A stretch of 64,000 bases of DNA from Nitrospirota bacterium (GTDB lineage: Bacteria > Nitrospirota > UBA9217): positions 1,792,001-1,856,000 of the forward strand of contig CAWFSF010000006.1 of NCBI GenBank assembly GCA_963818475.1. The letters are read 5' to 3'. Positions 1 through 64,000 of this stretch are shown one piece after another. The notes under the pieces are model-generated. The model searched no databases. It had not been told where the DNA came from and saw only the letters and a list, made by a program, of their open reading frames with translations. Position 1 is the first letter of the stretch. Each line of letters starts with the position of its first letter. The position numbers were made by a program, and so were the translations under genes.

Positions 1-1
1 C

Positions 2-91
2 GAGAAGCTCGGCATCCATACGCGTGCAGGCCTCATAAAATTTGCGATCCAGAAAGGAATCATCAAAATAGACGGCGTAGAAGGGAGTTAG
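2..91 (+). CDS. C-terminal end of a NarL/LuxR-family response regulator (partial)
   Basis: Manual translation from nt 2 gives EKLGIHTRAGLIKFAIQKGII...*, a typical LuxR HTH tail (KLG.h.R..L..fA...G.i). Confidence 0.75.
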   Translation, partial: EKLGIHTRAGLIKFAIQKGIIKIDGVEGS

Positions 92-150
92 ACCTTCCCT
101 ATCCTAAGTCGCAAAAGACGTAAAAAACAAACCTGTTTCACCACAGGCAG

Positions 151-175
151 AAAAAGGGCCATCTCCCGATGGCCC
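151..175 (-). terminator. Rho-independent terminator downstream of the DoxX gene
   Basis: Hairpin gggccatc-tccc-gatggccc followed on the minus strand by TTTTT. Confidence 0.7.
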
Positions 176-204
176 ATCTATACTCCACCTGGTTACACTG
201 CCGA

Positions 205-651
205 CTACAGTTTGTCTGCAACGATCCTGTCAACGGACCACTTCCCGCCGCCTTTGATGATCAGCGCGATCGACATGGCGATCACCAGGAGATGAAATTC
301 ATACCCCTCCCCTGCCTGCTTGCCGCTCCAGTTCATGTAGAATCCGTGCTGCAAATGAAGCAGGATAATCGCAACGACCATATTAACGCCGATGCCGAAT
401 GCCGAGATCCTCGTCAGGAACCCGGTGAGCAGGCCGAGCGATCCCAGCCCTTCTGCAATGATCGCAAGAAATGCTAAGACTGCGGGAATCCCAAGCGTTC
501 CCGTGAAGAACCCCATGGTCCCGTCAAAGCCGTAACCGCCGAACCAGCCCAAAAGCTTCTGCATCCCATGGGGAAGGAACACCACGCCCAGCAGAACCCT
601 CAGTATCATGGTAGCGGTATCATCGTCCGTTTGAAATAACCTCTTTAACAT
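205..651 (-). CDS. DoxX family membrane protein
   Basis: [25 protein letters not shown] and GYEFHLL...GGGKWSVD motifs; GGAGG precedes MLKRL. Confidence 0.9.
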
Positions 652-757
652 ATATACCTCCATTCAAAATGGTCCGATCCAAATCCCCTGCACCCGTGCA
701 TGCCTCCAGATCCACCGTGACCGGTCTCTTACCCTGTCGCCTACACCTTTGCTTATG

Positions 758-1210
758 TCATGCTGCCTGCTGCAGCCCCAGCTTGCGGCACAGATGGCCG
801 AGCTCCTGCAGTTCCTCCTTCGTAAGCACATTCATTTGAGAAGCGATCTTCGCCGCATGGCGAGGAAAGATGCTCTTGATCAGTTTTATACCTGACGGGG
901 TCAGCGTGATCCGGTAGAGACGGCGGTCCTCTTCATCCCGCTCTCGCTTCACCAATTCCCGCTTTTCGAGATTATCGACCACCATGGTGACATTGCCGCC
1001 GCTTTTGAGGATCTTCTGTGCCAGCTCCCGATGGCTCAAGGGGCCAAGATGGAACAACGCCTCGAGCACCCCGAACTGGCTTACGGTCAGTCCATCATCG
1101 TCCAAATGCCTGACCACCCGCGACGTCACGGATTCAGACGCCCGGACCAGCTTGATATAGGCGTCCAGCGCCTGCCTGACCTCCGGAGATCCCTTGTAAT
1201 GTGTTCCCAT
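758..1210 (-). CDS. MarR family transcriptional regulator
   Basis: LTVSQFGVLEAL...SGGNVTMVVDNLEKRELVKR..DRR..LT winged HTH. Confidence 0.92.
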   Translation of the reverse strand: MGTHYKGSPEVRQALDAYIKLVRASESVTSRVVRHLDDDGLTVSQFGVLEALFHLGPLSHRELAQKILKSGGNVTMVVDNLEKRELVKRERDEEDRRLYRITLTPSGIKLIKSIFPRHAAKIASQMNVLTKEELQELGHLCRKLGLQQAA

Positions 1211-1245
1211 AATAGTTCACCAATTAACCATTCAATGTTAAACTA

Positions 1246-1273
1246 ATTATATCGCAACGCTTCGGAAAGTCAA
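1246..1273 (-). promoter_or_regulatory. sigma70 promoter of marR-doxX, with a probable MarR operator just downstream
   Basis: Minus strand TTGACT-16 nt-TATAAT; imperfect palindrome ttcaatgttaaa at about 1231-1242. Confidence 0.6.
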
Positions 1274-1286
1274 GAGGCTCTTTTCT

Positions 1287-1422
1287 GATGGTCTCGTAAA
1301 AGATCACCGGTCTGTCATTGCGAGGAGCGAAGCGACGCGGCAATCTCGTTTTTCCTGCCAACAGCGAGATTGCTTCGCTACGTTCGCAAAGACGGCTTTT
1401 GGACTTTTTTCGAATGCGCCAT
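1287..1422. repeat. Palindromic REP/MITE-like element
   Basis: gtcattgcgaggagcgaagcgacgcggcaatctcg...cgagattgcttcgctacgttcgcaaagac (1314-1393) inside degenerate outer inverted repeats (gatggtctcgtaaaag / ctttttcgaatgcgccat). Confidence 0.65.
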
Positions 1423-1428
1423 TTTTTA

Positions 1429-2187
1429 CTACAGCTCTTTTTTGAGGCGGTACCAGGTCAGGCTGAGGCGTTCGGACAGCGCTCGAGAGGAGATATCGAG
1501 GAATTCCAGGCTGGGTATCGCAGCATAGAATGAGCGGTCCCGCTGCCCGCTCAGGAATGCAGAGGGATGGGGGATCACCTCGAGGCCCTGCGTTTGGAAC
1601 AGGGCCACGGACCGCTTCAGGTGATAGGCGGAGGTTACTAAAATCATGCGTTTTCCGGCAAAGGCGGCCTTCATATTCCTGGCGCTGGCCTGCGTATTGA
1701 ACGAGGTATTGTCGACGGTTATGTTTTTTTTCGGCACGCCGAGGTCAAGGGCAATACGCGCCATCGGGGCTGCATCGGAAAGCTGCGGCCTGCTGGGGTC
1801 GCCGGCGCCGCCCGTTATCACGATCGGGACATGCAAGGAGCGATAGAGTTTCACCGCGGCCACCACCCGCTCAAGCGAACCGGCGCTCGGCATGGGCTCA
1901 AGGCCCAGCGTGGTAAGATCAACGGCCCCGCTGCCCAGCACCACGATAACATCGGCCTTGACGCTCTTGACGTCAACGGGCCGGTAGTCGGCCTCCAGCG
2001 GTGAGATCAGGGCATCCGATACGGGGCTGATGCTCAGACCGTACAGCAGCAGAAATGCAGCAGTGATCAGCAGCCGGCCCACGAGGCGATGGGACCGCTG
2101 CAGCAGGAATCCCAGAATCATGAGCGCCAGGATGCTCGCTGGCGGCAGCATCAGGAGGAGCAGTGTTTTTGTGATGATAAAATCCAT
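1429..2187 (-). CDS. YdcF/ElyC (DUF218) family protein
   Basis: Two N-terminal TM helices; DVIVVLGSG, ITGG, S.NT..SA and LVTSAYHLKRS motifs. Confidence 0.9.
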   Translation of the reverse strand: MDFIITKTLLLLMLPPASILALMILGFLLQRSHRLVGRLLITAAFLLLYGLSISPVSDALISPLEADYRPVDVKSVKADVIVVLGSGAVDLTTLGLEPMPSAGSLERVVAAVKLYRSLHVPIVITGGAGDPSRPQLSDAAPMARIALDLGVPKKNITVDNTSFNTQASARNMKAAFAGKRMILVTSAYHLKRSVALFQTQGLEVIPHPSAFLSGQRDRSFYAAIPSLEFLDISSRALSERLSLTWYRLKKEL

Positions 2188-2348
2188 GGGTGTCGGCCCC
2201 CTTCGCACGAATGATATTCCGGACGGCTTTCGCAAGTATACGGAAAACGCAGGTATTTAAAAAGCGTTTTTTTTGGCGGCGGGCAGGAAAGGCTATGCGC
2301 AGGTTTGATCGTATGGTATATTAATTACCGGAAAGAACGGGGGTTCGT

Positions 2349-2564
2349 ATGGAATTCATTTCAAAAATGCCGTGGGTATTGATCATTCTTGCCTGTCTGA
2401 CGTTGGGGCTTGCCCCCTTTTCACCACCCCATATCTGGGAAAAGCTTCAGATGCTGTCAAAGGGCCACCTTGTGAGGCCCATTGACTGGTTCGATCTCGT
2501 GCTGCATGGCACGCCGTGGGTGCTGCTGATCCTGAAGGGCATTGTTTCACTGATACAGAAATAG
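2349..2564 (+). CDS. Small conserved membrane protein
   Basis: LGLAPFSPPHIWEKLQML...PIDWFDLVLHG, a conserved small-protein pattern with two hydrophobic segments. Confidence 0.75.
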   Translation: MEFISKMPWVLIILACLTLGLAPFSPPHIWEKLQMLSKGHLVRPIDWFDLVLHGTPWVLLILKGIVSLIQK

Positions 2565-2646
2565 TAACTACTCAGGTATGTAGGCTGAAGGTCTCCGGAG
2601 ATTTTCACCTGAAAGCCTTCCACCTTCAGTCTATCCACCTGAGGAG

Positions 2647-3141
2647 TCAATCCTTCAATAGCTCTTCAAGTATCTCTGCCGCATCCTTCACATATCCAGG
2701 ACAGCGTTTTTTGAAATGCTTTTCCTGTTTCGCCGAATTGAGTCCTTCCGAGGTTGTCACGTCACATCCCAGCAGCTCCCTGCAGACCACCGTCCCATGC
2801 CGGGTCTTAAACCTCTCCGTGAACTCGTGGGCGACTTCCTCAGTTTTGTCTTTTGAAAGCAACGTAACGCCCTTTACCCTTGAGTGCTTCAGCCCGATGA
2901 CCATGAGCGCTCCGGTCACGGCGCCGCAGGTCTCCCCCAGGCCCATGCCGGAGCCGAAGGCAGCAGCGATCTTGAGCGCCGTTTCCCGATCCAGGCCTAA
3001 CTGCCGGCCGTAAGTAGACACGACAGCCTGGGTACAGTTTATCCCTTTTTTAAAGCAGGCGACGCACAGGTCAACCTGTTCTTGTGCCGGGTTTTCATCA
3101 CTTCTATTCTTGAACAACACGGCAGATAGTTCTCCTTTCAT
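2647..3141 (-). CDS. C_GCAxxG_C_C family putative redox protein
   Basis: NCTQAV...FGSGMG..ETCGAVTGA...VCRELLG...RC motifs. Confidence 0.88.
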   Translation of the reverse strand: MKGELSAVLFKNRSDENPAQEQVDLCVACFKKGINCTQAVVSTYGRQLGLDRETALKIAAAFGSGMGLGETCGAVTGALMVIGLKHSRVKGVTLLSKDKTEEVAHEFTERFKTRHGTVVCRELLGCDVTTSEGLNSAKQEKHFKKRCPGYVKDAAEILEELLKD

Positions 3142-3249
3142 ATGTTCCTGCTGCAGGCGACCGTCATCACGCCATTTTCCCCTTGATTTATCGTGAAGCT
3201 TGCATTAGATTATAGCCCTATTAACTCATTGACTGCAAGGAGGTTTCTC

Positions 3250-4125
3250 ATGGCAGAGCAGGATTTCTCGAAAAAAGAAAAAAATTATTATACCGACATT
3301 CCCCAAAAGAGCGAAGCATTTTTTCTGAAGGGATCGAACTCCTATGACTGGGGTATGAAGAACCGGCTGGCCCGCATTTTCAACCCGCGGTCCGGTAAGA
3401 CCGTGATGCTGGCCTTCGACCACGGATATTTCCAGGGCCCCACCACCGGGCTCGAGCGGGTCGACATCACGATCAAGCCGCTCATCCCTTCTGCGGACGC
3501 ATTGATGCTGACGCGCGGGATCCTGCGCTCCGTTATCGACCCGTCGTCGACCAACGCGGTGGTCATGCGCGCAAGCGGAGGGCCCAGCATCCTGAAAGAG
3601 CTCTCCGACGAGCGCATCGCCGTGGACATAGAGGACGCCCTGCGCATGAACGTGAGCGCCGTGGCGGTACAGGTCTTCATCGGCGGCGCCAATGAGACCC
3701 AGACGGTCAATAACATGACCCGGCTGGTCGATATGGGCATGCGCTACGGCATGCCCGTACTCGGCGTTACGGCAGTCGGCACCGAACTCGTGCGCGACGC
3801 CCGGTATATCGGCCTCGCGACGCGTATCCTTGCGGAACTTGGCGTCTCCATTGTGAAGACCTATTTCATCCCGGGCTTCGAACAGGTCGCCGCGGCCTGC
3901 CCGGTGCCGATCGTCATCGCCGGCGGCAAGAAACTTCCCGAGAAGGACGCCCTGCAGATGGCGCGCGATGCGATCAACCAGGGCGCCTCGGGCGTGGACA
4001 TGGGCAGGAACATCTTCCAGTCCGAGTCCCCCGTCGCCATGATCGGCGCCGTGCGCAAGGTCGTGCACGATAACGTAAGCGTCAAGGAAGCGTACGAGTA
4101 TTATCTGGATATGAAGAAGAAGTAG
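3250..4125 (+). CDS. lsrF: 3-hydroxy-5-phosphonooxypentane-2,4-dione thiolase / class I aldolase LsrF
   Basis: [42 protein letters not shown] and [11 protein letters not shown]. Confidence 0.93.
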
Positions 4126-4167
4126 AAGTTCATCCGTAATGACAGCGTAACGGGGGAGCAGACCGGA

Positions 4168-4256
4168 CCTCACCCTCCCCGCACCCCTCCCATCAAGGGA
4201 GGGGTTATTTTTCGTCCCCTCTCCCCCTCGTGGGAGAGGGCTGGGTGAGGGGGGAG
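4168..4256. repeat. REP-like palindromic element (CCCTCACC/CCCTCTCCC...GGGAGAGGG family)
   Basis: cctcaccctcccc...cccctctccccctcgtgggagagggctgggtgagggggg, nested hairpins between lsrF and the dehydrogenase. Confidence 0.7.
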
Positions 4257-4262
4257 CTTCAC

Positions 4263-5292
4263 ATGAAAGTAGGAGTCTACTTCAAAAACAGCGATGTCCG
4301 TGTGGAAACGCGTCCGGAACCCAAAGCCGGCGACCGCGACATCGTGGTCAAGGTCATGGCCAGCGGTCTCTGCGGATCTGATCTGCTTGAATGGTACCGC
4401 ATCAAACGGGCGCCCCTGGTGCTGGGCCATGAGCCGGCAGGGACCGTTGTCGAGACCGGAAAGCTCGTGACCAATGTCAAACCCGGGGACCGCGTCTTTG
4501 TCACCCATCACGTGCCCTGCAACAGCTGCTACCATTGCCGCACCGGCCATGAGACCGCCTGCACGACCTTCCAGACCGTCAATAATTTCGAGCCCGGCGG
4601 TTTTTCCCAGCTCCTGCGCGTGACCGGCAAGAGCGTTGAGACCGGCACCTTCGTGCTTCCCGATTCCGTGACCTTTGAACAGGCCACCTTCATCGAACCT
4701 TTGGCGACCGCTGTTCGGGCGCTCCGGACCGTGGCTTTGAAACCCGCCCAGAGCGTGCTCGTCTGCGGCAGCGGTGTTGCAGGCCTGCTCCTGATCAAGC
4801 TGGCCCGTGCCATGGGCGCCGGCACGATCATCGCAACGGATATCAGCACCTACCGCCTTGAGAAGGCGCGCCAATTCGGCGCGACGCATACGATAACCGC
4901 CAATGAAGATGTTCCCGCCTTCGTCAGAAAGGTCAACGACGAACCGGCTGGCTGATGTAGTCATCCTCTCCGCCGGCGCGCTTCCTGCGGCAAAGACCGC
5001 GCTCATGTCAGCCGAAAAAGGCGGCACCATCCTCTTCTTCGCGGTCCCCAAACCGGGCGAGACCGTGGACGTCGACTTCAACCCCTTCTGGCGCGACGAT
5101 ATCACGATCAAGACCTGCTACGGCGCAGCCCCCCTCGACAATCTGCAAGCCCTCGAACTTATTCGGCACAACACCGTGACCGTGACCGACATGGTGACCC
5201 ACCGCTTCGCTATCGACAAGATCGGCGAAGCGTTCATGACCGGCGCAAAACCCGACGGCTGCATGAAGGTCATTATCGAACCGAACCAGTAA
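4263..5292 (+). CDS. Zn-dependent medium-chain alcohol/sugar-alcohol dehydrogenase (frameshift near 4940, probable sequencing error)
   Basis: GLCGSD, GHEPAG, CNSCYHC...C and GSGVAG; the C-terminal half continues in ORF 4903-5292. Confidence 0.88.
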
Positions 5293-5384
5293 GCCGAGTC
5301 GTTTAAGCAATGAACGTTTTCAGCCTTTCTCCGTGTCTCCGTGCCTCCGTGGTGAAAAAGCCTTGCCGTTGCCCTACAATTCTT

Positions 5385-5413
5385 TTGACTCTTCGTCACA
5401 TTCCCTTTATAAT
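5385..5413 (+). promoter_or_regulatory. sigma70 promoter of gpsA (probably a leaderless transcript)
   Basis: TTGACT-17 nt-TATAAT; ATG lies 8 nt downstream with no Shine-Dalgarno. Confidence 0.7.
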
Positions 5414-5421
5414 TCCAGCCT

Positions 5422-6423
5422 ATGAACACTAAGATCGCAGTGATCGGCGCAGGCGCCTGGGGCACTGCCCTGGCAATGCTTTTGGCTGACAAAGGGCACG
5501 ACGTAACCCTCTGGATGTACGAGAAGGACCTTGCCGAGGAGACAAGCAGAACGCGCGAGAACCGCGTGTATCTCCCGGGGTTTACCCTGCCGGCTTCCCT
5601 TAAGATAACCTCATCGCTTGAATCGGCGGTCAAGGATATGCCGGTCATCCTGTCCGTCGTCCCCTCGCACACCGTGCGCGCGGTGGCCAGACAGTTCGCG
5701 ACTTTTCTTGCCAAAGACGCCATCATCATCAGCGCTTCCAAAGGCATCGAGATCGAGACGCTCATGCCGTTGTCGGAAGTCTTCAAGGACGTCCTGGCCC
5801 CGCACCACCACAATAATCTCTGCTTCCTCTCCGGCCCGAGCTTCGCCAAGGAAGTAGCGCAAAAGATGCCGACCGCTGTCGCCCTTGCCTCCTATGACAC
5901 AGTTGTGGGGATAAAAGCACAGGCGATCTTCAGCAACTCTTATTTCCGCGTATATACCAACACGGACGTCATCGGCGTGGAGCTTGCCGGCTCGCTCAAG
6001 AACGTGATCGCCATCGCAGCCGGCTTGCTCGAAGGGCTGGGCTACGGGTACAACACCATGGCCGCGCTGCTCACGCGAGGGCTCGCGGAAATGGCACGGC
6101 TTGGTGCTGCCATGGGCGGCAGTATCCAGACGTTCTCGGGACTCGCCGGTATGGGGGACCTCGTACTGACCTGCACCGGAGGTTTATCGCGGAACCGCAC
6201 GCTCGGCGTCCGGCTCGGCAAGGGCGAGAAACTGGACGACATCATGAAGGGCACAAAGACTGTTGCCGAAGGCGTAAAGACCGCCAAAGCAGCGCGCGAG
6301 CTTGCGGCGAAATACCACATGCACATGCCGATCGTAGAGCAGGTCTATCGCATTCTCTACGAGGGCAAGGACCCGGGTCTGGCGCTCAAGGACCTAATGG
6401 CCAGGGACCTTAAGGCGGAGTGA
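5422..6423 (+). CDS. gpsA: NAD(P)H-dependent glycerol-3-phosphate dehydrogenase
   Basis: GAGAWGTALA, SGPSFAKEV, LKNVIAIAAG and GDLVLTCTGGLSRN. Confidence 0.97.
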   Translation: MNTKIAVIGAGAWGTALAMLLADKGHDVTLWMYEKDLAEETSRTRENRVYLPGFTLPASLKITSSLESAVKDMPVILSVVPSHTVRAVARQFATFLAKDAIIISASKGIEIETLMPLSEVFKDVLAPHHHNNLCFLSGPSFAKEVAQKMPTAVALASYDTVVGIKAQAIFSNSYFRVYTNTDVIGVELAGSLKNVIAIAAGLLEGLGYGYNTMAALLTRGLAEMARLGAAMGGSIQTFSGLAGMGDLVLTCTGGLSRNRTLGVRLGKGEKLDDIMKGTKTVAEGVKTAKAARELAAKYHMHMPIVEQVYRILYEGKDPGLALKDLMARDLKAE

Positions 6424-6450
6424 TCAATACAACATCACGCCTGCGACCCT

Positions 6451-7209
6451 ATGAATAAATCAGACCTCACAAAACTCCTCGAAAGCGTACGCGCGGGCAA
6501 GACCGGCGTGGAAACTGCGCTCAACCGGCTCAAGGACCTGCCGTTTGAGGATGTTGCCTATGCCCACATCGACCACCACCGTCATCTGCGCCACGGCATG
6601 CCCGAGGTGATCTACTGCGAAGGCAAGACGCTCGAGCAGGTCGTCGGGATCACGAAGCGCATGCTCAAGGTTGGAAGCGATATCCTGGCAACACGCGCAT
6701 CGGAAGCAGTGTTTAAAGCGATCAAAAAACTGGACCGCCGGGCAATCTATCACAAAGCGTCCCGTGCCATCGTTGTCCAGGATGCAAAGAAAAAGCTGAC
6801 TACCGGTGTCATTCTCGTTTTGACGGCAGGCACCTCGGACATTCCCGTTGCCGAGGAGGCCGCGGTCACCGCAGGAATGCTCGGCAGCAGCGTTCAGACC
6901 GTCTATGACGTGGGCGTTGCCGGCATCCACCGCATCCTGAGCAAAAAGGAAATCCTCGATTCCGCGCGGGTGATCGTTGTTGTGGCGGGCATGGACGGCG
7001 CCCTCCCGTCTGTCGTAGGCGGCCTGGTGGACAAACCCGTGATCGCCGTACCGACGAGCGTGGGCTATGGCGCAGGCTTTCAGGGCCTGGCTCCGCTGCT
7101 CACCATGCTGAACTCCTGCGCCGCAGGCGTGGCGGTGATGAACATCGACAACGGCTTCGGGGCAGGCGTAATGGCGCATAGGATCAACCTGTTGGGAGAG
7201 TCGAAATAA
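6451..7209 (+). CDS. larB: Nickel-pincer cofactor biosynthesis protein LarB
   Basis: PEVIYCEGKT, AGTSDIPVAEEA, VAGMDGALPSVVGG, PTSVGYG and LNSCA.GV.V.NIDNGFGA. Confidence 0.95.
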   Translation: MNKSDLTKLLESVRAGKTGVETALNRLKDLPFEDVAYAHIDHHRHLRHGMPEVIYCEGKTLEQVVGITKRMLKVGSDILATRASEAVFKAIKKLDRRAIYHKASRAIVVQDAKKKLTTGVILVLTAGTSDIPVAEEAAVTAGMLGSSVQTVYDVGVAGIHRILSKKEILDSARVIVVVAGMDGALPSVVGGLVDKPVIAVPTSVGYGAGFQGLAPLLTMLNSCAAGVAVMNIDNGFGAGVMAHRINLLGESK

Positions 7210-7220
7210 ACACCTTTTTC

Positions 7221-7349
7221 TCTCGCAAAGGCGCAAAGGTCGCCAAGAAGGTCAAAAACAAAAAGCATTAAGCGTTGTCTTAATAAAAAACATCGTACTC
7301 AGGTTTTTATACCTTAGATTTCCTTTGCGTACTTTGCGCCTTTGCGAGA
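7221..7349. repeat. Gene-less copy of family-A inverted repeat element (CGCAAAGG trimers)
   Basis: tctcgcaaaggcgcaaaggtcgccaag ... ctttgcgtactttgcgcctttgcgaga around an AT-rich spacer. Confidence 0.85.
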
Positions 7350-7401
7350 AACGCTTTTAATTTTGTTTTTTCGGTCTCAGACTTTTCCTCGCTAAAAAAT
7401 T

Positions 7402-8604
7402 ATGACTACAGCCTACTTCGACTGCTTTTCCGGCATATCCGGCGACATGACCCTCGGCGCTCTCGTGGATGCAGGCGTCAGCATCGATGCCCTGCGCGCA
7501 GAGCTTGCGAAATTGAACCTGCCCGGTTACGAGATCACGGCAGAGAAGGTGATGCGCTCCGGCATCTCTGCAACAAAGGTGCATGTCAGGCTTGATGCTA
7601 AACCTCAACCCGCGCGCCACCTCGCGGACATCGGTCAGATCATCGAAGACTCAGAACTGTCCACATCGATCAAACAAAAGAGCATCAGGATATTCGAACG
7701 TTTGGCCCAAGCCGAAGCCAAAGTTCACGGCACAACGCCTGACAAGGTCCACTTTCACGAGGTCGGCGCGGTTGACGCCATCGTCGACATTGTGGGCTCG
7801 ATCATCGGGCTAGACTTGCTCGGGATCACGACCATTGCCGGCTCTGCCGTAAACCTTGGCTCCGGTTCGATCAAAACAGCACACGGCGTACTCCCGGTCC
7901 CTGCGCCAGCCACGGCGGAACTGCTCAAGGGCATCCCCTCCTACGGGTCATCAGTGCCCTTTGAGCTCACCACGCCGACCGGAGCGGTCATCCTGAGCAC
8001 CTTAAGCTCATCTTTCGGCCCCATGCCGCAGATGAACGTGTCACGGACAGGACACGGAGCCGGGAACAAGGAAATTCCGGGCCAGCCGAACGTGCTCCGG
8101 CTCATGATCGGCGAACCTGCTTCAGCCTATGACGAGGACAAATCTGTCGTCATTGAGACGAACATCGATGACATGAACCCGCAGCTCTATGAGCATGTTA
8201 TCGACAAACTCCTGCAGCAGGGCGCCCACGACGCCTACCTCACGCCGATCATCATGAAAAAAGGGAGGCCGGCGATCCTTCTTTCAGTTCTGACGGATAA
8301 GATGAAGGAAAGCGCCATCCTTGAAACGATCTTCCGCGAGACCACCAGCATCGGCGTCCGGATCCAGGAAGTGGGCAGAAAGAAGCTGACCCGCGAGATA
8401 GAGCTCGTTGAAACGGCCTACGGAAAGGTCAGGGTCAAAGTGAGCAAGCGGGGAGAGGAAATACTCACGATTACCCCGGAGTATGAGGACTGCAAGAAGA
8501 TCGCGGAAGAGAAACATGTACCCTTGAAGCAAGTTATGGAAGAAGCGAAGGGTCTGTTTTCTCGCAAAGGCGCAAAGGTCGCAAAGGAAATCAAAGACAA
8601 ATGA
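7402..8604 (+). CDS. larC: Nickel-pincer cofactor nickel insertase LarC
   Basis: YFDCFSGISGDMTLGAL, VHFHEVGAVDAIVD, PVPAPAT, ELTTPTGA, ETNIDDMNP, MKKGRP and PEYEDC. Confidence 0.95.
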   Translation: MTTAYFDCFSGISGDMTLGALVDAGVSIDALRAELAKLNLPGYEITAEKVMRSGISATKVHVRLDAKPQPARHLADIGQIIEDSELSTSIKQKSIRIFERLAQAEAKVHGTTPDKVHFHEVGAVDAIVDIVGSIIGLDLLGITTIAGSAVNLGSGSIKTAHGVLPVPAPATAELLKGIPSYGSSVPFELTTPTGAVILSTLSSSFGPMPQMNVSRTGHGAGNKEIPGQPNVLRLMIGEPASAYDEDKSVVIETNIDDMNPQLYEHVIDKLLQQGAHDAYLTPIIMKKGRPAILLSVLTDKMKESAILETIFRETTSIGVRIQEVGRKKLTREIELVETAYGKVRVKVSKRGEEILTITPEYEDCKKIAEEKHVPLKQVMEEAKGLFSRKGAKVAKEIKDK

Positions 8605-9028
8605 CCGAGAATCAGCTGGCAAAAATCGTTGTGGATCTTTGCTTAAAAATACATAGGCTTCTCGGTCCAGGGTTGCTAGAATCAGTATATGAAGAGGCGC
8701 TGGCATATGAACTGAAAAAGCTCGGGATCCTGTTTGAACGGCAAATAGGAATCCCGGTCTCATATGAAGACATAAAGATGGACTTAGGATTTAGAGCGGA
8801 TTTAGCAATAGACAATAAGATAATCGTTGAGTTGAAATCCATTGAGAACATTTTACCTGTCCATAAGAAACAAGTCGTGACCTATTTAAAGTTAACTAAA
8901 ATGAGACTCGGACTTCTTGTCAATTTTAATGTCGAGTTGATCAAAGATGGTATCATTCGTATAGCCAATGGACTTTGATCTTAACTCAGGCCTACGCCTT
9001 CCTTTGCGACCTTTGCGCCTTTGCGAGA
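8560..9028. mobile_element. GxxExxY gene bracketed by perfect 30-bp terminal inverted repeats (family A)
   Basis: 8560-8589 tctcgcaaaggcgcaaaggtcgcaaaggaa is the exact reverse complement of 8999-9028; the interior is AT-rich. Mobility is inferred. Confidence 0.65.
8601..8978 (+). CDS. GxxExxY protein (PD-(D/E)xK-like fold)
   Basis: LGPGLLESVYE, FRADL, IVELKS, Q..TYLK and GLLVNFN. Confidence 0.93.
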   Translation: MTENQLAKIVVDLCLKIHRLLGPGLLESVYEEALAYELKKLGILFERQIGIPVSYEDIKMDLGFRADLAIDNKIIVELKSIENILPVHKKQVVTYLKLTKMRLGLLVNFNVELIKDGIIRIANGL

Positions 9029-9096
9029 GACGCCCTTGACTTGATAGTATCATTGCCTTATGACTTTTGAGCACTGCATCACATGAGAGATTAATT

Positions 9097-10809
9097 ATGA
9101 GAACTATCCGCATATCCATGGCACAGATCAATCCGATCGTCGGCGACCTCAAGGGCAACCGGGACAAGATCATCGACTACATCGGCCGCGCGAAAAAACT
9201 CGGTTCCGATATCGTCGCATTTCCCGAACTGGCGGTTACCGGTTATCCGCCCGAGGACCTGGTACTGAAACCACAATTCGTCAAAGACAATCTGCGCACG
9301 CTCAAGGAGATCGCACAGGCGGCCAAAGGGATCACGGCGATCGTCGGCTTTATTGACGGCAAAGACAAGGACCTGTATAACGCCGCCGCTATCCTGGACA
9401 GCGGGAAGCAGATCTACACCTACCGGAAGATTCTCCTGCCGAACTACGGCGTGTTCGACGAATACCGCTACTTCAAACCCGGCAACCGCTGCCATGTCAT
9501 CACGGTCAAAGGCGTTGCTGTTGGCGTGAATATCTGCGAAGACATCTGGTACGCCGAAGGGCCGACCTTTGTTCAGGCGCTTGCAGGCGCTGAAGTGATC
9601 GTGAACATCAACGCGTCGCCTTTTCATAAGGGAAAGGGAAAAGAACGGCGGGCCACGATCTCGGAACGGGCGCAGGAGAGCGGCGTCGTCGTTACCTACA
9701 CCAACACGGTTGGCGGTCAGGACGAACTGGTCTTTGACGGACAGAGCATGGTGATCGACCGGAACGGCAAATTGATCGCCGTCGGCAAACAATTCGAGGA
9801 AGAGCTGATGACCGTGGACATCAGCGTAGCAGGCGTAAAACCGTCGCTTCCCGAAGACCTGATCCAATATCAGGACCACATCGATTACGTTGTTATTTCC
9901 GAAAAGCCTGCAGGTAAAAAGAAATCGCTCCCACCACGACGGAAGAGCAAACCGCTCCCGGTCTGCGAAGAGGTGTATCATGCGCTGGTGCTCGGCACGC
10001 GGGATTACATGACCAAGAACGGCTTTAAGTCCGCGGTCGTCGGCCTCTCCGGCGGCATCGATTCGTCCCTGGTGGCAGCTGTTGCCGTTGCTGCCATCGG
10101 CAAAGAAAACGTGACCGGCGTTTTCATGCCGTCCCAGTATAGTTCGAACGAAAGCCGGGAGGATGCCTGCGATCTGGCGGAACGCCTCGGGATAAGCATA
10201 CTGGATATCCCGATCAAGCAGACCTTCGACGCCTATCTCAATACGCTCCGCCATACCTTTTCGAAAACAAGGACCGACGTGACCGAAGAGAACCTGCAGG
10301 CACGGATCAGGGGCAACACGCTCATGGCGCTTTCGAACAAGTTCGGCTGGCTGGTGCTCACGACCGGCAACAAGAGCGAGATGTCCACGGGCTATGCCAC
10401 CCTCTACGGAGACATGGCCGGCGGCTTTGCCGTTATCAAGGACGTGCCCAAGACCATGGTCTACGACGTCTGCAGATGCATTAATCGTCTTGCCAAAAAA
10501 ACGATCATCCCCAAACGCGTGCTGACCAAGGCCCCGACTGCCGAACTCCGCCCGAACCAGAAGGACAGCGATTCCCTGCCTGAGTACGAGGTGCTCGACC
10601 CGATCCTGAAAGCCTACGTCGAGGATGACCGGTCGTTCGATGAAATGCTCAAGATGGGCTTTGACAAAAAGACCGTGGAACGCGTGATCCGGCTCGTGGA
10701 TTCCAGCGAGTATAAGCGGAGACAATCGCCCCCGGGGATCAAGATCACGCCGAGGGGCCTGGGCAAGGATAGGCGATTTCCGATTACCAACCGATATAAG
10801 AGCTTTTAA
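9097..10809 (+). CDS. nadE: Glutamine-dependent NAD+ synthetase
   Basis: Nitrilase-type domain (FPEL, LPNYGVFDE.RYF, ICEDIW) plus GLSGGIDS, ENLQARIRG and TGNKSE. Confidence 0.97.
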   Translation: MRTIRISMAQINPIVGDLKGNRDKIIDYIGRAKKLGSDIVAFPELAVTGYPPEDLVLKPQFVKDNLRTLKEIAQAAKGITAIVGFIDGKDKDLYNAAAILDSGKQIYTYRKILLPNYGVFDEYRYFKPGNRCHVITVKGVAVGVNICEDIWYAEGPTFVQALAGAEVIVNINASPFHKGKGKERRATISERAQESGVVVTYTNTVGGQDELVFDGQSMVIDRNGKLIAVGKQFEEELMTVDISVAGVKPSLPEDLIQYQDHIDYVVISEKPAGKKKSLPPRRKSKPLPVCEEVYHALVLGTRDYMTKNGFKSAVVGLSGGIDSSLVAAVAVAAIGKENVTGVFMPSQYSSNESREDACDLAERLGISILDIPIKQTFDAYLNTLRHTFSKTRTDVTEENLQARIRGNTLMALSNKFGWLVLTTGNKSEMSTGYATLYGDMAGGFAVIKDVPKTMVYDVCRCINRLAKKTIIPKRVLTKAPTAELRPNQKDSDSLPEYEVLDPILKAYVEDDRSFDEMLKMGFDKKTVERVIRLVDSSEYKRRQSPPGIKITPRGLGKDRRFPITNRYKSF

Positions 10810-10815
10810 CTGTTT

Positions 10816-10980
10816 TCTCGCAGAGGCGCAGAGTATGGCTAAATTGGCCAAGATCATCTCTCGCAAAGTCCGCAAAGGTCGCAAAGGAAGGCTAAATTCT
10901 GAGTCTTAACAAGCAACACGTAATTGTTATTTGCAATTTGCTTTTGATCTACTCTGCGCACTTTGCGCCTTTGCGAGAGA
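10816..10980. repeat. Gene-less family-A inverted repeat element (two left arms, one right arm)
   Basis: tctcgcagaggcgcagag; tctcgcaaagtccgcaaaggtcgcaaagg; ctctgcgcactttgcgcctttgcgagaga. Confidence 0.82.
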
Positions 10981-11017
10981 TAATTTTTGATTATCTTTGG
11001 CCTCGCGAGTCGACTCT

Positions 11018-11866
11018 ATGTCAACAGGAACCCTCTACATAGTCGCCACACCCATCGGTAACCTTGAGGACATGACCCTCAGGGCTATCCGTGTGCTGAA
11101 GGAAGCGGACCTCATCGCTGCCGAGGACACGCGCCACACCCGGCACCTGCTCGACCGCTACCAGATCGACACGCAGCTCACCAGCTACCACGACCATAAC
11201 AAGGAAGAGAAAGCTCCGGTCCTTGTCGCCCGTCTTCTCGAAGGGAAAAGCGTGGCACTCGTGTCGGATGCGGGAACTCCCGGTATATCAGACCCTGGCT
11301 ACTTCCTTATCAACCTCGCCATTGATCAGAAGATACCCGTCGTCCCTATCCCCGGCGCAACTGCAGCCATTGCCGCCCTCTCGATCTCAGGCATGCCGAC
11401 CGACCGGTTCATTTTCGAAGGTTTTCTCCCTGCCAAGCACCTGGCCCGGCAGAAACGGCTTCAGGACCTGGTGAAAGAAGAACGCACCCTGATCTTCTAC
11501 GAAGCACCGCATAAGATCATTAAAGCAGTCGAGGACATGCTCGAAGTTCTCGGCGACCGCCATGCAGTCATCACCCGGGAACTGACGAAGATCCACGAGG
11601 AAGCCATCAGGGGAACCCTTTCCGAGATCCTCAAGCGCCTGAACGAGGGCTCGATCAAAGGCGAGTTCACCGTCATCGTGCACGGCGCGTCAGCAGAACC
11701 GCTGAAGCAGGATATCGATACCGGTGAATATCTTAAGAACCTGATGCTGCATCGGGGCCTGAGCAAGAAAGAAGCGATCGCTGCTACTGCGGAGGAGCTT
11801 GGGTTGCCGAAGAAGGAAGTGTATAAGGAAAGCTTGAAGATAGAGGATGATAGGAACCGCGAATGA
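11018..11866 (+). CDS. rsmI: 16S rRNA (cytidine1402-2'-O)-methyltransferase
   Basis: LYIVATPIGNLEDMT.RA, AEDTR, SDAGTPGISDPG and RELTKIHEE. Confidence 0.96.
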   Translation: MSTGTLYIVATPIGNLEDMTLRAIRVLKEADLIAAEDTRHTRHLLDRYQIDTQLTSYHDHNKEEKAPVLVARLLEGKSVALVSDAGTPGISDPGYFLINLAIDQKIPVVPIPGATAAIAALSISGMPTDRFIFEGFLPAKHLARQKRLQDLVKEERTLIFYEAPHKIIKAVEDMLEVLGDRHAVITRELTKIHEEAIRGTLSEILKRLNEGSIKGEFTVIVHGASAEPLKQDIDTGEYLKNLMLHRGLSKKEAIAATAEELGLPKKEVYKESLKIEDDRNRE

Positions 11867-12337
11867 ACGCTAACGAACACGAATTGATCTTGAAGGATGA
11901 AGTCTTTCAAATCGTGGGCGCGGCGATGGAAGTGTCTAATGAATTAGGGTGCGGTTTTCTTGAAGCGGTTTATCAGGAAGCCTTGGAGATCGAACTTGAT
12001 GAGCGAAAGATTCCTCATGTGCCCCAGAAGCGGATAGAGATCCCCTACAAAGGCAGGATATTGAAAAAAGAGTACAATGCGGACTTTTTGTGTTATGACC
12101 GGATCATGGTCGAGATCAAGGCCATCAAAGCGATCACGGGGATAGAAGAAGCTCAGATCCTGAATTACTTGAAGGCAACGAATCTTCCGCTTGGGCTGGT
12201 CGTCAATTTCGGTGCGCCTCAGCTTGAATGGAAACGCTATGCCAACACCAGGAGGAACCACTAATGAACACTAATGTACGCGAATTAAGAACAAAAACAA
12301 GGAAGTTATTAGCGTCCATTCGCGTTCATTCGCGGTT
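11855..12337. mobile_element. Second GxxExxY gene bracketed by family-B inverted repeats (CGAATGAACG trimers)
   Basis: Left arm aaccgcgaatgaacgctaacgaacacgaat; right arm attagcgtccattcgcgttcattcgcggtt (outer 16 bp perfect); extra left-arm copy at 12256-12286. Confidence 0.62.
11863..12264 (+). CDS. GxxExxY protein
   Basis: LGCGFLEAVYQEAL, ADFLC, VEIKA, AQILNYLKAT and GLVVNFG. Confidence 0.93.
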   Translation: MNANEHELILKDEVFQIVGAAMEVSNELGCGFLEAVYQEALEIELDERKIPHVPQKRIEIPYKGRILKKEYNADFLCYDRIMVEIKAIKAITGIEEAQILNYLKATNLPLGLVVNFGAPQLEWKRYANTRRNH

Positions 12338-12620
12338 GATCTCGGCTCTGTTGATCTGTGCATTGTTAACCACCGGCTGTGCAACACTCACTACCGCTAC
12401 GCACTTTACCCCAGAAAGCCCGATGATATATAGCGGAACCAGGCTTGACTTACATGCGAGCGCAAATCACGATGAGATACTCCGCGTTTACAGCGATAAG
12501 TATGGTGTAGAACCACCGGCCTATCCAAAATTAGATCTCCCCTTCAGCCTATTGTTGGATACGCTAATTCTTTTCCCTGTCGTATACCCTATTGCTCTGT
12601 ATCAAGCTGTTTTCGACTAA
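12264..12620 (+). CDS. YceK/YidQ-like lipoprotein (start uncertain; N-terminus derived from the repeat)
   Basis: Lipobox LTTGC, IYSGTRLD and DLPFSLLLDTLILP. Confidence 0.78.
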   Translation: MNTNVRELRTKTRKLLASIRVHSRLISALLICALLTTGCATLTTATHFTPESPMIYSGTRLDLHASANHDEILRVYSDKYGVEPPAYPKLDLPFSLLLDTLILFPVVYPIALYQAVFD

Positions 12621-12641
12621 GAGTCGACTAACAACTTATAA

Positions 12642-12947
12642 TTATTTCTTTTCCGTCAGTGTGCCGTTTTCGGGATTATACTCGTAATTGTCACTCTTAA
12701 GGGTCAGTTTGCTGAAGGACGACAGTTCACTGAGGTCCGCGGGATATCTCCCGTTGGCGGCATTAAATTCCAGGATCGACTGCTGAACTTGCTGGACATT
12801 CACATCCTTATCGAGCTTTTTGGTGGTCTTATATGATTCTGTTAGCGTGTTCCCGTATTGCTGGACAGGGTTCTTTTCCTCTGAACACGATACCACGGCA
12901 CACAATAAAAGGAACAATCCAACACGCACAGTATTCATCAGTTTCAT
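12642..12947 (-). CDS. Putative lipoprotein with a pseudopilin-like GRYP..L.EL segment
   Basis: Signal peptide ending VVSC; F...NGRYPADLSEL. Confidence 0.65.
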   Translation of the reverse strand: MKLMNTVRVGLFLLLCAVVSCSEEKNPVQQYGNTLTESYKTTKKLDKDVNVQQVQQSILEFNAANGRYPADLSELSSFSKLTLKSDNYEYNPENGTLTEKK

Positions 12948-13103
12948 CGTTTTTCCTGAGAGTTCTACAACAGTTTTTCAATTGACCCTGGTCGTCATAA
13001 TACTAGATTTCGTTTCACTGAGCAAGTCAGAATACCGTAGGCAAGTCGGGCAGAGTGAAAACCCCGACGAAATTATCCCAACCATCTAAACAAGAGGTTG
13101 AAT

Positions 13104-14231
13104 ATGTCCAAAGTCTACTTCTCTACCGCCCGCACGCTCCGCTGGGACTACAGCCACAGCGGGCCGGGCAAGCTCGAAACCCTGCTCCGGAAAATGAACT
13201 TCTCCGACCGGTTTACGGAAGACGAATGGGTCGCGATCAAGACCCATTGGGGCTCCCATGGCGCGTTCCGCATCGTGCCTCCGGTCATGATCCGCAAGGT
13301 CGTTGAAGCGGTCAAAGAAACCGGCGCCAAGCCCTTTGTCACGGACACGGTCAGGATCATGGGGCTCGACTACATCGAGGTGGCGAACCAGAACGGCCTG
13401 AACCATCTCTCCTGCGGCGCGCCGGTGGTGCTGGCTGACGGGCTCTACGGCAAGGACAGCATCCTGGTCAAGGCCGGCCCGATCCTGGGCGAGATCGCTG
13501 TTGCCTCGACCATCCACGACGTTCCGGCCATGGTCGTCTGCACGCACACGAAAGGCCACATCAACTCGGGCTATGCCGGGGCGCTCAAGAACCTGGCAAT
13601 GGGCTGCGTCAGCTCCCGCCACCGGGACCATGGCTGGAAAAAAGGCCGCGGCTCCATGCACTGCCACGGGGAATCGAACCTGCAGTGGAACCAGGAGCTC
13701 TGCACCTTCTGCGAACAGTGCAAAAGCATCTGCCCCCTGAACGCCATCGACTTTAAAGACGGGGCATTCACCGTGGACAAGAACACCTGCTGGCATTGCG
13801 GCAGGTGCAGCCGGGTCTGCCAGGAAGGCGCGCTCACGCTGCCGCAGGACGACGTTACCTTCCAGAAAAGCCTTGCCGAGGCTGCAGCTGCAGTTCTTTC
13901 GACCTTCAAAAAAGGCAAGGTCATTTACATCAACTTCCTGTACGAGATCCAGCCCGAGTGCGACTGCATGCCGACTGCCGACGTGCCGATGATCCAGGAC
14001 CAGGGCATCATGATCTCCGATGATATCGTGGCCATCGAACAGGCGTCCCTTGATATGCTCAAAACCGCCCCTCCCCTGCCCCAGTCGGCTGCGGAAGAAT
14101 CTGCAACTTGCTCCAGGAGATGATATACTGTTATAAATTGAACCCCAGGCCAATGCAGCATCCAAATCGACGAAGCGGAGAAGCTGGGGCTCGGTACAAG
14201 GAAGTACGAATTGGTGAGGATTGAACCTTAA
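13104..14231 (+). CDS. DUF362 domain protein with a 2x[4Fe-4S] ferredoxin domain (indels at 14100-14160)
   Basis: VAIKTHWG, HTKGH..SGYAGALKNLAMG, CTFCEQCKSICP, CWHCGRCSRVC and PECDC; the tail AEKLGLGTRKYEL resumes in another frame, stop at 14229-14231. Confidence 0.85.
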
Positions 14232-14240
14232 AGACAGTTG

Positions 14241-14334
14241 AACCGCGAATGAACGCTAATTTTCGCGAATAAATCAGAAACATAATTCATGTCTTAAAGT
14301 TTTCATTCGTGTTCATTAGCGTAAATTAGCGGTT
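14241..14334. repeat. Gene-less family-B inverted repeat element
   Basis: aaccgcgaatgaacgctaattttcgcgaat ... attcgtgttcattagcgtaaattagcggtt. Confidence 0.85.
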
Positions 14335-14351
14335 AAAAGGAAAGGTTTTAC

Positions 14352-15788
14352 ATGACCAAACGCACCAAGATCATCGCCACCATCGGCCCGGCATCCAGCT
14401 CCCCTGCGATCATCGCCAGGCTCATCCGAGCTGGCATGGACGCGGCTCGGCTGAACTTCTCGCACGGCGAGCGAGAAGACCATATCAAGCGCATCAACCT
14501 CATCCGCAGCGAGGCGGCTAAGGCGGGAAAGCATATCGCGATCATCCAGGATCTGCAGGGACCGAAACTGCGCGTCGGCGCCATAAAGAACGACGCGGCA
14601 GTGCTCAAGCGCAACGACACCATCGTGCTTACGACGAAGAAGATCGTCGGCACGAGCGAACAGGTATCCATAACCTATCCCCGGCTTACCAAGGACCTGA
14701 AGGTCGGCGACACCGTGCTGCTCGACGACGGCAGGCTGGAGTTCAGGGTCGTGAAGAAAAACGCGCAGACGCTCTCTTGCAAGATCATCCGCGGCGGCGT
14801 GCTCAAGAGCCACAAGGGCGTCAATCTGCCCGGGGCGAAGCTCTCGCTTCCCTCGCTGTCGACCAAGGACCGTGAGGACCTCCGGTTCGGCGTCAAACAG
14901 GGTGTTGACTACATCGCGCTCTCGTTCGTGCGCACGGCAAAGGACATCCTCCAAACCCGACTTTTCATCCAGTCGCTGAAAGCGGATATTCCGATCATCG
15001 CGAAGATCGAAAAACCCGAGGCCATCTTGAACCTCGATGAGATCATTTGCGAAGCCGACGGTATCATGGTCGCCCGCGGCGACCTGGGCGTGGAGATGTC
15101 GCCCGAAAAGGTTCCGTTGCTCCAGAAAATGATCATCGAAGCCTGCCACTGGGCTGAAACACCGGTGATCACGGCGACCCAGATGCTCGAAAGCATGATC
15201 GAGAACCCCCAGCCCACGCGCGCCGAAACATCGGACGTGGCGAACGCGATTCTCGACGGCACGGACTGCGTCATGCTTTCCGGAGAGACCGCGGTTGGCA
15301 AGTATCCGGTCCAGAGCGTGGAGTTCATGGCGCGCATCGCGCTGCAAGTCGAGACATCGGTCAATCCCTGGCCTCCGGACGTTGACGTTGCCGGCATGGG
15401 AGAAAGCGTTGCCCATGCCGCCTGCCGCGCAGCCGAGGAACAGCAGGCGCAGGCCATCGTGCCCTTTACCCAGTCCGGATCAACCGCCCTTCTGGTCTCG
15501 AAACACCGTCCGCGGATGCCTATCATCGCGCCGACGCCCTTCGAGCAGGTGGCCAGAAAAATTTCGCTCTACTGGGGAGTTACACCGGTTATCCTGAAGG
15601 CAAAAAAAACTACCGACGACATGATCACGAGCGTGGAAGGGATCATGCTCAAAAAGAAGCTGGCAAAGCAGCACGATCTCATCGTGATCACGGCAGGCGT
15701 GCCCATCGGCGTTGCTGGAAGCACCAACATGATGAAGATCCACCGGGTGGGCGAGGCGACGAGCCTGGAGTCGAAAAAGAGGTCATAG
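14352..15788 (+). CDS. pyk: Pyruvate kinase
   Basis: RTKIIATIGPAS, RLNFSHG, DLQGPKLR, IAKIEK, MVARGDLGVE and ATQMLESM. Confidence 0.97.
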   Translation: MTKRTKIIATIGPASSSPAIIARLIRAGMDAARLNFSHGEREDHIKRINLIRSEAAKAGKHIAIIQDLQGPKLRVGAIKNDAAVLKRNDTIVLTTKKIVGTSEQVSITYPRLTKDLKVGDTVLLDDGRLEFRVVKKNAQTLSCKIIRGGVLKSHKGVNLPGAKLSLPSLSTKDREDLRFGVKQGVDYIALSFVRTAKDILQTRLFIQSLKADIPIIAKIEKPEAILNLDEIICEADGIMVARGDLGVEMSPEKVPLLQKMIIEACHWAETPVITATQMLESMIENPQPTRAETSDVANAILDGTDCVMLSGETAVGKYPVQSVEFMARIALQVETSVNPWPPDVDVAGMGESVAHAACRAAEEQQAQAIVPFTQSGSTALLVSKHRPRMPIIAPTPFEQVARKISLYWGVTPVILKAKKTTDDMITSVEGIMLKKKLAKQHDLIVITAGVPIGVAGSTNMMKIHRVGEATSLESKKRS

Positions 15789-15830
15789 GCCGGTAATTGC
15801 ATGAATCTTATAGCGGCAAGAAAGGAGAAT

Positions 15831-15951
15831 CTTTGACACGGATACCAAGTAGGCGCTTCTAAGCGAGTGCGGATTTAATTATGAAGAAGCATGATACACC
15901 CTGCTTTATCCGCTTTTATCATAGCCTTTCTCTGATTTTTCCGTGTCAAAG
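15831..15951. repeat. Family-C inverted repeat element (GACACGGAT / TTTATCCG)
   Basis: ctttgacacgg (15831-15841) and ccgtgtcaaag (15941-15951) form a perfect 11-bp IR; related copies at 22639-22719, 37375-37518, 39226-39364 and 54160-54239. Confidence 0.72.
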
Positions 15952-16033
15952 TTTTAACTCTTTGGCTGTATGATGAATGAATAGCGCAGTACTTAATGAA
16001 TGCGCATATCTTTTTTAAGAGAGGACGAAAACG

Positions 16034-16465
16034 ATGAAAGTACGCGACTTGATGGAAACCAAGGGGAAGGACACGGTCTCGATCGATGCGAGCAGCTCGG
16101 TGGACGATGCGATCCGGTCAATGCACGCACGGAAGATCAGCGCCCTCATGGTGATGGAGAATGGAAAGAGCGTCGGGATTTTCACAGAGCGGGATGTTGT
16201 GCGGACCTACATCGCATCTGCCGGAAAAAGCTTCAAGGAAATCTCCGTACGCGATTTCATGATCAAGGACCTCATTGTTGCTGTTCCTGATGAGGACATC
16301 CACGAGGTCTCGGCCACCATGGTCGAGAAGAACATCCGGCACCTGCCCGTGGTAGAGAACGGCCACGTCATCGGCATGCTGTCTATCCGCGATATCATCC
16401 AGACCCAGGTCACGAAGCTCACTACGGAGATCCATTATTTGAAGGATTATATCTCCGGGTTTTAA
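16034..16465 (+). CDS. CBS domain protein
   Basis: Tandem CBS domains: GIFTERD, IRHLPVVE and GMLSIRD. Confidence 0.92.
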   Translation: MKVRDLMETKGKDTVSIDASSSVDDAIRSMHARKISALMVMENGKSVGIFTERDVVRTYIASAGKSFKEISVRDFMIKDLIVAVPDEDIHEVSATMVEKNIRHLPVVENGHVIGMLSIRDIIQTQVTKLTTEIHYLKDYISGF

Positions 16466-16505
16466 CGATCGGGCATATCTTGACCTGTTGCAAAGTACCG
16501 AAATA

Positions 16506-16546
16506 AGAGCGGTGACAAGACCCCATCGCTCTTTTTTTGTTTTTTT
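16506..16546 (+). terminator. Rho-independent terminator after the CBS gene
   Basis: agagcggtg...catcgctct followed by a long T tract. Confidence 0.7.
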
Positions 16547-16572
16547 TCGGCTCCGCGGAGTTATAATTTCAT

Positions 16573-18702
16573 ATGGACAAGATCTCCACGACCTGCCCTT
16601 GGTGCGGCTGCGGCTGCGGGCTGTACCTGCATGTTGAGAACAATATCATCACGGGTGTGTCTCCGAGCCGCAACCATCCGGTGAACCATGGGACGCTGTG
16701 CGTCAAGGGCTGGAACTGCCACGAGTTCGTCCAGCATCCCGACCGCCTGACCACACCGCTTGTTAAGGAAGGAGCGGCCTTCAGGCGCGCCACCTGGGAG
16801 GAAGCGCTCAACAAAACCGCGGCAAAACTCACCGAGATCAAGAACACTTACGGCCCCGATGCCATCGGCATCCTGGGGTCCGCCAAGTGCACGAATGAGG
16901 ACAACTTCTTGCTCATGAAATTCGCACGCGCGGTGATCGGCACGAACAATGTCGACCACTGCGCCCGGCTCTGTCACTCCTCCACCGTGGGCGGCCTGGC
17001 TGCTGCTTTCGGCTCCGGCGCCATGACGAACTCTATTGACGAGATCAGGGACGCCCGGGTCATCTTCGTTATCGGATCGAACACCACGGAACAGCACCCT
17101 ATGATCGGGATGCATATGCTTGAGGCAAAGGACCGCGGCGCCACCATCATTGTCGCCGATCCCCGTCGCACCCAGATCGCCCAATTCAGCCACCTCCACA
17201 TGAGGCACAAAAGCGGCACCGACGTGGCGCTGCTCAACGCCATGATGAACGTGATCATCACCGAAGGCCTGGTGGACGTTTCCTTCATCCGCCAGCGCAC
17301 CGAGAACTTCGATGATTTCGAGAAAGGCGTACTGGCCTATTCGCCGGAGGTCGCCGAGCGGATCACCTCGGTCCCTGCCGATGAAATCCGCAAGGCGGCG
17401 CGGATCTATGCATCCGAAAAACGGTCCATGCTTTTTTATTCCATGGGCATCACCCAGCACATCACGGGCGTGGACAACGTCCGCTCCTGCGCCAACCTGG
17501 TCATGCTCACCGCGCACATCGGCCAGCCCATGACAGGCCTGAACCCGCTCCGCGGCCAGAACAATGTGCAGGGCGCATGCGATGTGGGAGCGCTTCCCGA
17601 CGTTTTTTCCGGTTACCAGAAGGTGGCCGACCCTGTTGCGCGGAAAAAGTTCGAACGGGCATGGTCCCGGCCCCTGCCCGTAACACCGGGGCTCACGCTC
17701 ACCGAAATGGTGGACGCCATTCATGAAGGGAAAATCCGCGCCTTGTACATCATGGGCGAGAACCCGGTGATCTCTGACCCCGACAGCGCCCATGTGAGAG
17801 CGGCCCTGGCAAAACTTGATTTTCTCGCGGTCCAGGATATTTTCCCCACGGATACCGCGGAGTATGCCCACGTGATCCTGCCGGCCACAACCTTCGCGGA
17901 AAAGGACGGCACGTATACGAACACCGAACGCCGGGTCCAGAAGATCAGGAAGGCCGTGCAGCCCGTGGGCGAGTCAAGGCCGGATTACGAGATCATCTGC
18001 AGCATTGCCCGGCTCATGGGGTATCCCATGGACTACCGGGCGGCCCATGAGATCATGGAGGAGATTGCCATCCTCACACCGTCCTACGGCGGCATCCTCC
18101 ATCACCGTCTGGACGCCGGTTTCGGGCTCCAGTGGCCCTGCTTCGGCATGGACCACCCCGGCACACCCTACCTGCACCGGAAGAAGTTCACCCGCGGCAT
18201 GGGCGCATTCATCCCCGTGGAGTTCATTCCGCCTGCAGAGCCCACGGACAGCGAATATCCGTTCCTCTTGACCACCGGCAGAAGCTATTTCCACTACCAT
18301 ACGGGCACCATGTGCAGAAGGACCATAACGCTGGAACGCGAAGAGCCCGAATGCACCGTCGAAATCAATCCTGCTGACGCAAAACGGCTTGAAGTCCGCC
18401 GTGGCGACCCCGTGCGCGTCAAGACACGCCGCGGCAGCATTGAGGTTAAAGCACGGGTCACGAACGTCGTGCCCGAAGGGATCATTTTCATCCCCTTCCA
18501 CTTCCGCGAAGCTGCAGTGAACCTGCTTACGATAAACGCCGTGGATCCCGATGCCAAGATCCCCGAGTTTAAGGTCTGTGCAGCGTCGATCGAAGCGGTC
18601 CGGAAAAAACCGGGTACGCGGCCGGCGCCGAGGCTCAGCTATCACGAGGGAATGAAAAAGGGGCTTGACCTGTATATTCCGCCTGAAGAAATGGAACGCT
18701 GA
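16573..18702 (+). CDS. fdhF: Cytoplasmic formate dehydrogenase alpha subunit (Mo/W-bisPGD, Cys ligand)
   Basis: CPWCGCGC...LCVKG, DHCARLCHSST, LRGQNNVQG and KIPEFKVCA; no Tat signal. Confidence 0.92.
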   Translation: MDKISTTCPWCGCGCGLYLHVENNIITGVSPSRNHPVNHGTLCVKGWNCHEFVQHPDRLTTPLVKEGAAFRRATWEEALNKTAAKLTEIKNTYGPDAIGILGSAKCTNEDNFLLMKFARAVIGTNNVDHCARLCHSSTVGGLAAAFGSGAMTNSIDEIRDARVIFVIGSNTTEQHPMIGMHMLEAKDRGATIIVADPRRTQIAQFSHLHMRHKSGTDVALLNAMMNVIITEGLVDVSFIRQRTENFDDFEKGVLAYSPEVAERITSVPADEIRKAARIYASEKRSMLFYSMGITQHITGVDNVRSCANLVMLTAHIGQPMTGLNPLRGQNNVQGACDVGALPDVFSGYQKVADPVARKKFERAWSRPLPVTPGLTLTEMVDAIHEGKIRALYIMGENPVISDPDSAHVRAALAKLDFLAVQDIFPTDTAEYAHVILPATTFAEKDGTYTNTERRVQKIRKAVQPVGESRPDYEIICSIARLMGYPMDYRAAHEIMEEIAILTPSYGGILHHRLDAGFGLQWPCFGMDHPGTPYLHRKKFTRGMGAFIPVEFIPPAEPTDSEYPFLLTTGRSYFHYHTGTMCRRTITLEREEPECTVEINPADAKRLEVRRGDPVRVKTRRGSIEVKARVTNVVPEGIIFIPFHFREAAVNLLTINAVDPDAKIPEFKVCAASIEAVRKKPGTRPAPRLSYHEGMKKGLDLYIPPEEMER

Positions 18703-18715
18703 ACACGGATAGATC

Positions 18716-19753
18716 ATGACCGAAACCTATATATTGAACAAAAACCACCTCTCGTTCTGGCTCCGCAGGCTCAAGACCACACATGAGCTGATCGCGCCCG
18801 TGCGGGACGTTTCTGGCGACATCGTGCTGACCGAGCTGCCGCAGATGCACGAAACAGCGCTCGACGGGCCTGCACTCATGCCCTCTCCCAAGGAGTTCCT
18901 GCTTCCTCAGATGGAGCAGCTTTTCTGCTACTCCGAGGAAGGGATTGAAGAAGCATTGAACAAGCGGCCCCGTGTCCTCTTCGGCATCAGGTCCTGCGAC
19001 GTCTCGGCCATCAGGATCCTCGACACCTTTTATCTCGGCAAGACCAGGGACGCTTATTACGAAGCGCGCCGCTCCAGGACCGTCCTGATCTCTATTGCCT
19101 GCAACCATCCCGATCCGACCTGCTTCTGCATCGGCCTCGGTACCGGCCCATTCCTGAAAAGCGGCTTTGACCTCCAGCTCACCGACCTGGGAGACCGTTT
19201 TCTGGTCGAGACAGGATCGGAGACAGGCGCGTCGCTCGTTACCGCCTATCCGCACATCTTCACCGAGCCGAAGCCGACGGATAGCGACGACCTGTACGAG
19301 ACACGGCTTGCTTCCCAGAGCCAATTTGAGAAACGGGTCAATCTGGAGCAGGTGCGCAGGCGCATCCTGGCCGGGAGCGTGAGCGATGCGTTCTGGGAAT
19401 CGGTGGCACTCCGCTGCTTTGAATGCGGCGGCTGCGTGTATAACTGTCCGGTCTGCACCTGTTTCAATGTCATCGACCGCGCGTCGTCATCCGACGCGGG
19501 CAAGCGGGTCAGGCTCTGGGACACCTGCATGTTCAAAGGGTTTACGAGAACTGCTGGAGGAGTCATTCCTGCCGAGGCCAAGATAAACCGCACCAAGCGG
19601 TGGTTCCATCACAAGCTTATCCACTGGCCGGAGCAGTTCGGGGCTTTCGGATGCGTTGGCTGCGGCCGGTGCGCCATTTCCTGCCCCGGGACCATAGACA
19701 TGGCCACGGTGGCGCTCAGGATCAAAGGTGAGGGCAAGGCTGAAGAAAAATAG
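18716..19753 (+). CDS. AsrA/sulfhydrogenase-beta-like 4Fe-4S protein
   Basis: SPKEFLLP, GIRSCD, CFC, CFECGGCVYNCPVCTCF, WDTC and GCVGCGRCAISCP. Confidence 0.88.
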   Translation: MTETYILNKNHLSFWLRRLKTTHELIAPVRDVSGDIVLTELPQMHETALDGPALMPSPKEFLLPQMEQLFCYSEEGIEEALNKRPRVLFGIRSCDVSAIRILDTFYLGKTRDAYYEARRSRTVLISIACNHPDPTCFCIGLGTGPFLKSGFDLQLTDLGDRFLVETGSETGASLVTAYPHIFTEPKPTDSDDLYETRLASQSQFEKRVNLEQVRRRILAGSVSDAFWESVALRCFECGGCVYNCPVCTCFNVIDRASSSDAGKRVRLWDTCMFKGFTRTAGGVIPAEAKINRTKRWFHHKLIHWPEQFGAFGCVGCGRCAISCPGTIDMATVALRIKGEGKAEEK

Positions 19754-19764
19754 CATGGAGGCAA

Positions 19765-19892
19765 AATTCCAAAATGCAAATAGCAAATCCAAAATAAATT
19801 ACAATATCAAAGTTTCAATTTTCCAACGTTTCGAATTTACTATTTCGCCGTTTGAAACTTATTTGTAATTTGGTACTTGAGATTTGGAGCTT
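19765..19892. repeat. Heptamer-periodic inverted repeat element
   Basis: aattccaaaatgcaaatagcaaatccaaa ... tttgtaatttggtacttgagatttggagctt; related elements at 2573-2642, 23892-23982, 33178-33213, 35866-35979, 59296-59388, 60154-60250 and 63780-63799. Confidence 0.7.
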
Positions 19893-19903
19893 GGTGTTTC
19901 ATT

Positions 19904-20740
19904 ATGACCACAACTAACATCTACCTGCCGTTCAAGACATCGATCACGAACGTCAAAGAGGTGGCAAAGGACGTGAAGCTGTTCTCTATAAGCGTCCCCG
20001 CTGACTTCACCTATCAGCCCGGCCAATTCGTCATGGTATCGGTCATCGGCGCCGGCGAGGTCCCGATCTCGATCACGTCCACACCCGGGAAGAACAAGGA
20101 CCTTGAGCTTTGCGTGCGCACGGTCGGACGCGTTTCCTCTGCGATAAACTCGCTTACCGCAAACGATATGATATGGATCCGCGGTCCCTACGGCAGGTCC
20201 TTCCCGATCAACAGTCACCAGGACTCCCTGTTTATCTGTGGAGGCATCGGCATTGTGCCGCTGCGGCCGCTGATAAACCAGATGTTGAATAGCCGTGAAG
20301 CAGGCGCACAAACAGGCGTAACGGTCATGTACGGCGCGCGGAACCCCTCGGAAGTATTGTTCATGGATGAGGCCGTTCAATGGCAGGAACGGGGCGCCAA
20401 CATCGTCATGACCGTAGATGTGTGCAATATCGAGGGGTGGAAGGGATGTACGGGGTTGGTTACCGATCACTTTGCCAAGGCGAACGTCGACTACAAGAAC
20501 AGTACTGCTTACATCTGCGGGCCCCATGTCATGATCCAGGCAGCCATGCGAGATCTGTCGCTCATGGGCATGCCCGATGATCACATCATCACAACGCTCG
20601 AAGCGCATATGAAGTGTGGTGTGGGAAAGTGCGGGCACTGCTTCTGCGGGGGAAAGCTCATCTGTGAAGAAGGCCCTGTTTTTTCACTGGAAGAGATAAA
20701 AAAATACAATATCAAACCGGGCATCGACAACCTGGGCTGA
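19904..20740 (+). CDS. AsrB/sulfhydrogenase-gamma-like FAD/NAD(P)-binding 2Fe-2S protein
   Basis: PGQFVMVS..GAGEVPISI, RGPYG, GGIGIVPLR, ICGP and MKCGVGKCGHC...CEEGPVF. Confidence 0.9.
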   Translation: MTTTNIYLPFKTSITNVKEVAKDVKLFSISVPADFTYQPGQFVMVSVIGAGEVPISITSTPGKNKDLELCVRTVGRVSSAINSLTANDMIWIRGPYGRSFPINSHQDSLFICGGIGIVPLRPLINQMLNSREAGAQTGVTVMYGARNPSEVLFMDEAVQWQERGANIVMTVDVCNIEGWKGCTGLVTDHFAKANVDYKNSTAYICGPHVMIQAAMRDLSLMGMPDDHIITTLEAHMKCGVGKCGHCFCGGKLICEEGPVFSLEEIKKYNIKPGIDNLG

Positions 20741-20856
20741 CCGCAGCACCGGACACGCAGACCACCACACCAGCGCGGTCCTCGAGCTGAATCATTCTCA
20801 CAGAAGCATAGGAAGGAGTTATGGGGTTTTCAAGCAACATACAGCGCGGCTGCGAT

Positions 20857-21387
20857 ATGAGGGGAGCCCTCCATGTGCTCCTCGTGGTCAGCCTCCTCGT
20901 CCTCGCCTATACCAGGAACACAGCGTGGCGAGACGAAACGCTCTTATGCGAAGACATTATACGGCAAAGCCCCCGCAAGGCGCGCGCTCACGGAAACCTC
21001 GGCAATGCGTACCAGAAGAGCGGCCGTCTTGACAAAGCGTTGGAAGAGTATCAAACGACCATATCGCTCGATCCCGGCGATGCGACGGCGCACAACAATC
21101 TGGGATTCATCTATGAATTGCTGGGGCGTTTCGATGATGCTCTTCAGGAGTATCTGACCGCCCTGGAGCTGAAACCTGACCTGGCTGCTGCATACAACAA
21201 CCTTGGGAATCTCTATTGGAAGCGAGGCAATGGAAATGAAGCCACGCTGGCATATCGGACCGCCGCGCAGCTCGATCCTCTCTCAGCCAGCATTCATTAC
21301 AATCTCGGGATGGTGTACAGCATGCAGGGGAGAACGCAAGAGGCTGCCCGGGAATTCGCCCTGAACCGCATGCTCGCGCCGCAGTAG
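20857..21387 (+). CDS. Membrane-anchored TPR protein
   Basis: TM helix, RNTAWRDE, then four AH.NLG-type TPRs. Confidence 0.85.
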   Translation: MRGALHVLLVVSLLVLAYTRNTAWRDETLLCEDIIRQSPRKARAHGNLGNAYQKSGRLDKALEEYQTTISLDPGDATAHNNLGFIYELLGRFDDALQEYLTALELKPDLAAAYNNLGNLYWKRGNGNEATLAYRTAAQLDPLSASIHYNLGMVYSMQGRTQEAAREFALNRMLAPQ

Positions 21388-21431
21388 AGCACTACACTAA
21401 CGCGTCACAGAAGAGACCCCCCTGACGCAAC

Positions 21432-21464
21432 AAAAATCCACCTGCCCTTTCGGACCAGGTGGAT
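21432..21464 (-). terminator. Terminator hairpin between convergent genes
   Basis: atccacctg/caggtggat stem with a T run on the minus strand. Confidence 0.65.
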
Positions 21465-21516
21465 CATAGAGAATGACCAGAAGCGGTTCTAATAAACCCG
21501 TCCTAACGCGTGAATA

Positions 21517-21819
21517 TTATTCTGTTTCGTAGTTCGGGTTCGCCGGCTTGCCATGATCCTGAAGATACTGGTGGCTGAATGCCGGGATCACTCCCGTATC
21601 GCCGTTCTGAGGATGGATCATAAAGCGGTAGGACACGAGCTGCCCTACGGTCTGCATCATGTGGTCCCACCCTTTTTTGAAGAGTGTGCAGTCATTGTTG
21701 AAACAGACCCAGAGATAGGGCGAGTCCCAGTCCAGGTGGCGCGAATCCATCTGTTCCATCTGCGCTTTGCAGTGCGGACAGGTCGGTGCTTCCCTTACTT
21801 TCCATGTCGTCGTATCCAT
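21517..21819 (-). CDS. Small zinc-finger-like hypothetical protein
   Basis: CPHC...WVCFNNDC; GAGGAGG RBS; TTGCAA-17-TATAAT promoter at 21850-21878. Confidence 0.82.
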   Translation of the reverse strand: MDTTTWKVREAPTCPHCKAQMEQMDSRHLDWDSPYLWVCFNNDCTLFKKGWDHMMQTVGQLVSYRFMIHPQNGDTGVIPAFSHQYLQDHGKPANPNYETE

Positions 21820-22018
21820 ACACCATTACCTCCTCATGATAAGAGGAGCATTATACGACAGCATTGGTGCATTTGCAATAGTGAAAAGACCGGACCAGCA
21901 GCCAGCGGGAGACAAGCTGCCTCCCCCTCGTAGCTGCAAGCCTAAGTGGCTGTTTTATAAAGAATTTTCGCTTTTCACTGCTTTCCGGAGCCTACCCCAA
22001 ACGAATATATCTGCTGCA

Positions 22019-22591
22019 TTAATAATTTTCCGCTGCAACCTCGAAGTACGTCTTTGGATGCTGGCAGGCAGGGCAGAGGTCAGGCGCCTCCACACCTTCA
22101 TGATGATATCCGCAGTTGCGGCATTTCCATGACGAGGAAGTGTCCTTCTTAAAAACCTTCCCCTTCTCAACGTTTTCCAGAAGTTTCCGGTAGCGCTTTT
22201 CATGCTTTACCTCGACCTTCGCGATCTGACGAAACGCCTCGGCCACCTCGCGGAACCCTTCATCCTCCGCGACCTTCGCAAAACCGGGGTACAGCTTCAT
22301 CCACTCTTCGTTCTCGCCTTCTGCTGCGGACCTCAGGTTCTCGGCGGTCGTCCCGATCCGGCCGGCAGGAAAGGACGCCGTAAATTCAGACAGTCCGCCC
22401 TCCAGGAACTTGAAGAACCGCTTGGCATGCTCCTTTTCATTATCTGCGGTCTCAAGGAAAAGAGCGGCGATCTGCTCATATCCTTCTTTTTTTGCCGCAC
22501 TGGCGAAGTAAGTATAGCGGTTCCGCGCCTGCGACTCACCTGCAAAAGCAGCGAGCAGATTTTGTTCGGTCTTTGTGCCTTTCAGTGCCAT
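22019..22591 (-). CDS. rbr: Rubrerythrin
   Basis: [30 protein letters not shown] and CPACQHPK. Confidence 0.96.
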
Positions 22592-22735
22592 ACATCCTCC
22601 ATTGTGAAATAACCGTACTGCTCAGGTCAAAACACTATCCGCTGATCACGAAGATTTCACCGATAAAAAAACCTGTACTACTTTTCTTAAAAATCTGCGT
22701 TTATCTGCGAAATCTGCGGCAAAACCGATCCCTAC

Positions 22736-23878
22736 CTACCGCATCCGCCTCGCCAATTCAGCTCGCGCAGCAAAGATATCGGCACGGGCAAGCAGCCAGT
22801 AGCTGATCCGCTCCTTCCCCTTCTGGATGCAGGGCCGCTCGCTCCATTGCGTAAGAGAAATACGTTCCGACTGTTTCAAATCTTCATCGAAGTTCGACCG
22901 TGCCTGCGCCGCGATCGCCGGATCGTGAACCACCGCCACGAGCTCGTAGTTGATCCGTCCGCTCCTGATATCCAGATTTGCAGAACCGGCGATGACCGTA
23001 TCATCAACGACCGCCAGCTTGGCATGCAGCATGGTCGGAAGATATTCCCACACCTCGATCCCCGCGCGCAGCAGTCTGCCGTAAAGCCCGCGCGCGGCCC
23101 ACCTCGCCATCGGCACATCGCTCTTCCGGGAGAAGAGAAGCCGCACGCGCACGCCGCGCCGCACCGCCCGTTTGAGTGCGCGCATAATGCTTCCCGGAGG
23201 ATAGAAGTACCCCATGGCAAGGTCGATGCTGGTGGCGGCAGTGCCGATCACCGTGCCATATCTCTTGCGCACCGGCTGCAGCGGGTTATCCAGCCCGCTT
23301 TCGAGAAACCGCACGCCGTCCTGCGGGATGTTCGGAACCGTGCGCTCGCGCCGAAGGCTAATAAGTTTGAGCCGGCGGATCATACGGTGGATCGGCAATT
23401 CCGCCCTGACCCACATCCGGGCAAAAGATGGGCGGAGCCGTGCAACCTCATGACCCGTTATCTCCAGTGCGTTATCGCGCCAGGGAAGCTCACCGTAGGC
23501 GCCCCGGTAATATTCGTCAGCGACATTGAAGCCGCCGATATAAGCAGCATGGTTGTCTATCAGCAGAAGTTTCCGGTGGTTCCGGAACAGGAACAGGCCG
23601 TGTTTGAACTGCCGGAACCAGCGGACATCGCCGCCCGCAGAGCGCAACCCGTCCCAGAAAGAGTCAGGGAGCGCCCAGGACCCAAAGGAATCCACCAGCA
23701 CCATCACACCGACACCCCGCTGGGCGGCAGCAACAAGGTGGCTGCGAAACTCCCGCCCCGTCTCGTCGTCGGCCACAACATACATTTCAAGGGCAATAGA
23801 GGTACGGGCCACGCCGATGGCTGCGAACATGGCGGGGAAAGCCTCGATGCCGTTTTTGAGGAGACGGACGGATGTCAT
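22736..23878 (-). CDS. Cardiolipin synthase ClsB-like phospholipase D
   Basis: Two HKD motifs (RNHRKLLLID, LHAKLAVVD...GSANLD); no N-terminal TM. Confidence 0.88.
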   Translation of the reverse strand: MTSVRLLKNGIEAFPAMFAAIGVARTSIALEMYVVADDETGREFRSHLVAAAQRGVGVMVLVDSFGSWALPDSFWDGLRSAGGDVRWFRQFKHGLFLFRNHRKLLLIDNHAAYIGGFNVADEYYRGAYGELPWRDNALEITGHEVARLRPSFARMWVRAELPIHRMIRRLKLISLRRERTVPNIPQDGVRFLESGLDNPLQPVRKRYGTVIGTAATSIDLAMGYFYPPGSIMRALKRAVRRGVRVRLLFSRKSDVPMARWAARGLYGRLLRAGIEVWEYLPTMLHAKLAVVDDTVIAGSANLDIRSGRINYELVAVVHDPAIAAQARSNFDEDLKQSERISLTQWSERPCIQKGKERISYWLLARADIFAARAELARRMR

Positions 23879-23981
23879 GGCGACGATACCAGTGCAAAGT
23901 TCGAAGTGCAAAGTTCAAAGTGCAAAATGAGGAACGTGAGATCTTCCCCCCACTTTGCATTTTTCAATTTGCAATTTGCAT

Positions 23982-24455
23982 TTAAATATTCTCGAACGTA
24001 TACTCCACCTTCACCTTCAGGTCCTTCCTGAGGGAATGATAGACCGAGCAATACTTTTCCTGCGACAGCGATATTGCCCGTTCGATCTTTTTCGCGGTCA
24101 ATCCCGTGCCGGTCACCGAGATGATCATTTCGATGGAAGTATAATACTGAGGAGGCGTGGGATTTCGTTCACCTACGATGTCCATCTTATAGGACTTTAT
24201 TTCGATCTTCATTTTTTTGAGGAACGACACCATGTCGATCCCCATACACCCGGCCACACTCAGCAGGAGCGTTTCCGTGGGCGAGCAGCCCCATTGCTGC
24301 GCTGCATCGTATTCGACCTCATACCCCCGGTTCGTGCGGCCCACGAAGATGAGTTCCTTGTCCCAGGTAAGGGTCGCCTTGTTCACCTGCGATATTTTTG
24401 ATTTGTACGCTTCGAGCGATTCGTCCAGCTCATTGATCTCTTTTTCCTCAGACAT
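23982..24455 (-). CDS. OsmC/YhfA family protein
   Basis: SPTETLLLSVAGCMGID...LSQEKYCSV. Confidence 0.9.
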   Translation of the reverse strand: MSEEKEINELDESLEAYKSKISQVNKATLTWDKELIFVGRTNRGYEVEYDAAQQWGCSPTETLLLSVAGCMGIDMVSFLKKMKIEIKSYKMDIVGERNPTPPQYYTSIEMIISVTGTGLTAKKIERAISLSQEKYCSVYHSLRKDLKVKVEYTFENI

Positions 24456-24525
24456 ATACCACTCCTTTATAATAAAATGGAAGGGCCAGGTACGGTGGAT
24501 GCTCACCGCTGCCCCCCGTTTCGTG

Positions 24526-24840
24526 TCAGCCCTGGTTCTTCATTCTCTCACGCAGAAGGCTCACGGCCTCCTCTTCCCTGCCCGCCTCCACCTTCAGGAC
24601 GTAGATCTTGATCTCCCGCAAGGGATAGGCGTCGAACGTGGCCTGTATCCCGGCCGCGCCGAGATACAGGATGTATTCCATCATGGTGGTGTCGCTGTAT
24701 CCCTTGCCCGTATCTCCGCGCAGGACCTCAACATATTCGACAGCTTCATCGGGCTCCGGCTCATCGGTTGTCCCTTGGTCCCAGACGTCGCCATAGGCCC
24801 ACCCGTCGTCACTATTATTTGTATCATCGTTCCGTTTCAT
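24526..24840 (-). CDS. Acidic hypothetical protein
   Basis: Open frame with host-like codon use between flanking genes; no motif recognised. Confidence 0.6.
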   Translation of the reverse strand: MKRNDDTNNSDDGWAYGDVWDQGTTDEPEPDEAVEYVEVLRGDTGKGYSDTTMMEYILYLGAAGIQATFDAYPLREIKIYVLKVEAGREEEAVSLLRERMKNQG

Positions 24841-24946
24841 AGGGTTATACTTGTAAATAGTAATGGAGAGCACCGGGAGAGTCAAATAAAAAATCCTGAT
24901 ACTAGCGTTGTTGACAGATCTCCGGAGAAAGGCTACTATTCCTCCC

Positions 24947-25141
24947 ATGATAGAGACAACAGGTTTTCTCCTCGGATTCGGCTTCAGCGTGCTTGTCTAT
25001 GTCCGCTCCATCAGGACCGCGGACCTGTCATGGCAGAAAAAAGCGGTCTACTCCCTTTTCACGTTCATCGGGATCACCGGTACGGTCTTCCTCGCCGGCG
25101 TCCTGATCGCCCATGCGTTGAGAAAGTACTGGGCATTTTAG
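24947..25141 (+). CDS. Small two-TM membrane protein (probably leaderless)
   Basis: TTGACA-17-TACTAT at 24911-24939 with ATG 7 nt later; two hydrophobic helices. Confidence 0.65.
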   Translation: MIETTGFLLGFGFSVLVYVRSIRTADLSWQKKAVYSLFTFIGITGTVFLAGVLIAHALRKYWAF

Positions 25142-25530
25142 CCCGCCTCGTTGATCGCATCAAGCGCCTCTTCTGCAGCTTCACGCACCCCGGGATGGAC
25201 GTCGGCCATGCAGGCCTCGATCGCCGCTCGAGCCGCAAGTGCCCTGATGGTCCCCAGAACGGACAGCGCATCGCCGCGGATGGTGGGATTATCATGCTTC
25301 AGGAGGGCGATGAGGCCCGGCACCGCAGCATCAAGCCCTTCCCGGTGCTCACCCACCAGCTCTTCCACCAGCGCAGTAGCTCCGAGCCGCACGCGAATCT
25401 GCTCGTCACCAACCATGTCGGCGATGAACCGGCAGAGGGATTGGTCCTGCCTGAACATGGCTATGATATTGTCGAGAAAACCCTTTTCCATGTACTCGAT
25501 CAGCATGGCCCGCATCTCATTCTCTTCCAT
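25138..25530 (-). CDS. HEAT/PBS-lyase repeat protein
   Basis: LIALLKHDNPTIRGDALSVLGTI and D.HPGVREAA.EAL. Confidence 0.85.
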   Translation of the reverse strand: MEENEMRAMLIEYMEKGFLDNIIAMFRQDQSLCRFIADMVGDEQIRVRLGATALVEELVGEHREGLDAAVPGLIALLKHDNPTIRGDALSVLGTIRALAARAAIEACMADVHPGVREAAEEALDAINEAG

Positions 25531-25632
25531 AGGCTCGTCCTCGTAGAAACGCAAAGGGCGCCAAAACGGAAAGATCCTTTCGATCTTTGCGTCCTGCGCG
25601 CCTTTGCGGAAACCAGCGGGTGATGAACTGCT

Positions 25633-27090
25633 TTAGAACTCGACGGACTCGATGATCCTTCTCACTTCGGCGGGCATCTCACCGATGGCGCCGATCTTCT
25701 TTTTGATAAAGGAGTTGCTCATCATGAGCTTCATAGCGGTCATCATGTACTTCTTTTTGAACTCGTCCCGTTCCTGCAGCGTCATTTCGGCATAGCGGTT
25801 CATATAGAACGCGCGATAGCAGTCTACGATCGCCCGGTCGAGCTCTTCCAGGGTCATGTTCTTCGGTTTGATGATCGGATCGATCAGATTATACTTCCGG
25901 TAGTCGGTGACCGCAATATAGGGCTTCAGGTCGTTATAGATGTCTGCATAGGGCCAGGGTGCGATGGCGAGGAAGTGCGCCATGTCCGGATTGAATTCCA
26001 TGGCCAGTTCAAGCGTCTTTGCGATGGAATCCTCGGTCTCGTCCGGAAAACCGAGGATCATGGAGGTCTCGGTGATGATGCCGTGCTCGCGGCAGAGCGC
26101 CAGCGCCTTTTTGGATTCCTCGAGGCTCAGGTCCTTCTTGATATAGTCCAGGCTCGATTGCTGCGTTGACTCGGTGCCCACATAGATGTGGATGATGCCG
26201 GCCTTGCGGTACTTGGGGAGGATGTCCTCGTCCCGGATGATGTCGGCGGCCCGGGTCTCCATCAGGATATACTGTCCCACTTTTTTCTCGATCAGCAGGT
26301 CCAGGAGCTTTTCCCAGCGCTGCCGGTCCGGCGTGGGGTAATCGTCGGTAAAGAGCACCACGTCAACGCCGAACTTGTCCCGGAGCTCGAGCATTTCCCG
26401 CACAATGTCCTCGGGGCTCCGGGCGCGCCACTTCTGGTGCCAGAACTTCTGCTGCGAGCAGAACGTGCACTCCTTGTCGCAGCCGCGCGACGTGTCGACT
26501 GCGCCGAGGCGCGAACCGGGCAGCACGTAATAGTGGTAATCGCTCCAGTCCAGGAGGTCCCATCCCATGGGCTGGTTGTCAAGGTTCTGCATGAGCGGCC
26601 GGTCCGGGGTGACCGCAAGCGCTCCGTTCTTCCGGTAAACGAGACCCTTGACCGCGGCAAGGTCGTGATTGCCGGTCACGGCGTTCAGCAGCTCCACGAT
26701 CGTCCGCTCTCCTTCTCCGCGCACAACGAAATCCAGCCCGGGAGCCAGGCCGAACATCTCTTCGTACATAAAGGTCGCATGCACGCCTCCCAGGATGGTC
26801 GTAATCGCGGGATCGACCTTCTTGGCAAGCTCGATGACCAGCATGCCGTCAGGCGACGTGCAGGTAAATACGGACACTGCCACAAAATCCGGTTTGTATT
26901 CCCTGATCTTCTGCTCGATCTCGGGAAAGCCCACGTTCTTGGTCATGGCGTCGTAGATTGCGGCCTCATAGCCTGCCTGGCGCGCGGCGCCGGCAAGATA
27001 TACCAGATACAGCGGCACCCAGCTGCCCGCCACCTCGACCACGCCCGCATGGAACGGGACTGTTATAAAGAGGACCTTCTTGTTGCCCAT
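25633..27090 (-). CDS. Cobalamin-dependent radical SAM enzyme, BchE-like
   Basis: B12-binding domain (LGGVHATF), SRGCDKECTFCSQQKFW and DIIRDEDIL..YRKAG; the N-terminal FHAGVVEVAGSWVP resembles BchE. Confidence 0.9.
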   Translation of the reverse strand: MGNKKVLFITVPFHAGVVEVAGSWVPLYLVYLAGAARQAGYEAAIYDAMTKNVGFPEIEQKIREYKPDFVAVSVFTCTSPDGMLVIELAKKVDPAITTILGGVHATFMYEEMFGLAPGLDFVVRGEGERTIVELLNAVTGNHDLAAVKGLVYRKNGALAVTPDRPLMQNLDNQPMGWDLLDWSDYHYYVLPGSRLGAVDTSRGCDKECTFCSQQKFWHQKWRARSPEDIVREMLELRDKFGVDVVLFTDDYPTPDRQRWEKLLDLLIEKKVGQYILMETRAADIIRDEDILPKYRKAGIIHIYVGTESTQQSSLDYIKKDLSLEESKKALALCREHGIITETSMILGFPDETEDSIAKTLELAMEFNPDMAHFLAIAPWPYADIYNDLKPYIAVTDYRKYNLIDPIIKPKNMTLEELDRAIVDCYRAFYMNRYAEMTLQERDEFKKKYMMTAMKLMMSNSFIKKKIGAIGEMPAEVRRIIESVEF

Positions 27091-27398
27091 CCTGAGTTCA
27101 CCCTGTTCTTTTTCGTATTCCGGAATTCTTGCATCCTCATGCCAAAACAGCCGCGAGAATGTCCGTTATCTTACCAGATAATCAGCTCATTAAAAAGCAG
27201 AAAATGCATCTTCTTCCTGGAGAGAGCAACGAGGACCGTGAGTTTTTTGACCATGAACGACGACCCTTGATCTTATGAACTGGTTGTAAATATGAGGGCC
27301 CATCTTAATAGGACACACGATAAGTGTCAAGGCTTTTCCGGACTACAGCAAGCCAAAAACCGTTGACTTTGGCGGTAAAGGCAAGTAATATGACGCCG

Positions 27399-27776
27399 AT
27401 GATTCCCGTGGTTATCATGAGCATCAATTACTCGCACGACATTGCCACGGCGCTGCTGGCGGTCAGCGGGGCCTTTCTGTGGATGCTGTCGAGCCTGTAC
27501 CCGTCGGAAGCCTCGATCGGCATGGAACGCTATTTTGTCACAACCTACCATGGCATCACCAGGCTTGCGAAACTGTCCCTGTTCTGGATCCTGGCCGCGG
27601 GCGTGCCGCGCATCGTTTTTTACACTCAGTATGAATGGTCCGATGCGGCCGGAGACCTGCAGGTCATCGCGATCATCATCAAGCATGTTGTTATGTTCCT
27701 GCTCGTCGGCACCGGTCTGTTCTACTGGTCCAAGCTTGCCAAACGCGTAAAGCAGCTCCAGCTGAAGCACGGTTAG
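27399..27776 (+). CDS. Three-TM membrane protein with NYxHDxAT motif (paralog 1)
   Basis: INYSHDIATALL...GVPRIVFYTQYEW...IIKH; promoter TTGACT-17-TAATAT at 27363-27391. Confidence 0.8.
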   Translation: MIPVVIMSINYSHDIATALLAVSGAFLWMLSSLYPSEASIGMERYFVTTYHGITRLAKLSLFWILAAGVPRIVFYTQYEWSDAAGDLQVIAIIIKHVVMFLLVGTGLFYWSKLAKRVKQLQLKHG

Positions 27777-27798
27777 TTATTCTTAAGGAGGCAGCAGA

Positions 27799-27987
27799 AT
27801 GATCAGAACTCTCGTAATGGGCGCAGTACTCGGCCTGGTGGGCGGGCTACTCTTCGGCGTTCTTTATTTCGGCGCAGGCCAGATAACCACCCCCATGGCC
27901 TACATCCATGACATTTCCGGCACGGGCCTCGGCATCCTGATCGCCGCGATCGTTTACCTTTATAAGCGGGGGCCGGCACGCAAATGA
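27799..27987 (+). CDS. Small two-TM membrane protein
   Basis: AAGGAGG RBS; stop overlaps the next start (ATGATG). Confidence 0.75.
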   Translation: MIRTLVMGAVLGLVGGLLFGVLYFGAGQITTPMAYIHDISGTGLGILIAAIVYLYKRGPARK

Positions 27988-28472
27988 TGCCCCGCAGGAT
28001 CAAAACGCTATCCGCTGCTTTACTCCTGGTGCTGATCCTTGCCTGTGCAGGAGGACTGCCGGCAGAATTTCCCGCCCCGGACTTTACGCTCAAGAGCCCC
28101 CTGAGCGGTACCGAGGTCAGTCTTGCATCCATAAAAGGAAAACCGACCATCATCTACTGGTTCACCAGCTGGTGAACACGCTGTGTTGAAGAGATCCCGC
28201 TGGTCCAGCGGGCAGAAGAAAAATACAAGAACGAAAAACTGACCGTGCTCTGGGTGGGCCACCAGGACCGACCGGAAAAGCTCACGGAATATGCAAAAAA
28301 GAACAATATCCCCGACTATTTATTCGATGGCGATGAGAATATGTCGAAAAAATTTCGCATGACCTACGGCGGCGGTGTCGTATTCATCGATCGGACCGGC
28401 GTCGTCAAGATGCGGGTCCCGAAGGGTTTTTCTCCCGCCAGCCTTGAGGCCGCGCTCAAAAAGATCCTTTAG
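27984..28472 (+). CDS. Selenocysteine-containing TlpA/ResA-like thioredoxin-fold lipoprotein (UxxC)
   Basis: ORFs 27984-28175 and 28245-28472 are in frame and joined by a single TGA (28173-28175), giving APDFTL...KGKP.IIYWFTSW-U-TRC-VEEIP; lipobox ILAC; hairpin downstream. Confidence 0.85.
28176..28215 (+). promoter_or_regulatory. Putative bacterial SECIS element
   Basis: Stem cccgct(g)/(c)agcggg at 28196-28212 with a G-led loop (GGUCC) about 26 nt after the UGA. Confidence 0.7.
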
Positions 28473-28474
28473 GA

Positions 28475-29857
28475 ATGTCTGAAACGTTTTTCATATCCTT
28501 CCGGGAGTCTTTCCAGTGCGCTTTTCTCCTGGCGCTGGTGTTGTACTATCCCTCCGTGCGGGACCGGAAGGATCATGCCGCCAGCGTCGTTGCCGGCGTG
28601 ATTCTCGCTTTCCTTGCCGGGTTCCCTCTGGGCTATCTCCCCGCTCTCAGCAAAGCGCTGCAGTCGCACGAAACCTGGACCTACTGGCGGCACCTTGCCG
28701 AAGCCCTCCTGTTCTCGCTCAGCATCCTGTTCGTTGCCAGGCCTGTTATCAAAGCCCCGCCTGTTGTCCTCTCCCTTGCCCTGTTCGCGCTGGGGTTCTC
28801 GCTCTTCTTTTTCGAATCCCGCGCAGCGGCGTTCATCATCCAGGACATGGGCGCCATGCAGGACAATGTGCAGGGCGCCCTGGCTTCTGCCGCTGGAGGC
28901 CTGGTAGCAGGTTTTGCCCTGCTCGTCCTGCTCAAACCAATGCTCCGCAGGATTCCTTTCGAGAAGGCATTTACCCTGCCCAGCCTCCTGATGACGATCG
29001 GTGCGCTGCAGTTCGGTTTTGGCGGAGTGGCCGAACTCGAGCGGGAGAACATCCTGACCCCGCTTCAGCGGGGGCTGCAGAACTTCCTGGGAGATGCGGT
29101 CAGGGCGGTCCAGAAAACGCTGCTCATCCCCGAGCACCCGTTCCTCGACGTCAACTGGGACGGCCTTGCGCGTTTCATCGGCGGCGACCGCACTGCGCTC
29201 ATGCTGACGGTGATCTTCATCATGACCCCGCCCGTCCTTATCCTCATCCGGCTGTTCTCGCAGCCCGACCCCATCATCGGCAGTGAAACGGTGGCTGCGC
29301 AGCGCCGGACGCAGATCGCCTTCTTCAGAAATGAGCTGCTCTTCAAGACCGTGCCGGTCCTGACGGTCTTTGCGGTCCTGGTGATCATGCTGCACGCGGT
29401 GAATGTATCCATGAATCCGCTCTACGAACCGACGCCGGTGCCGGTACGAGAGGCAGAACAGGCAAAGGTCGTCAAGATCCCCTTTGCCGACAAACTGGGT
29501 GATCTGAGCGACAAAAAGCTCAGAAAATATGTCTACTACTACGGGGCGAAGCAGATCATCTTCATCGCCATCCTGAAGGCTGATGGGGCCGTAGGCGTGG
29601 CCTTGGATGAATGCGAGATCTGCAGACCCGCGGACTGGAACACCGATGCCAAAGGCTATGCCCAGAAGGGCGAGCACCTCATCTGCAAATACTGCATGAC
29701 GCCCATCGCCACATCAACGGTCAACAACCCCGGGGGATGCAACCCCATCCCCATCCCGTTCATCGTTCAGGACGGCTCTATCGTGATCAAGCTTGCTGAC
29801 CTGACCGGCATCTATGACAAGACCCAGGCACTGGAGAAAAAGGGGACGCATCTGTGA
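28475..29857 (+). CDS. FTR1-like permease fused to a DUF2318 Fe-S domain
   Basis: N-terminal FFISFRESFQ (degenerate RExxE), many TMs, C-terminal DECEIC...GY.Q.G..LICKYC...GGCNPIP. Confidence 0.82.
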   Translation: MSETFFISFRESFQCAFLLALVLYYPSVRDRKDHAASVVAGVILAFLAGFPLGYLPALSKALQSHETWTYWRHLAEALLFSLSILFVARPVIKAPPVVLSLALFALGFSLFFFESRAAAFIIQDMGAMQDNVQGALASAAGGLVAGFALLVLLKPMLRRIPFEKAFTLPSLLMTIGALQFGFGGVAELERENILTPLQRGLQNFLGDAVRAVQKTLLIPEHPFLDVNWDGLARFIGGDRTALMLTVIFIMTPPVLILIRLFSQPDPIIGSETVAAQRRTQIAFFRNELLFKTVPVLTVFAVLVIMLHAVNVSMNPLYEPTPVPVREAEQAKVVKIPFADKLGDLSDKKLRKYVYYYGAKQIIFIAILKADGAVGVALDECEICRPADWNTDAKGYAQKGEHLICKYCMTPIATSTVNNPGGCNPIPIPFIVQDGSIVIKLADLTGIYDKTQALEKKGTHL

Positions 29858-31098
29858 TGAGATCCTTCGCCATGCGCATTACGGCATCCTGGTGGCTAAC
29901 TGCTCTCTTCTGCATCCTGATGCTCGCAACCTATATTGCCGCGACATTTGGAGAGCACCCCTTTGCACGCTGGATATCGTTCCTCCTGCTTTCCCCGACA
30001 GGGCTCGCGCTCTACTGCGGCCTCGCAATCAATATCATGCTTGTCAGCATCCGTGTCGTGCTGTTGCCTCTTCAGAGGCCGCTCCCTTCCCGGGATACGG
30101 TCATGTCCATGGACACCTGGTTCACGGTTCCCGCATCCGGTGCAAATGCTGCTTCGCGTGCCGCAGCATGGATGACTGGCCGGGAATTTCCCGCCGCCAT
30201 CACGGGCAACACGGTTTCCGCGATCAAAGGAAAATACTCCTTCCTGCCGGGCACTATCATGCGGGCAGGCATCGTGCTGTTGATGGCAGCCCTGCTGATC
30301 AGCGCGCATACGAGGAAAACCGGCGAGTTGGCGCTGCACGAGGGGGAAGAAGGCGATCTTTTCGGGGAAAAGGTCGCGCTGCGCGCCATCAACGCCCCGC
30401 TGCCGGCCGATTATCTGCAGGTCGGCGATGAAAGTTCGTTCAAACTCAAAGACGTCTCGGCGGTGCTTACAGCACAGGGCGCCGACCAGATCATTGACAC
30501 GCGCTGGCCTGTCCGGATCGCGGGCCGCTTTTGCCGGATCAGCCATTTCGGCTATACCCAGCCGATCACCGTAACGACGGACACAGGATCGTTTTCAAAA
30601 AAGCTGGACCTTGACGTTCTGCCGCCGGGAAAGAGCCAGCTCGTGGCACCCGTGCCAAGCGGTCTCCTGCTCACCATCGCGCTGCAGCCCGAGAAGACGA
30701 TCTCCAAAGGACTGTTGACCGGGAAGCAATATAACCTCGAGACCCCCCGCTACCGGATCATGGTGCAGAACGGCGGTTCGAAGACCCCGCCCCAGGAGCT
30801 GACGCTCCGTTCCAATGAACAGGTTGCCGCGAAAGGGGCCACACTATCGCTCGGCGGAGACAGCAGGTTCATCACCCTGCACTATGCCGTCGATCCTGCG
30901 CTCAGATTCATCTACGCAGGCATCCTGCTCGTTCTGGGAGGGGGCGTTCTGATGCTGTCACGGTTCTTCTGGTACCGCAAGGAGATGGCTGCTGTACTGG
31001 ATGGGGACAGCCTGCTGGTCGGTTTTCAAGAGGAATTTTACAGCAAGTGGGGCATCCTGCAGTTCCACCGCTGGAAGGACGATCTTTTGCAGAAGTAA
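29854..31098 (+). CDS. ResB/CcsB-like cytochrome c biogenesis membrane protein (divergent)
   Basis: Three N-terminal TMs, a periplasmic beta-rich domain, and C-terminal DPALRFIYAG..L..GG plus TM. Confidence 0.65.
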   Translation: MMRSFAMRITASWWLTALFCILMLATYIAATFGEHPFARWISFLLLSPTGLALYCGLAINIMLVSIRVVLLPLQRPLPSRDTVMSMDTWFTVPASGANAASRAAAWMTGREFPAAITGNTVSAIKGKYSFLPGTIMRAGIVLLMAALLISAHTRKTGELALHEGEEGDLFGEKVALRAINAPLPADYLQVGDESSFKLKDVSAVLTAQGADQIIDTRWPVRIAGRFCRISHFGYTQPITVTTDTGSFSKKLDLDVLPPGKSQLVAPVPSGLLLTIALQPEKTISKGLLTGKQYNLETPRYRIMVQNGGSKTPPQELTLRSNEQVAAKGATLSLGGDSRFITLHYAVDPALRFIYAGILLVLGGGVLMLSRFFWYRKEMAAVLDGDSLLVGFQEEFYSKWGILQFHRWKDDLLQK

Positions 31099-31164
31099 CC
31101 GCGGGCATGGTATTTTGTAGCGGACCGCAAGCCGGTTGGCGCGGGCCTGCTGGATGAATTAGCC

Positions 31165-31896
31165 TTATGCAACCCTTGAGGCTGTCGTGTAAAACTTTCC
31201 GCAGAGGAAACCAACCCCTCCGATAGAAAGCAGTACCCCTCCCAAAAGCGCCCAGAGCGCGCCAGGATCGCGGCAAACGCGGACAAGGGCTGTTTTTTCC
31301 GGACCACTGCTGACCGACTTGCTATAGAGCCCGAACTGGCCGAAATAACGAGGATGGAGCGGTTTGAGGCTCGTGATCCGGACGTCTCCTCCGTCATCCC
31401 AGAGCAGCCTCGCCTCCCAGTCCGCATCATACCCCTGGTGGTCTTTGCGTACAATAACGTCCTGGAGCAACAACGCCTTATCGCCAATCACGACTTTCGG
31501 TTCACCCTCTTTGAGCAACACATCCATTTTGAATCCCATGGATGCCGTGAGCAAATGGCCCAGCATGATGAACAGAACGCCGATGTGCATGACCTGCGGC
31601 GAGAGCTTCAGCAGGAATGCCTGCCAGCCGGTCCGGTTCAAGAGCGCTTGTGCGGTACAGAACAGGGTGCTGACCGCCAGAACAGCAAGCATAACGATCA
31701 TCACGTAGATCCACCAGGTTATCGAGATCGTGCCTGCGGCGGACAGCCATCGGAACAGCGGGGTCTCATCGATGCCGGAGAAGAAGGCAAGATTGCCGGG
31801 AAGCGAGAGCGACCCGATAAAGAGAATAATGATGAACGCCGTGAACAGCCAGAATGCTGTTTTCAGTGAAAGCAGGAATTGCATGATCAGTTTCAT
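31165..31896 (-). CDS. ResB-like cytochrome c biogenesis protein (short)
   Basis: FLLSLKTA, STLFCT, PQVMHIGVLFIMLGHLL and DPGALWALLGG. Confidence 0.8.
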   Translation of the reverse strand: MKLIMQFLLSLKTAFWLFTAFIIILFIGSLSLPGNLAFFSGIDETPLFRWLSAAGTISITWWIYVMIVMLAVLAVSTLFCTAQALLNRTGWQAFLLKLSPQVMHIGVLFIMLGHLLTASMGFKMDVLLKEGEPKVVIGDKALLLQDVIVRKDHQGYDADWEARLLWDDGGDVRITSLKPLHPRYFGQFGLYSKSVSSGPEKTALVRVCRDPGALWALLGGVLLSIGGVGFLCGKFYTTASRVA

Positions 31897-31922
31897 TCGA
31901 TCTCCGGCATAACGAAGGACTT

Positions 31923-32690
31923 TTAAAACTGCGTCGGCGGGCTCGGCAGGATCGTGCCGACACCGAAATAGGCAAAAAGAGCCACCGGGAAACCGAGCAG
32001 GCCGATGATCGCCGCCGGCCGGCCGCTCAAGCCCTTCACGTACCGCGCATGGAGATAAGCGCCGTAATAGAACCACATCAGCGTGGCCCAAAGCTCCCGC
32101 GACGTCCAGAGCCAGTAGGTGCCGTAGGCAACGAAGAACCAGACGCTGCCGACGACCAGTGCTACAGAGAGCAGGATCCAGCCATGGACCGCCCCGCGGT
32201 ACTGAAGGGACTCGTGCTCGTTCCTCCCCGAAAGGAGGTACAGCAGACCGATGCAGGCGGAGATGCCGAATAGCGCATAGCTCGTGAAATAGAAAAAAAT
32301 ATGCAGGAAGAACCACGGCGTCATCAGGAAGGGGGAAATGGTATTGATCGGTTCATAAAAGAACGCGACCAGCAGCGTCGTGGCTATCAGCGGCAGGGCA
32401 AGGTCTCGCAACCGCTGCATATCTTTCCGTCGGGAAAAATACCAGTAGATGAGCGCCATGGCAAAGGCGAAAAAAGAGATATTGTCGTGCTTTTCAGTGA
32501 GCGGAATTGTTCCGATCGTCAGCCCCCGTTGGACCAGGCTTGCGACGTGAGCGATGACGCCAGCCACGAACAACCCCTGCCCCAGACGCCCCTCCATGAG
32601 ACCCATGATGTAGAAGGCCGCGGGGATAAGCAGCAGCACGATCGTGATTATGGATTGTGTTTCCTCTCCGAGCGGAAGCGAACAGAACAT
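31923..32690 (-). CDS. ccsA: Cytochrome c synthase CcsA/ResC (system II) with variant WWD motif
   Basis: L.TPWFFLHI...SYA and GSVW...AYGTYWLWTSRELW..W..Y.AYLH. Confidence 0.85.
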   Translation of the reverse strand: MFCSLPLGEETQSIITIVLLLIPAAFYIMGLMEGRLGQGLFVAGVIAHVASLVQRGLTIGTIPLTEKHDNISFFAFAMALIYWYFSRRKDMQRLRDLALPLIATTLLVAFFYEPINTISPFLMTPWFFLHIFFYFTSYALFGISACIGLLYLLSGRNEHESLQYRGAVHGWILLSVALVVGSVWFFVAYGTYWLWTSRELWATLMWFYYGAYLHARYVKGLSGRPAAIIGLLGFPVALFAYFGVGTILPSPPTQF

Positions 32691-32723
32691 GCAATTCCTT
32701 TTCAGTCCGGGTGTGAGTCTGGA

Positions 32724-33110
32724 TCAGTCGTCAAGCAGTCCGCGCTGCCGCATGTCGCGCAGCAGCCCTGCCCAGAGCCAGACGCCGGCGATCATCATCC
32801 CTGCGGCAATGACATACTTGGCGATCAGCCCCGCCTCATGATGAAGCTGAACAGCGTTGGCCCATTCAAAGCTTCGGAATGTCAGAACCCGGGGTATGGC
32901 GCTGACAATGATCCAGGCAACGGAGAACCAAAGCAGACGGATCGTGTTCTTCGCCAGCTTCCGGACATACCCCAGAGTTGCACCATCGCTCCCCGCTTCC
33001 ACCCTTCCGAGCACCAGCCGCATGGCGATGGCGGTGGCGAGCAGCATGGACGTCGCCACATCATGAAAATAATTGTTCATCAGGATGAATACTGCAAAGG
33101 AAGGACTCAT
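32724..33110 (-). CDS. Three-TM membrane protein with NYxHDxAT motif (paralog 2)
   Basis: NNYFHDVATSML...IPRVLTFRSFEW...LIAKY aligns by eye with 27399-27776. Confidence 0.8.
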   Translation of the reverse strand: MSPSFAVFILMNNYFHDVATSMLLATAIAMRLVLGRVEAGSDGATLGYVRKLAKNTIRLLWFSVAWIIVSAIPRVLTFRSFEWANAVQLHHEAGLIAKYVIAAGMMIAGVWLWAGLLRDMRQRGLLDD

Positions 33111-33219
33111 GCACACTCCAAATAACTCATTGTGGTAAAAACAGCAGAAGCTGAACTCCTGCCGGGGAGAAGTCTTTACTCCTGACTCCGCTGACTCCTG
33201 ACTCCTGACTTCTTACTTT

Positions 33220-34569
33220 TTACTTCTTGCTTCCCGCTATTTCACCCGTGCGTTTCATCTCTTCCCGCTCGCGGGCGAACTGTTTGAACGCCCTGCCCTG
33301 CGGGAACTGGACCATCCAGGATGTGAAATGGCTCATGGGAAAACCTTTCCATGATATCTGCCTGATGCGGTCCAGGATCTTCGGCACCGTGAACAGGTCG
33401 GACCTGAGCTGGACGATCGCATCCTCCCGCTCGAAAGGCGTCATCGTGGGATGTTCGTAGGTCGCGTGGTTCCCGTCAAAACTGTCCCAGTCCAGGCCGG
33501 GCAGAAGATGGGGTTTGTAAAGATCGTACAGGTCCGTGCCCGGGAAGGGCGTGGTCATCACGGGATGGGCCGAGACCTTGAGTTCGTCGCAGAGTTTGCT
33601 GATGCCGTCGAAATCCCCGCGGACGTCCTGCCTGCCGCCGACCATGATGAAGAGCATCACTTCGATGCCGTGGTCCCGTATCTTCTTTATGGCGTCACGG
33701 CGCTCACGGCCCTGTTTGTTCACAGCCTTGTATTCCTTGAGGCTCTCGATATTGTTCGATTCCCAACCCACGAGCACGGCCGTGAGACCGGCTTTGCGGG
33801 CATTGTCCAGCAGTTCGTGCGACCGGGGATGCTGCACCGAGGTGAGGTCTCCGGAACCGAACCACCATTTTCCCCTTATGTTCCTGCTCATCTCCCGATA
33901 GAGCTCGATGGAGCGGTCAACGTTCACCCCCCAGATGTTGTCGTCGATGCCCCAGAACAGATGCCGTTTGCTGGCGGCAACCTCCTCGACAACATCTTTG
34001 ATCGGACGCATGCGGACCTTGCCGCCGAAGAACTTGTGCACGGAACAGAAGGAGCAGCTGAAGGGACAGCCGCGCGACGTCTGAAAATATCCATAGACGT
34101 ACTTCGTGTTCCAGAGGTTGGTGACCGGACGGGGCATACTGACGAGGTCGTGGAACGTGCCGTTATACACTGGCTGCAACCGGTTTTTCTCGGCGTCCTC
34201 CAGCAGGCCTTTCCAGATATGCTCTGATTCGCCGAGGACAACGGCATCGGCATGCGCACCGGCCTCCTGAGGAAGAGCGGTCACATGCATTCCGCCGAGG
34301 ATGACCTTCTTCCCCATCTCGCGCAGGCGGTCTGCCGTGCGATAGACCCAGGGTGCCTGCGGCGTAAGCACCGTGAAACCGATCAGGTCGGCATCAGCTC
34401 TGGCGGGGTCGAAGGACTCCTTGTTCGCATCGATCAGCTGGACCTCGACATCCGGCCTGACCTGGCGGGTAAGGCCGGTCATGTACTCGAGAACGGGGGG
34501 TGCAATGGGGAGGCCTTTTGACTTCTGGCCCTTTTCGCCAAAAGGCGGGGAAATGAGCAGTAATTTCAT
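33220..34569 (-). CDS. Cobalamin-dependent radical SAM enzyme (class B-like)
   Basis: ILGGMHVTALP.EA..HADAVV.GE, QTSRGCPFSCSFC, DDN and TPFPGT. Confidence 0.9.
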   Translation of the reverse strand: MKLLLISPPFGEKGQKSKGLPIAPPVLEYMTGLTRQVRPDVEVQLIDANKESFDPARADADLIGFTVLTPQAPWVYRTADRLREMGKKVILGGMHVTALPQEAGAHADAVVLGESEHIWKGLLEDAEKNRLQPVYNGTFHDLVSMPRPVTNLWNTKYVYGYFQTSRGCPFSCSFCSVHKFFGGKVRMRPIKDVVEEVAASKRHLFWGIDDNIWGVNVDRSIELYREMSRNIRGKWWFGSGDLTSVQHPRSHELLDNARKAGLTAVLVGWESNNIESLKEYKAVNKQGRERRDAIKKIRDHGIEVMLFIMVGGRQDVRGDFDGISKLCDELKVSAHPVMTTPFPGTDLYDLYKPHLLPGLDWDSFDGNHATYEHPTMTPFEREDAIVQLRSDLFTVPKILDRIRQISWKGFPMSHFTSWMVQFPQGRAFKQFAREREEMKRTGEIAGSKK

Positions 34570-34680
34570 CGCAATGCAGAAGATTAACTATGTGACAGGA
34601 GGCGCAGAATCAAATGGGAAGCGATCACGGGCCGTTCTTTATTCCCATTCTGAAAACCTTGCGATCCTGTCAAATGAAAA

Positions 34681-35121
34681 TCAAAGCTCCTCACAAAATG
34701 TTTTTATTTTTTCGAGCACGCCGTCAGCTTCCTTCTGGTTCAGCTTTTCCACGACACTGCTCTTTGAGACCGTGCTCATGATCTTTCCCGGGATCTCGTA
34801 CGTGATCTCGACGGCAAGGTCCGTGCCGCCGTTCGCCGGTGTGAACGAGTAGCTCTCCTGGATGGGAAAGCTTCCCTCCATTTTCATGCCGAACTTGCTG
34901 TTTTTGACATTCTCCGTAACATGACCCTTACCGCTGAATGTTATACCGAGCATCCGGTATTCCCAGACGAACGTCGTCCCTGGTTCAACATTTGGGGACG
35001 AGAGGTCCCTGACATCGGTCAGGCTCGTCACATACCGGGTCCAGTTGCCAGGGCTGGTCACGAACTGAAAGACCTTCTCAACGGGAGAATTAATGGACAC
35101 CTTCTTTACGATATTCGCCAT
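34681..35121 (-). CDS. SRPBCC/polyketide cyclase family protein
   Basis: INSPVEKVFQFV..P.NW START-like fold; own TTGTAA-17-TATAAT promoter. Confidence 0.85.
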   Translation of the reverse strand: MANIVKKVSINSPVEKVFQFVTSPGNWTRYVTSLTDVRDLSSPNVEPGTTFVWEYRMLGITFSGKGHVTENVKNSKFGMKMEGSFPIQESYSFTPANGGTDLAVEITYEIPGKIMSTVSKSSVVEKLNQKEADGVLEKIKTFCEEL

Positions 35122-35225
35122 TGCCGTATCCTCCTTGTGCGGTTCTATTGATAGATGAAATTATAGTATAAACACTACGAGATTACAACAGGTTGTTTCG
35201 GACCGCAATACGAAAGGCTGCACAA

Positions 35226-35852
35226 TCAGCCTTTTTTCTGCAGCATGGTCTTCACGCGTTTCAGACGGTAGAACGATTCCCGTTCCCGCTCGCCGATATA
35301 CTGGTTGATGGTCCTGATCTGAAGGCGCAGGGTGGGCACGACCATCTCCTCAAGGACCTTGATCCTTCTCGTGGTCCGCAGGATCTCCTGGCTGAGCCGC
35401 TTTAATTTGCTCTCGTACTTCGCGATCTCCAGCATTGATTCCAGCAGCTTTTCAAAGAGCGTAACCCCGGCCGCAAGGTGAGGCGTCACCGAAAGTTCGT
35501 CGTAGCCGCGCTTGTCCGCATCGCGCACCGGTGCATCATGGTAGGCAATATCCTTGTACCGGAGGCCCCAGATGCTTTTTTCCGCCACATCGATCCCGAA
35601 TTCACGCTCTGTCGCAACCACGATCGATTCTACCGCATCCTTGCCCTCATGACCCAGGGCAAGCGCCCGTTTGAGCAGCGCCTTGCCATAGGTCGTCCTG
35701 ATCTCCTCCCGGGACCGCAGGAACGGCAGCGTCGTGGCCAGGAATTCCTTTATCAGCGCTTGTTTGCGCGCCTTCAGGATACTGATGCTGTTGAGGACCG
35801 ACCGGGACTTTTCTTTCAACAGCAGCAGATTCGTTCTGGTAGGATGGATCAT
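35226..35852 (-). CDS. atpD: V/A-type ATP synthase subunit D
   Basis: PTRTNLL.LK, LKARKQAL and RRIKVLEE; position in the operon. Confidence 0.92.
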   Translation of the reverse strand: MIHPTRTNLLLLKEKSRSVLNSISILKARKQALIKEFLATTLPFLRSREEIRTTYGKALLKRALALGHEGKDAVESIVVATEREFGIDVAEKSIWGLRYKDIAYHDAPVRDADKRGYDELSVTPHLAAGVTLFEKLLESMLEIAKYESKLKRLSQEILRTTRRIKVLEEMVVPTLRLQIRTINQYIGERERESFYRLKRVKTMLQKKG

Positions 35853-35989
35853 ATCGCTCCGCGATAATTGGAAATTGGAGATTTTAAATTTAAAAATGTA
35901 AATTGTTTAAAATAGAAACTATGCCCGCAGGGCATACCGCCAATTTTAAATTTCCAATTTTCACTTTCCAATTTTCAATCGGTATTTCT

Positions 35990-37318
35990 TTACGTAACCG
36001 CCAGCGAGAACTGCTTCATCAGGCGCAGACCCACATCGAGCGTCTCGTGCACCGTACGCCTGGTTGTCCCCTGGCCCACAAATTCGTGCTCAAAAACATC
36101 TGCGAAATCGAGCATCAGGATATCTGCTTTGGTCATGCCATCCCTGCCGACAATGGCCTCGAGCCGCCGCAGATCCCTGCCCTTGGCATAGTATTTATAC
36201 AGATTGTTCGACACTTTCCGGTGGTCCGCTCGGGTATGCCCTTCGCCGATGCCCTTCTGCATGAGTCGGGAAAGGCTTGGCAGCACGTCCATGGGCGGAA
36301 AGATCCCCTTCTGATGCAGTTCCCGGCTCAGCACGATCTGTCCCTCGGTGATGTACCCCGTCAGGTCCGGGATGGGGTGGGTGATGTCGTCCTCGGGCAT
36401 GGTCACCACCGGCAGCATGGTGACCGACCCCTCAAGCCCGTAAATCCGGCCCGCCCGCTCGTAGAGCGACGCGAGATCGGAATACATGTAGCCCGGGTAG
36501 CCGCGCCTGCCGGGCAGTTCTTCGCGCGCCGTCGATATTTCACGCAGGGCGTCGCAGTAGTTGGTCATGTCGGTGATGATGACGAGGACGTCCATGCCCT
36601 TGTCGAAGGCAAGGTACTCCGCAACGGTCAGCGCGAAGCGGGGCGCCAGAAGCCGCTCCATGACCGGTTCATCGGCCATGTTCACAAAGGCCACGAATCC
36701 CGACTGCATCTCCTGCAGCACGTTCAGGTAGAAGGAATATTCGTGAAACGTCAGTCCCAGCGCCGCAAAGACCACGATGAACTTCTGCTCCGCCTTGGCA
36801 AGCCGGGCATTCCGCAGGATGCCGCCGACCACCTCCTTGGAAGGCAGGCCTGCTGCGGAGAAGATCGGCAGTTTCTGGCCGCGCACCAGCGTGTTCAGTC
36901 CGTCGATGGGTGAGAAACCGGTCTCGATGAAGTCTTCCGGCCGGGCCCGGGCAGAAGGATTCATAGGCGAACCCGTGATCGGCTTCCAGAGCTCCGGGAT
37001 ATAGAGGGGCATGCCGTCCTTGGGTTCGAAGGAGCCGTTGCAGATCCTGCCGATGATATCCGGTGACAGCGGCACGCGCTTGATAGCATCGGTAAAGACC
37101 ACGCTCGTACGGTCTACATCTAGGCCCTGGGTGGATCCGTAAACCTCGACCAGGGTCGTGTCGCCGTCTATTTCGAGCACCTCGGCCTCCATCCGTCTGC
37201 CGTCAGGAGCGATGACGTTCACGACCTCGCCGATCCGCACGTTCTGAACGTTCTGCACAAAGAGCAGCGGGCCCGCAATGGTCGTTGTGGTACGATAGAT
37301 GTGTTCGGAAAGTCGCAT
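35990..37318 (-). CDS. atpB: V/A-type ATP synthase subunit B
   Basis: RGQKLPIFS, PGRRGYPGYMYSDLA.LYERAG and THPIPDLTGYITEGQI. Confidence 0.96.
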   Translation of the reverse strand: MRLSEHIYRTTTTIAGPLLFVQNVQNVRIGEVVNVIAPDGRRMEAEVLEIDGDTTLVEVYGSTQGLDVDRTSVVFTDAIKRVPLSPDIIGRICNGSFEPKDGMPLYIPELWKPITGSPMNPSARARPEDFIETGFSPIDGLNTLVRGQKLPIFSAAGLPSKEVVGGILRNARLAKAEQKFIVVFAALGLTFHEYSFYLNVLQEMQSGFVAFVNMADEPVMERLLAPRFALTVAEYLAFDKGMDVLVIITDMTNYCDALREISTAREELPGRRGYPGYMYSDLASLYERAGRIYGLEGSVTMLPVVTMPEDDITHPIPDLTGYITEGQIVLSRELHQKGIFPPMDVLPSLSRLMQKGIGEGHTRADHRKVSNNLYKYYAKGRDLRRLEAIVGRDGMTKADILMLDFADVFEHEFVGQGTTRRTVHETLDVGLRLMKQFSLAVT

Positions 37319-37559
37319 GACAATCTCCCTGATGCTCGATGCAGAATCCAGGAGCCTCTTAACTATAAACAGCCTTTGACATACATAACATCGGATAAAA
37401 TCCCGATAACTGCGGATTGTTTCGGACAGAGATCTCACCCTCTTGATGATAGAAGTATCTTTTTGTTTTATTGCTTTATCCGCTTTTATCCGTGTTAATC
37501 CGCTTCTTCAGTGTCCAAGATGTTTTCTGGACTTATGAGCTTACCAACTTTATTCTGTA

Positions 37560-39184
37560 TCAGCCAACCGTTTTCATCGCGTCTTCCAGCCCCACTCCCT
37601 GTTTCAGCAAGGCTGCTGCGGATTCGTGGAGGTCCAGAAGCCGCTTGATGATCGCCAGCGTCTTTTCGGGCGGCGAGAAAGCGTCGTCGCTGTATGCGTT
37701 CTGCTGCAGGAACTCGGTGCGGATCATTTCGGCAATCCGCATCAGCAGGCGGTCCGCATCCTGCAGCCCTTCAGCCCCCACGATCTCAGAGACCTCGCGG
37801 AGCGACTCTTCCTCCTGCAGGATCTGGCGGCATCGCGCGAGCAGACGCGTCCCACTCCGAAGAGACCTTTTTTTTGTAATGCGTTGCCACGTCTCCGGCA
37901 TAGAGCGAGTAGCTCTGGAACCAGTTGATCGCCGGATAATGCCTGCGGTGCGCCAGGGAGGTGTCGAGCATCAGAAATGCGCCGGTCGTGCGCAGACAGG
38001 CCTGGGTCACCGGCTCGGTGAAATCTCCGCCCGGCGGTGAGACTGAAAGGATCATGCTGAGCGAGCCGATCCTGTTGTTCAGGGTCTCGACCACGCCGGA
38101 CCGCTCGAAGAACGCGGACAGCCGCGACGCAAGATACGTGGGATAGCCCTCTTCGCCGGGCATCTCTTCCAACGAGGCTGAAATTTCGCGCAGCGCCTCG
38201 GCCCATCGGGAAAGGCTGTCGGCAAGGAACAGCACATGGTAGCCCATATCGCGGTAGTACTCCGCCATGGTGACGGCGGTATAGATCGACGCCTCGCGCG
38301 CAGCCACGGGCATGTTCGACGTATTGACCACGAGCACCGTGCGGTCCCGGAGCGGCCTGCCGCTCCAGGGGTCGCGCAGCTCCCCGAACTCGGCGATCAT
38401 GTCCGCCATTTCGTTGCCGCGCTCGCCGCAGCCGACATAGACAACGATATCCACGTCAGCGAACTTGGCCACCGACTGCTCGAGGATCGTCTTGCCCGTG
38501 CCGAATCCGCCGGGGAAGATGGCGGTCCCGCCGCGCGCCAGGGGGAACAGAAAATCGATGCTGCGCTGGCCGGTCACGAGCGGCTCAGCAGGCGCGAACT
38601 TTCTCTTGTAGGGCCGCGCGAAACGCACTGGCCACTCATGGCAGCCCGGTATGTCCCGGCCGGACTCGAACTGCCCCAGCGGTTCGTCGAGGCTGATGTC
38701 TCCTTCGGTAAGCCTGGCGATCTTTTCACGGTCCCCCGAACCGCCGAGGATAAAGTGTTTGAATGCACCTTCCTGGACCGAGCCGATGATGGCGCCGGGC
38801 GTGATCAGTTCTCCCGGTTTCATCATCGGCGTGAACTGCCACCGCTTCATGTAATCCAGGGCGTACATTTCCTTGCCGCCGGTGATAAAGGGCCCCATTT
38901 CCTTTCTGAGCCGTTCGAGCGGGCGCTGGAGCCCGTCGAACATGCCCGACGAGAAGCCCGGGCCCCAGGCGCACCGTAAGCGGCATACCAACGCCCTTCA
39001 CCGGTTCTCCGACACCCAGGCCGCGCGTGTCCTCATAGACCTGGATCACGGCCCGTTCGCGTTCGAGACGAACGACCTCGCCCGTCAGCATGGCGTGGCC
39101 GACGTAGACGCGCTCGTACAGGGTAAGCCCCTTCAGGTCGGTCGTAACGGTAGGTCCTGATATTCCCTGGATTTTTCCACTCAT
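37560..39184 (-). CDS. atpA: V/A-type ATP synthase subunit A (several indels, probable errors)
   Basis: QVYEDT.GL, PGGFGTGKT, GCGERGNEM, EMPGEEGYP.YL and FLQQNAY spread over three frames. Confidence 0.93.
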
Positions 39185-39398
39185 TGAGAGACCCCGTTGT
39201 TGTACTGATAATCTTAAACAAACCTTTTGACACGGATCAGATCTGATAAACATCGGATAAAATCGGATTTTCTCTTGCGGGAAAAGATTCACCTTTCTGA
39301 TGAGAATCTCACTTTTGATGTATCCGCCCTTATCATACGTTAATCCGATTCTTCCGTGTCCAAATGATTCGGTCACAACAATCTGTTCCCGGCCCCAG

Positions 39399-39737
39399 TC
39401 AGAGCTTCAACCGCACATGGTATCCAATGGCCCGCCTGATGAGGCGTGATGTGTAATCCTCTACATCCTCAGGCGGTTTTTCCGGCGCAGGCAGTACGAG
39501 CAGTATCCCGTGCCATCCTTGTTCCAGTTCCTGCACCCGTTCATACGACATCCCCTGCCCGTTCTGTGCCCGGCTCATCAGCCGTTCATCGATGATCACC
39601 AGGCCGACATCCGGATCGGTCATGCTCCTCTGCAGCGTTTCCTCGGCATCATCCGCCTCGACCGCAGCCTGGGGAAGACCGGTCAGGCTGAATCCGTAGG
39701 ACGCATCAGGAGGCGTTATGAACGATATCTTTTTCAT
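39399..39737 (-). CDS. atpF: V/A-type ATP synthase subunit F
   Basis: GFSLTG, D.DVGLVIIDE and LIRRAIG. Confidence 0.88.
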   Translation of the reverse strand: MKKISFITPPDASYGFSLTGLPQAAVEADDAEETLQRSMTDPDVGLVIIDERLMSRAQNGQGMSYERVQELEQGWHGILLVLPAPEKPPEDVEDYTSRLIRRAIGYHVRLKL

Positions 39738-39756
39738 GGCCTATCAAAACCGATCT

Positions 39757-40722
39757 TCAGCTGACCAGCTCGTTCTCGATCACGTCCCGTTCCGCGTTTT
39801 TTCCGTAGAACAGGATGCTCAGATTCATCGCCTCCATGGAACAGCGCCAGAGGTAGTCCAGGATCGTTCCAACGCCAAGGGGATCACTTCCCTCCTGTTT
39901 GAGATACTGTGTCGTCGCCCTGTACAGGGCGTGCTCCACCTGGGAGGGGTCCTGCAGCTCTATCTTCACACCGGCATACTGCCTGATAAGCACGCCAGCG
40001 GCCAGAAGGTCCCTCCGCTGCTGGATCTGGACAAGCTGCTCCACCGGCAGACTGCCGAAGGCTATAAAATCGGGTGTGCTCACGGACTCCTGCAGCACGG
40101 AAACGGCAAGTCGTATAAGATTGCGGGCATCGATCATACGAACCATGAATGTTTTGATGAGCGGATGCAGTTTTTGCTGTGCCGCGTATTCGAGGAGAAG
40201 GTTGGTCAATCGACGCTCAACGCCCCGCAGCCCTTCTTCGGCAAAGTATTGCGGCAGGTCGGCAAAGGCCGGAGATAGTCTGCTGAAAATGCGACTGACC
40301 TCGTCAATGGCCGTCGAACTGTCTGTTGACGACAGGCAGGCCTTGCGTAGTTCGTTCGAGAGCAGACTTTCGGTAAAAAGCTCCTCCAGGCGCGCCGACT
40401 TCCTGTCCTTCATCCGCCGGAGGCAGATGCATATCGTTCTGAGCTCGGCATACAGGAAGAAGAGGCCGAATAGTTCCCTGAGGCGTCCGTTCATTTGCCC
40501 GTATACCCAGCGATATTCTTTCATCAACCGACGCCAGACCGCATCCGGAGAGGCTTCGACAACACCCCCGCGGGAGCGCGATGACAGGAGCGCCTCCAGC
40601 GGTGCAGCATCAAAGAGCAGGGTCTTCCAGTCCCTGATCAGTCCGGCCCTCCTGCCCCTGATCCTGGACAGCAGGTACACCGCTGGATAACCCCGGTCTT
40701 CAAGATCGAGTAGAAGTTCCAT
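39757..40722 (-). CDS. atpC: V/A-type ATP synthase subunit C/d
   Basis: Y...RIRG, ID..N and C-terminal YLW....EA.NL; position in the operon. Confidence 0.82.
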   Translation of the reverse strand: MELLLDLEDRGYPAVYLLSRIRGRRAGLIRDWKTLLFDAAPLEALLSSRSRGGVVEASPDAVWRRLMKEYRWVYGQMNGRLRELFGLFFLYAELRTICICLRRMKDRKSARLEELFTESLLSNELRKACLSSTDSSTAIDEVSRIFSRLSPAFADLPQYFAEEGLRGVERRLTNLLLEYAAQQKLHPLIKTFMVRMIDARNLIRLAVSVLQESVSTPDFIAFGSLPVEQLVQIQQRRDLLAAGVLIRQYAGVKIELQDPSQVEHALYRATTQYLKQEGSDPLGVGTILDYLWRCSMEAMNLSILFYGKNAERDVIENELVS

Positions 40723-41278
40723 TGGCTGGCCTCTTTGATCAGCTCCGGGAGCATGGCTTCCCATGCGCGCTCCAGCCGTTTCTCGCAGGTATTGACGACC
40801 GTCACCAGACCGTCGTCACTGGTCACCTCCAGCCCGCCGGAGATCGTTTCCGACGCGGTTATCTTCGCGTTGGGGAAGTAATTTCCGTGCGCGTTCGACA
40901 TCGTCGGGGTTGCACCTTCACGCTTGCCCAGGTGAACCGCGGGAGTTCCTGCACCATGGCCTGAAAAGCCGCGTCGTATTCACCTTCTCTCAACATGCGG
41001 AGCCGGGATCCGGCTATCGCATAGAGAAGATCGGCAAGTTTTCGGTCCGCGGCAAGGCGCAGTCCCCGCTCTTTACTGCGCGTTTCCAGCAGGGCCTGCG
41101 ATCGGATCAAAGCCACTTTGGCCGCCATGATACGACCTGCCTCCTCTTTCGCCTGATCGATCTTCTGTGCGCAGGCTGCCCTGGCAGTATCAGCCTCTGC
41201 GCTCGCCTCCGACCAGACGGCATCCACCCGCTCGCTCGCGGCCGATCGCAGCGACTCGATCAGTTCCTTGCATCCCAT
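40638..41278 (-). CDS. atpE: V/A-type ATP synthase subunit E (indel near 40900; 3' end uncertain)
   Basis: N-terminal coiled coil; C-terminal ISGG...DG...V.NT...RL in a second frame. Confidence 0.82.
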
Positions 41279-41279
41279 G

Positions 41280-41504
41280 TTACTTCACCGTAAAGAGGAT
41301 CATGGTCGCCACCACGAATCCCAGGATCACCATGGTCTCGGGAATGGCGACCAGGATCACGATGGTGCCGGTCAATTCCGGCTTTTCCGCCAGCGTGCCC
41401 GCGCCGGCCGCCCCGATCCGTGACTGCGCCCAGGCCGTTGCGATCGCGGGTACGCTGATGGCCAGGGCTGCACAAAATGCGATCAATACTTTTTCGTAGT
41501 TCAT
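41280..41504 (-). CDS. atpK: V/A-type ATP synthase rotor subunit K/c (single hairpin)
   Basis: AWAQSRIGAAGAG..AEKPE...IPETMVILG. Confidence 0.93.
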   Translation of the reverse strand: MNYEKVLIAFCAALAISVPAIATAWAQSRIGAAGAGTLAEKPELTGTIVILVAIPETMVILGFVVATMILFTVK

Positions 41505-41545
41505 AGGACCTCCTTTTATTTAATCCGGACAAGCCGGAACCATTT

Positions 41546-41646
41546 TGCCACGAAGACACAAAGGCACGAAGAAATCCTCAATGATTGTACCGTCTATTTA
41601 ATCTGCAAACCTAAAGATTCCTTTGTGTCTTCGTGCCTTCGTGGCA
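41546..41646. repeat. Family-D inverted repeat element (CACGAAGG trimers)
   Basis: tgccacgaagacacaaaggcacgaag ... ctttgtgtcttcgtgccttcgtggca; related lone arm at 5329-5356. Confidence 0.8.
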
Positions 41647-41684
41647 GAATTATGTTTTTCATTTTGCCTAGATTTTTTCAGCGC

Positions 41685-43565
41685 TTAAACCTTCTTTAAC
41701 GGAGCGAACTTCCTTCCTCCGTGTTCAATGAACTTGCTGAAGAACTCCACATAGTGGAGCCTCAGGGAGTGTATGGTGGGAGAAAAAACGCCCAGAATGA
41801 TGTTCAGCAAATGGATCAGTCCGGCCACGACGACCCCCGTGACCACGTCGCCGGTCACGCCGGCCAGATTGTTCGCAACAAAGGCGAGCAGCACGGAGGT
41901 GAGCCCGATCGCCGCGATGCGGACATAGGATATGATGTTGCCGATGCTTTTGAGAAGTTCCAGCGGCGCCAGCAGACCGCCGGCAAAAAAAAGGAACGGC
42001 GTGAGGAACAGGATCACCAGAACGACGGGACGAGCCAGCAACGCGGGGAAATAGCCGAACAACGACGCGATGATCACCATTAGGCTGATGATAATGACAA
42101 CGCTCAGCGCCTTGTACGCCGCTTCTTTCATGATTTTATGCTTGAATGCATTGATGGCGCCCAGGATCAGGCCAAGGATGATATGGGCGACGCCCACGGC
42201 AACGGAGAATGCGAGCATCGGCACAATAGCCGTGCGACGCTCCATGCAGAGCGGCTCGATATGAAAGAGCCGTTCAGGAAGATCGCCGAAGAATTCACCG
42301 AAGAGTATCCCGAAAAAGGCCGAATAGGCCGAGGCGATCAACAGGATCTTCGCGCCGTCCCTGACCGGTCCTTTTTGACGGTTCTTTTTGAGCAGGATGA
42401 GTGACGTGATGCCGAGCACCAGGGCATATCCTGCGTCACCCAGGATCATGCCGAAAAATATGGGGAAGAATATCGCGATGAACGGCGTAGGATCGTAGGA
42501 CGTGTAGGCCGGCAGCGGCAGCAGGCTCGTGAACAGTTCAAAGGGCTTGAAGTAGGAGGGGTTCTTCAGGACGATCGGCACCTGGTCGAGCTCCTCTTCA
42601 TGCATTTCTTTTTCCTCGATCATGACCCTGGCGCCGAAATCATCGCGCAGCCGTTGTTTGAGCCGCGGAAGGTCTTCCGACTGCATCCATCCGTGAATAA
42701 AAAAGCACATGCGGGTTTCGAAAGCGAAGGCCGTTGTGTTGAGCAGCGAAAGACGGTCGTCGATCCATTCCTGCACGCGCTGGTAGATCGGGACCCATCG
42801 CCGGGTAAAACTTGCCAGTTCCGCATCGATCGCCCGGATCTCGAGCAGCACCTGGTCTGCCCGCTTTTTCACAAAGGACACCTTCTCCGGGAACGTCAAT
42901 TTGGCGAAGGATTCAGGGAACGTGAGCTCGGGAACGTGTTCATCGCTCAGGGATTTTTTTACCTTTTCGGAAACGCTCTTTTCCACGGTGATGAGACCCA
43001 CCAGGGTGCCGTCCTCCGCCGGCTCGGTCTGCAGTTCGTATTTCCAGTCCGTTATTCTCGACAGGGCCGCGCGCAGGTGTTCGACCATCTCGGGTTCGCG
43101 GATCGTCAGTCCGATGAAATCAAGGTCAGGCGTTTCCGTGGTGGTCTCGACGAGTGACGCAAGTGCGTTGAGAAAGATCGAGTACCGGCCAAGCTCGGCC
43201 CCTTCCTTGGCCAGAATTTCGCGCCGTTTGGACAGGTCAGTTGCACTTTCCCGGTGCCGGTCGATGGTCTTGGAAACCGTATCGAGAATGGAGACCGGTT
43301 CGATATAGCTTTTTCTTACGGCAAGGGCGGGCAGCTCAGCAAAGAGCAGTTCGATCTTCTGGCGCAGTTCCTCGAGGAACATGCGCTCAAAAACGGTCTT
43401 CTCATCCAGCATGAAAGAGCGAACGTCCTTTTCCCATTCTTTTTCGATGTACCCCACGGTGGCCGGTTCGATCTGAAATATGCCCATTTCCCGCAGCAGG
43501 GACAGAACCTGCTGCAGCAGAGGCTTTTCGCCGACGATCTCGATCTTGGACATCCTGACTATCAT
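41685..43565 (-). CDS. atpI: V/A-type ATP synthase subunit I/a
   Basis: DPTP...FFG.ILGDAGY, NIISYVRIAA and IHSLRLHYVEFFSKF. Confidence 0.95.
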   Translation of the reverse strand: MIVRMSKIEIVGEKPLLQQVLSLLREMGIFQIEPATVGYIEKEWEKDVRSFMLDEKTVFERMFLEELRQKIELLFAELPALAVRKSYIEPVSILDTVSKTIDRHRESATDLSKRREILAKEGAELGRYSIFLNALASLVETTTETPDLDFIGLTIREPEMVEHLRAALSRITDWKYELQTEPAEDGTLVGLITVEKSVSEKVKKSLSDEHVPELTFPESFAKLTFPEKVSFVKKRADQVLLEIRAIDAELASFTRRWVPIYQRVQEWIDDRLSLLNTTAFAFETRMCFFIHGWMQSEDLPRLKQRLRDDFGARVMIEEKEMHEEELDQVPIVLKNPSYFKPFELFTSLLPLPAYTSYDPTPFIAIFFPIFFGMILGDAGYALVLGITSLILLKKNRQKGPVRDGAKILLIASAYSAFFGILFGEFFGDLPERLFHIEPLCMERRTAIVPMLAFSVAVGVAHIILGLILGAINAFKHKIMKEAAYKALSVVIIISLMVIIASLFGYFPALLARPVVLVILFLTPFLFFAGGLLAPLELLKSIGNIISYVRIAAIGLTSVLLAFVANNLAGVTGDVVTGVVVAGLIHLLNIILGVFSPTIHSLRLHYVEFFSKFIEHGGRKFAPLKKV

Positions 43566-43568
43566 GCG

Positions 43569-43883
43569 TCATCCCGGGAGTATGGTACGGATATGCTTCT
43601 CCACAATCGCCTGCAACACTGCTCTGTCCAGATGGTCCATATGTTCAACGAGCGTTGCCGCAGCCCTCACGCTCGATGCAGTGCTCTCCTCTGCTTCTTT
43701 CCTCGCCCGGTCCTCTGCCGCTGCGAGCATGTCCTTGATCCGATCCTCTTCCTTAAGGACCTCGTCTTCGCAAACCTTTTTCACCTTTTCAAGCCAGTCG
43801 CGCGCCTTTGCCTGTTCGATTTCAAGGCACTTCTGGATCTCCCGCTCTACCTCGATGACCTCGCTCAAAACATTGTTGTCCAT
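43569..43883 (-). CDS. V/A-type ATP synthase subunit G/H
   Basis: Acidic coiled coil, first gene of the operon; extended -10 TGcTACAAT 6 nt upstream of the ATG. Confidence 0.72.
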   Translation of the reverse strand: MDNNVLSEVIEVEREIQKCLEIEQAKARDWLEKVKKVCEDEVLKEEDRIKDMLAAAEDRARKEAEESTASSVRAAATLVEHMDHLDRAVLQAIVEKHIRTILPG

Positions 43884-44059
43884 ACTTCAATTGTAGCAAA
43901 AAAAAACAGCTACATTTAGAGGGACAGTATGCAACATTCCGCTACAGTGCATTTTTTTAGCCCATTATCCGACATAAGACAGAAAAAACGAGCATGCGCA
44001 TCACAGCACTTGCATTAACCACTGCCTGCGGTAAAATGCATCAACAGAGGAGGTGCAAG

Positions 44060-44647
44060 ATGATACGGTATAGCGGAGTGAACCACCTTGCAATGGCTAC
44101 GGGCAACATGGATGGCACCATTCGCTTTTGGCGGGACCTGCTCGGCATGCGTATGGTCGCTGGCTTGGGGCAACCCGGGTATCGGCACTACTTTTTCGAG
44201 GTATCGGACCGCGACATGATCGCCTTCTTTGAATGGCCGGGTATTCTTCCGGTGCCGGAAAAGGAGCATGGCCGTCCGGTTGCTGGACCGTTCTTGTTCG
44301 ATCATGTTTCCTTCGGCGTGGAGAGCGAAGACGGTCTTTGGGCACTGAAGGACAGGATCTCTGCCGCCGGGATATGGGTGTCGGAAGTGATCGACCACGG
44401 GTTCATACATTCCATCTATTCCTTTGATCCCAACGGCATCCCGATCGAGTTCAGCGTGCCGGTCAAGAACATCGATCCGCGCAGCAAGCCGTTCATGGCC
44501 GACCGGGCGCCGGTGAAAACAGCACTCGAAGGGGTTGAACCGCGATATGAAGCATGGCCGGCTGTCGCACGACCGACACCAAAAGAGGAGCGCACCGTTT
44601 ACCCCGGAGCCGGCAGTGAGCTGTTTCACGGAAAGAAAAAGGAATGA
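44060..44647 (+). CDS. VOC/glyoxalase family protein
   Basis: GVNHLAMAT..MD.TIRFWRDLLG, DHVSF and DHGFIHSIYSFDPNGIPIE. Confidence 0.9.
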   Translation: MIRYSGVNHLAMATGNMDGTIRFWRDLLGMRMVAGLGQPGYRHYFFEVSDRDMIAFFEWPGILPVPEKEHGRPVAGPFLFDHVSFGVESEDGLWALKDRISAAGIWVSEVIDHGFIHSIYSFDPNGIPIEFSVPVKNIDPRSKPFMADRAPVKTALEGVEPRYEAWPAVARPTPKEERTVYPGAGSELFHGKKKE

Positions 44648-44880
44648 TGATAATGACCGCAACTAAGAACACATGAGGAGGAAAAACCTGGTACGAATAA
44701 TGGTCCGGCATGATCTGCGTCCCTGCAATGGTTGCATTGGATGTAATCTCTTGACTAACACCTGCCCAACCTCAACAATTCCATCGAGTTGCCGTCATCC
44801 CCATTGTTTTTTTCACCACGATCATCACATTTACACTGAGCCAGCCTTGACAAGCACCAGTTCTTTGATACACTTGAGCC

Positions 44881-45852
44881 ATGAACCTACCCCTTCTGAT
44901 CAGCATCATCGCATGCCTGCTTTTCTCTTCTCACGCTTTTGCAACGGACGACTGTTATTCCTGCCATGGGAAAAAGGGCGGCCGAACCTATGTGAGCAAA
45001 GATGCCTTCGAGCAGTCGGTCCACGGCTGGATGGCCTGCGATAAATGCCACCTCGGCATCTCGCCCTACCCCCATGGGATCGTATCCAAAGTCAATTGCG
45101 GCATCTGCCATTTTCTCGGCAGGGAAGGCGCTCCCAAAGAGCAGGCCGCGGAGTATAAACTGAGCGTCCATGGACGTGCGGCCGGCAAGGGAATTGCCCT
45201 GGCTCCGACCTGCCAGACCTGCCATGGTTCTCATGCGATCTACCGATCCACAGACCCCCGGTCAACGACCGGCAGGGAGAAGATCCCGTCCCTCTGCGGC
45301 CAATGCCATGCGGCCGAGCTCGGCACGTATGAAAAAAGCATCCATGGCATCGCTCCTCCTCAAAGAACAATATGAACAGCGCTCCGACCTGTTTCGACTG
45401 CCATATGGAGCACCGCATTCCGGGCGCCTCGGAACCGAAGTGGAAACTGTCGCTGATCGACAAATGCGGCACCTGCCATCCCGAAGAGATGAACACGTAT
45501 CAGAAGACCTATCACGGCAAAGTGACCCGTCTCGGTTATACGACCATCGCCATGTGCTGGGACTGCCACGGTTCGCATGGCATCCTTCCGCAGAATGACC
45601 CTGCATTCCACGCTGTCGTCAAAGAATCTGGTCGCCACCTGTGCAAAGTGCCACCCCGGCGCCACAGAAAGCTTTACCAAATTCTATGCCCATGCGGAGG
45701 AGACGAACCGGGCAAAGTATCCGGTCCTTTACTACACCTTCGTGTTCATGACCCTGCTGCTCATCGGGGTCTTCGCCTTCTTTCTGACCCACACGTTCCT
45801 GTGGGCGTACCGCGCGTTAAAAGAGCGGATACAGAAAAAAGGAGGGATGTAA
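44881..45852 (+). CDS. Nonaheme cytochrome c with signal peptide and C-terminal TM (indels near 45355 and 45605)
   Basis: CYSCH, CDKCH, CGICH, CQTCH, CGQCH, CFDCH, CGTCH, CWDCH and CAKCH over three frames; TTGACA-16-TACACT promoter at 44847-44874. Confidence 0.88.
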
Positions 45853-45854
45853 AC

Positions 45855-46672
45855 ATGGCACTGGTCAAACGGTTCAACGCCTATCACCGGATCCTGCATG
45901 TCGCCATGGCCGTCAGCTTCATCGGCCTCGTCGCATCCGGCATGCCGATCAAGTATGCCCAGGCGCCCTGGGCCGCGTGGCTGACGAAGCTTCTCGGGGG
46001 ATACGCAGGGAGCGGCCCTGATCCATCGCATCTGCGCGGTCATCACCTTCGGCTATTTCGCGGCGCATATCGGCTATGTCCTGTACGACATCGTTATCGT
46101 CAGAAAGTTCAAGTTCAACCCCCTCGGGCCCTGAATCCATGGTCCCCTGGCTCAAGGACCTCGAGGACATCATCGAGCAACTTCAAGTGGTTCCTCGGCC
46201 TGGGTCCCCGCCCGCAGCTGGACCAGTGGACCTACTGGGAAAAGTTCGATTACTGGGCCGTCTTCTGGGGCGTGGGCATGATCGGCGTCTCCGGACTGTT
46301 CCTGTGGTTCCCCGTGTTCTTCGGCCAGTTCTTACCCGGCTGGGCCTTTAACATCGCGACCGTCATTCATAGTGACGAAGCGCTCCTGGCGGCCGGATTC
46401 ATCTTCACGATCCACTATTTCAACACCCATATGCGGCCGGAAAAGTTCCCCATGGATCCGGTCATCTTTACCGGAAACCTGACGCTCGAGGAGCTGAAGC
46501 ACGAACGGCCCCTCGAATACGAGCGCCTCGTAGCCGAGAACAAGCTTGGCCAATACGCGACCGAGGCCCAGGCGCCCTGGATCACCGATGCAGGCATCAT
46601 CTTCGGTTTCCTGACGGTTCTGATCGGATTTGTCTACTGGTCCTGATCATTCTCGGACAGTTCGTGTATTAA
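45855..46672 (+). CDS. Di-heme cytochrome b membrane subunit (FdnI/CbcL type; several indels)
   Basis: RFNAYHRILH, IHRI, WTYWEKFDYWAVFWG, IHSDEALLA..FIFTIHYFNTH and EKFPMD. Confidence 0.85.
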
Positions 46673-46675
46673 CTC

Positions 46676-47385
46676 ATGTCCTTACAACAGAGAGACCTCT
46701 TCATAAAAAACATCTTTTCGACGGTCGCGCCTCACGTCGATTTCCTGAGCACCGGTTTCAGCTTCGGCTTCGACCATTACTGGCGAAACAGAGCGGTCAG
46801 GCGCGCCGGGATCGCGGAGGGCGAACGGGTGCTCGATGTCTGCACCGGCACCGGGGAACTGGCGTTCCTGCTTGCCGACAAGGTCGGCGAGAACGGCCTG
46901 GTCACCGGCGCCGATTTCTGCAGCGAGATGCTGGACCGGGCGCGTAAGAAATCCTCGGACCGTCACACGAATCTTTCCTTCATCCTATCCGACACCAAGG
47001 CCCTGGCCTTCCCCGACAACATCTTTGATCTGGTCACGGTCTCCTTCGGCATGAGGAACATCCCCGACACGACCATTGCGCTGCAAGAGATCAAACGGGT
47101 GCTGAAGCCGGGCGGCAGGTTCATCTGCCTTGAGCTGACACGGCCGCACCTGGCCTGGTTCCGCAGCCTCTACGAATGGTATGTCTTCTGGATCATGCCG
47201 TTCATCGCGAAAACTGGTCGTCAAGACAGCCGCCCCCTATCTGTATCTGCCGCGGTCCATCAACGCCTTCTATCCCCCGGACGAGTTCAGGCAGATCATC
47301 GCCGAAAGCGGCTTTACCAGACGTGACCGTCGATTCCCTGACCATGGGGATCGCGACGATCTACGGGGCGGTAAAACGTGGATAA
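46676..47385 (+). CDS. ubiE: UbiE/MenG quinone C-methyltransferase (indels near 47210 and 47320)
   Basis: IF..VAP..D, VLDVCTGTG, FD.VTVSFGMRN, RVLKPGG, Y.YLP.SI..F and GIATIY. Confidence 0.82.
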
Positions 47386-48022
47386 CGTCGGTATTTTCTG
47401 CGACAAAGGACAACGCATTTTCTGCATGACTATTCACGGCGCTGCATCGAGCGCCTGTACGGGCCACTCGCTGTTCCCGGTCCCTTTTCCTTTTCTCTCC
47501 GCCTATCTGGAAGCAAACATCAAAAAGGAAGCGGACAAGGACCGCTTGATCATCGAACATGCGGCGGAAGCCCTTGCCGCGGGGAAAGAACCGGGCGATG
47601 TGGACATCGAGGATATCTTCGAGCGAACAAAAACCGTCGACAAGGCCTTCGTCCGCCGTCTTCTGATCCCCTCATTCTCGATCCAGGTGCGCTACGAGGA
47701 CATTGCCGACATCAGGAAAAAACGGATCGCTCGGCTGTCAACAACGGCCGGCGAGATGCTGCAGGCACTGGGAAGGATCATCATCGTTCTCTGAAGTGGT
47801 CCGGAACACCTACACGCGAATCGCAGTTCCGCGGAGTCATCCTGGACATCCTTCACCTGTACAACCAGGAGACCAGGATGCTTGACCGATTCCATCAAGT
47901 TCTTCTCGCCCTTCAACCGGGCGATCAGCCTGTTTGCCGAGAACATGTTCGACACCATGGAGGCCGTCGCAGCAAGCATGGTCGACGAGTATGCCGAGAA
48001 ACTGTTCCGGGGAGAATGTCGC
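47378..48022 (+). CDS. Hypothetical helical protein upstream of the radical SAM gene (multiple indels)
   Basis: Coding-like fragments (YLEANIKKE..KD.LII, IQVRYEDI..IR..RI, LY.QETRML) in successive frames. Confidence 0.6.
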
Positions 48023-49802
48023 ATGCACAGAACGGACCTGATCCTGCTCCACCCGCCCAGCGTCTTCAAATTCCGCGAACTGCCGCTCTTTTTCGGCCCG
48101 GTGAGCGATGTCGTGCCGTCGTCGTCCATTTTCGAGATCTACCCCATCGGGTTCCTGACCATGTCGCAGTACCTGCACACGCACGGCCTGTCGGTCCGGA
48201 TCGTCAACCTGGCGCTCAAGATGCTGCGGACCGCCACTTCGATCCGGAACCGTTCATCAAGCCAAACTGAGGCCGATCGCCTTCGGCATCGACCTCCACT
48301 GGCTCCCCCACGTGGACGGCAGCCTGAGCCTTGCCGAGCTCTGTCAAAAAGCACCATCCCGACATCCCGGTCATCCTGGGCGGCCTGAGCGCGACCTATT
48401 ATCACGAAGAGATCATGCGCGACTATCCCTTTGTGGACTTCGTCCTGTGCGGCGACTCCACGGAAGAGCCCGCTGCGTCAGCTCATGGAAGCGATCAAGG
48501 CGGGCCACGGGTACGAGCAGGTCCCGAACCTCGTCTGGCGCGACGCCGGCGGCACTGCGGTCGTGAACGAGCGGTCCTTCCAGCCCGAGACCATGGACTA
48601 CATCGATTTCGACTATCCCCATCTCATGAAGATGGTGCTCAAGTATCTCGACCCCACGGGCTATATCCCCTTCAAGTACTGGCTCAGTTACCCCGTGACC
48701 GCGGTCTTCACCTGCCGAGGCTGCAACCACAACTGCGGCACCTGCGGGGGCTCGCTCTCGGCGTTCAACAAGGTCTGCTTGCGCTCCAAGGCCTGCTTCC
48801 GCTCGCCCGAGCTCGTGGCCGATGACATCAAACGAATGTCGGAATACACCGGAGCGCCGGTCATCGTGCTGGGAGACCTGCTGATGGCCGGCAGGAATTA
48901 TGCCGACCGGTTCCTGGATGCCATGAAGAAGCACCACGTCCGGAACGAGGTCTGCATCGAGTTCTTCACCCCGCCTCCAGCCGATTTCCTTGCAAAAGGC
49001 GGCTGATTCCATCAGGACCTTCAACGTGGAGATGTCGCCGGAGTCCCACGACATCAACGTGCAGAAAGATCTTCGGGAAGAATTACGAGAACAACGCGCT
49101 GGAGGACATGATCGAAACGCTCATCAGCGTCGGGTGCAAGCGGATCGACCTGTTCTTCATGGTGGGGCTTCCGAACCAGACCTATGATTCGGTCATGGAT
49201 ACGGTGAAGTACTGCGGTTCGCTCATGGACCGGTTCGGCAGCAACGGCGACACCGGCAAGATACTGCCGCTCATCGCCCCGCTCGCGCCGTTCATCGATC
49301 CGGGCAGCATGATCTTCGAGGACCCGGAAAAGTACGGGTACACGTTCTTCTATAAGACCCTTACGGAACACCGCAAGGCCATGCTCATGCCGAGCTGGAA
49401 GTTTGCGTTGAATTACGAGACGAAATGGATGAACCGCGATGAGATCGTGAGGGCGACCTATGACGGGGCGCTGGGGCTGCTCAACGCTAAAGGAACAGTA
49501 CGGCGCCATCGAGCCAGAAGACCGCGGCAAAGGTCAGGAACCATCTTGAACGCGCGGTGGCCTTAAATGCGAAGATCAAGGACCTGTCGAGCATCGACGA
49601 TTCGCTGCGGGAGGAGATCTTCAGCCTGAATACGCTGGACCTGGTCTGCGACAAGCACGAACTTGACTGGCCGATCAAAGGCTGGAAGCTCAATGTGTTC
49701 AAGCTGGCAAAGCTGCTGCTTCAGAATTCGAATAACGGCAATGGTTCTTTTCAACAGACAAAGGCTGTCCCGGCTTTATCGAATGAAAAGGAGAGCCGAT
49801 GA
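48023..49802 (+). CDS. B12-binding radical SAM protein, Ta0216 (TIGR04190)-like (multiple indels)
   Basis: DLILLHPPS..FRE....GP.SD.VPSS..FE.YPIGF, DLHWLPH, GGLSATYYH, CRGCNHNCGTCGGS, SPESHD and LAPFIDPGS. Confidence 0.82.
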
Positions 49803-49867
49803 GCCATCTGGCAGTTCATAGCAGTAACTAAAAATCAAACTCCACTGACAACGTTATTTCGCCTCGC

Positions 49868-50242
49868 TTACCCTTCACGTAATATGAGACCACGCTTTAT
49901 CTTGTCTAAACGTGCCTTGGCAGCTGGATCTGTGTTGAAGAACGCTTCAAGCTGGTTGCATGCATATTCGGTGCAATACGCGCAGTTTTCCAGCTTCTTT
50001 TCCCGCGCGCACTTCCTCATAGGGCAGTTCTTGCATCCTGAGAATAATCTACCACTTTCTATCCGGCAACCATCGCAGTCAGTGATTTCTTCCAACGTGT
50101 AATTTATCCCATACGCTTCCTTGCACAGCTTCACAATCTCGGACCTCATTCTTGTTTTTTCTTCTTTGTTCCCCTGCCTCGTTGCCAGGTAGATCGGACA
50201 TGTTCGACAGATTAAACCGCAGTAAGCGACCATCTCGGCCAT
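49868..50242 (-). CDS. DUF3795 cysteine-rich protein
   Basis: AYCGLICRTC...CDGC...C..C..RKC......NCAYC.EY.C. Confidence 0.85.
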   Translation of the reverse strand: MAEMVAYCGLICRTCPIYLATRQGNKEEKTRMRSEIVKLCKEAYGINYTLEEITDCDGCRIESGRLFSGCKNCPMRKCAREKKLENCAYCTEYACNQLEAFFNTDPAAKARLDKIKRGLILREG

Positions 50243-50529
50243 GGCTTTTTCGTTTCCTCTCATATGGCTTGCAAACCGTTGCATAATAATCACTTCAATA
50301 TCAATATAGATCAACAGAGCAAAATATCATCTCTTTTTTTCTTTCGGATCAATAAAAATGACTACATGATAAGTAAGTAGCATTTCATCGATCTCAACCT
50401 TTACTATTGAGCGGTCAGGACCTACTATAGTATTTCGATATTCTTGTCATTAATTGACATTCCAACGCGACGGAGCTAGCTTTTCAGTACAGCGCGCTGG
50501 ACAACCTAAATTAAAAGGAGGTTTCTGTC

Positions 50530-51084
50530 ATGAAAAAGGTTACACATGCAGCATTTATTCTTGCAGTCGTCGCGGTCACAATGGTCTTCGTGACCGGCCT
50601 TGCGACAGCCGCATCAACAGCATCACCGAAGGACGTTGGGGAACTAAATGCCGAGATCACCATGCTCAACTCCAACGCGAGCCTGCCTCAGGGTGACAAA
50701 ATAATCACGAAGCAACTGATGGATACGTTCAAGGTCGGCAGCGACAGGGTCACCAGCCTGATCGGAGCCAGTACCCTGATGGGAAGCAACAAAGCACAGT
50801 ACGGAGACGCGGCAGCGATCCTGGCCTTCGCCAGCGAGATGCCCGGAGGAGTCACCGCGGAGAATATCACCAAGGTCTCGAGCATGCGGCAGCAAACGCG
50901 GGATTGGGCGCAGCTGGCACAGAACCTGAACGTGGATGTTGGAAAGGTGGCAAGCAAACTGAGCAGCCTCGAGAACGACAGTCATAAGAGCATCAAACAG
51001 GCTCTTGCCGATTCGTTTTCTGGGAGCGCGGCAGGCGGTATGAGCGGAGGATCGGAAAGCGGTGCTGGAGGCAGCAAGTATTGA
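50530..51084 (+). CDS. Secreted helical hypothetical protein
   Basis: AAAGGAGG RBS, Sec signal peptide, W..LA..L.V motif and Gly/Ser tail. Confidence 0.78.
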   Translation: MKKVTHAAFILAVVAVTMVFVTGLATAASTASPKDVGELNAEITMLNSNASLPQGDKIITKQLMDTFKVGSDRVTSLIGASTLMGSNKAQYGDAAAILAFASEMPGGVTAENITKVSSMRQQTRDWAQLAQNLNVDVGKVASKLSSLENDSHKSIKQALADSFSGSAAGGMSGGSESGAGGSKY

Positions 51085-51108
51085 TTTTTCAGATCATTGA
51101 CCCTGAGC

Positions 51109-51142
51109 AAAAGGCAGTCGGTCTCGTGCCGGCTGCCTTTAT
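51109..51142. terminator. Bidirectional terminator hairpin
   Basis: aaaggcagtcgg-tctcgtg-ccggctgccttt. Confidence 0.7.
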
Positions 51143-51372
51143 TGTTCCGACCCTGCGTCACAGCTTGGCCCCTCAGGTCAGTAAGATGCCCCAGCTTTTT
51201 TTGCCAGACAACAACGGCTGCGATGCTTTTACGCCGAAATTATTCAATATCGGATCATGTCGTTCGTTGCAGAATCCCCAGGTCGGGAATAAACGCCTGC
51301 GATTAAAGGCTTCCCGCCCATAGCGAAGAATTGAGGTCATATGACCAGCCCGATCCTGTAAATCTGCATATT

Positions 51373-52902
51373 TTAAATCCTTCTCTCGTATTCGCAGAAG
51401 GGGCACCGCCAGGCGTTCTCCGTCTGGTACCACTGCATTTTCTTACGGCAGACCGGGCAAGCCTTTTTTTTGGTCGAGGGCTGCTTATTGGACGATGATG
51501 ATTTCTTTTTTGATTCCTCGTTTTCGTTCGACGACAGGGATGTCAAAGAGTCGGCAAGGGGCGAAAATGGATCGAAAATCGGCGCCGAAGCTGGACCGGG
51601 CTTGGGTGCGTCCGTATGTTCTTTTTTTTCTTCGATTTTACCCTGGACTTCATTCTTTTTTAATTCTTCGTATGCGCAGGAATAACACTGCCACATTTCC
51701 TCATTACTGAGGAAGTCCATTCGCCCACCGCACATAGGGCATTTTTTCTGCCATTCCGTATCCTTCGGCGCAGAAGACTCACGGATTTCGATTTTCTGCT
51801 CGCCGACTTCTTTTTTCTCGCTGGGAATATCCCATTCAATAGAATTCCTATGCGGAGTGGGCTTCGGTGCGTTCGTCTGTTCACCTTTTTCTTCGTATGC
51901 ACAGGAATAACACTGCCACATTTTCTCATTAATGAGGAAGTCCATTCGCCCACCGCACATAGGGCATTTTTTCTGCCATTCCGTATCCTTCGGCGCAGAA
52001 GAATCAGGGACTTCGATTTTCTGCTCGCCGCTTTCCTTTTTCTCGATGGGAATATCCCATTCAATAGAATCCCTATGCGGAGTGGGCTTCGGTGCGTTCG
52101 TATGTTCACTTTTTTCTTCGATTTTACCCTGAACTTCATCCTCTTTTAATTCTTCGTATGCACAGGAATAACACATCCACATTTTCCCATCAATGAGGAA
52201 GTCCATTCGCCCACCGCACATAGGGCATTTTTTCTGCCATTCCGTATCCTTCGGCGCAGAAGACTCACGGATTTCGATTTTCTGCTCGCCGACTTCCTTT
52301 TTCTCGCTGGGAGTATCCCTGTGCGGGACTGGCTGAGCGGCCGCGCTTTCAGCAGCAAATTCCTCGACCTTTTTTTTGATATAGGTTATCTCCGCCCCGA
52401 TATCCGTAAAGAGTTCCCTCATGGCCTTCTCGACGAGTTCCATTTCCTTTTCACGTGTCGCCATGCCATTGAGGAGCCCTTTTTCTTCGCTTTCAAGCCA
52501 TACTATTCTTTCACGTAGTTTCGCTATCTCGCCTCTCATCTCCTGCGATTTGGTTTCCATGACCTTACGTTCGTCATGCCAGCCGGGGAGAGCAGGCATT
52601 AAGCCCTTCTCGAGTATTTTAAGCTCATCAAGCTGATTGTTGACTGCCGCAATGATCTCTTGCCGGCTTAGTTTCGAAGTCGTCGACAACGCCTTGATAG
52701 CGGCATTATAACGCTGTTTCTCCTCAGGAATGACTTCCCGGAACGATTCCTCGAGTCCACGGAATTTTCCGAATATTGTATCCTCGCCCTCAATTACTTT
52801 TTTTATTTCATCGCGTAGACGATGGATTTTGGATGATAGTTCTTCGTCTCCCTTCGATTTTCCAAAGAGATCGGCAACTATCCGGGAAAGGATTTCGTTC
52901 AT
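51373..52902 (-). CDS. Coiled-coil protein with four C-terminal zinc-ribbon modules
   Basis: Three copies of WQKKCPMCGGRMDFL....MW.CYSCAYEE plus a terminal CPVC...WRCPFC. Confidence 0.85.
   Translation of the reverse strand: MNEILSRIVADLFGKSKGDEELSSKIHRLRDEIKKVIEGEDTIFGKFRGLEESFREVIPEEKQRYNAAIKALSTTSKLSRQEIIAAVNNQLDELKILEKGLMPALPGWHDERKVMETKSQEMRGEIAKLRERIVWLESEEKGLLNGMATREKEMELVEKAMRELFTDIGAEITYIKKKVEEFAAESAAAQPVPHRDTPSEKKEVGEQKIEIRESSAPKDTEWQKKCPMCGGRMDFLIDGKMWMCYSCAYEELKEDEVQGKIEEKSEHTNAPKPTPHRDSIEWDIPIEKKESGEQKIEVPDSSAPKDTEWQKKCPMCGGRMDFLINEKMWQCYSCAYEEKGEQTNAPKPTPHRNSIEWDIPSEKKEVGEQKIEIRESSAPKDTEWQKKCPMCGGRMDFLSNEEMWQCYSCAYEELKKNEVQGKIEEKKEHTDAPKPGPASAPIFDPFSPLADSLTSLSSNENEESKKKSSSSNKQPSTKKKACPVCRKKMQWYQTENAWRCPFCEYERRI
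51600..52312. repeat. Intragenic near-identical tandem DNA repeats (periods 225 and 261 bp)
   Basis: tcgcccaccgcacatagggcattttttctgccattccgtatccttcggcgcagaaga starts at 51721, 51946 and 52207. Confidence 0.9.
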
Positions 52903-53113
52903 GTTTTTTCCTCAGTGCCCATTCATTTCCTCGCTTTAAAGTTCTGATAGCACATATTTCCAGATGATTTTATCCATCATTGAATATATTCAAAAACCGA
53001 TGTCAACAATGTCGAATGTGAGGGTCTACCACAGATACAGAATGTAGCCTGATGTGTTTTAAATAAATAAATACGACTACACTGAGTTCAGAAAGTTATC
53101 ATTGGCCCAGACC

Positions 53114-54151
53114 CTAGCCAGCGAAATGACTATATCCCGTCGGCTTTAGGACCGCCCGCTCGCCATTATCATTTAAAAACATCTTATTTCCAGCAATGAT
53201 CGTGCCGATCTGCGTAGATACTATTTTGAGAGAAAGGAACTTCTTGAGTTTTGAAGGCGGGAGAGTGAACAGAAGCTCATAATCCTCGCCTCCTGAGAGG
53301 GCGTAATGAAGCGGAATGGCATTTAGATGATAGGCTGCATTGCGCATATCTTCTGAAAAAGGTATCTGATCGGCACGGATCTCCGCACCTACCCTGCTCT
53401 CTTCGCAAATATGCCCGAGATCGGATGACAACCCATCGCTGATATCTATCATAGCTGTGGCGCAGCCGGAGAGAGCGATTTTCCTTCCCGATTCGATGCG
53501 CGGCACGGGTTGTAGGTGCCTCTTTATAAGCCGCGCAATTTCGGATTGAGAATTTCGGATTGCGGATTTATACCCTTTACCCTTGGACCCTGGATCCCGA
53601 ACCCTGGCCCCTGCCTTCAAAAGCTCCATCCCCGCGGCCGAATCCCCCAGCGTTCCGGTGACGAAAATAAGGTCTCCCGGGCGCGCCCCTGTCCTGGTAA
53701 GCATTTTCTTCTTTTCGACCTCTCCCAGGGCAGTGACGCTTATCACAAGGCCCTTTTCAGAGCCGCAGGTATCCCCGCCTACGAGGTCAACGCGGTATTT
53801 GCGGCAGAGGGCATTAAAGCCTTTATAGAACTCTTTGATCTGCTCCACGGAGATGCCTGCTGGGATGCCGAGCGCCGTGAGGCAGAAGCGGGGAACGCCT
53901 CCCATGGCGGCAATATCGCTCAGGTTCACGGCAGCGGATTTCCAGCCAAGAGAATAAAAATCTGTATAGGACAGGTCGAAATGCACGCCTTCGAGCAGCA
54001 TGTCGGTCGTGGTGAGCAGCTTTTTGGAAGGTGAGAGTGAAAGCGCGGCAGCATCGTCTCCGATGCCGATCAGCGTTGCAGGTGATCTGCCTTTGGATTG
54101 TTCTTTGATCTTCTTTATCAGGCCGAATTCGCCGAGGTCCGATATTTTCAT
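53114..54151 (-). CDS. thiL: Thiamine-monophosphate kinase
   Basis: GEFGLI, GIGDDAA, GVHF, NLSDIAAMG, GGDT, DISDGL and GGEDYELLFT. Confidence 0.96.
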   Translation of the reverse strand: MKISDLGEFGLIKKIKEQSKGRSPATLIGIGDDAAALSLSPSKKLLTTTDMLLEGVHFDLSYTDFYSLGWKSAAVNLSDIAAMGGVPRFCLTALGIPAGISVEQIKEFYKGFNALCRKYRVDLVGGDTCGSEKGLVISVTALGEVEKKKMLTRTGARPGDLIFVTGTLGDSAAGMELLKAGARVRDPGSKGKGYKSAIRNSQSEIARLIKRHLQPVPRIESGRKIALSGCATAMIDISDGLSSDLGHICEESRVGAEIRADQIPFSEDMRNAAYHLNAIPLHYALSGGEDYELLFTLPPSKLKKFLSLKIVSTQIGTIIAGNKMFLNDNGERAVLKPTGYSHFAG

Positions 54152-54274
54152 CGTTTAATTCGCAAAGATGCGTCTTTTTTAAACTCGAAAGAGTTGTATC
54201 TGTCTTTATCCGCGTTCAACACATATTATCCGCGGCAAATGCTCTTTTCAGGATAAACCGATTTGCCTTCCTAA

Positions 54275-54301
54275 CAAAAACCCCGCACCGAAGTGCGGGG
54301 C
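54275..54301 (-). terminator. Rho-independent terminator after lon
   Basis: ccccgcac-cgaa-gtgcgggg with a T run on the minus strand. Confidence 0.75.
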
Positions 54302-54323
54302 GTCGAATAGTGTTACTCCTGAT

Positions 54324-54348
54324 GGGCGGGTTTCAGACCCGCCCCTAC
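54324..54348. repeat. GTAG-family REP sequence (second copy at 60200-60228)
   Basis: gggcgggtttcagacccgcccctac and gggcgggtttcaaacccgcccctac, hairpins ending in CTAC. Confidence 0.8.
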
Positions 54349-54361
54349 CTGATTCTTACGC

Positions 54362-56810
<2,449 letters not shown>

Positions 56811-56874
56811 GCCAGCCTCCTTGCGTCATGTATAATGACAATGTCCGGCCCCTCGCGCTCGTACGGGCGAGGGG

Positions 56875-57744
56875 TCACAGCTTTAACTTCTGCAGATACT
56901 GCCTGAACTCCGGGCCGAAATCCTTGTTCTTCAGCCCGAACTCCACCGTTGCCTTCAAAAAACCGAGTTTGTCGCCTGCGTCGTACCGGGTGCCCTCGAC
57001 CTCGTACGCGTAGATCGGTTGGTCCTCCATGAGCAGCCGGAGCCCGTCCGTCAACTGGATCTCGCCACCCTTGCCCGGTTTGGTCTGTTCAAGAGCGCGG
57101 AAGATTCCCGGAGAAAGGATATAGCGTCCGATGATAGCCAGGTTGGAAGGCGCCTTGTCAGGTGACGGCTTTTCGACCAGGTCCTTGACGAGGTAAACCC
57201 CGTTCTCGATCTTTTTTGCATCAATAATGCCGTAATGCTGCGTCTGGGACCGGGGAACCTTCTGGATGGCAAGGATCGTCGATGGGTACCGTTTGTAGAC
57301 CCCCATCATCTGTTTGAGTGCGGGAACCTCCGCATCGATGATATCATCGCCGAGCAGCACGGCAAAGGGTTCGTTGCCGACCACCAGCTTGGCCGTCAGC
57401 ACGGCATGTCCGAGACCGAGCGCCTTTTTCTGGCGGATATAGCAGAAGGTCACCAGGTTCGCGATGCGCTGGATCTCGGAAAGTAGTTTGTGCTTGCCCT
57501 TTGCCTTGAGATCTTCTTCGAGCTCGAAAGCCACGTCGAAGTGGTCCTCGATCGCGCGCTTCCCCCTGCCCGTGACCAGCACGATCTCCTCGATGCCGGA
57601 GGCAACGGCTTCCTCCACCACATACTGGATGAGCGGCTTGTCAACGAGCGCCAGCATTTCCTTGGGCGACGCCTTGGTTGCCGGCAGGAAGCGGGTACCC
57701 AGTCCGGCAGCGGGAAAAACCGCCTTCACGATGCCTGTGGTCAT
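56875..57744 (-). CDS. galU: UTP-glucose-1-phosphate uridylyltransferase
   Basis: KAVFPAAGLGTRFLPATKA.PKEM, LVEKP and GEIQLTD; promoter TTGACT-17-TAGAAT at 57805-57833. Confidence 0.96.
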   Translation of the reverse strand: MTTGIVKAVFPAAGLGTRFLPATKASPKEMLALVDKPLIQYVVEEAVASGIEEIVLVTGRGKRAIEDHFDVAFELEEDLKAKGKHKLLSEIQRIANLVTFCYIRQKKALGLGHAVLTAKLVVGNEPFAVLLGDDIIDAEVPALKQMMGVYKRYPSTILAIQKVPRSQTQHYGIIDAKKIENGVYLVKDLVEKPSPDKAPSNLAIIGRYILSPGIFRALEQTKPGKGGEIQLTDGLRLLMEDQPIYAYEVEGTRYDAGDKLGFLKATVEFGLKNKDFGPEFRQYLQKLKL

Positions 57745-57854
57745 TCGTCACCTCTCCCTGGAACAATGAAATCAATCACTTGAGCACAGCGGGAACAGAT
57801 GTGCATTCTATGAGACAATGCCCGAAAAGTCAAGAACTAGAACCGAAACTGAGA

Positions 57855-59280
57855 CTACTTGGGGATCGGCACGCTCCCGATCAGATATTTCAGGTCCTCG
57901 TCATCGAACCGCAGCCCGACGCCGACAAAGGGCGCGGACCGCTTGGAGTTCAGGAAGTTGTCGATCCCGCCGTTCACGAACAGGGTATTGCCGAGCATAT
58001 AGCTCGCCGTTGCCTTCATATGAGCATTGATATTCTCCGACTCCCTGCTGTTAAAGTTCCAGGCGTCTACGCTCACTTTCATTTTGTCGCTGAACAGGAA
58101 GTAATCGCCGCCGATGCCGCCTGTGGACTCGATCAATCCAACGCGGAGCGCGGCATCGCCCCAGCGCTTGGCGAACATGAGGCTGAATTTGAAACGGTCC
58201 TCATAGGTCTCGGTCGTGACCGAACTGCCCGGCGTGGTGGTCATGGTGGTGCGTGCGTATTTGCCGTAGGGATCGTTGGTCATCTCGAAGATATAGTATT
58301 TATCCTTTTTGGGCTTGAGCTCAAGAGTAAAATAGCTTTTTGACTTCGGGAACATATATTCGGTGCGGAAGCCGACCACGGTCTGCATACGCTCGATCCG
58401 GGACGTATAGTCGCTGATCCCCTTGGCCGCGCTGTCGATATTGTTATACATGCTGTCGTCGCTGATCAGCTTGCCCAGCGTTCCCTCGCCGCGGTCCACC
58501 TTCCGGGCGACGCTCTCGATCGAGGCCAGGGCAAGCTCGGCGTTCCGCGATGCTTCCCGGATGTTCTCCATGCTTACTTTCAGGTTGTCCCGGTTCTCGC
58601 CCACGACGGCATTGAGGCTGTCGGCAAGTTCATTCAGCCGCATGACGAGTTCGCTCCCGTCGCCTTGAAGCGTGATGGAAAATTCCTTGATGTTCGCCAT
58701 GGTTTCGCGCAGATCGTGCAGGATGTCCTCCATGGACCGGGCACCTGCCTCGGTACCCAGGACCTGGCGCAACGACCCGGTCACCTCCTTGATGTCGCCC
58801 GCTATGCCGCTTAGCTGGTTAATGAGCTTATCCACGTCGCTGGGCGATACGGTCGCCTGGATCGTCTCTTCGGGCTGATAATAGCCGGGCTTCCCTGCCG
58901 CATCGGGCATGCTGCCCTCGGGACCGTCCGTCTCTCCGCTCCGGCGGAACAAGATCCACGAATTTATCCCCCAGGAGCCCCATGGTCTTGATCGTGGCCT
59001 CTGATCCGCGTTTTATCTGGATGTCCGGATCGATCCGCAAGATGACTTTGGCGCGGCTGTCGGAGAGTACCACGCGCTCGACCGTGCCGATCTTGACCCC
59101 GGCCATGCGAACGGCCGATTTTTCGTCAAGGCCTGCCACCGAGTCAAAGAGCGCCGAAAGCGTATACCCTTTTGCCTCGCCGAACTCGTACTTTCCTACC
59201 ATAAAGGTCATGATGAGGAGGGTGATCGATCCTACAATGACCAGCAACCCCACCTTTGCCTCTGCACTCAGATTAGCCAT
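57855..59280 (-). CDS. mlaD: Long MCE/MlaD protein with helical stalk and C-terminal beta-rich domain (indel near 58945)
   Basis: TM, F.SVAGL....VRMAGV.IG.V, GLLGDKFV and GEGTLGKL; alternating aromatic/hydrophobic strands at the C-terminus. Confidence 0.88.
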
Positions 59281-59392
59281 GAAAACTCCCTGTTTATTTC
59301 GGATTGCGGATTTCGGATTGCGGATTAAACTTCAAAAACGTTGAAGACCCAGACTTGTCTTTATTCCGCATTCCGCAATCCGCAATTGAAAA

Positions 59393-60139
59393 TTAGTCCG
59401 CCGTTATCGGCCCTACCGCGCTCCCGGTAATGAACTGGTGCACGATGGGGTGCGAGGTCTGCCTGATCTCGTCGGGCGTTCCGATCTCGAGGATCTCGCC
59501 TTTATAGAGCATGGCGATGCGGTCCGAGATCTTGTACGCGCTGTGCATATCATGCGTGATCGCAACCGAGGTCACGCCGAGTTTTTTCCGCAGGTCGATG
59601 ATCAGGTCGTTGATGGCGTCGGCTGAAATGGGGTCCAGTCCCGTGGTCGGTTCATCATACAGGATAATGGACGGGTTGATGGCTATGGCCCGGGCCAGCC
59701 CGACCCTTTTTTTCATGCCGCCCGACAGCTCCGCGGGCATCTTGTCCTCAATGCCCTTGAGCCCCACGAGCGCGAGTTTTTCCGTCGCCATGGCGCGGAT
59801 CTCCCGGTCCGACATCTTGGTGTGCTGTTTCAGCGCAAAACCCACGTTCTCCCATACGCTCAGCGAATCGAAGAGCGCCGCCATCTGGAAGAGCATGCCG
59901 AACTTCTTGCGCACCTCGTTCAGGCCGTGCTGATCAAGGTTGTTCAGCTCCTGTCCGTCGATGATCACCCGGCCCTGGTCCGGGAACAGCAATCCGATGA
60001 TGTGCTTCAGCAGCACGCTTTTGCCGCTGCCGCTGCCGCCGATCACCGTCATGCTTTCGCCCTTCTCGACGGTGAGATTGACCCCGCGGAGCACGCGCTG
60101 CTCGCCAAATCCCTTATGGAGGTTGATGATCTCGATCAT
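59393..60139 (-). CDS. mlaF: MlaF-type ABC transporter ATPase
   Basis: GGSGSGKS, FQ..ALFDSL.V.ENV, LSGGMKKRVGLARA and YDEPTTGLDP. Confidence 0.93.
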   Translation of the reverse strand: MIEIINLHKGFGEQRVLRGVNLTVEKGESMTVIGGSGSGKSVLLKHIIGLLFPDQGRVIIDGQELNNLDQHGLNEVRKKFGMLFQMAALFDSLSVWENVGFALKQHTKMSDREIRAMATEKLALVGLKGIEDKMPAELSGGMKKRVGLARAIAINPSIILYDEPTTGLDPISADAINDLIIDLRKKLGVTSVAITHDMHSAYKISDRIAMLYKGEILEIGTPDEIRQTSHPIVHQFITGSAVGPITAD

Positions 60140-60265
60140 AATTATCAAAAAAAGTCAGAATTCAATCTCCGGTTTCAGACTCCTGACTCCCGCTCTTCTG
60201 TACGGGCGGGTTTCAAACCCGCCCCTACCTGCCCCGGGCCCCTGACTCCCGGCCTCTTGTACTTA

Positions 60266-61036
60266 TTACCACAACAGCGCAGACAGGAAATAATCCAGAA
60301 TAAGAATCAGCATGCACGACACCACCACGGCCCCGGTCGTCGCCTTGCCCACTCCTTCCGCCCCGCCCTCGGTATTGAATCCTTTGTAGCAGCCGATGAG
60401 ACCCACCACCGCGCCGAACACCAGCGCCTTGATCAGCCCGTACCATATGTCGGAGACCTCGGTATTGTCGATGCTCTGGTTCACATAGGTGACCGGGTTC
60501 GTGCCGAGCACCTTGACTCCCACGAAGTAACCGCCGGAAATGCCGATGAGCATACCCATCACCGTGAGAAAGAACATCATGATCGTGCTCGCAACGAACC
60601 GCGGGACCACCAGATACTTCATGGGGCTCGTGGCCAGGGTCTCCATGGCGTCGATCTGCTCGGTCACTTTCATGGTCCCCAGCTCCGCCGCCATGGACGC
60701 GCCGGCCCTGCCCGCAACCATGAGCCCCGTCAGAACGGGACCCAGCTCGCGCGTCATGGACAGCGAAACAACGGTGCCGATGAGCGATTCCGCCCCGAAG
60801 CGCTTGAACCCCGTGTAGCTCTGAAGCGCCAGCACCATGCCCGTGGAAAGGGCAGTGGTCAGAACGACCGGAATGGAATTCACGCCGATCAGCTCCATCT
60901 GCTTCAACAGGTTCCTCACATAAAAGGGGCCGCTCATGGTCGCGCGAAGGGTCTGGCCCAGGAACATGAGGACCCTGCCGATCTCGGTCACCACGTCGGA
61001 CGTTCTGCTGCCCAGCATCTCAAGCAAGCGGATCAT
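60266..61036 (-). CDS. mlaE: MlaE-type ABC permease
   Basis: RELGPVLT.L..AGR.G...AAELGTMKVTEQIDA and GGAEGVG.ATT.AVV. Confidence 0.95.
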   Translation of the reverse strand: MIRLLEMLGSRTSDVVTEIGRVLMFLGQTLRATMSGPFYVRNLLKQMELIGVNSIPVVLTTALSTGMVLALQSYTGFKRFGAESLIGTVVSLSMTRELGPVLTGLMVAGRAGASMAAELGTMKVTEQIDAMETLATSPMKYLVVPRFVASTIMMFFLTVMGMLIGISGGYFVGVKVLGTNPVTYVNQSIDNTEVSDIWYGLIKALVFGAVVGLIGCYKGFNTEGGAEGVGKATTGAVVVSCMLILILDYFLSALLW

Positions 61037-61120
61037 GAATGAGGCCACCTTTACATATCGCGCATTCGGTTTACACCGGGCCATCAGAAAGCAGCCCGAA
61101 CTTTTTGTTGCTGACTTGTC

Positions 61121-62271
61121 TTATACGGAGACCCGCGGCACCCTGGCGCTGATCCCGCACAGCACCTCGTAGGGGATCGTCCCGGTCTTTGCCGCAAGGT
61201 CGGCGGCAGTGATCTTCTCGCTGCCCGAGGAGCCGATAAGCACTACCTCGTCGCCTTCACGGACGCCGGGGACATCGGTGACGTCGAGCATGGTCATGTC
61301 CATGCAGACCCGTCCCGCTACGGGCACCCGGACTCCCCGGACGAGCGCCTCGCCGCAGTTCGAAAGGCTGCGGCTGAAGCCGTCGGCATAGCCGATCGGG
61401 ATCGTGGCGATCAGGCTCTCGCGCCCGGTCACAAAGGTCCTGCCATAGCTGACCGGCGTGCCTGCAGGGAGTTGTTTCAGCAAAAAGATCTTCGTCGCGA
61501 GCGACAGGACCGGCTGCAGATCGGCGCCCGATGCAGTTCCTTCCACCGGGTCGTAACCGTACAGCATGAGCCCGGGCCTGACCATCGTGAACAGCGCCCG
61601 CTGATAATCAAGGATCGCTGCGCTGTTGGCTGCATGGCGGAGCGGAATGGAGATCCCCCGGTCAGCGAGGGCCCCCAGGAGCGTCTCGAACCGGTCCATC
61701 TGTTGGGCGGCGAACGCCTTGTCCCTGAGATCGGCATCCGCGAAGTGCGTCATCAGGCCCTCGACCACGATACCCTCGAGCGCCATGAGTTCCTGGATCA
61801 GGTCCGGAGCGGCCTCCGGTGAAACACCGGTCCTGCCCATGCCGGTATCGATCTTCACATGCACGGCAATGCGCAGGGAGCGCTTTCGCGCTGCATCGGC
61901 CAGGGCGCGCGCGACCCTGCGTTCGAGAGCGCAGGCGTCAAACGCCATGCCGCGACCGCGTCGGCCTGCTCGGGGAATACCGGGCCCATGACCAGGACCG
62001 GAGCATCGATCCCGGCCTCGCGCAGTTCTCTTCCCTCTTCGACCAGGGCGACGCCGAGCATGTGCGCTCCGCATCCCAGCAAATGCCGCGCTACGGGAAT
62101 TAGTCCGTGTCCGTACGCACGCGCCTTCACCACGGCAAGCACCTTGCGCCCGCCGGCACGGCGCGTCACCTCTTCGAAGTTATGCGTGAGCGCACTGAGC
62201 GATATACGCGCCACCGTCGGCCGATCTGCGCCGGCTCCCGCAGGCAACCCGGGAACCGAATGCAGCCGCAT
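61121..62271 (-). CDS. alr: Alanine racemase (indels near 61920-61960)
   Basis: AVVKA.AYGHG, HVKIDTGMGR.G, THFA.AD, H.ANSA, GYADG, GRVCMD and TIPYE. Confidence 0.94.
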
Positions 62272-62471
62272 CAGTGGATGGTGCTCTCATTGATCTCCTC
62301 AAAGGCGCTGGATGCAGGCAGTATCTCTATCTTATCGAAAGACTGGGAACAGTCGAGGCAGTCCCAGTGATGAATGGTCCAGTATTCATAGTCCAGTTCG
62401 AGGCCATAGTCGTCTTCCTGGAAGAGGTTCGTTCCGCCGCAGTAAGGGCACATGATCGGTTCCGCCATCAT
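62271..62471 (-). CDS. Small acidic zinc-ribbon protein
   Basis: CPYCGG...WDCLDC; GGAGG RBS; stop overlaps the alr start (TGATG). Confidence 0.72.
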   Translation of the reverse strand: MMAEPIMCPYCGGTNLFQEDDYGLELDYEYWTIHHWDCLDCSQSFDKIEILPASSAFEEINESTIH

Positions 62472-62643
62472 TCCTCCGACATCCACGCACAGGATGCTGC
62501 AAAGCTGATACGGCAACGGGAGACTCGCCGTTGCCTTATGAGGACCGCAGCAGCATGAAAAATAAGCCGTTTTTCAGCATATTTGCTGAGTAACTGTATC
62601 ACAGCAAAGTTCATTTTGCAAAATAAATTTCGGCGGGGAGTGG

Positions 62644-63744
62644 TCAGGAACGGAGGATCTCCCGGAGGGCTTTCAAGAGACGCCGATTCTGCCACCAAGT
62701 CCGAACAGCGATCCTGATATAACGGTTATCGAGGCCGGGAAAGGAGGAACAGTCCCGGACCAGCAGGCCCCGCCTGCCGAGCCTGTCCGTGAGCAGCTGC
62801 GAATCGATCCCGGTGAGCTTGAGAAGAATATAATTTGCCGAGCTCGGAAAGGGTTCAACTTCTCCGATGAGGCGCAGGCTGGAGAGGAGACGGTCGCGTT
62901 CCCTGGCGATGTAACGGCGGGTCTTTGTTGCATAGCCCCAGTCGGTCAACGCTGCAATGGCCGCCCGCTCGGACGGGTAGTCTATGGTCCAGGGTTCCTG
63001 ACCACGGCGGAGCCGCCGGGCGGTCCCGGCCTCAGCGATCGCATAGCCGACCCGCAGACCGGGCATGCCATAGAACTTGGTAAACGCGCGGAGCACGATC
63101 AGGTTGGACGACTGCACCGCGTCCTTGGCCATGGAATGGTCATCCACAAAATCCATGAAAGCTTCGTCCACCACAAGACGCACGCCGTTCTCGCACGACA
63201 ATTTAAGGATCTCAAGCATTTCGGTTTTCGTGGTGAGCGCGCCGGTGGGATTATTGGGGTTGCAGAGAAAAACCATATCCACGCCCTTGAGCGCGAAGGA
63301 GAGGTCGAGGGGATCAACACGATAACCGTTCTGTTCCTGCAGCAGCAACGGTACGACTTCGCCACCGGCAGCCTCGACCGCTGAAGCATATTCAGAAAAG
63401 GTCGGCATCGGGATCAGGACCTTTTTCGGCTTGAACACGCGCGGGATAAGGTGGATCAGCGCGTTCGATCCGTTCCCGCAGACGACCTGTTCTGACTTGA
63501 TGCCGTAATAGCGGGCGATCGCGGCCCGGAGGTCGGACATGTCCGGATCGGGATAGCGGTCAATGCGGTCGATCGCCTTCCGGGCCGCACGCCTGGCCGC
63601 AGGCGACGGCCCCAGCGGGTTGATGCTGGAACTGAAATCGACAACGGTCTTTTCCGCTATGCCGTAGCGCTGAACCGCCTCGCGGATGTTCCCGCCATGG
63701 GTCCTCGGATTTTGCTGTTTCTGTGCTCCCTGCATCATTCCCAT
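62644..63744 (-). CDS. cobD: Threonine-phosphate decarboxylase CobD (HisC-like PLP enzyme)
   Basis: HGGN, DFSSSINPLG, YPD, GNGS, CNPNNPTG, DEAFMDF, TKFYGMPGLRVGY and RDCSSF.GL. Confidence 0.85.
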   Translation of the reverse strand: MGMMQGAQKQQNPRTHGGNIREAVQRYGIAEKTVVDFSSSINPLGPSPAARRAARKAIDRIDRYPDPDMSDLRAAIARYYGIKSEQVVCGNGSNALIHLIPRVFKPKKVLIPMPTFSEYASAVEAAGGEVVPLLLQEQNGYRVDPLDLSFALKGVDMVFLCNPNNPTGALTTKTEMLEILKLSCENGVRLVVDEAFMDFVDDHSMAKDAVQSSNLIVLRAFTKFYGMPGLRVGYAIAEAGTARRLRRGQEPWTIDYPSERAAIAALTDWGYATKTRRYIARERDRLLSSLRLIGEVEPFPSSANYILLKLTGIDSQLLTDRLGRRGLLVRDCSSFPGLDNRYIRIAVRTWWQNRRLLKALREILRS

Positions 63745-63828
63745 TACATCACATTCCCTGTTCTGCAATGCCAGCTCCATTTCAATTTCGGATTTCGAAT
63801 GGAACCGTCGAGCATGATTACCGTACTG

Positions 63829-64000
63829 CTACAGCTCCGCCGCAAGATCCGGGAAACGCTCCTCCATGAACCGTACGGCGGTCTGCCGGGACCGTTCCGC
63901 TGTCGGTTGGGCGATCACCAGCGCATGCCAGCTCAAGTGCGTCCTGCATGCGCACCGATCTGATCACTTTTTTTACCCAGGGAATCGATGCCACGTTCAT
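63829..64000 (-). CDS. ptsI: C-terminal end of a PEP-protein phosphotransferase (enzyme I), partial, one indel
   Basis: MNVASIPWVKKVIRS...A.ELA matches the EI C-terminal SM...IP.VK..IR motif. Confidence 0.65.

Follow-up and report, generated by a model that had tools for sequence, protein, structure and literature searches.

What would a pair of cobalamin-binding radical SAM enzymes do among genes for cytochrome c maturation? The question is raised by a gene cluster in a Nitrospirota bacterium, located in a stretch of 64,000 nucleotides (the window), that combines two such enzymes (RS1 and RS2) with a HEAT-repeat protein, two paralogous membrane proteins of an unnamed family with an NYxHD motif (NYH), a small membrane protein, a selenocysteine thioredoxin, an FTR1-DUF2318 protein, two ResB-like proteins and a CcsA. 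We see an even chance that the cluster is an accessory, specialized branch of system II cytochrome c biogenesis composed of three modules. The cluster and its recurring partnership in several phyla point to an undescribed step in the making of c-type cytochromes, and a literature search found no description of a pathway with this gene set, in line with an earlier note on this DNA.

Gene content and the radical SAM enzymes

Domain and profile searches recovered every gene that the earlier note had named, each in its place, and the conserved SRPBCC gene has to be added to that list (Table 1). The cluster is made up of three separately transcribed parts, divergent and convergent, with promoter-like sites upstream of RS1 and of SRPBCC, the latter (35188-35160) preceding the first gene of the RS2 operon. 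CXXCH is absent from every real ORF in the cluster, the sole motif being in an antisense ORF (27803-28153), so the cluster does lack an apocytochrome as first described; the closest cytochromes are encoded at 44881-46643. No CcdA was seen with the cluster. A PLD-type gene is found upstream (22736-23908), and genes for rubrerythrin and OsmC are nearby.

Table 1. Features of the cluster, in window coordinates
Feature	Coordinates	Strand	Basis
HEAT-repeat protein, downstream of RS1	25138..25554	-	HEAT_2 PF13646 5e-08
RS1, BchE-like cobalamin-binding radical SAM enzyme	25633..27090	-	Radical_SAM 1.7e-27, B12-binding 5.4e-26
NYH1, three-helix membrane protein	27399..27776 (alternative start 27324)	+	new family
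Small two-TM protein	27799..27987	+	tblastn 50-92% identity in related loci
Selenocysteine thioredoxin-fold lipoprotein, motif SW-U-x-R-C	27984..28472	+	AhpC/TSA 7e-16, Redoxin 6e-14, TGA=U
FetA-like FTR1-DUF2318 membrane protein	28475..29857	+	FtrD-like PF10080 4e-23; PF03239 8e-06
ResB-like 1	29854..31098	+	hhalign vs canonical ResB 98.5%, E 3e-15 over 354 columns
ResB-like 2, miniature ResB, ~243 aa	31165..31896	-	hhalign vs canonical ResB 95.7%, E 9e-9
CcsA type I, haem-handling WWD protein	31923..32690	-	PF01578 1e-30
NYH2, NYH1 paralogue between RS2 and CcsA	32724..33110	-	27% identity to NYH1, E 7e-11
RS2, second cobalamin-binding radical SAM enzyme	33220..34569	-	Radical_SAM 5e-15, B12-binding 8e-12
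SRPBCC (Polyketide_cyc2) small ligand-binding protein	34681..35121	-	PF10604 4e-13

BchE, the anaerobic oxidative cyclase of Mg-protoporphyrin IX monomethyl ester, modifies a side chain of the porphyrin, and the related BchQ and BchR are chlorophyll C-methylases. RS1 shares the B12-binding plus radical SAM architecture of BchE, and its top NCBIfam match is the BchE model TIGR02026 at 396.3 bits, but this score is below the equivalog cut-off of 481.35, and the neighbors of RS1 are haem-handling genes rather than bch genes, with no photosynthesis genes among the window ORFs scanned around the cluster. Other B12-radical SAM models follow with HpnR (153 bits, second best), HpnJ (152) and a ladderane-type model (113), and RS1 is without a close solved structure, the best being 9ccb_A (E 7e-16). 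RS2 belongs to a highly conserved family without a name, its top NCBIfam match, TIGR04013, reaching merely 77.6 bits, and the MCR glutamine C-methyltransferase model TIGR04014 matching weakly at 70.6 bits. The mean column identity of RS2 is 77% across 26 orthologues from several phyla, a conservation that would suit a small molecule, the same everywhere, more readily than variable proteins as substrates.

NYH1 and NYH2 matched no Pfam or NCBIfam family and are the only NYH copies in the genome. The residues N, H, D, T, W, R and W are invariant in the family alignment (A1), and the AF2 model of NYH1 (pLDDT 86.6) has three long helices. A search of 1.84 billion representatives recovered 287 clusters at E<=1e-3, and in two representatives NYH is joined in one protein with periplasmic domains of the SurA/PPIase or PKD/NHL type.

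Recurrence of the gene set across phyla

The earlier note had proposed synteny as a test, and the outcome is positive: the RS, NYH, ccsA and resB genes occur together in Nitrospirota, in Desulfuromonadia (Geobacteraceae), in Bacillota and in Actinomycetota. Among 80 NYH-anchored loci kept from named genomes, in which related genomes are non-independent samples, an RS gene lies within 300 nt of NYH in 53 and anywhere in the locus in 65, CcsA is present in 48 (adjoining NYH in 18), a FetA-like gene is found in 35, and NYH stands alone in 6. RS2 is adjacent to NYH in 14 of the 19 loci labeled Desulfuromonadia (CcsA in 12/19), an RS1-like gene in all four labeled Bacillota (CcsA also 4/4), and an RS gene in 3/5 labeled Actinomycetota. 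Outside this cluster, 34 pairs have RS2 followed by NYH on the same strand, with overlapping stop and start codons in several. NYH occurs in 25 of 301 genomes of the phylum and in all 13 that carry an RS2 orthologue with at least 69% identity; 7 of 20 NYH-anchored loci from the phylum have no RS gene within the fetched stretch. Because the gene set recurs in many genomes with its order shuffled and interleaved between loci, the arrangement is far beyond chance, and there is strong support for the RS enzymes and NYH being functionally linked to system II.

RS1 orthologues with at least 64% identity were found in 11 of the 301 genomes searched. In a more distant tier (54-58%), SRPBCC comes directly after RS1, and in 5/5 such loci fetched (L072-L076) the two stand alone, without CcsA. 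SRPBCC is also present in 24 of 40 Nitrospirota-labeled NYH loci. Other genes join the related clusters, including LuxE-like acyl-protein synthetases in many of them (between the RS genes in L059-L061, L063, L064, L066 and L151), SurA/PPIase genes, UbiE or O-methyltransferase genes beside RS1-like genes (L065, L066), and FtsX permeases (L042, L049, L067, L133, and as a pair with an adjacent ABC ATPase in L045 and L056).

The co-occurring cytochromes that the earlier note wanted identified are present in other taxa, where 9- to 28-haem proteins are encoded adjacent to the clusters. In Geobacteraceae, Bacillota and Actinomycetota the gene set accompanies canonical ResB/CcsA and giant multihaem cytochromes. 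A single strand in Geotalea sp. SG265 (L133) encodes, in order, a 22-haem cytochrome, CcsA, ResB, RS2 (77% identity), NYH, two FtsX permeases, a FetA-like protein, a ResB-like protein and RS1. Across 20 chosen RS-anchored loci, CcsA is present in 8 and cytochromes with at least four CXXCH motifs in 9, and the cytochromes that neighbor related clusters vary greatly in size and haem number.

An altered CcsA and a Fet-like selenoprotein arm

CcsA-type haem lyases specialized for unusual haem-binding motifs are known from Wolinella (NrfI, CcsA1). Like these, the CcsA of the cluster is an extra paralogue beside a housekeeping CcsA, genome G000 holding about five CcsA loci, two with a canonical WWD motif. 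To our knowledge, lyases of the NrfI/CcsA1 type retain both the WWD Asp and the His ligands and work without a radical SAM partner, whereas the CcsA of the cluster has a degenerate periplasmic site and is accompanied by putative tailoring enzymes.

The type I CcsA scores 120.6 bits with TIGR03144 (cut-off 187.6), has the altered motif YGTYWLWTSRELW, in which Thr stands for the WWD Asp and Tyr for the first Trp, and lacks the C-terminal periplasmic His. The WWD Asp is gone in 19/19 readable type I motifs but kept in 29/30 canonical neighbors, and the tail is His-free in 19 of 22 type I sequences. The type I profile aligns to CcsBA structure 7S9Y (E 3e-19) with His residues paired to chain His 761 and 858 but none to the tail His. 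ResB-like 2, the CcsA's partner, keeps the transmembrane His (MHIGV aligned to FH.GL), has invariant H106 and H116, and as a profile matches the CcsB part of 7S9Y (E 9e-7). ResB-like 1 has no Pfam match, Arg137 replaces the His of canonical FH.GL, and its alignment (A2) contains no invariant His.

The cluster thus resembles the CcsBA/ResBC system (Helicobacter hepaticus, PDB 7S9Y/7S9Z) in its PF01578 CcsA, a mini-ResB with the transmembrane His and a ResA-like periplasmic thioredoxin, but differs from it in the lost CcsA residues, the small size of this ResB, the second, Arg-bearing ResB-like protein, the selenocysteine in the thioredoxin, and the two B12-radical SAM enzymes and NYH built into the cluster. 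In a CcsBA study, a P-His variant fails to attach haem, and the residues lost from type I CcsA are treated as needed for haem ligation at the periplasmic site (PMC8112865). The synteny bears out the earlier reading of the RS, NYH, ccsA and resB genes as one conserved functional neighborhood, but the CcsA is no standard ligase; with the WWD Asp and C-terminal His absent, the idea that the cluster exports a modified haem or cytochrome and ligates it is uncertain, and the CcsA/mini-ResB pair may be something other than a synthase.

The thioredoxin-fold protein, whose lipobox was read by eye, has a UGA codon at 28173-28175 and a SECIS-like hairpin at 28196-28212. In 24 of 25 distinct homologues a TGA codon stands at the first CxxC position, and a hairpin 23 nt downstream of it is conserved; the score with the ResA model is 38.3 bits against 170. 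The small two-TM gene, which matched no family, is always directly upstream of it in related loci. The FetA-like protein passes the FTR1 cut-off narrowly (25.7 vs 25.3 bits) and is laid out as FTR1-like N-terminal helices followed by a periplasmic, Cys-rich DUF2318/FtrD-like domain; a ResB-like gene follows it here and in Geotalea (L133), and in L042 RS1 lies between thioredoxin and FetA-like genes.

Two papers (PMC6083913, PMC10783030) describe the Campylobacter jejuni FetMP-FetABCDEF cluster, in which FetA combines multiple transmembrane segments with a periplasmic Cys-rich DUF2318 domain, FetE/F are membrane-associated thioredoxins, FetBCD is a two-permease ABC transporter, and growth under iron limitation depends on FetA, the FtsX-type FetBCD transporter and the thioredoxins. 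Judged against these descriptions, the DUF2318 protein and thioredoxin in the window, and the FtsX permeases in related loci, are similar, but here the thioredoxin is a selenoprotein, a ResB-like gene follows the FetA-like gene, no FetM/P19 gene is present in the scanned part, and radical SAM and CcsA genes surround the module. What the earlier note took as an iron supply and reductant of the cluster's own is better read as a FetA/FetE-like module, with Sec replacing the first Cys. The altered CcsA, mini-ResB and Fet-like Sec arm were seen only in Nitrospirota-labeled loci and one further locus.

Possible substrates of the radical SAM enzymes

In the branch of system II that we propose, RS1 and RS2 would act at the cytoplasmic face with NYH, probably with SRPBCC as ligand carrier, and their most likely role would be the C-methylation of haem b or a porphyrin precursor and/or a BchE-type oxidation or cyclization of one of its side chains. 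A dedicated CcsA/mini-ResB channel, with a periplasmic WWD site altered to suit, would then pass the product through the membrane, and the FetA-like protein, the His-less ResB-like protein, the small TM protein and the Sec-thioredoxin may supply periplasmic thiol/metal redox chemistry; the client cytochromes would be encoded elsewhere in the genome. NYH contacts with the RS enzymes and CcsA, as an adaptor, are suggested by the RS2-NYH pairs, CcsA adjacency and periplasmic-domain fusions. We infer haem as the substrate, and this order of steps, from gene context and the likeness to BchE, and give tailoring of haem slightly less than an even chance; the RS1 score for BchE (396 vs 153 bits) and RS2 conservation are pointers to a tetrapyrrole. 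The lack of an apocytochrome in the cluster, the ligation residues lost from its CcsA, the RS1 tier without CcsA, the NYH loci without RS genes, RS2's nearest, weakly matching models (protein- or unknown-substrate enzymes) and the LuxE-like genes, a possible hint of chemistry on proteins or lipids, count against this proposal.

The RS enzymes might instead modify a protein, such as an apocytochrome before Sec export, CcsA/ResB or another periplasm-bound client, with NYH holding them at the export site. TIGR04014 and TIGR04013 among the best RS2 models, LuxE-like acyl-protein synthetases between RS genes, and SurA/PPIase genes with an NYH-SurA fusion, suggestive of protein folding and maturation, speak for this reading, which we consider unlikely. 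However, RS1 is far nearer to BchE than to any protein-modifying family, the conservation of RS2 would be unusual for an enzyme tracking variable proteins, the adjoining cytochromes are very unlike one another, and the window contains no candidate substrate gene.

We consider it improbable that the cluster serves an anaerobic iron and haem economy, in which the Fet-like module imports or handles iron, a degenerate CcsA/ResB moves haem but does not attach it, and the RS enzymes open or remodel porphyrin so that its iron is freed or recycled. The ligation residues missing from type I CcsA would suit such a role, as would the rubrerythrin and OsmC genes close by, but in other phyla the operons that contain the RS2-NYH pair also encode canonical CcsBA and giant cytochromes, and the anaerobic haem-opening enzymes known to us (ChuW/HutW) are not of the B12 type. 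Fet parts are present in the cluster or related loci, and their C. jejuni counterparts are needed under iron limitation (PMC6083913, PMC10783030), but the ORFs scanned (~13-48 kb of the window) include no FetM/P19, TonB receptor or haem-binding uptake protein.

More improbable still, the RS enzymes could produce or modify a membrane lipid, a quinone or another hydrophobic cofactor for extracellular electron transfer and be merely co-regulated with cytochrome maturation. This would accommodate the RS1 matches to lipid enzymes (HpnR, HpnJ, ladderane-type), the lipid- or hydrophobic-ligand fold of SRPBCC, the methyltransferase genes beside RS1-like genes and the upstream PLD-type gene, but the genes are coupled to NYH and CcsA tightly, and often with overlap, in different phyla, which is more than co-regulation, and isoprenoid, quinone or fatty-acid biosynthesis genes are not recurrent in the loci scanned. 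That unrelated operons lie side by side by chance, as three separately transcribed parts with promoter-like sites before RS1 and SRPBCC might suggest, is hardly credible and is contradicted by the synteny counts, the families recurring together with changed order and strand in Nitrospirota, Desulfuromonadia, Bacillota, Actinomycetota and others.

The HEAT protein is retained in close relatives only; its homologues adjoin RS1 in L039/L081 (53%) and L057/L079 (76%), and one is near an RS1-like gene in L066 (46%).

A conserved unit of radical SAM, NYH and system II genes

The cluster in the window is a conserved functional unit in which two families of B12-radical SAM enzymes, RS1 (BchE-like) and RS2 (a second, very conserved family), and NYH, a family of small three-helix membrane proteins with an NYxHD motif, are tied to system II haem-handling genes, and in many genomes the unit is also tied to very large multihaem cytochromes. 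A family scan of the ORFs listed for the window, whose source genome (G000) spans 4.66 Mb on 7 contigs, recovered every gene that the earlier note had read from the sequence. The remark made there that the cluster holds no apocytochrome stands as well, CXXCH occurring in no real cluster ORF. The genes upstream (OsmC, a PLD-type enzyme and rubrerythrin) and downstream (a V-type ATPase operon) are unrelated to the cluster. An Rfam search of positions 23000-36500 at E<=1 returned neither a cobalamin riboswitch nor a SECIS family, its sole match being a chance miRNA. No RNA run is listed among the sequencing runs carrying the window; its DNA occurs at a small share in soil and sediment metagenomes.

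Features of the cluster and other sites in the window (window positions)
Feature	Position	Strand	Remarks
Molybdopterin oxidoreductase with Fe-S and FAD/NAD subunits	16573-20737		pyruvate kinase before
HEAT-repeat protein	25138-25554	minus	after RS1
RS1	25633-27090	minus	B12-binding 5e-26, Radical_SAM 2e-27
Promoter-like site	27330-27302	minus	
NYH1	27399-27776	plus	alternative ORF start 27324
Two-helix protein, 62 aa	27799-27987	plus	
Thioredoxin-fold protein	27984-28472	plus	open only with TGA at 28173 as selenocysteine
FTR1/DUF2318 protein (FetA-like)	28475-29857	plus	
ResB-like 1	29854-31098	plus	
ResB-like 2 (mini-ResB, ~243 aa)	31165-31896	minus	convergent arm
CcsA	31923-32690	minus	convergent arm
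NYH2	32724-33110	minus	convergent arm
Terminator-like hairpin and T-run	33142-33164	minus	between RS2 and NYH2; could be an attenuator
RS2	33220-34569	minus	convergent arm
SRPBCC	34681-35121	minus	convergent arm
Promoter-like site	35188-35160	minus	
Cytochromes closest to the cluster	44881-46643		
Five-haem c7-like cytochrome and UbiE-type methyltransferase; 424-aa protein with three CXXCH and no Pfam family	44881-47323		10 kb off the cluster

Across the phylum, NYH occurs in 25 of 301 genomes and 22 of 121 genera, and all 13 genomes with RS2 orthologues of at least 69% identity are NYH-positive (13/13); the CcsA family PF01578 matches 299 of the 301. The 20 NYH-anchored stretches of the phylum hold an RS gene in 13 cases, CcsA in 7 and a FetA-like gene in 8. 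Gene order is shuffled among NYH loci, and in one (L042) the thioredoxin and FetA-like genes flank RS1. RS1 relatives within the phylum fall into three identity tiers, of at least 64%, 54-58% and 46-52%. Those of the 46-52% tier share operons with CcsA, canonical ResB (PF05140), a small NYH-like ORF and cytochromes bearing 8-25 CXXCH; an RS2-like gene and a LuxE-like synthetase are often present too. Those of the 54-58% tier, followed by SRPBCC, stand alone in all 5 loci fetched, which counts against an RS-CcsA link. Among 20 RS-anchored stretches, which were hand-picked by RS1/RS2 matches and are not random, CcsA is present in 8 and a cytochrome with at least four CXXCH in 9.

Beyond the phylum, a search with the NYH alignment gave 139 relatives, from which 80 loci were kept. 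The earlier note had proposed synteny of the RS genes with ccsA/resB and NYxHDxAT genes as a check, and the outcome was positive: among these NYH-anchored loci, whose related genomes are non-independent samples, an RS gene is present in 65/80 and lies within 300 nt of NYH in 53/80, CcsA is found in 48/80 and a FetA-like gene in 35/80, and NYH stands alone in 6/80. The association extends to loci labelled as other groups, as tabulated below from greedy ORF calls, which are unreliable in the high-GC Geomonas records.

NYH loci by label, with the number holding each neighbour
Label	Loci	RS adjacent	CcsA	FetA-like
Nitrospirota	40	24	22	22
Desulfuromonadia	19	14	12	12
Bacillota	4	4	4	not found
Actinomycetota	5	3	3	not found

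Thirty-four pairs have NYH following RS2 in the same orientation, and in several of them the stop and start codons overlap. In Geotalea sp. SG265 (L133), a single strand carries a 22-haem cytochrome, CcsA, ResB, RS2 (77%) and NYH, and onward two FtsX permeases, a FetA-like gene, a ResB-like 1 homologue (hhalign 97.9%) and RS1 (56%).

Two further gene types recur in the loci. LuxE-like acyl-protein synthetases (PF04443, ~420-512 aa) occur in L059-L061, L063, L064, L066 and L151, and in canonical RS-CcsBA clusters the gene often sits between the RS1-like and RS2-like genes. Genes of the Beta-lactamase2 family occur in L039 (two copies), L052 and L059.

The radical SAM enzymes and NYH

RS1 and RS2 both carry the two domains of BchE, B12-binding and then radical SAM. 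On the BchE model TIGR02026, RS1 reaches 396.3 bits, below the equivalog cut-off of 481.35, and its next family is HpnR at 153 bits. RS2 scores 66.2 bits on the same model and has no near NCBIfam model (best TIGR04013, 77.6 bits), and its mean identity across the phyla sampled is 77%. A PDB sequence search with both enzymes returned distant B12-radical SAM relatives only and no close solved structure, and no bch gene was found among the window ORFs scanned. In a FastTree phylogeny of the RS1 family rooted on RS2, members of the window RS1 clade adjoin Fet-like genes and the window's kind of CcsA (type I, described below), and the clade of canonical CcsBA operons appears to lie apart from it. 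In one locus (L061:12133-14554), the cobalt-uptake genes NikR, CbiM and CbiQ directly follow an RS1-like gene, which fits a demand for cobalamin.

Judged by its sequence, NYH forms a new family, and it is the hub of the cluster. G000 has no copies other than the paralogues NYH1 and NYH2. Across 23 aligned members, Asn, His, Asp and Thr of helix 1 are invariant, as are an Arg after helix 2 and two Trp. The AlphaFold model consists of three long helices (pLDDT 86.6); a Foldseek search of it against the PDB gave no match at E<=0.001 and is uninformative because the model is a plain three-helix bundle. When the NYH profile was run against 1.84 billion representative proteins, only 287 clusters matched at E<=1e-3, and in two long representatives NYH is fused to periplasmic SurA/PPIase or PKD/NHL domains. 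In canonical ResB/CcsA operons, the small ORFs beside RS1-like genes are remotely related to NYH (hhalign 92-95%). A predicted RS2-NYH complex, run without controls, scored 0.00 and has no bearing either way.

Assignment of NYH to CopD (PF05425) was rejected, as NYH1 and NYH2 give no match even at E<=10; relatives in canonical clusters score 26.1 and 22.5 bits, below the cut-off of 32.1, and HemJ-like or CopD-like identities were weak leads only. An NYH2-type ORF of 278 aa (L097:5709-6542, minus strand) is roughly double the normal size, perhaps through fusion or a missed stop.

CcsA, the ResB-like proteins and the Fet-like module

The window CcsA scores 107.3 bits on PF01578 (Cytochrom_C_asm; cut-off 29.9) and 120.6 bits on TIGR03144, below the equivalog cut-off of 187.6. 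Its WWD stretch reads YGTYWLWTSRELW and is not the canonical W-G-x-Y-W-x-W-D. We defined a type I class as CcsA proteins, from G000 and the loci aligned, with at least 35% identity to the window CcsA; its motif is YG.YWLW[T/S]..E.W as opposed to the canonical WG.YW.WD..E.W, and the Asp of the WWD motif is missing in 19/19 readable type I motifs and kept in 29/30 canonical neighbours. The window protein ends in ...SPPTQF, without the C-terminal periplasmic His (P-His2), and its alignment to the Helicobacter hepaticus CcsBA structure 7S9Y stops just before the tail His. Tails of type I proteins are His-free in 19/22 cases (...SPPTQF or ...SPWTQF), truncated in 2/22 and contain His in 1/22; most canonical CcsA tails have His. 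The His residues in WFFLHI and LHARY align to His 761 and 858 of the 7S9Y chain, on which the positions were checked and which we take to be those named P-His1 (before the WWD domain) and TM-His2 (in the next helix); the first is Tyr or Phe in 2/7 type I members. In CcsBA, the two periplasmic His and the WWD domain are treated as the site of haem attachment, and a P-His variant shows no haem attachment (PMC8112865). The degenerate periplasmic site of the window CcsA fits either a changed haem or an export-only role.

Type I CcsA is found in 21/40 Nitrospirota-labelled loci and one other locus, and in 0/28 loci of Desulfuromonadia, Bacillota and Actinomycetota; the Sec-thioredoxin and SRPBCC share this restriction to Nitrospirota-type loci. 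Type I is an extra system, since G000 encodes canonical-motif CcsA paralogues as well. A second pair of CcsA-like (32%) and mini-ResB-like (36%) genes lies in G000 at 8454-9413 and 9926-10696 of L162 (G000:C2:328000-347999), where the PF01578 match is broken into pieces. A further CcsA paralogue (L003/L159, G000:C6 ~1238152-1240448) reads YWSWSPKE, with Ser for Asp, and an FtsX permease gene lies ~1.3 kb off.

By profile comparison, ResB-like 1 and ResB-like 2 are ResB homologues despite scoring 9.7 and 14.7 bits on PF05140, below the cut-off of 24.6. Against canonical ResB, hhalign gives 98.5% (E 3e-15, 354 columns) for ResB-like 1 and 95.7% (E 9e-9) for ResB-like 2, whose profile also matches the CcsB part of the solved CcsBA. 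The conserved transmembrane His (FH.GL in the canonical set) is Arg137 in ResB-like 1 and is kept, as MHIGV, in ResB-like 2.

The thioredoxin has AhpC/TSA and Redoxin domains, a UxxC active site, and a signal peptide and lipobox as judged by eye; on the ResA model NF002854 it scores 38.3 bits, below the cut-off of 170. TGA occupies the first active-site position in 24/25 distinct homologues, and a conserved SECIS-like hairpin lies 23 nt downstream, with stem changes that look paired by inspection of the aligned homologues (CCG...CGG versus CCU...AGG). A selB model match ~54 kb upstream of the window (G000:C6:1737669-1739560) is split into five pieces in different frames, reflecting either assembly frameshifts or a broken selB, and the state of this gene bears on decoding of the thioredoxin UGA.

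The FTR1/DUF2318 protein scores 81.8 bits on PF10080 (DUF2318/FtrD-like Cys-rich domain) and has, by eye, a CxxC...CxxC...C pattern with wider spacing than the published motif. It and the thioredoxin are counterparts of FetA and FetE/F of Campylobacter (fetMP-fetABCDEF), genes that are needed under iron limitation and have uncharacterised chemistry (PMC6083913, PMC10783030). One rival to haem tailoring, built on these genes, is that the cluster would serve iron or haem salvage. No FetM permease or P19 (FetP) was found among the ORFs scanned, ~13 to 48 kb of the window, and a two-permease ABC transporter (FetBCD) is absent from the window cluster. Two FtsX permeases and an ABC ATPase adjoin the Fet-like module in L045 and L056, and FtsX permeases do so also in L042, L049, L067 and L133.

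A possible role in haem tailoring

System II is usually regarded as complete with ResB/CcsB, CcsA, CcdA and ResA. The boldest reading, possible rather than probable, is that RS1 and RS2, docked at the membrane via NYH, modify haem covalently ahead of its export (through C-methylation, BchE-style oxidation or ring closure at a side chain, or a combination), which would yield an undescribed haem type in certain multihaem cytochromes of anaerobes that cycle metals and sulfur, with the WWD site of the Nitrospirota CcsA rebuilt for that haem. On the reading we prefer, RS1 and RS2 would act on haem or porphyrin at the cytoplasmic face, as the resemblance of RS1 to BchE and the very strong conservation of RS2 suggest; NYH would anchor them, or present substrate, beside the CcsA/ResB channel; and the Fet-like selenoprotein module would carry out periplasmic thiol and metal redox chemistry, replacing CcdA/ResA. 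Rival explanations give the RS enzymes other substrates, having them modify protein or perform lipid or quinone chemistry. Chance side-by-side placement of the cluster genes was considered and rejected.

A conserved partnership of system II with two cobalamin radical SAM enzymes and a new membrane protein family, spanning several phyla, would imply either an extra maturation step or a modified haem in the large cytochromes behind extracellular electron transfer, metal cycling and syntrophy. Of the many orphan "BchE-like" enzymes in non-phototrophs, one would thereby gain a function, and the FetA/DUF2318-thioredoxin module, so far poorly understood, would be connected with the assembly of haem proteins. 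Cultured Geobacteraceae (Geotalea sp. SG265, L133; Geomonas paludis Red736, L141) and Anaeromyxobacter (A. oryzisoli SG63, L116) possess the RS2-NYH pair, so that the question can be tested directly. A full-text literature search, with most subscription journals outside its coverage, found nothing published on the NYH family, a WWD-altered CcsA or a partnership of radical SAM enzymes with CcsBA, and the available portions of PMC13712944 and PMC9012536 describe no radical SAM-CcsBA link. We regard as new the RS2 family, the two NYH paralogues, type I CcsA with its mini-ResB and the Fet-like selenoprotein arm.

In an all-against-all BLAST of the neighbouring cytochromes, 46/63 merged into one component; because this component is joined through repeated haem motifs, no single client family can be named. 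The giant cytochromes of L058, L059, L065, L078, L099, L126 and L133 each contain 16-28 CXXCH and 3-6 CX4CH, and that of L058 matches a Geobacter CxxxxCH...CXXCH Pfam family.
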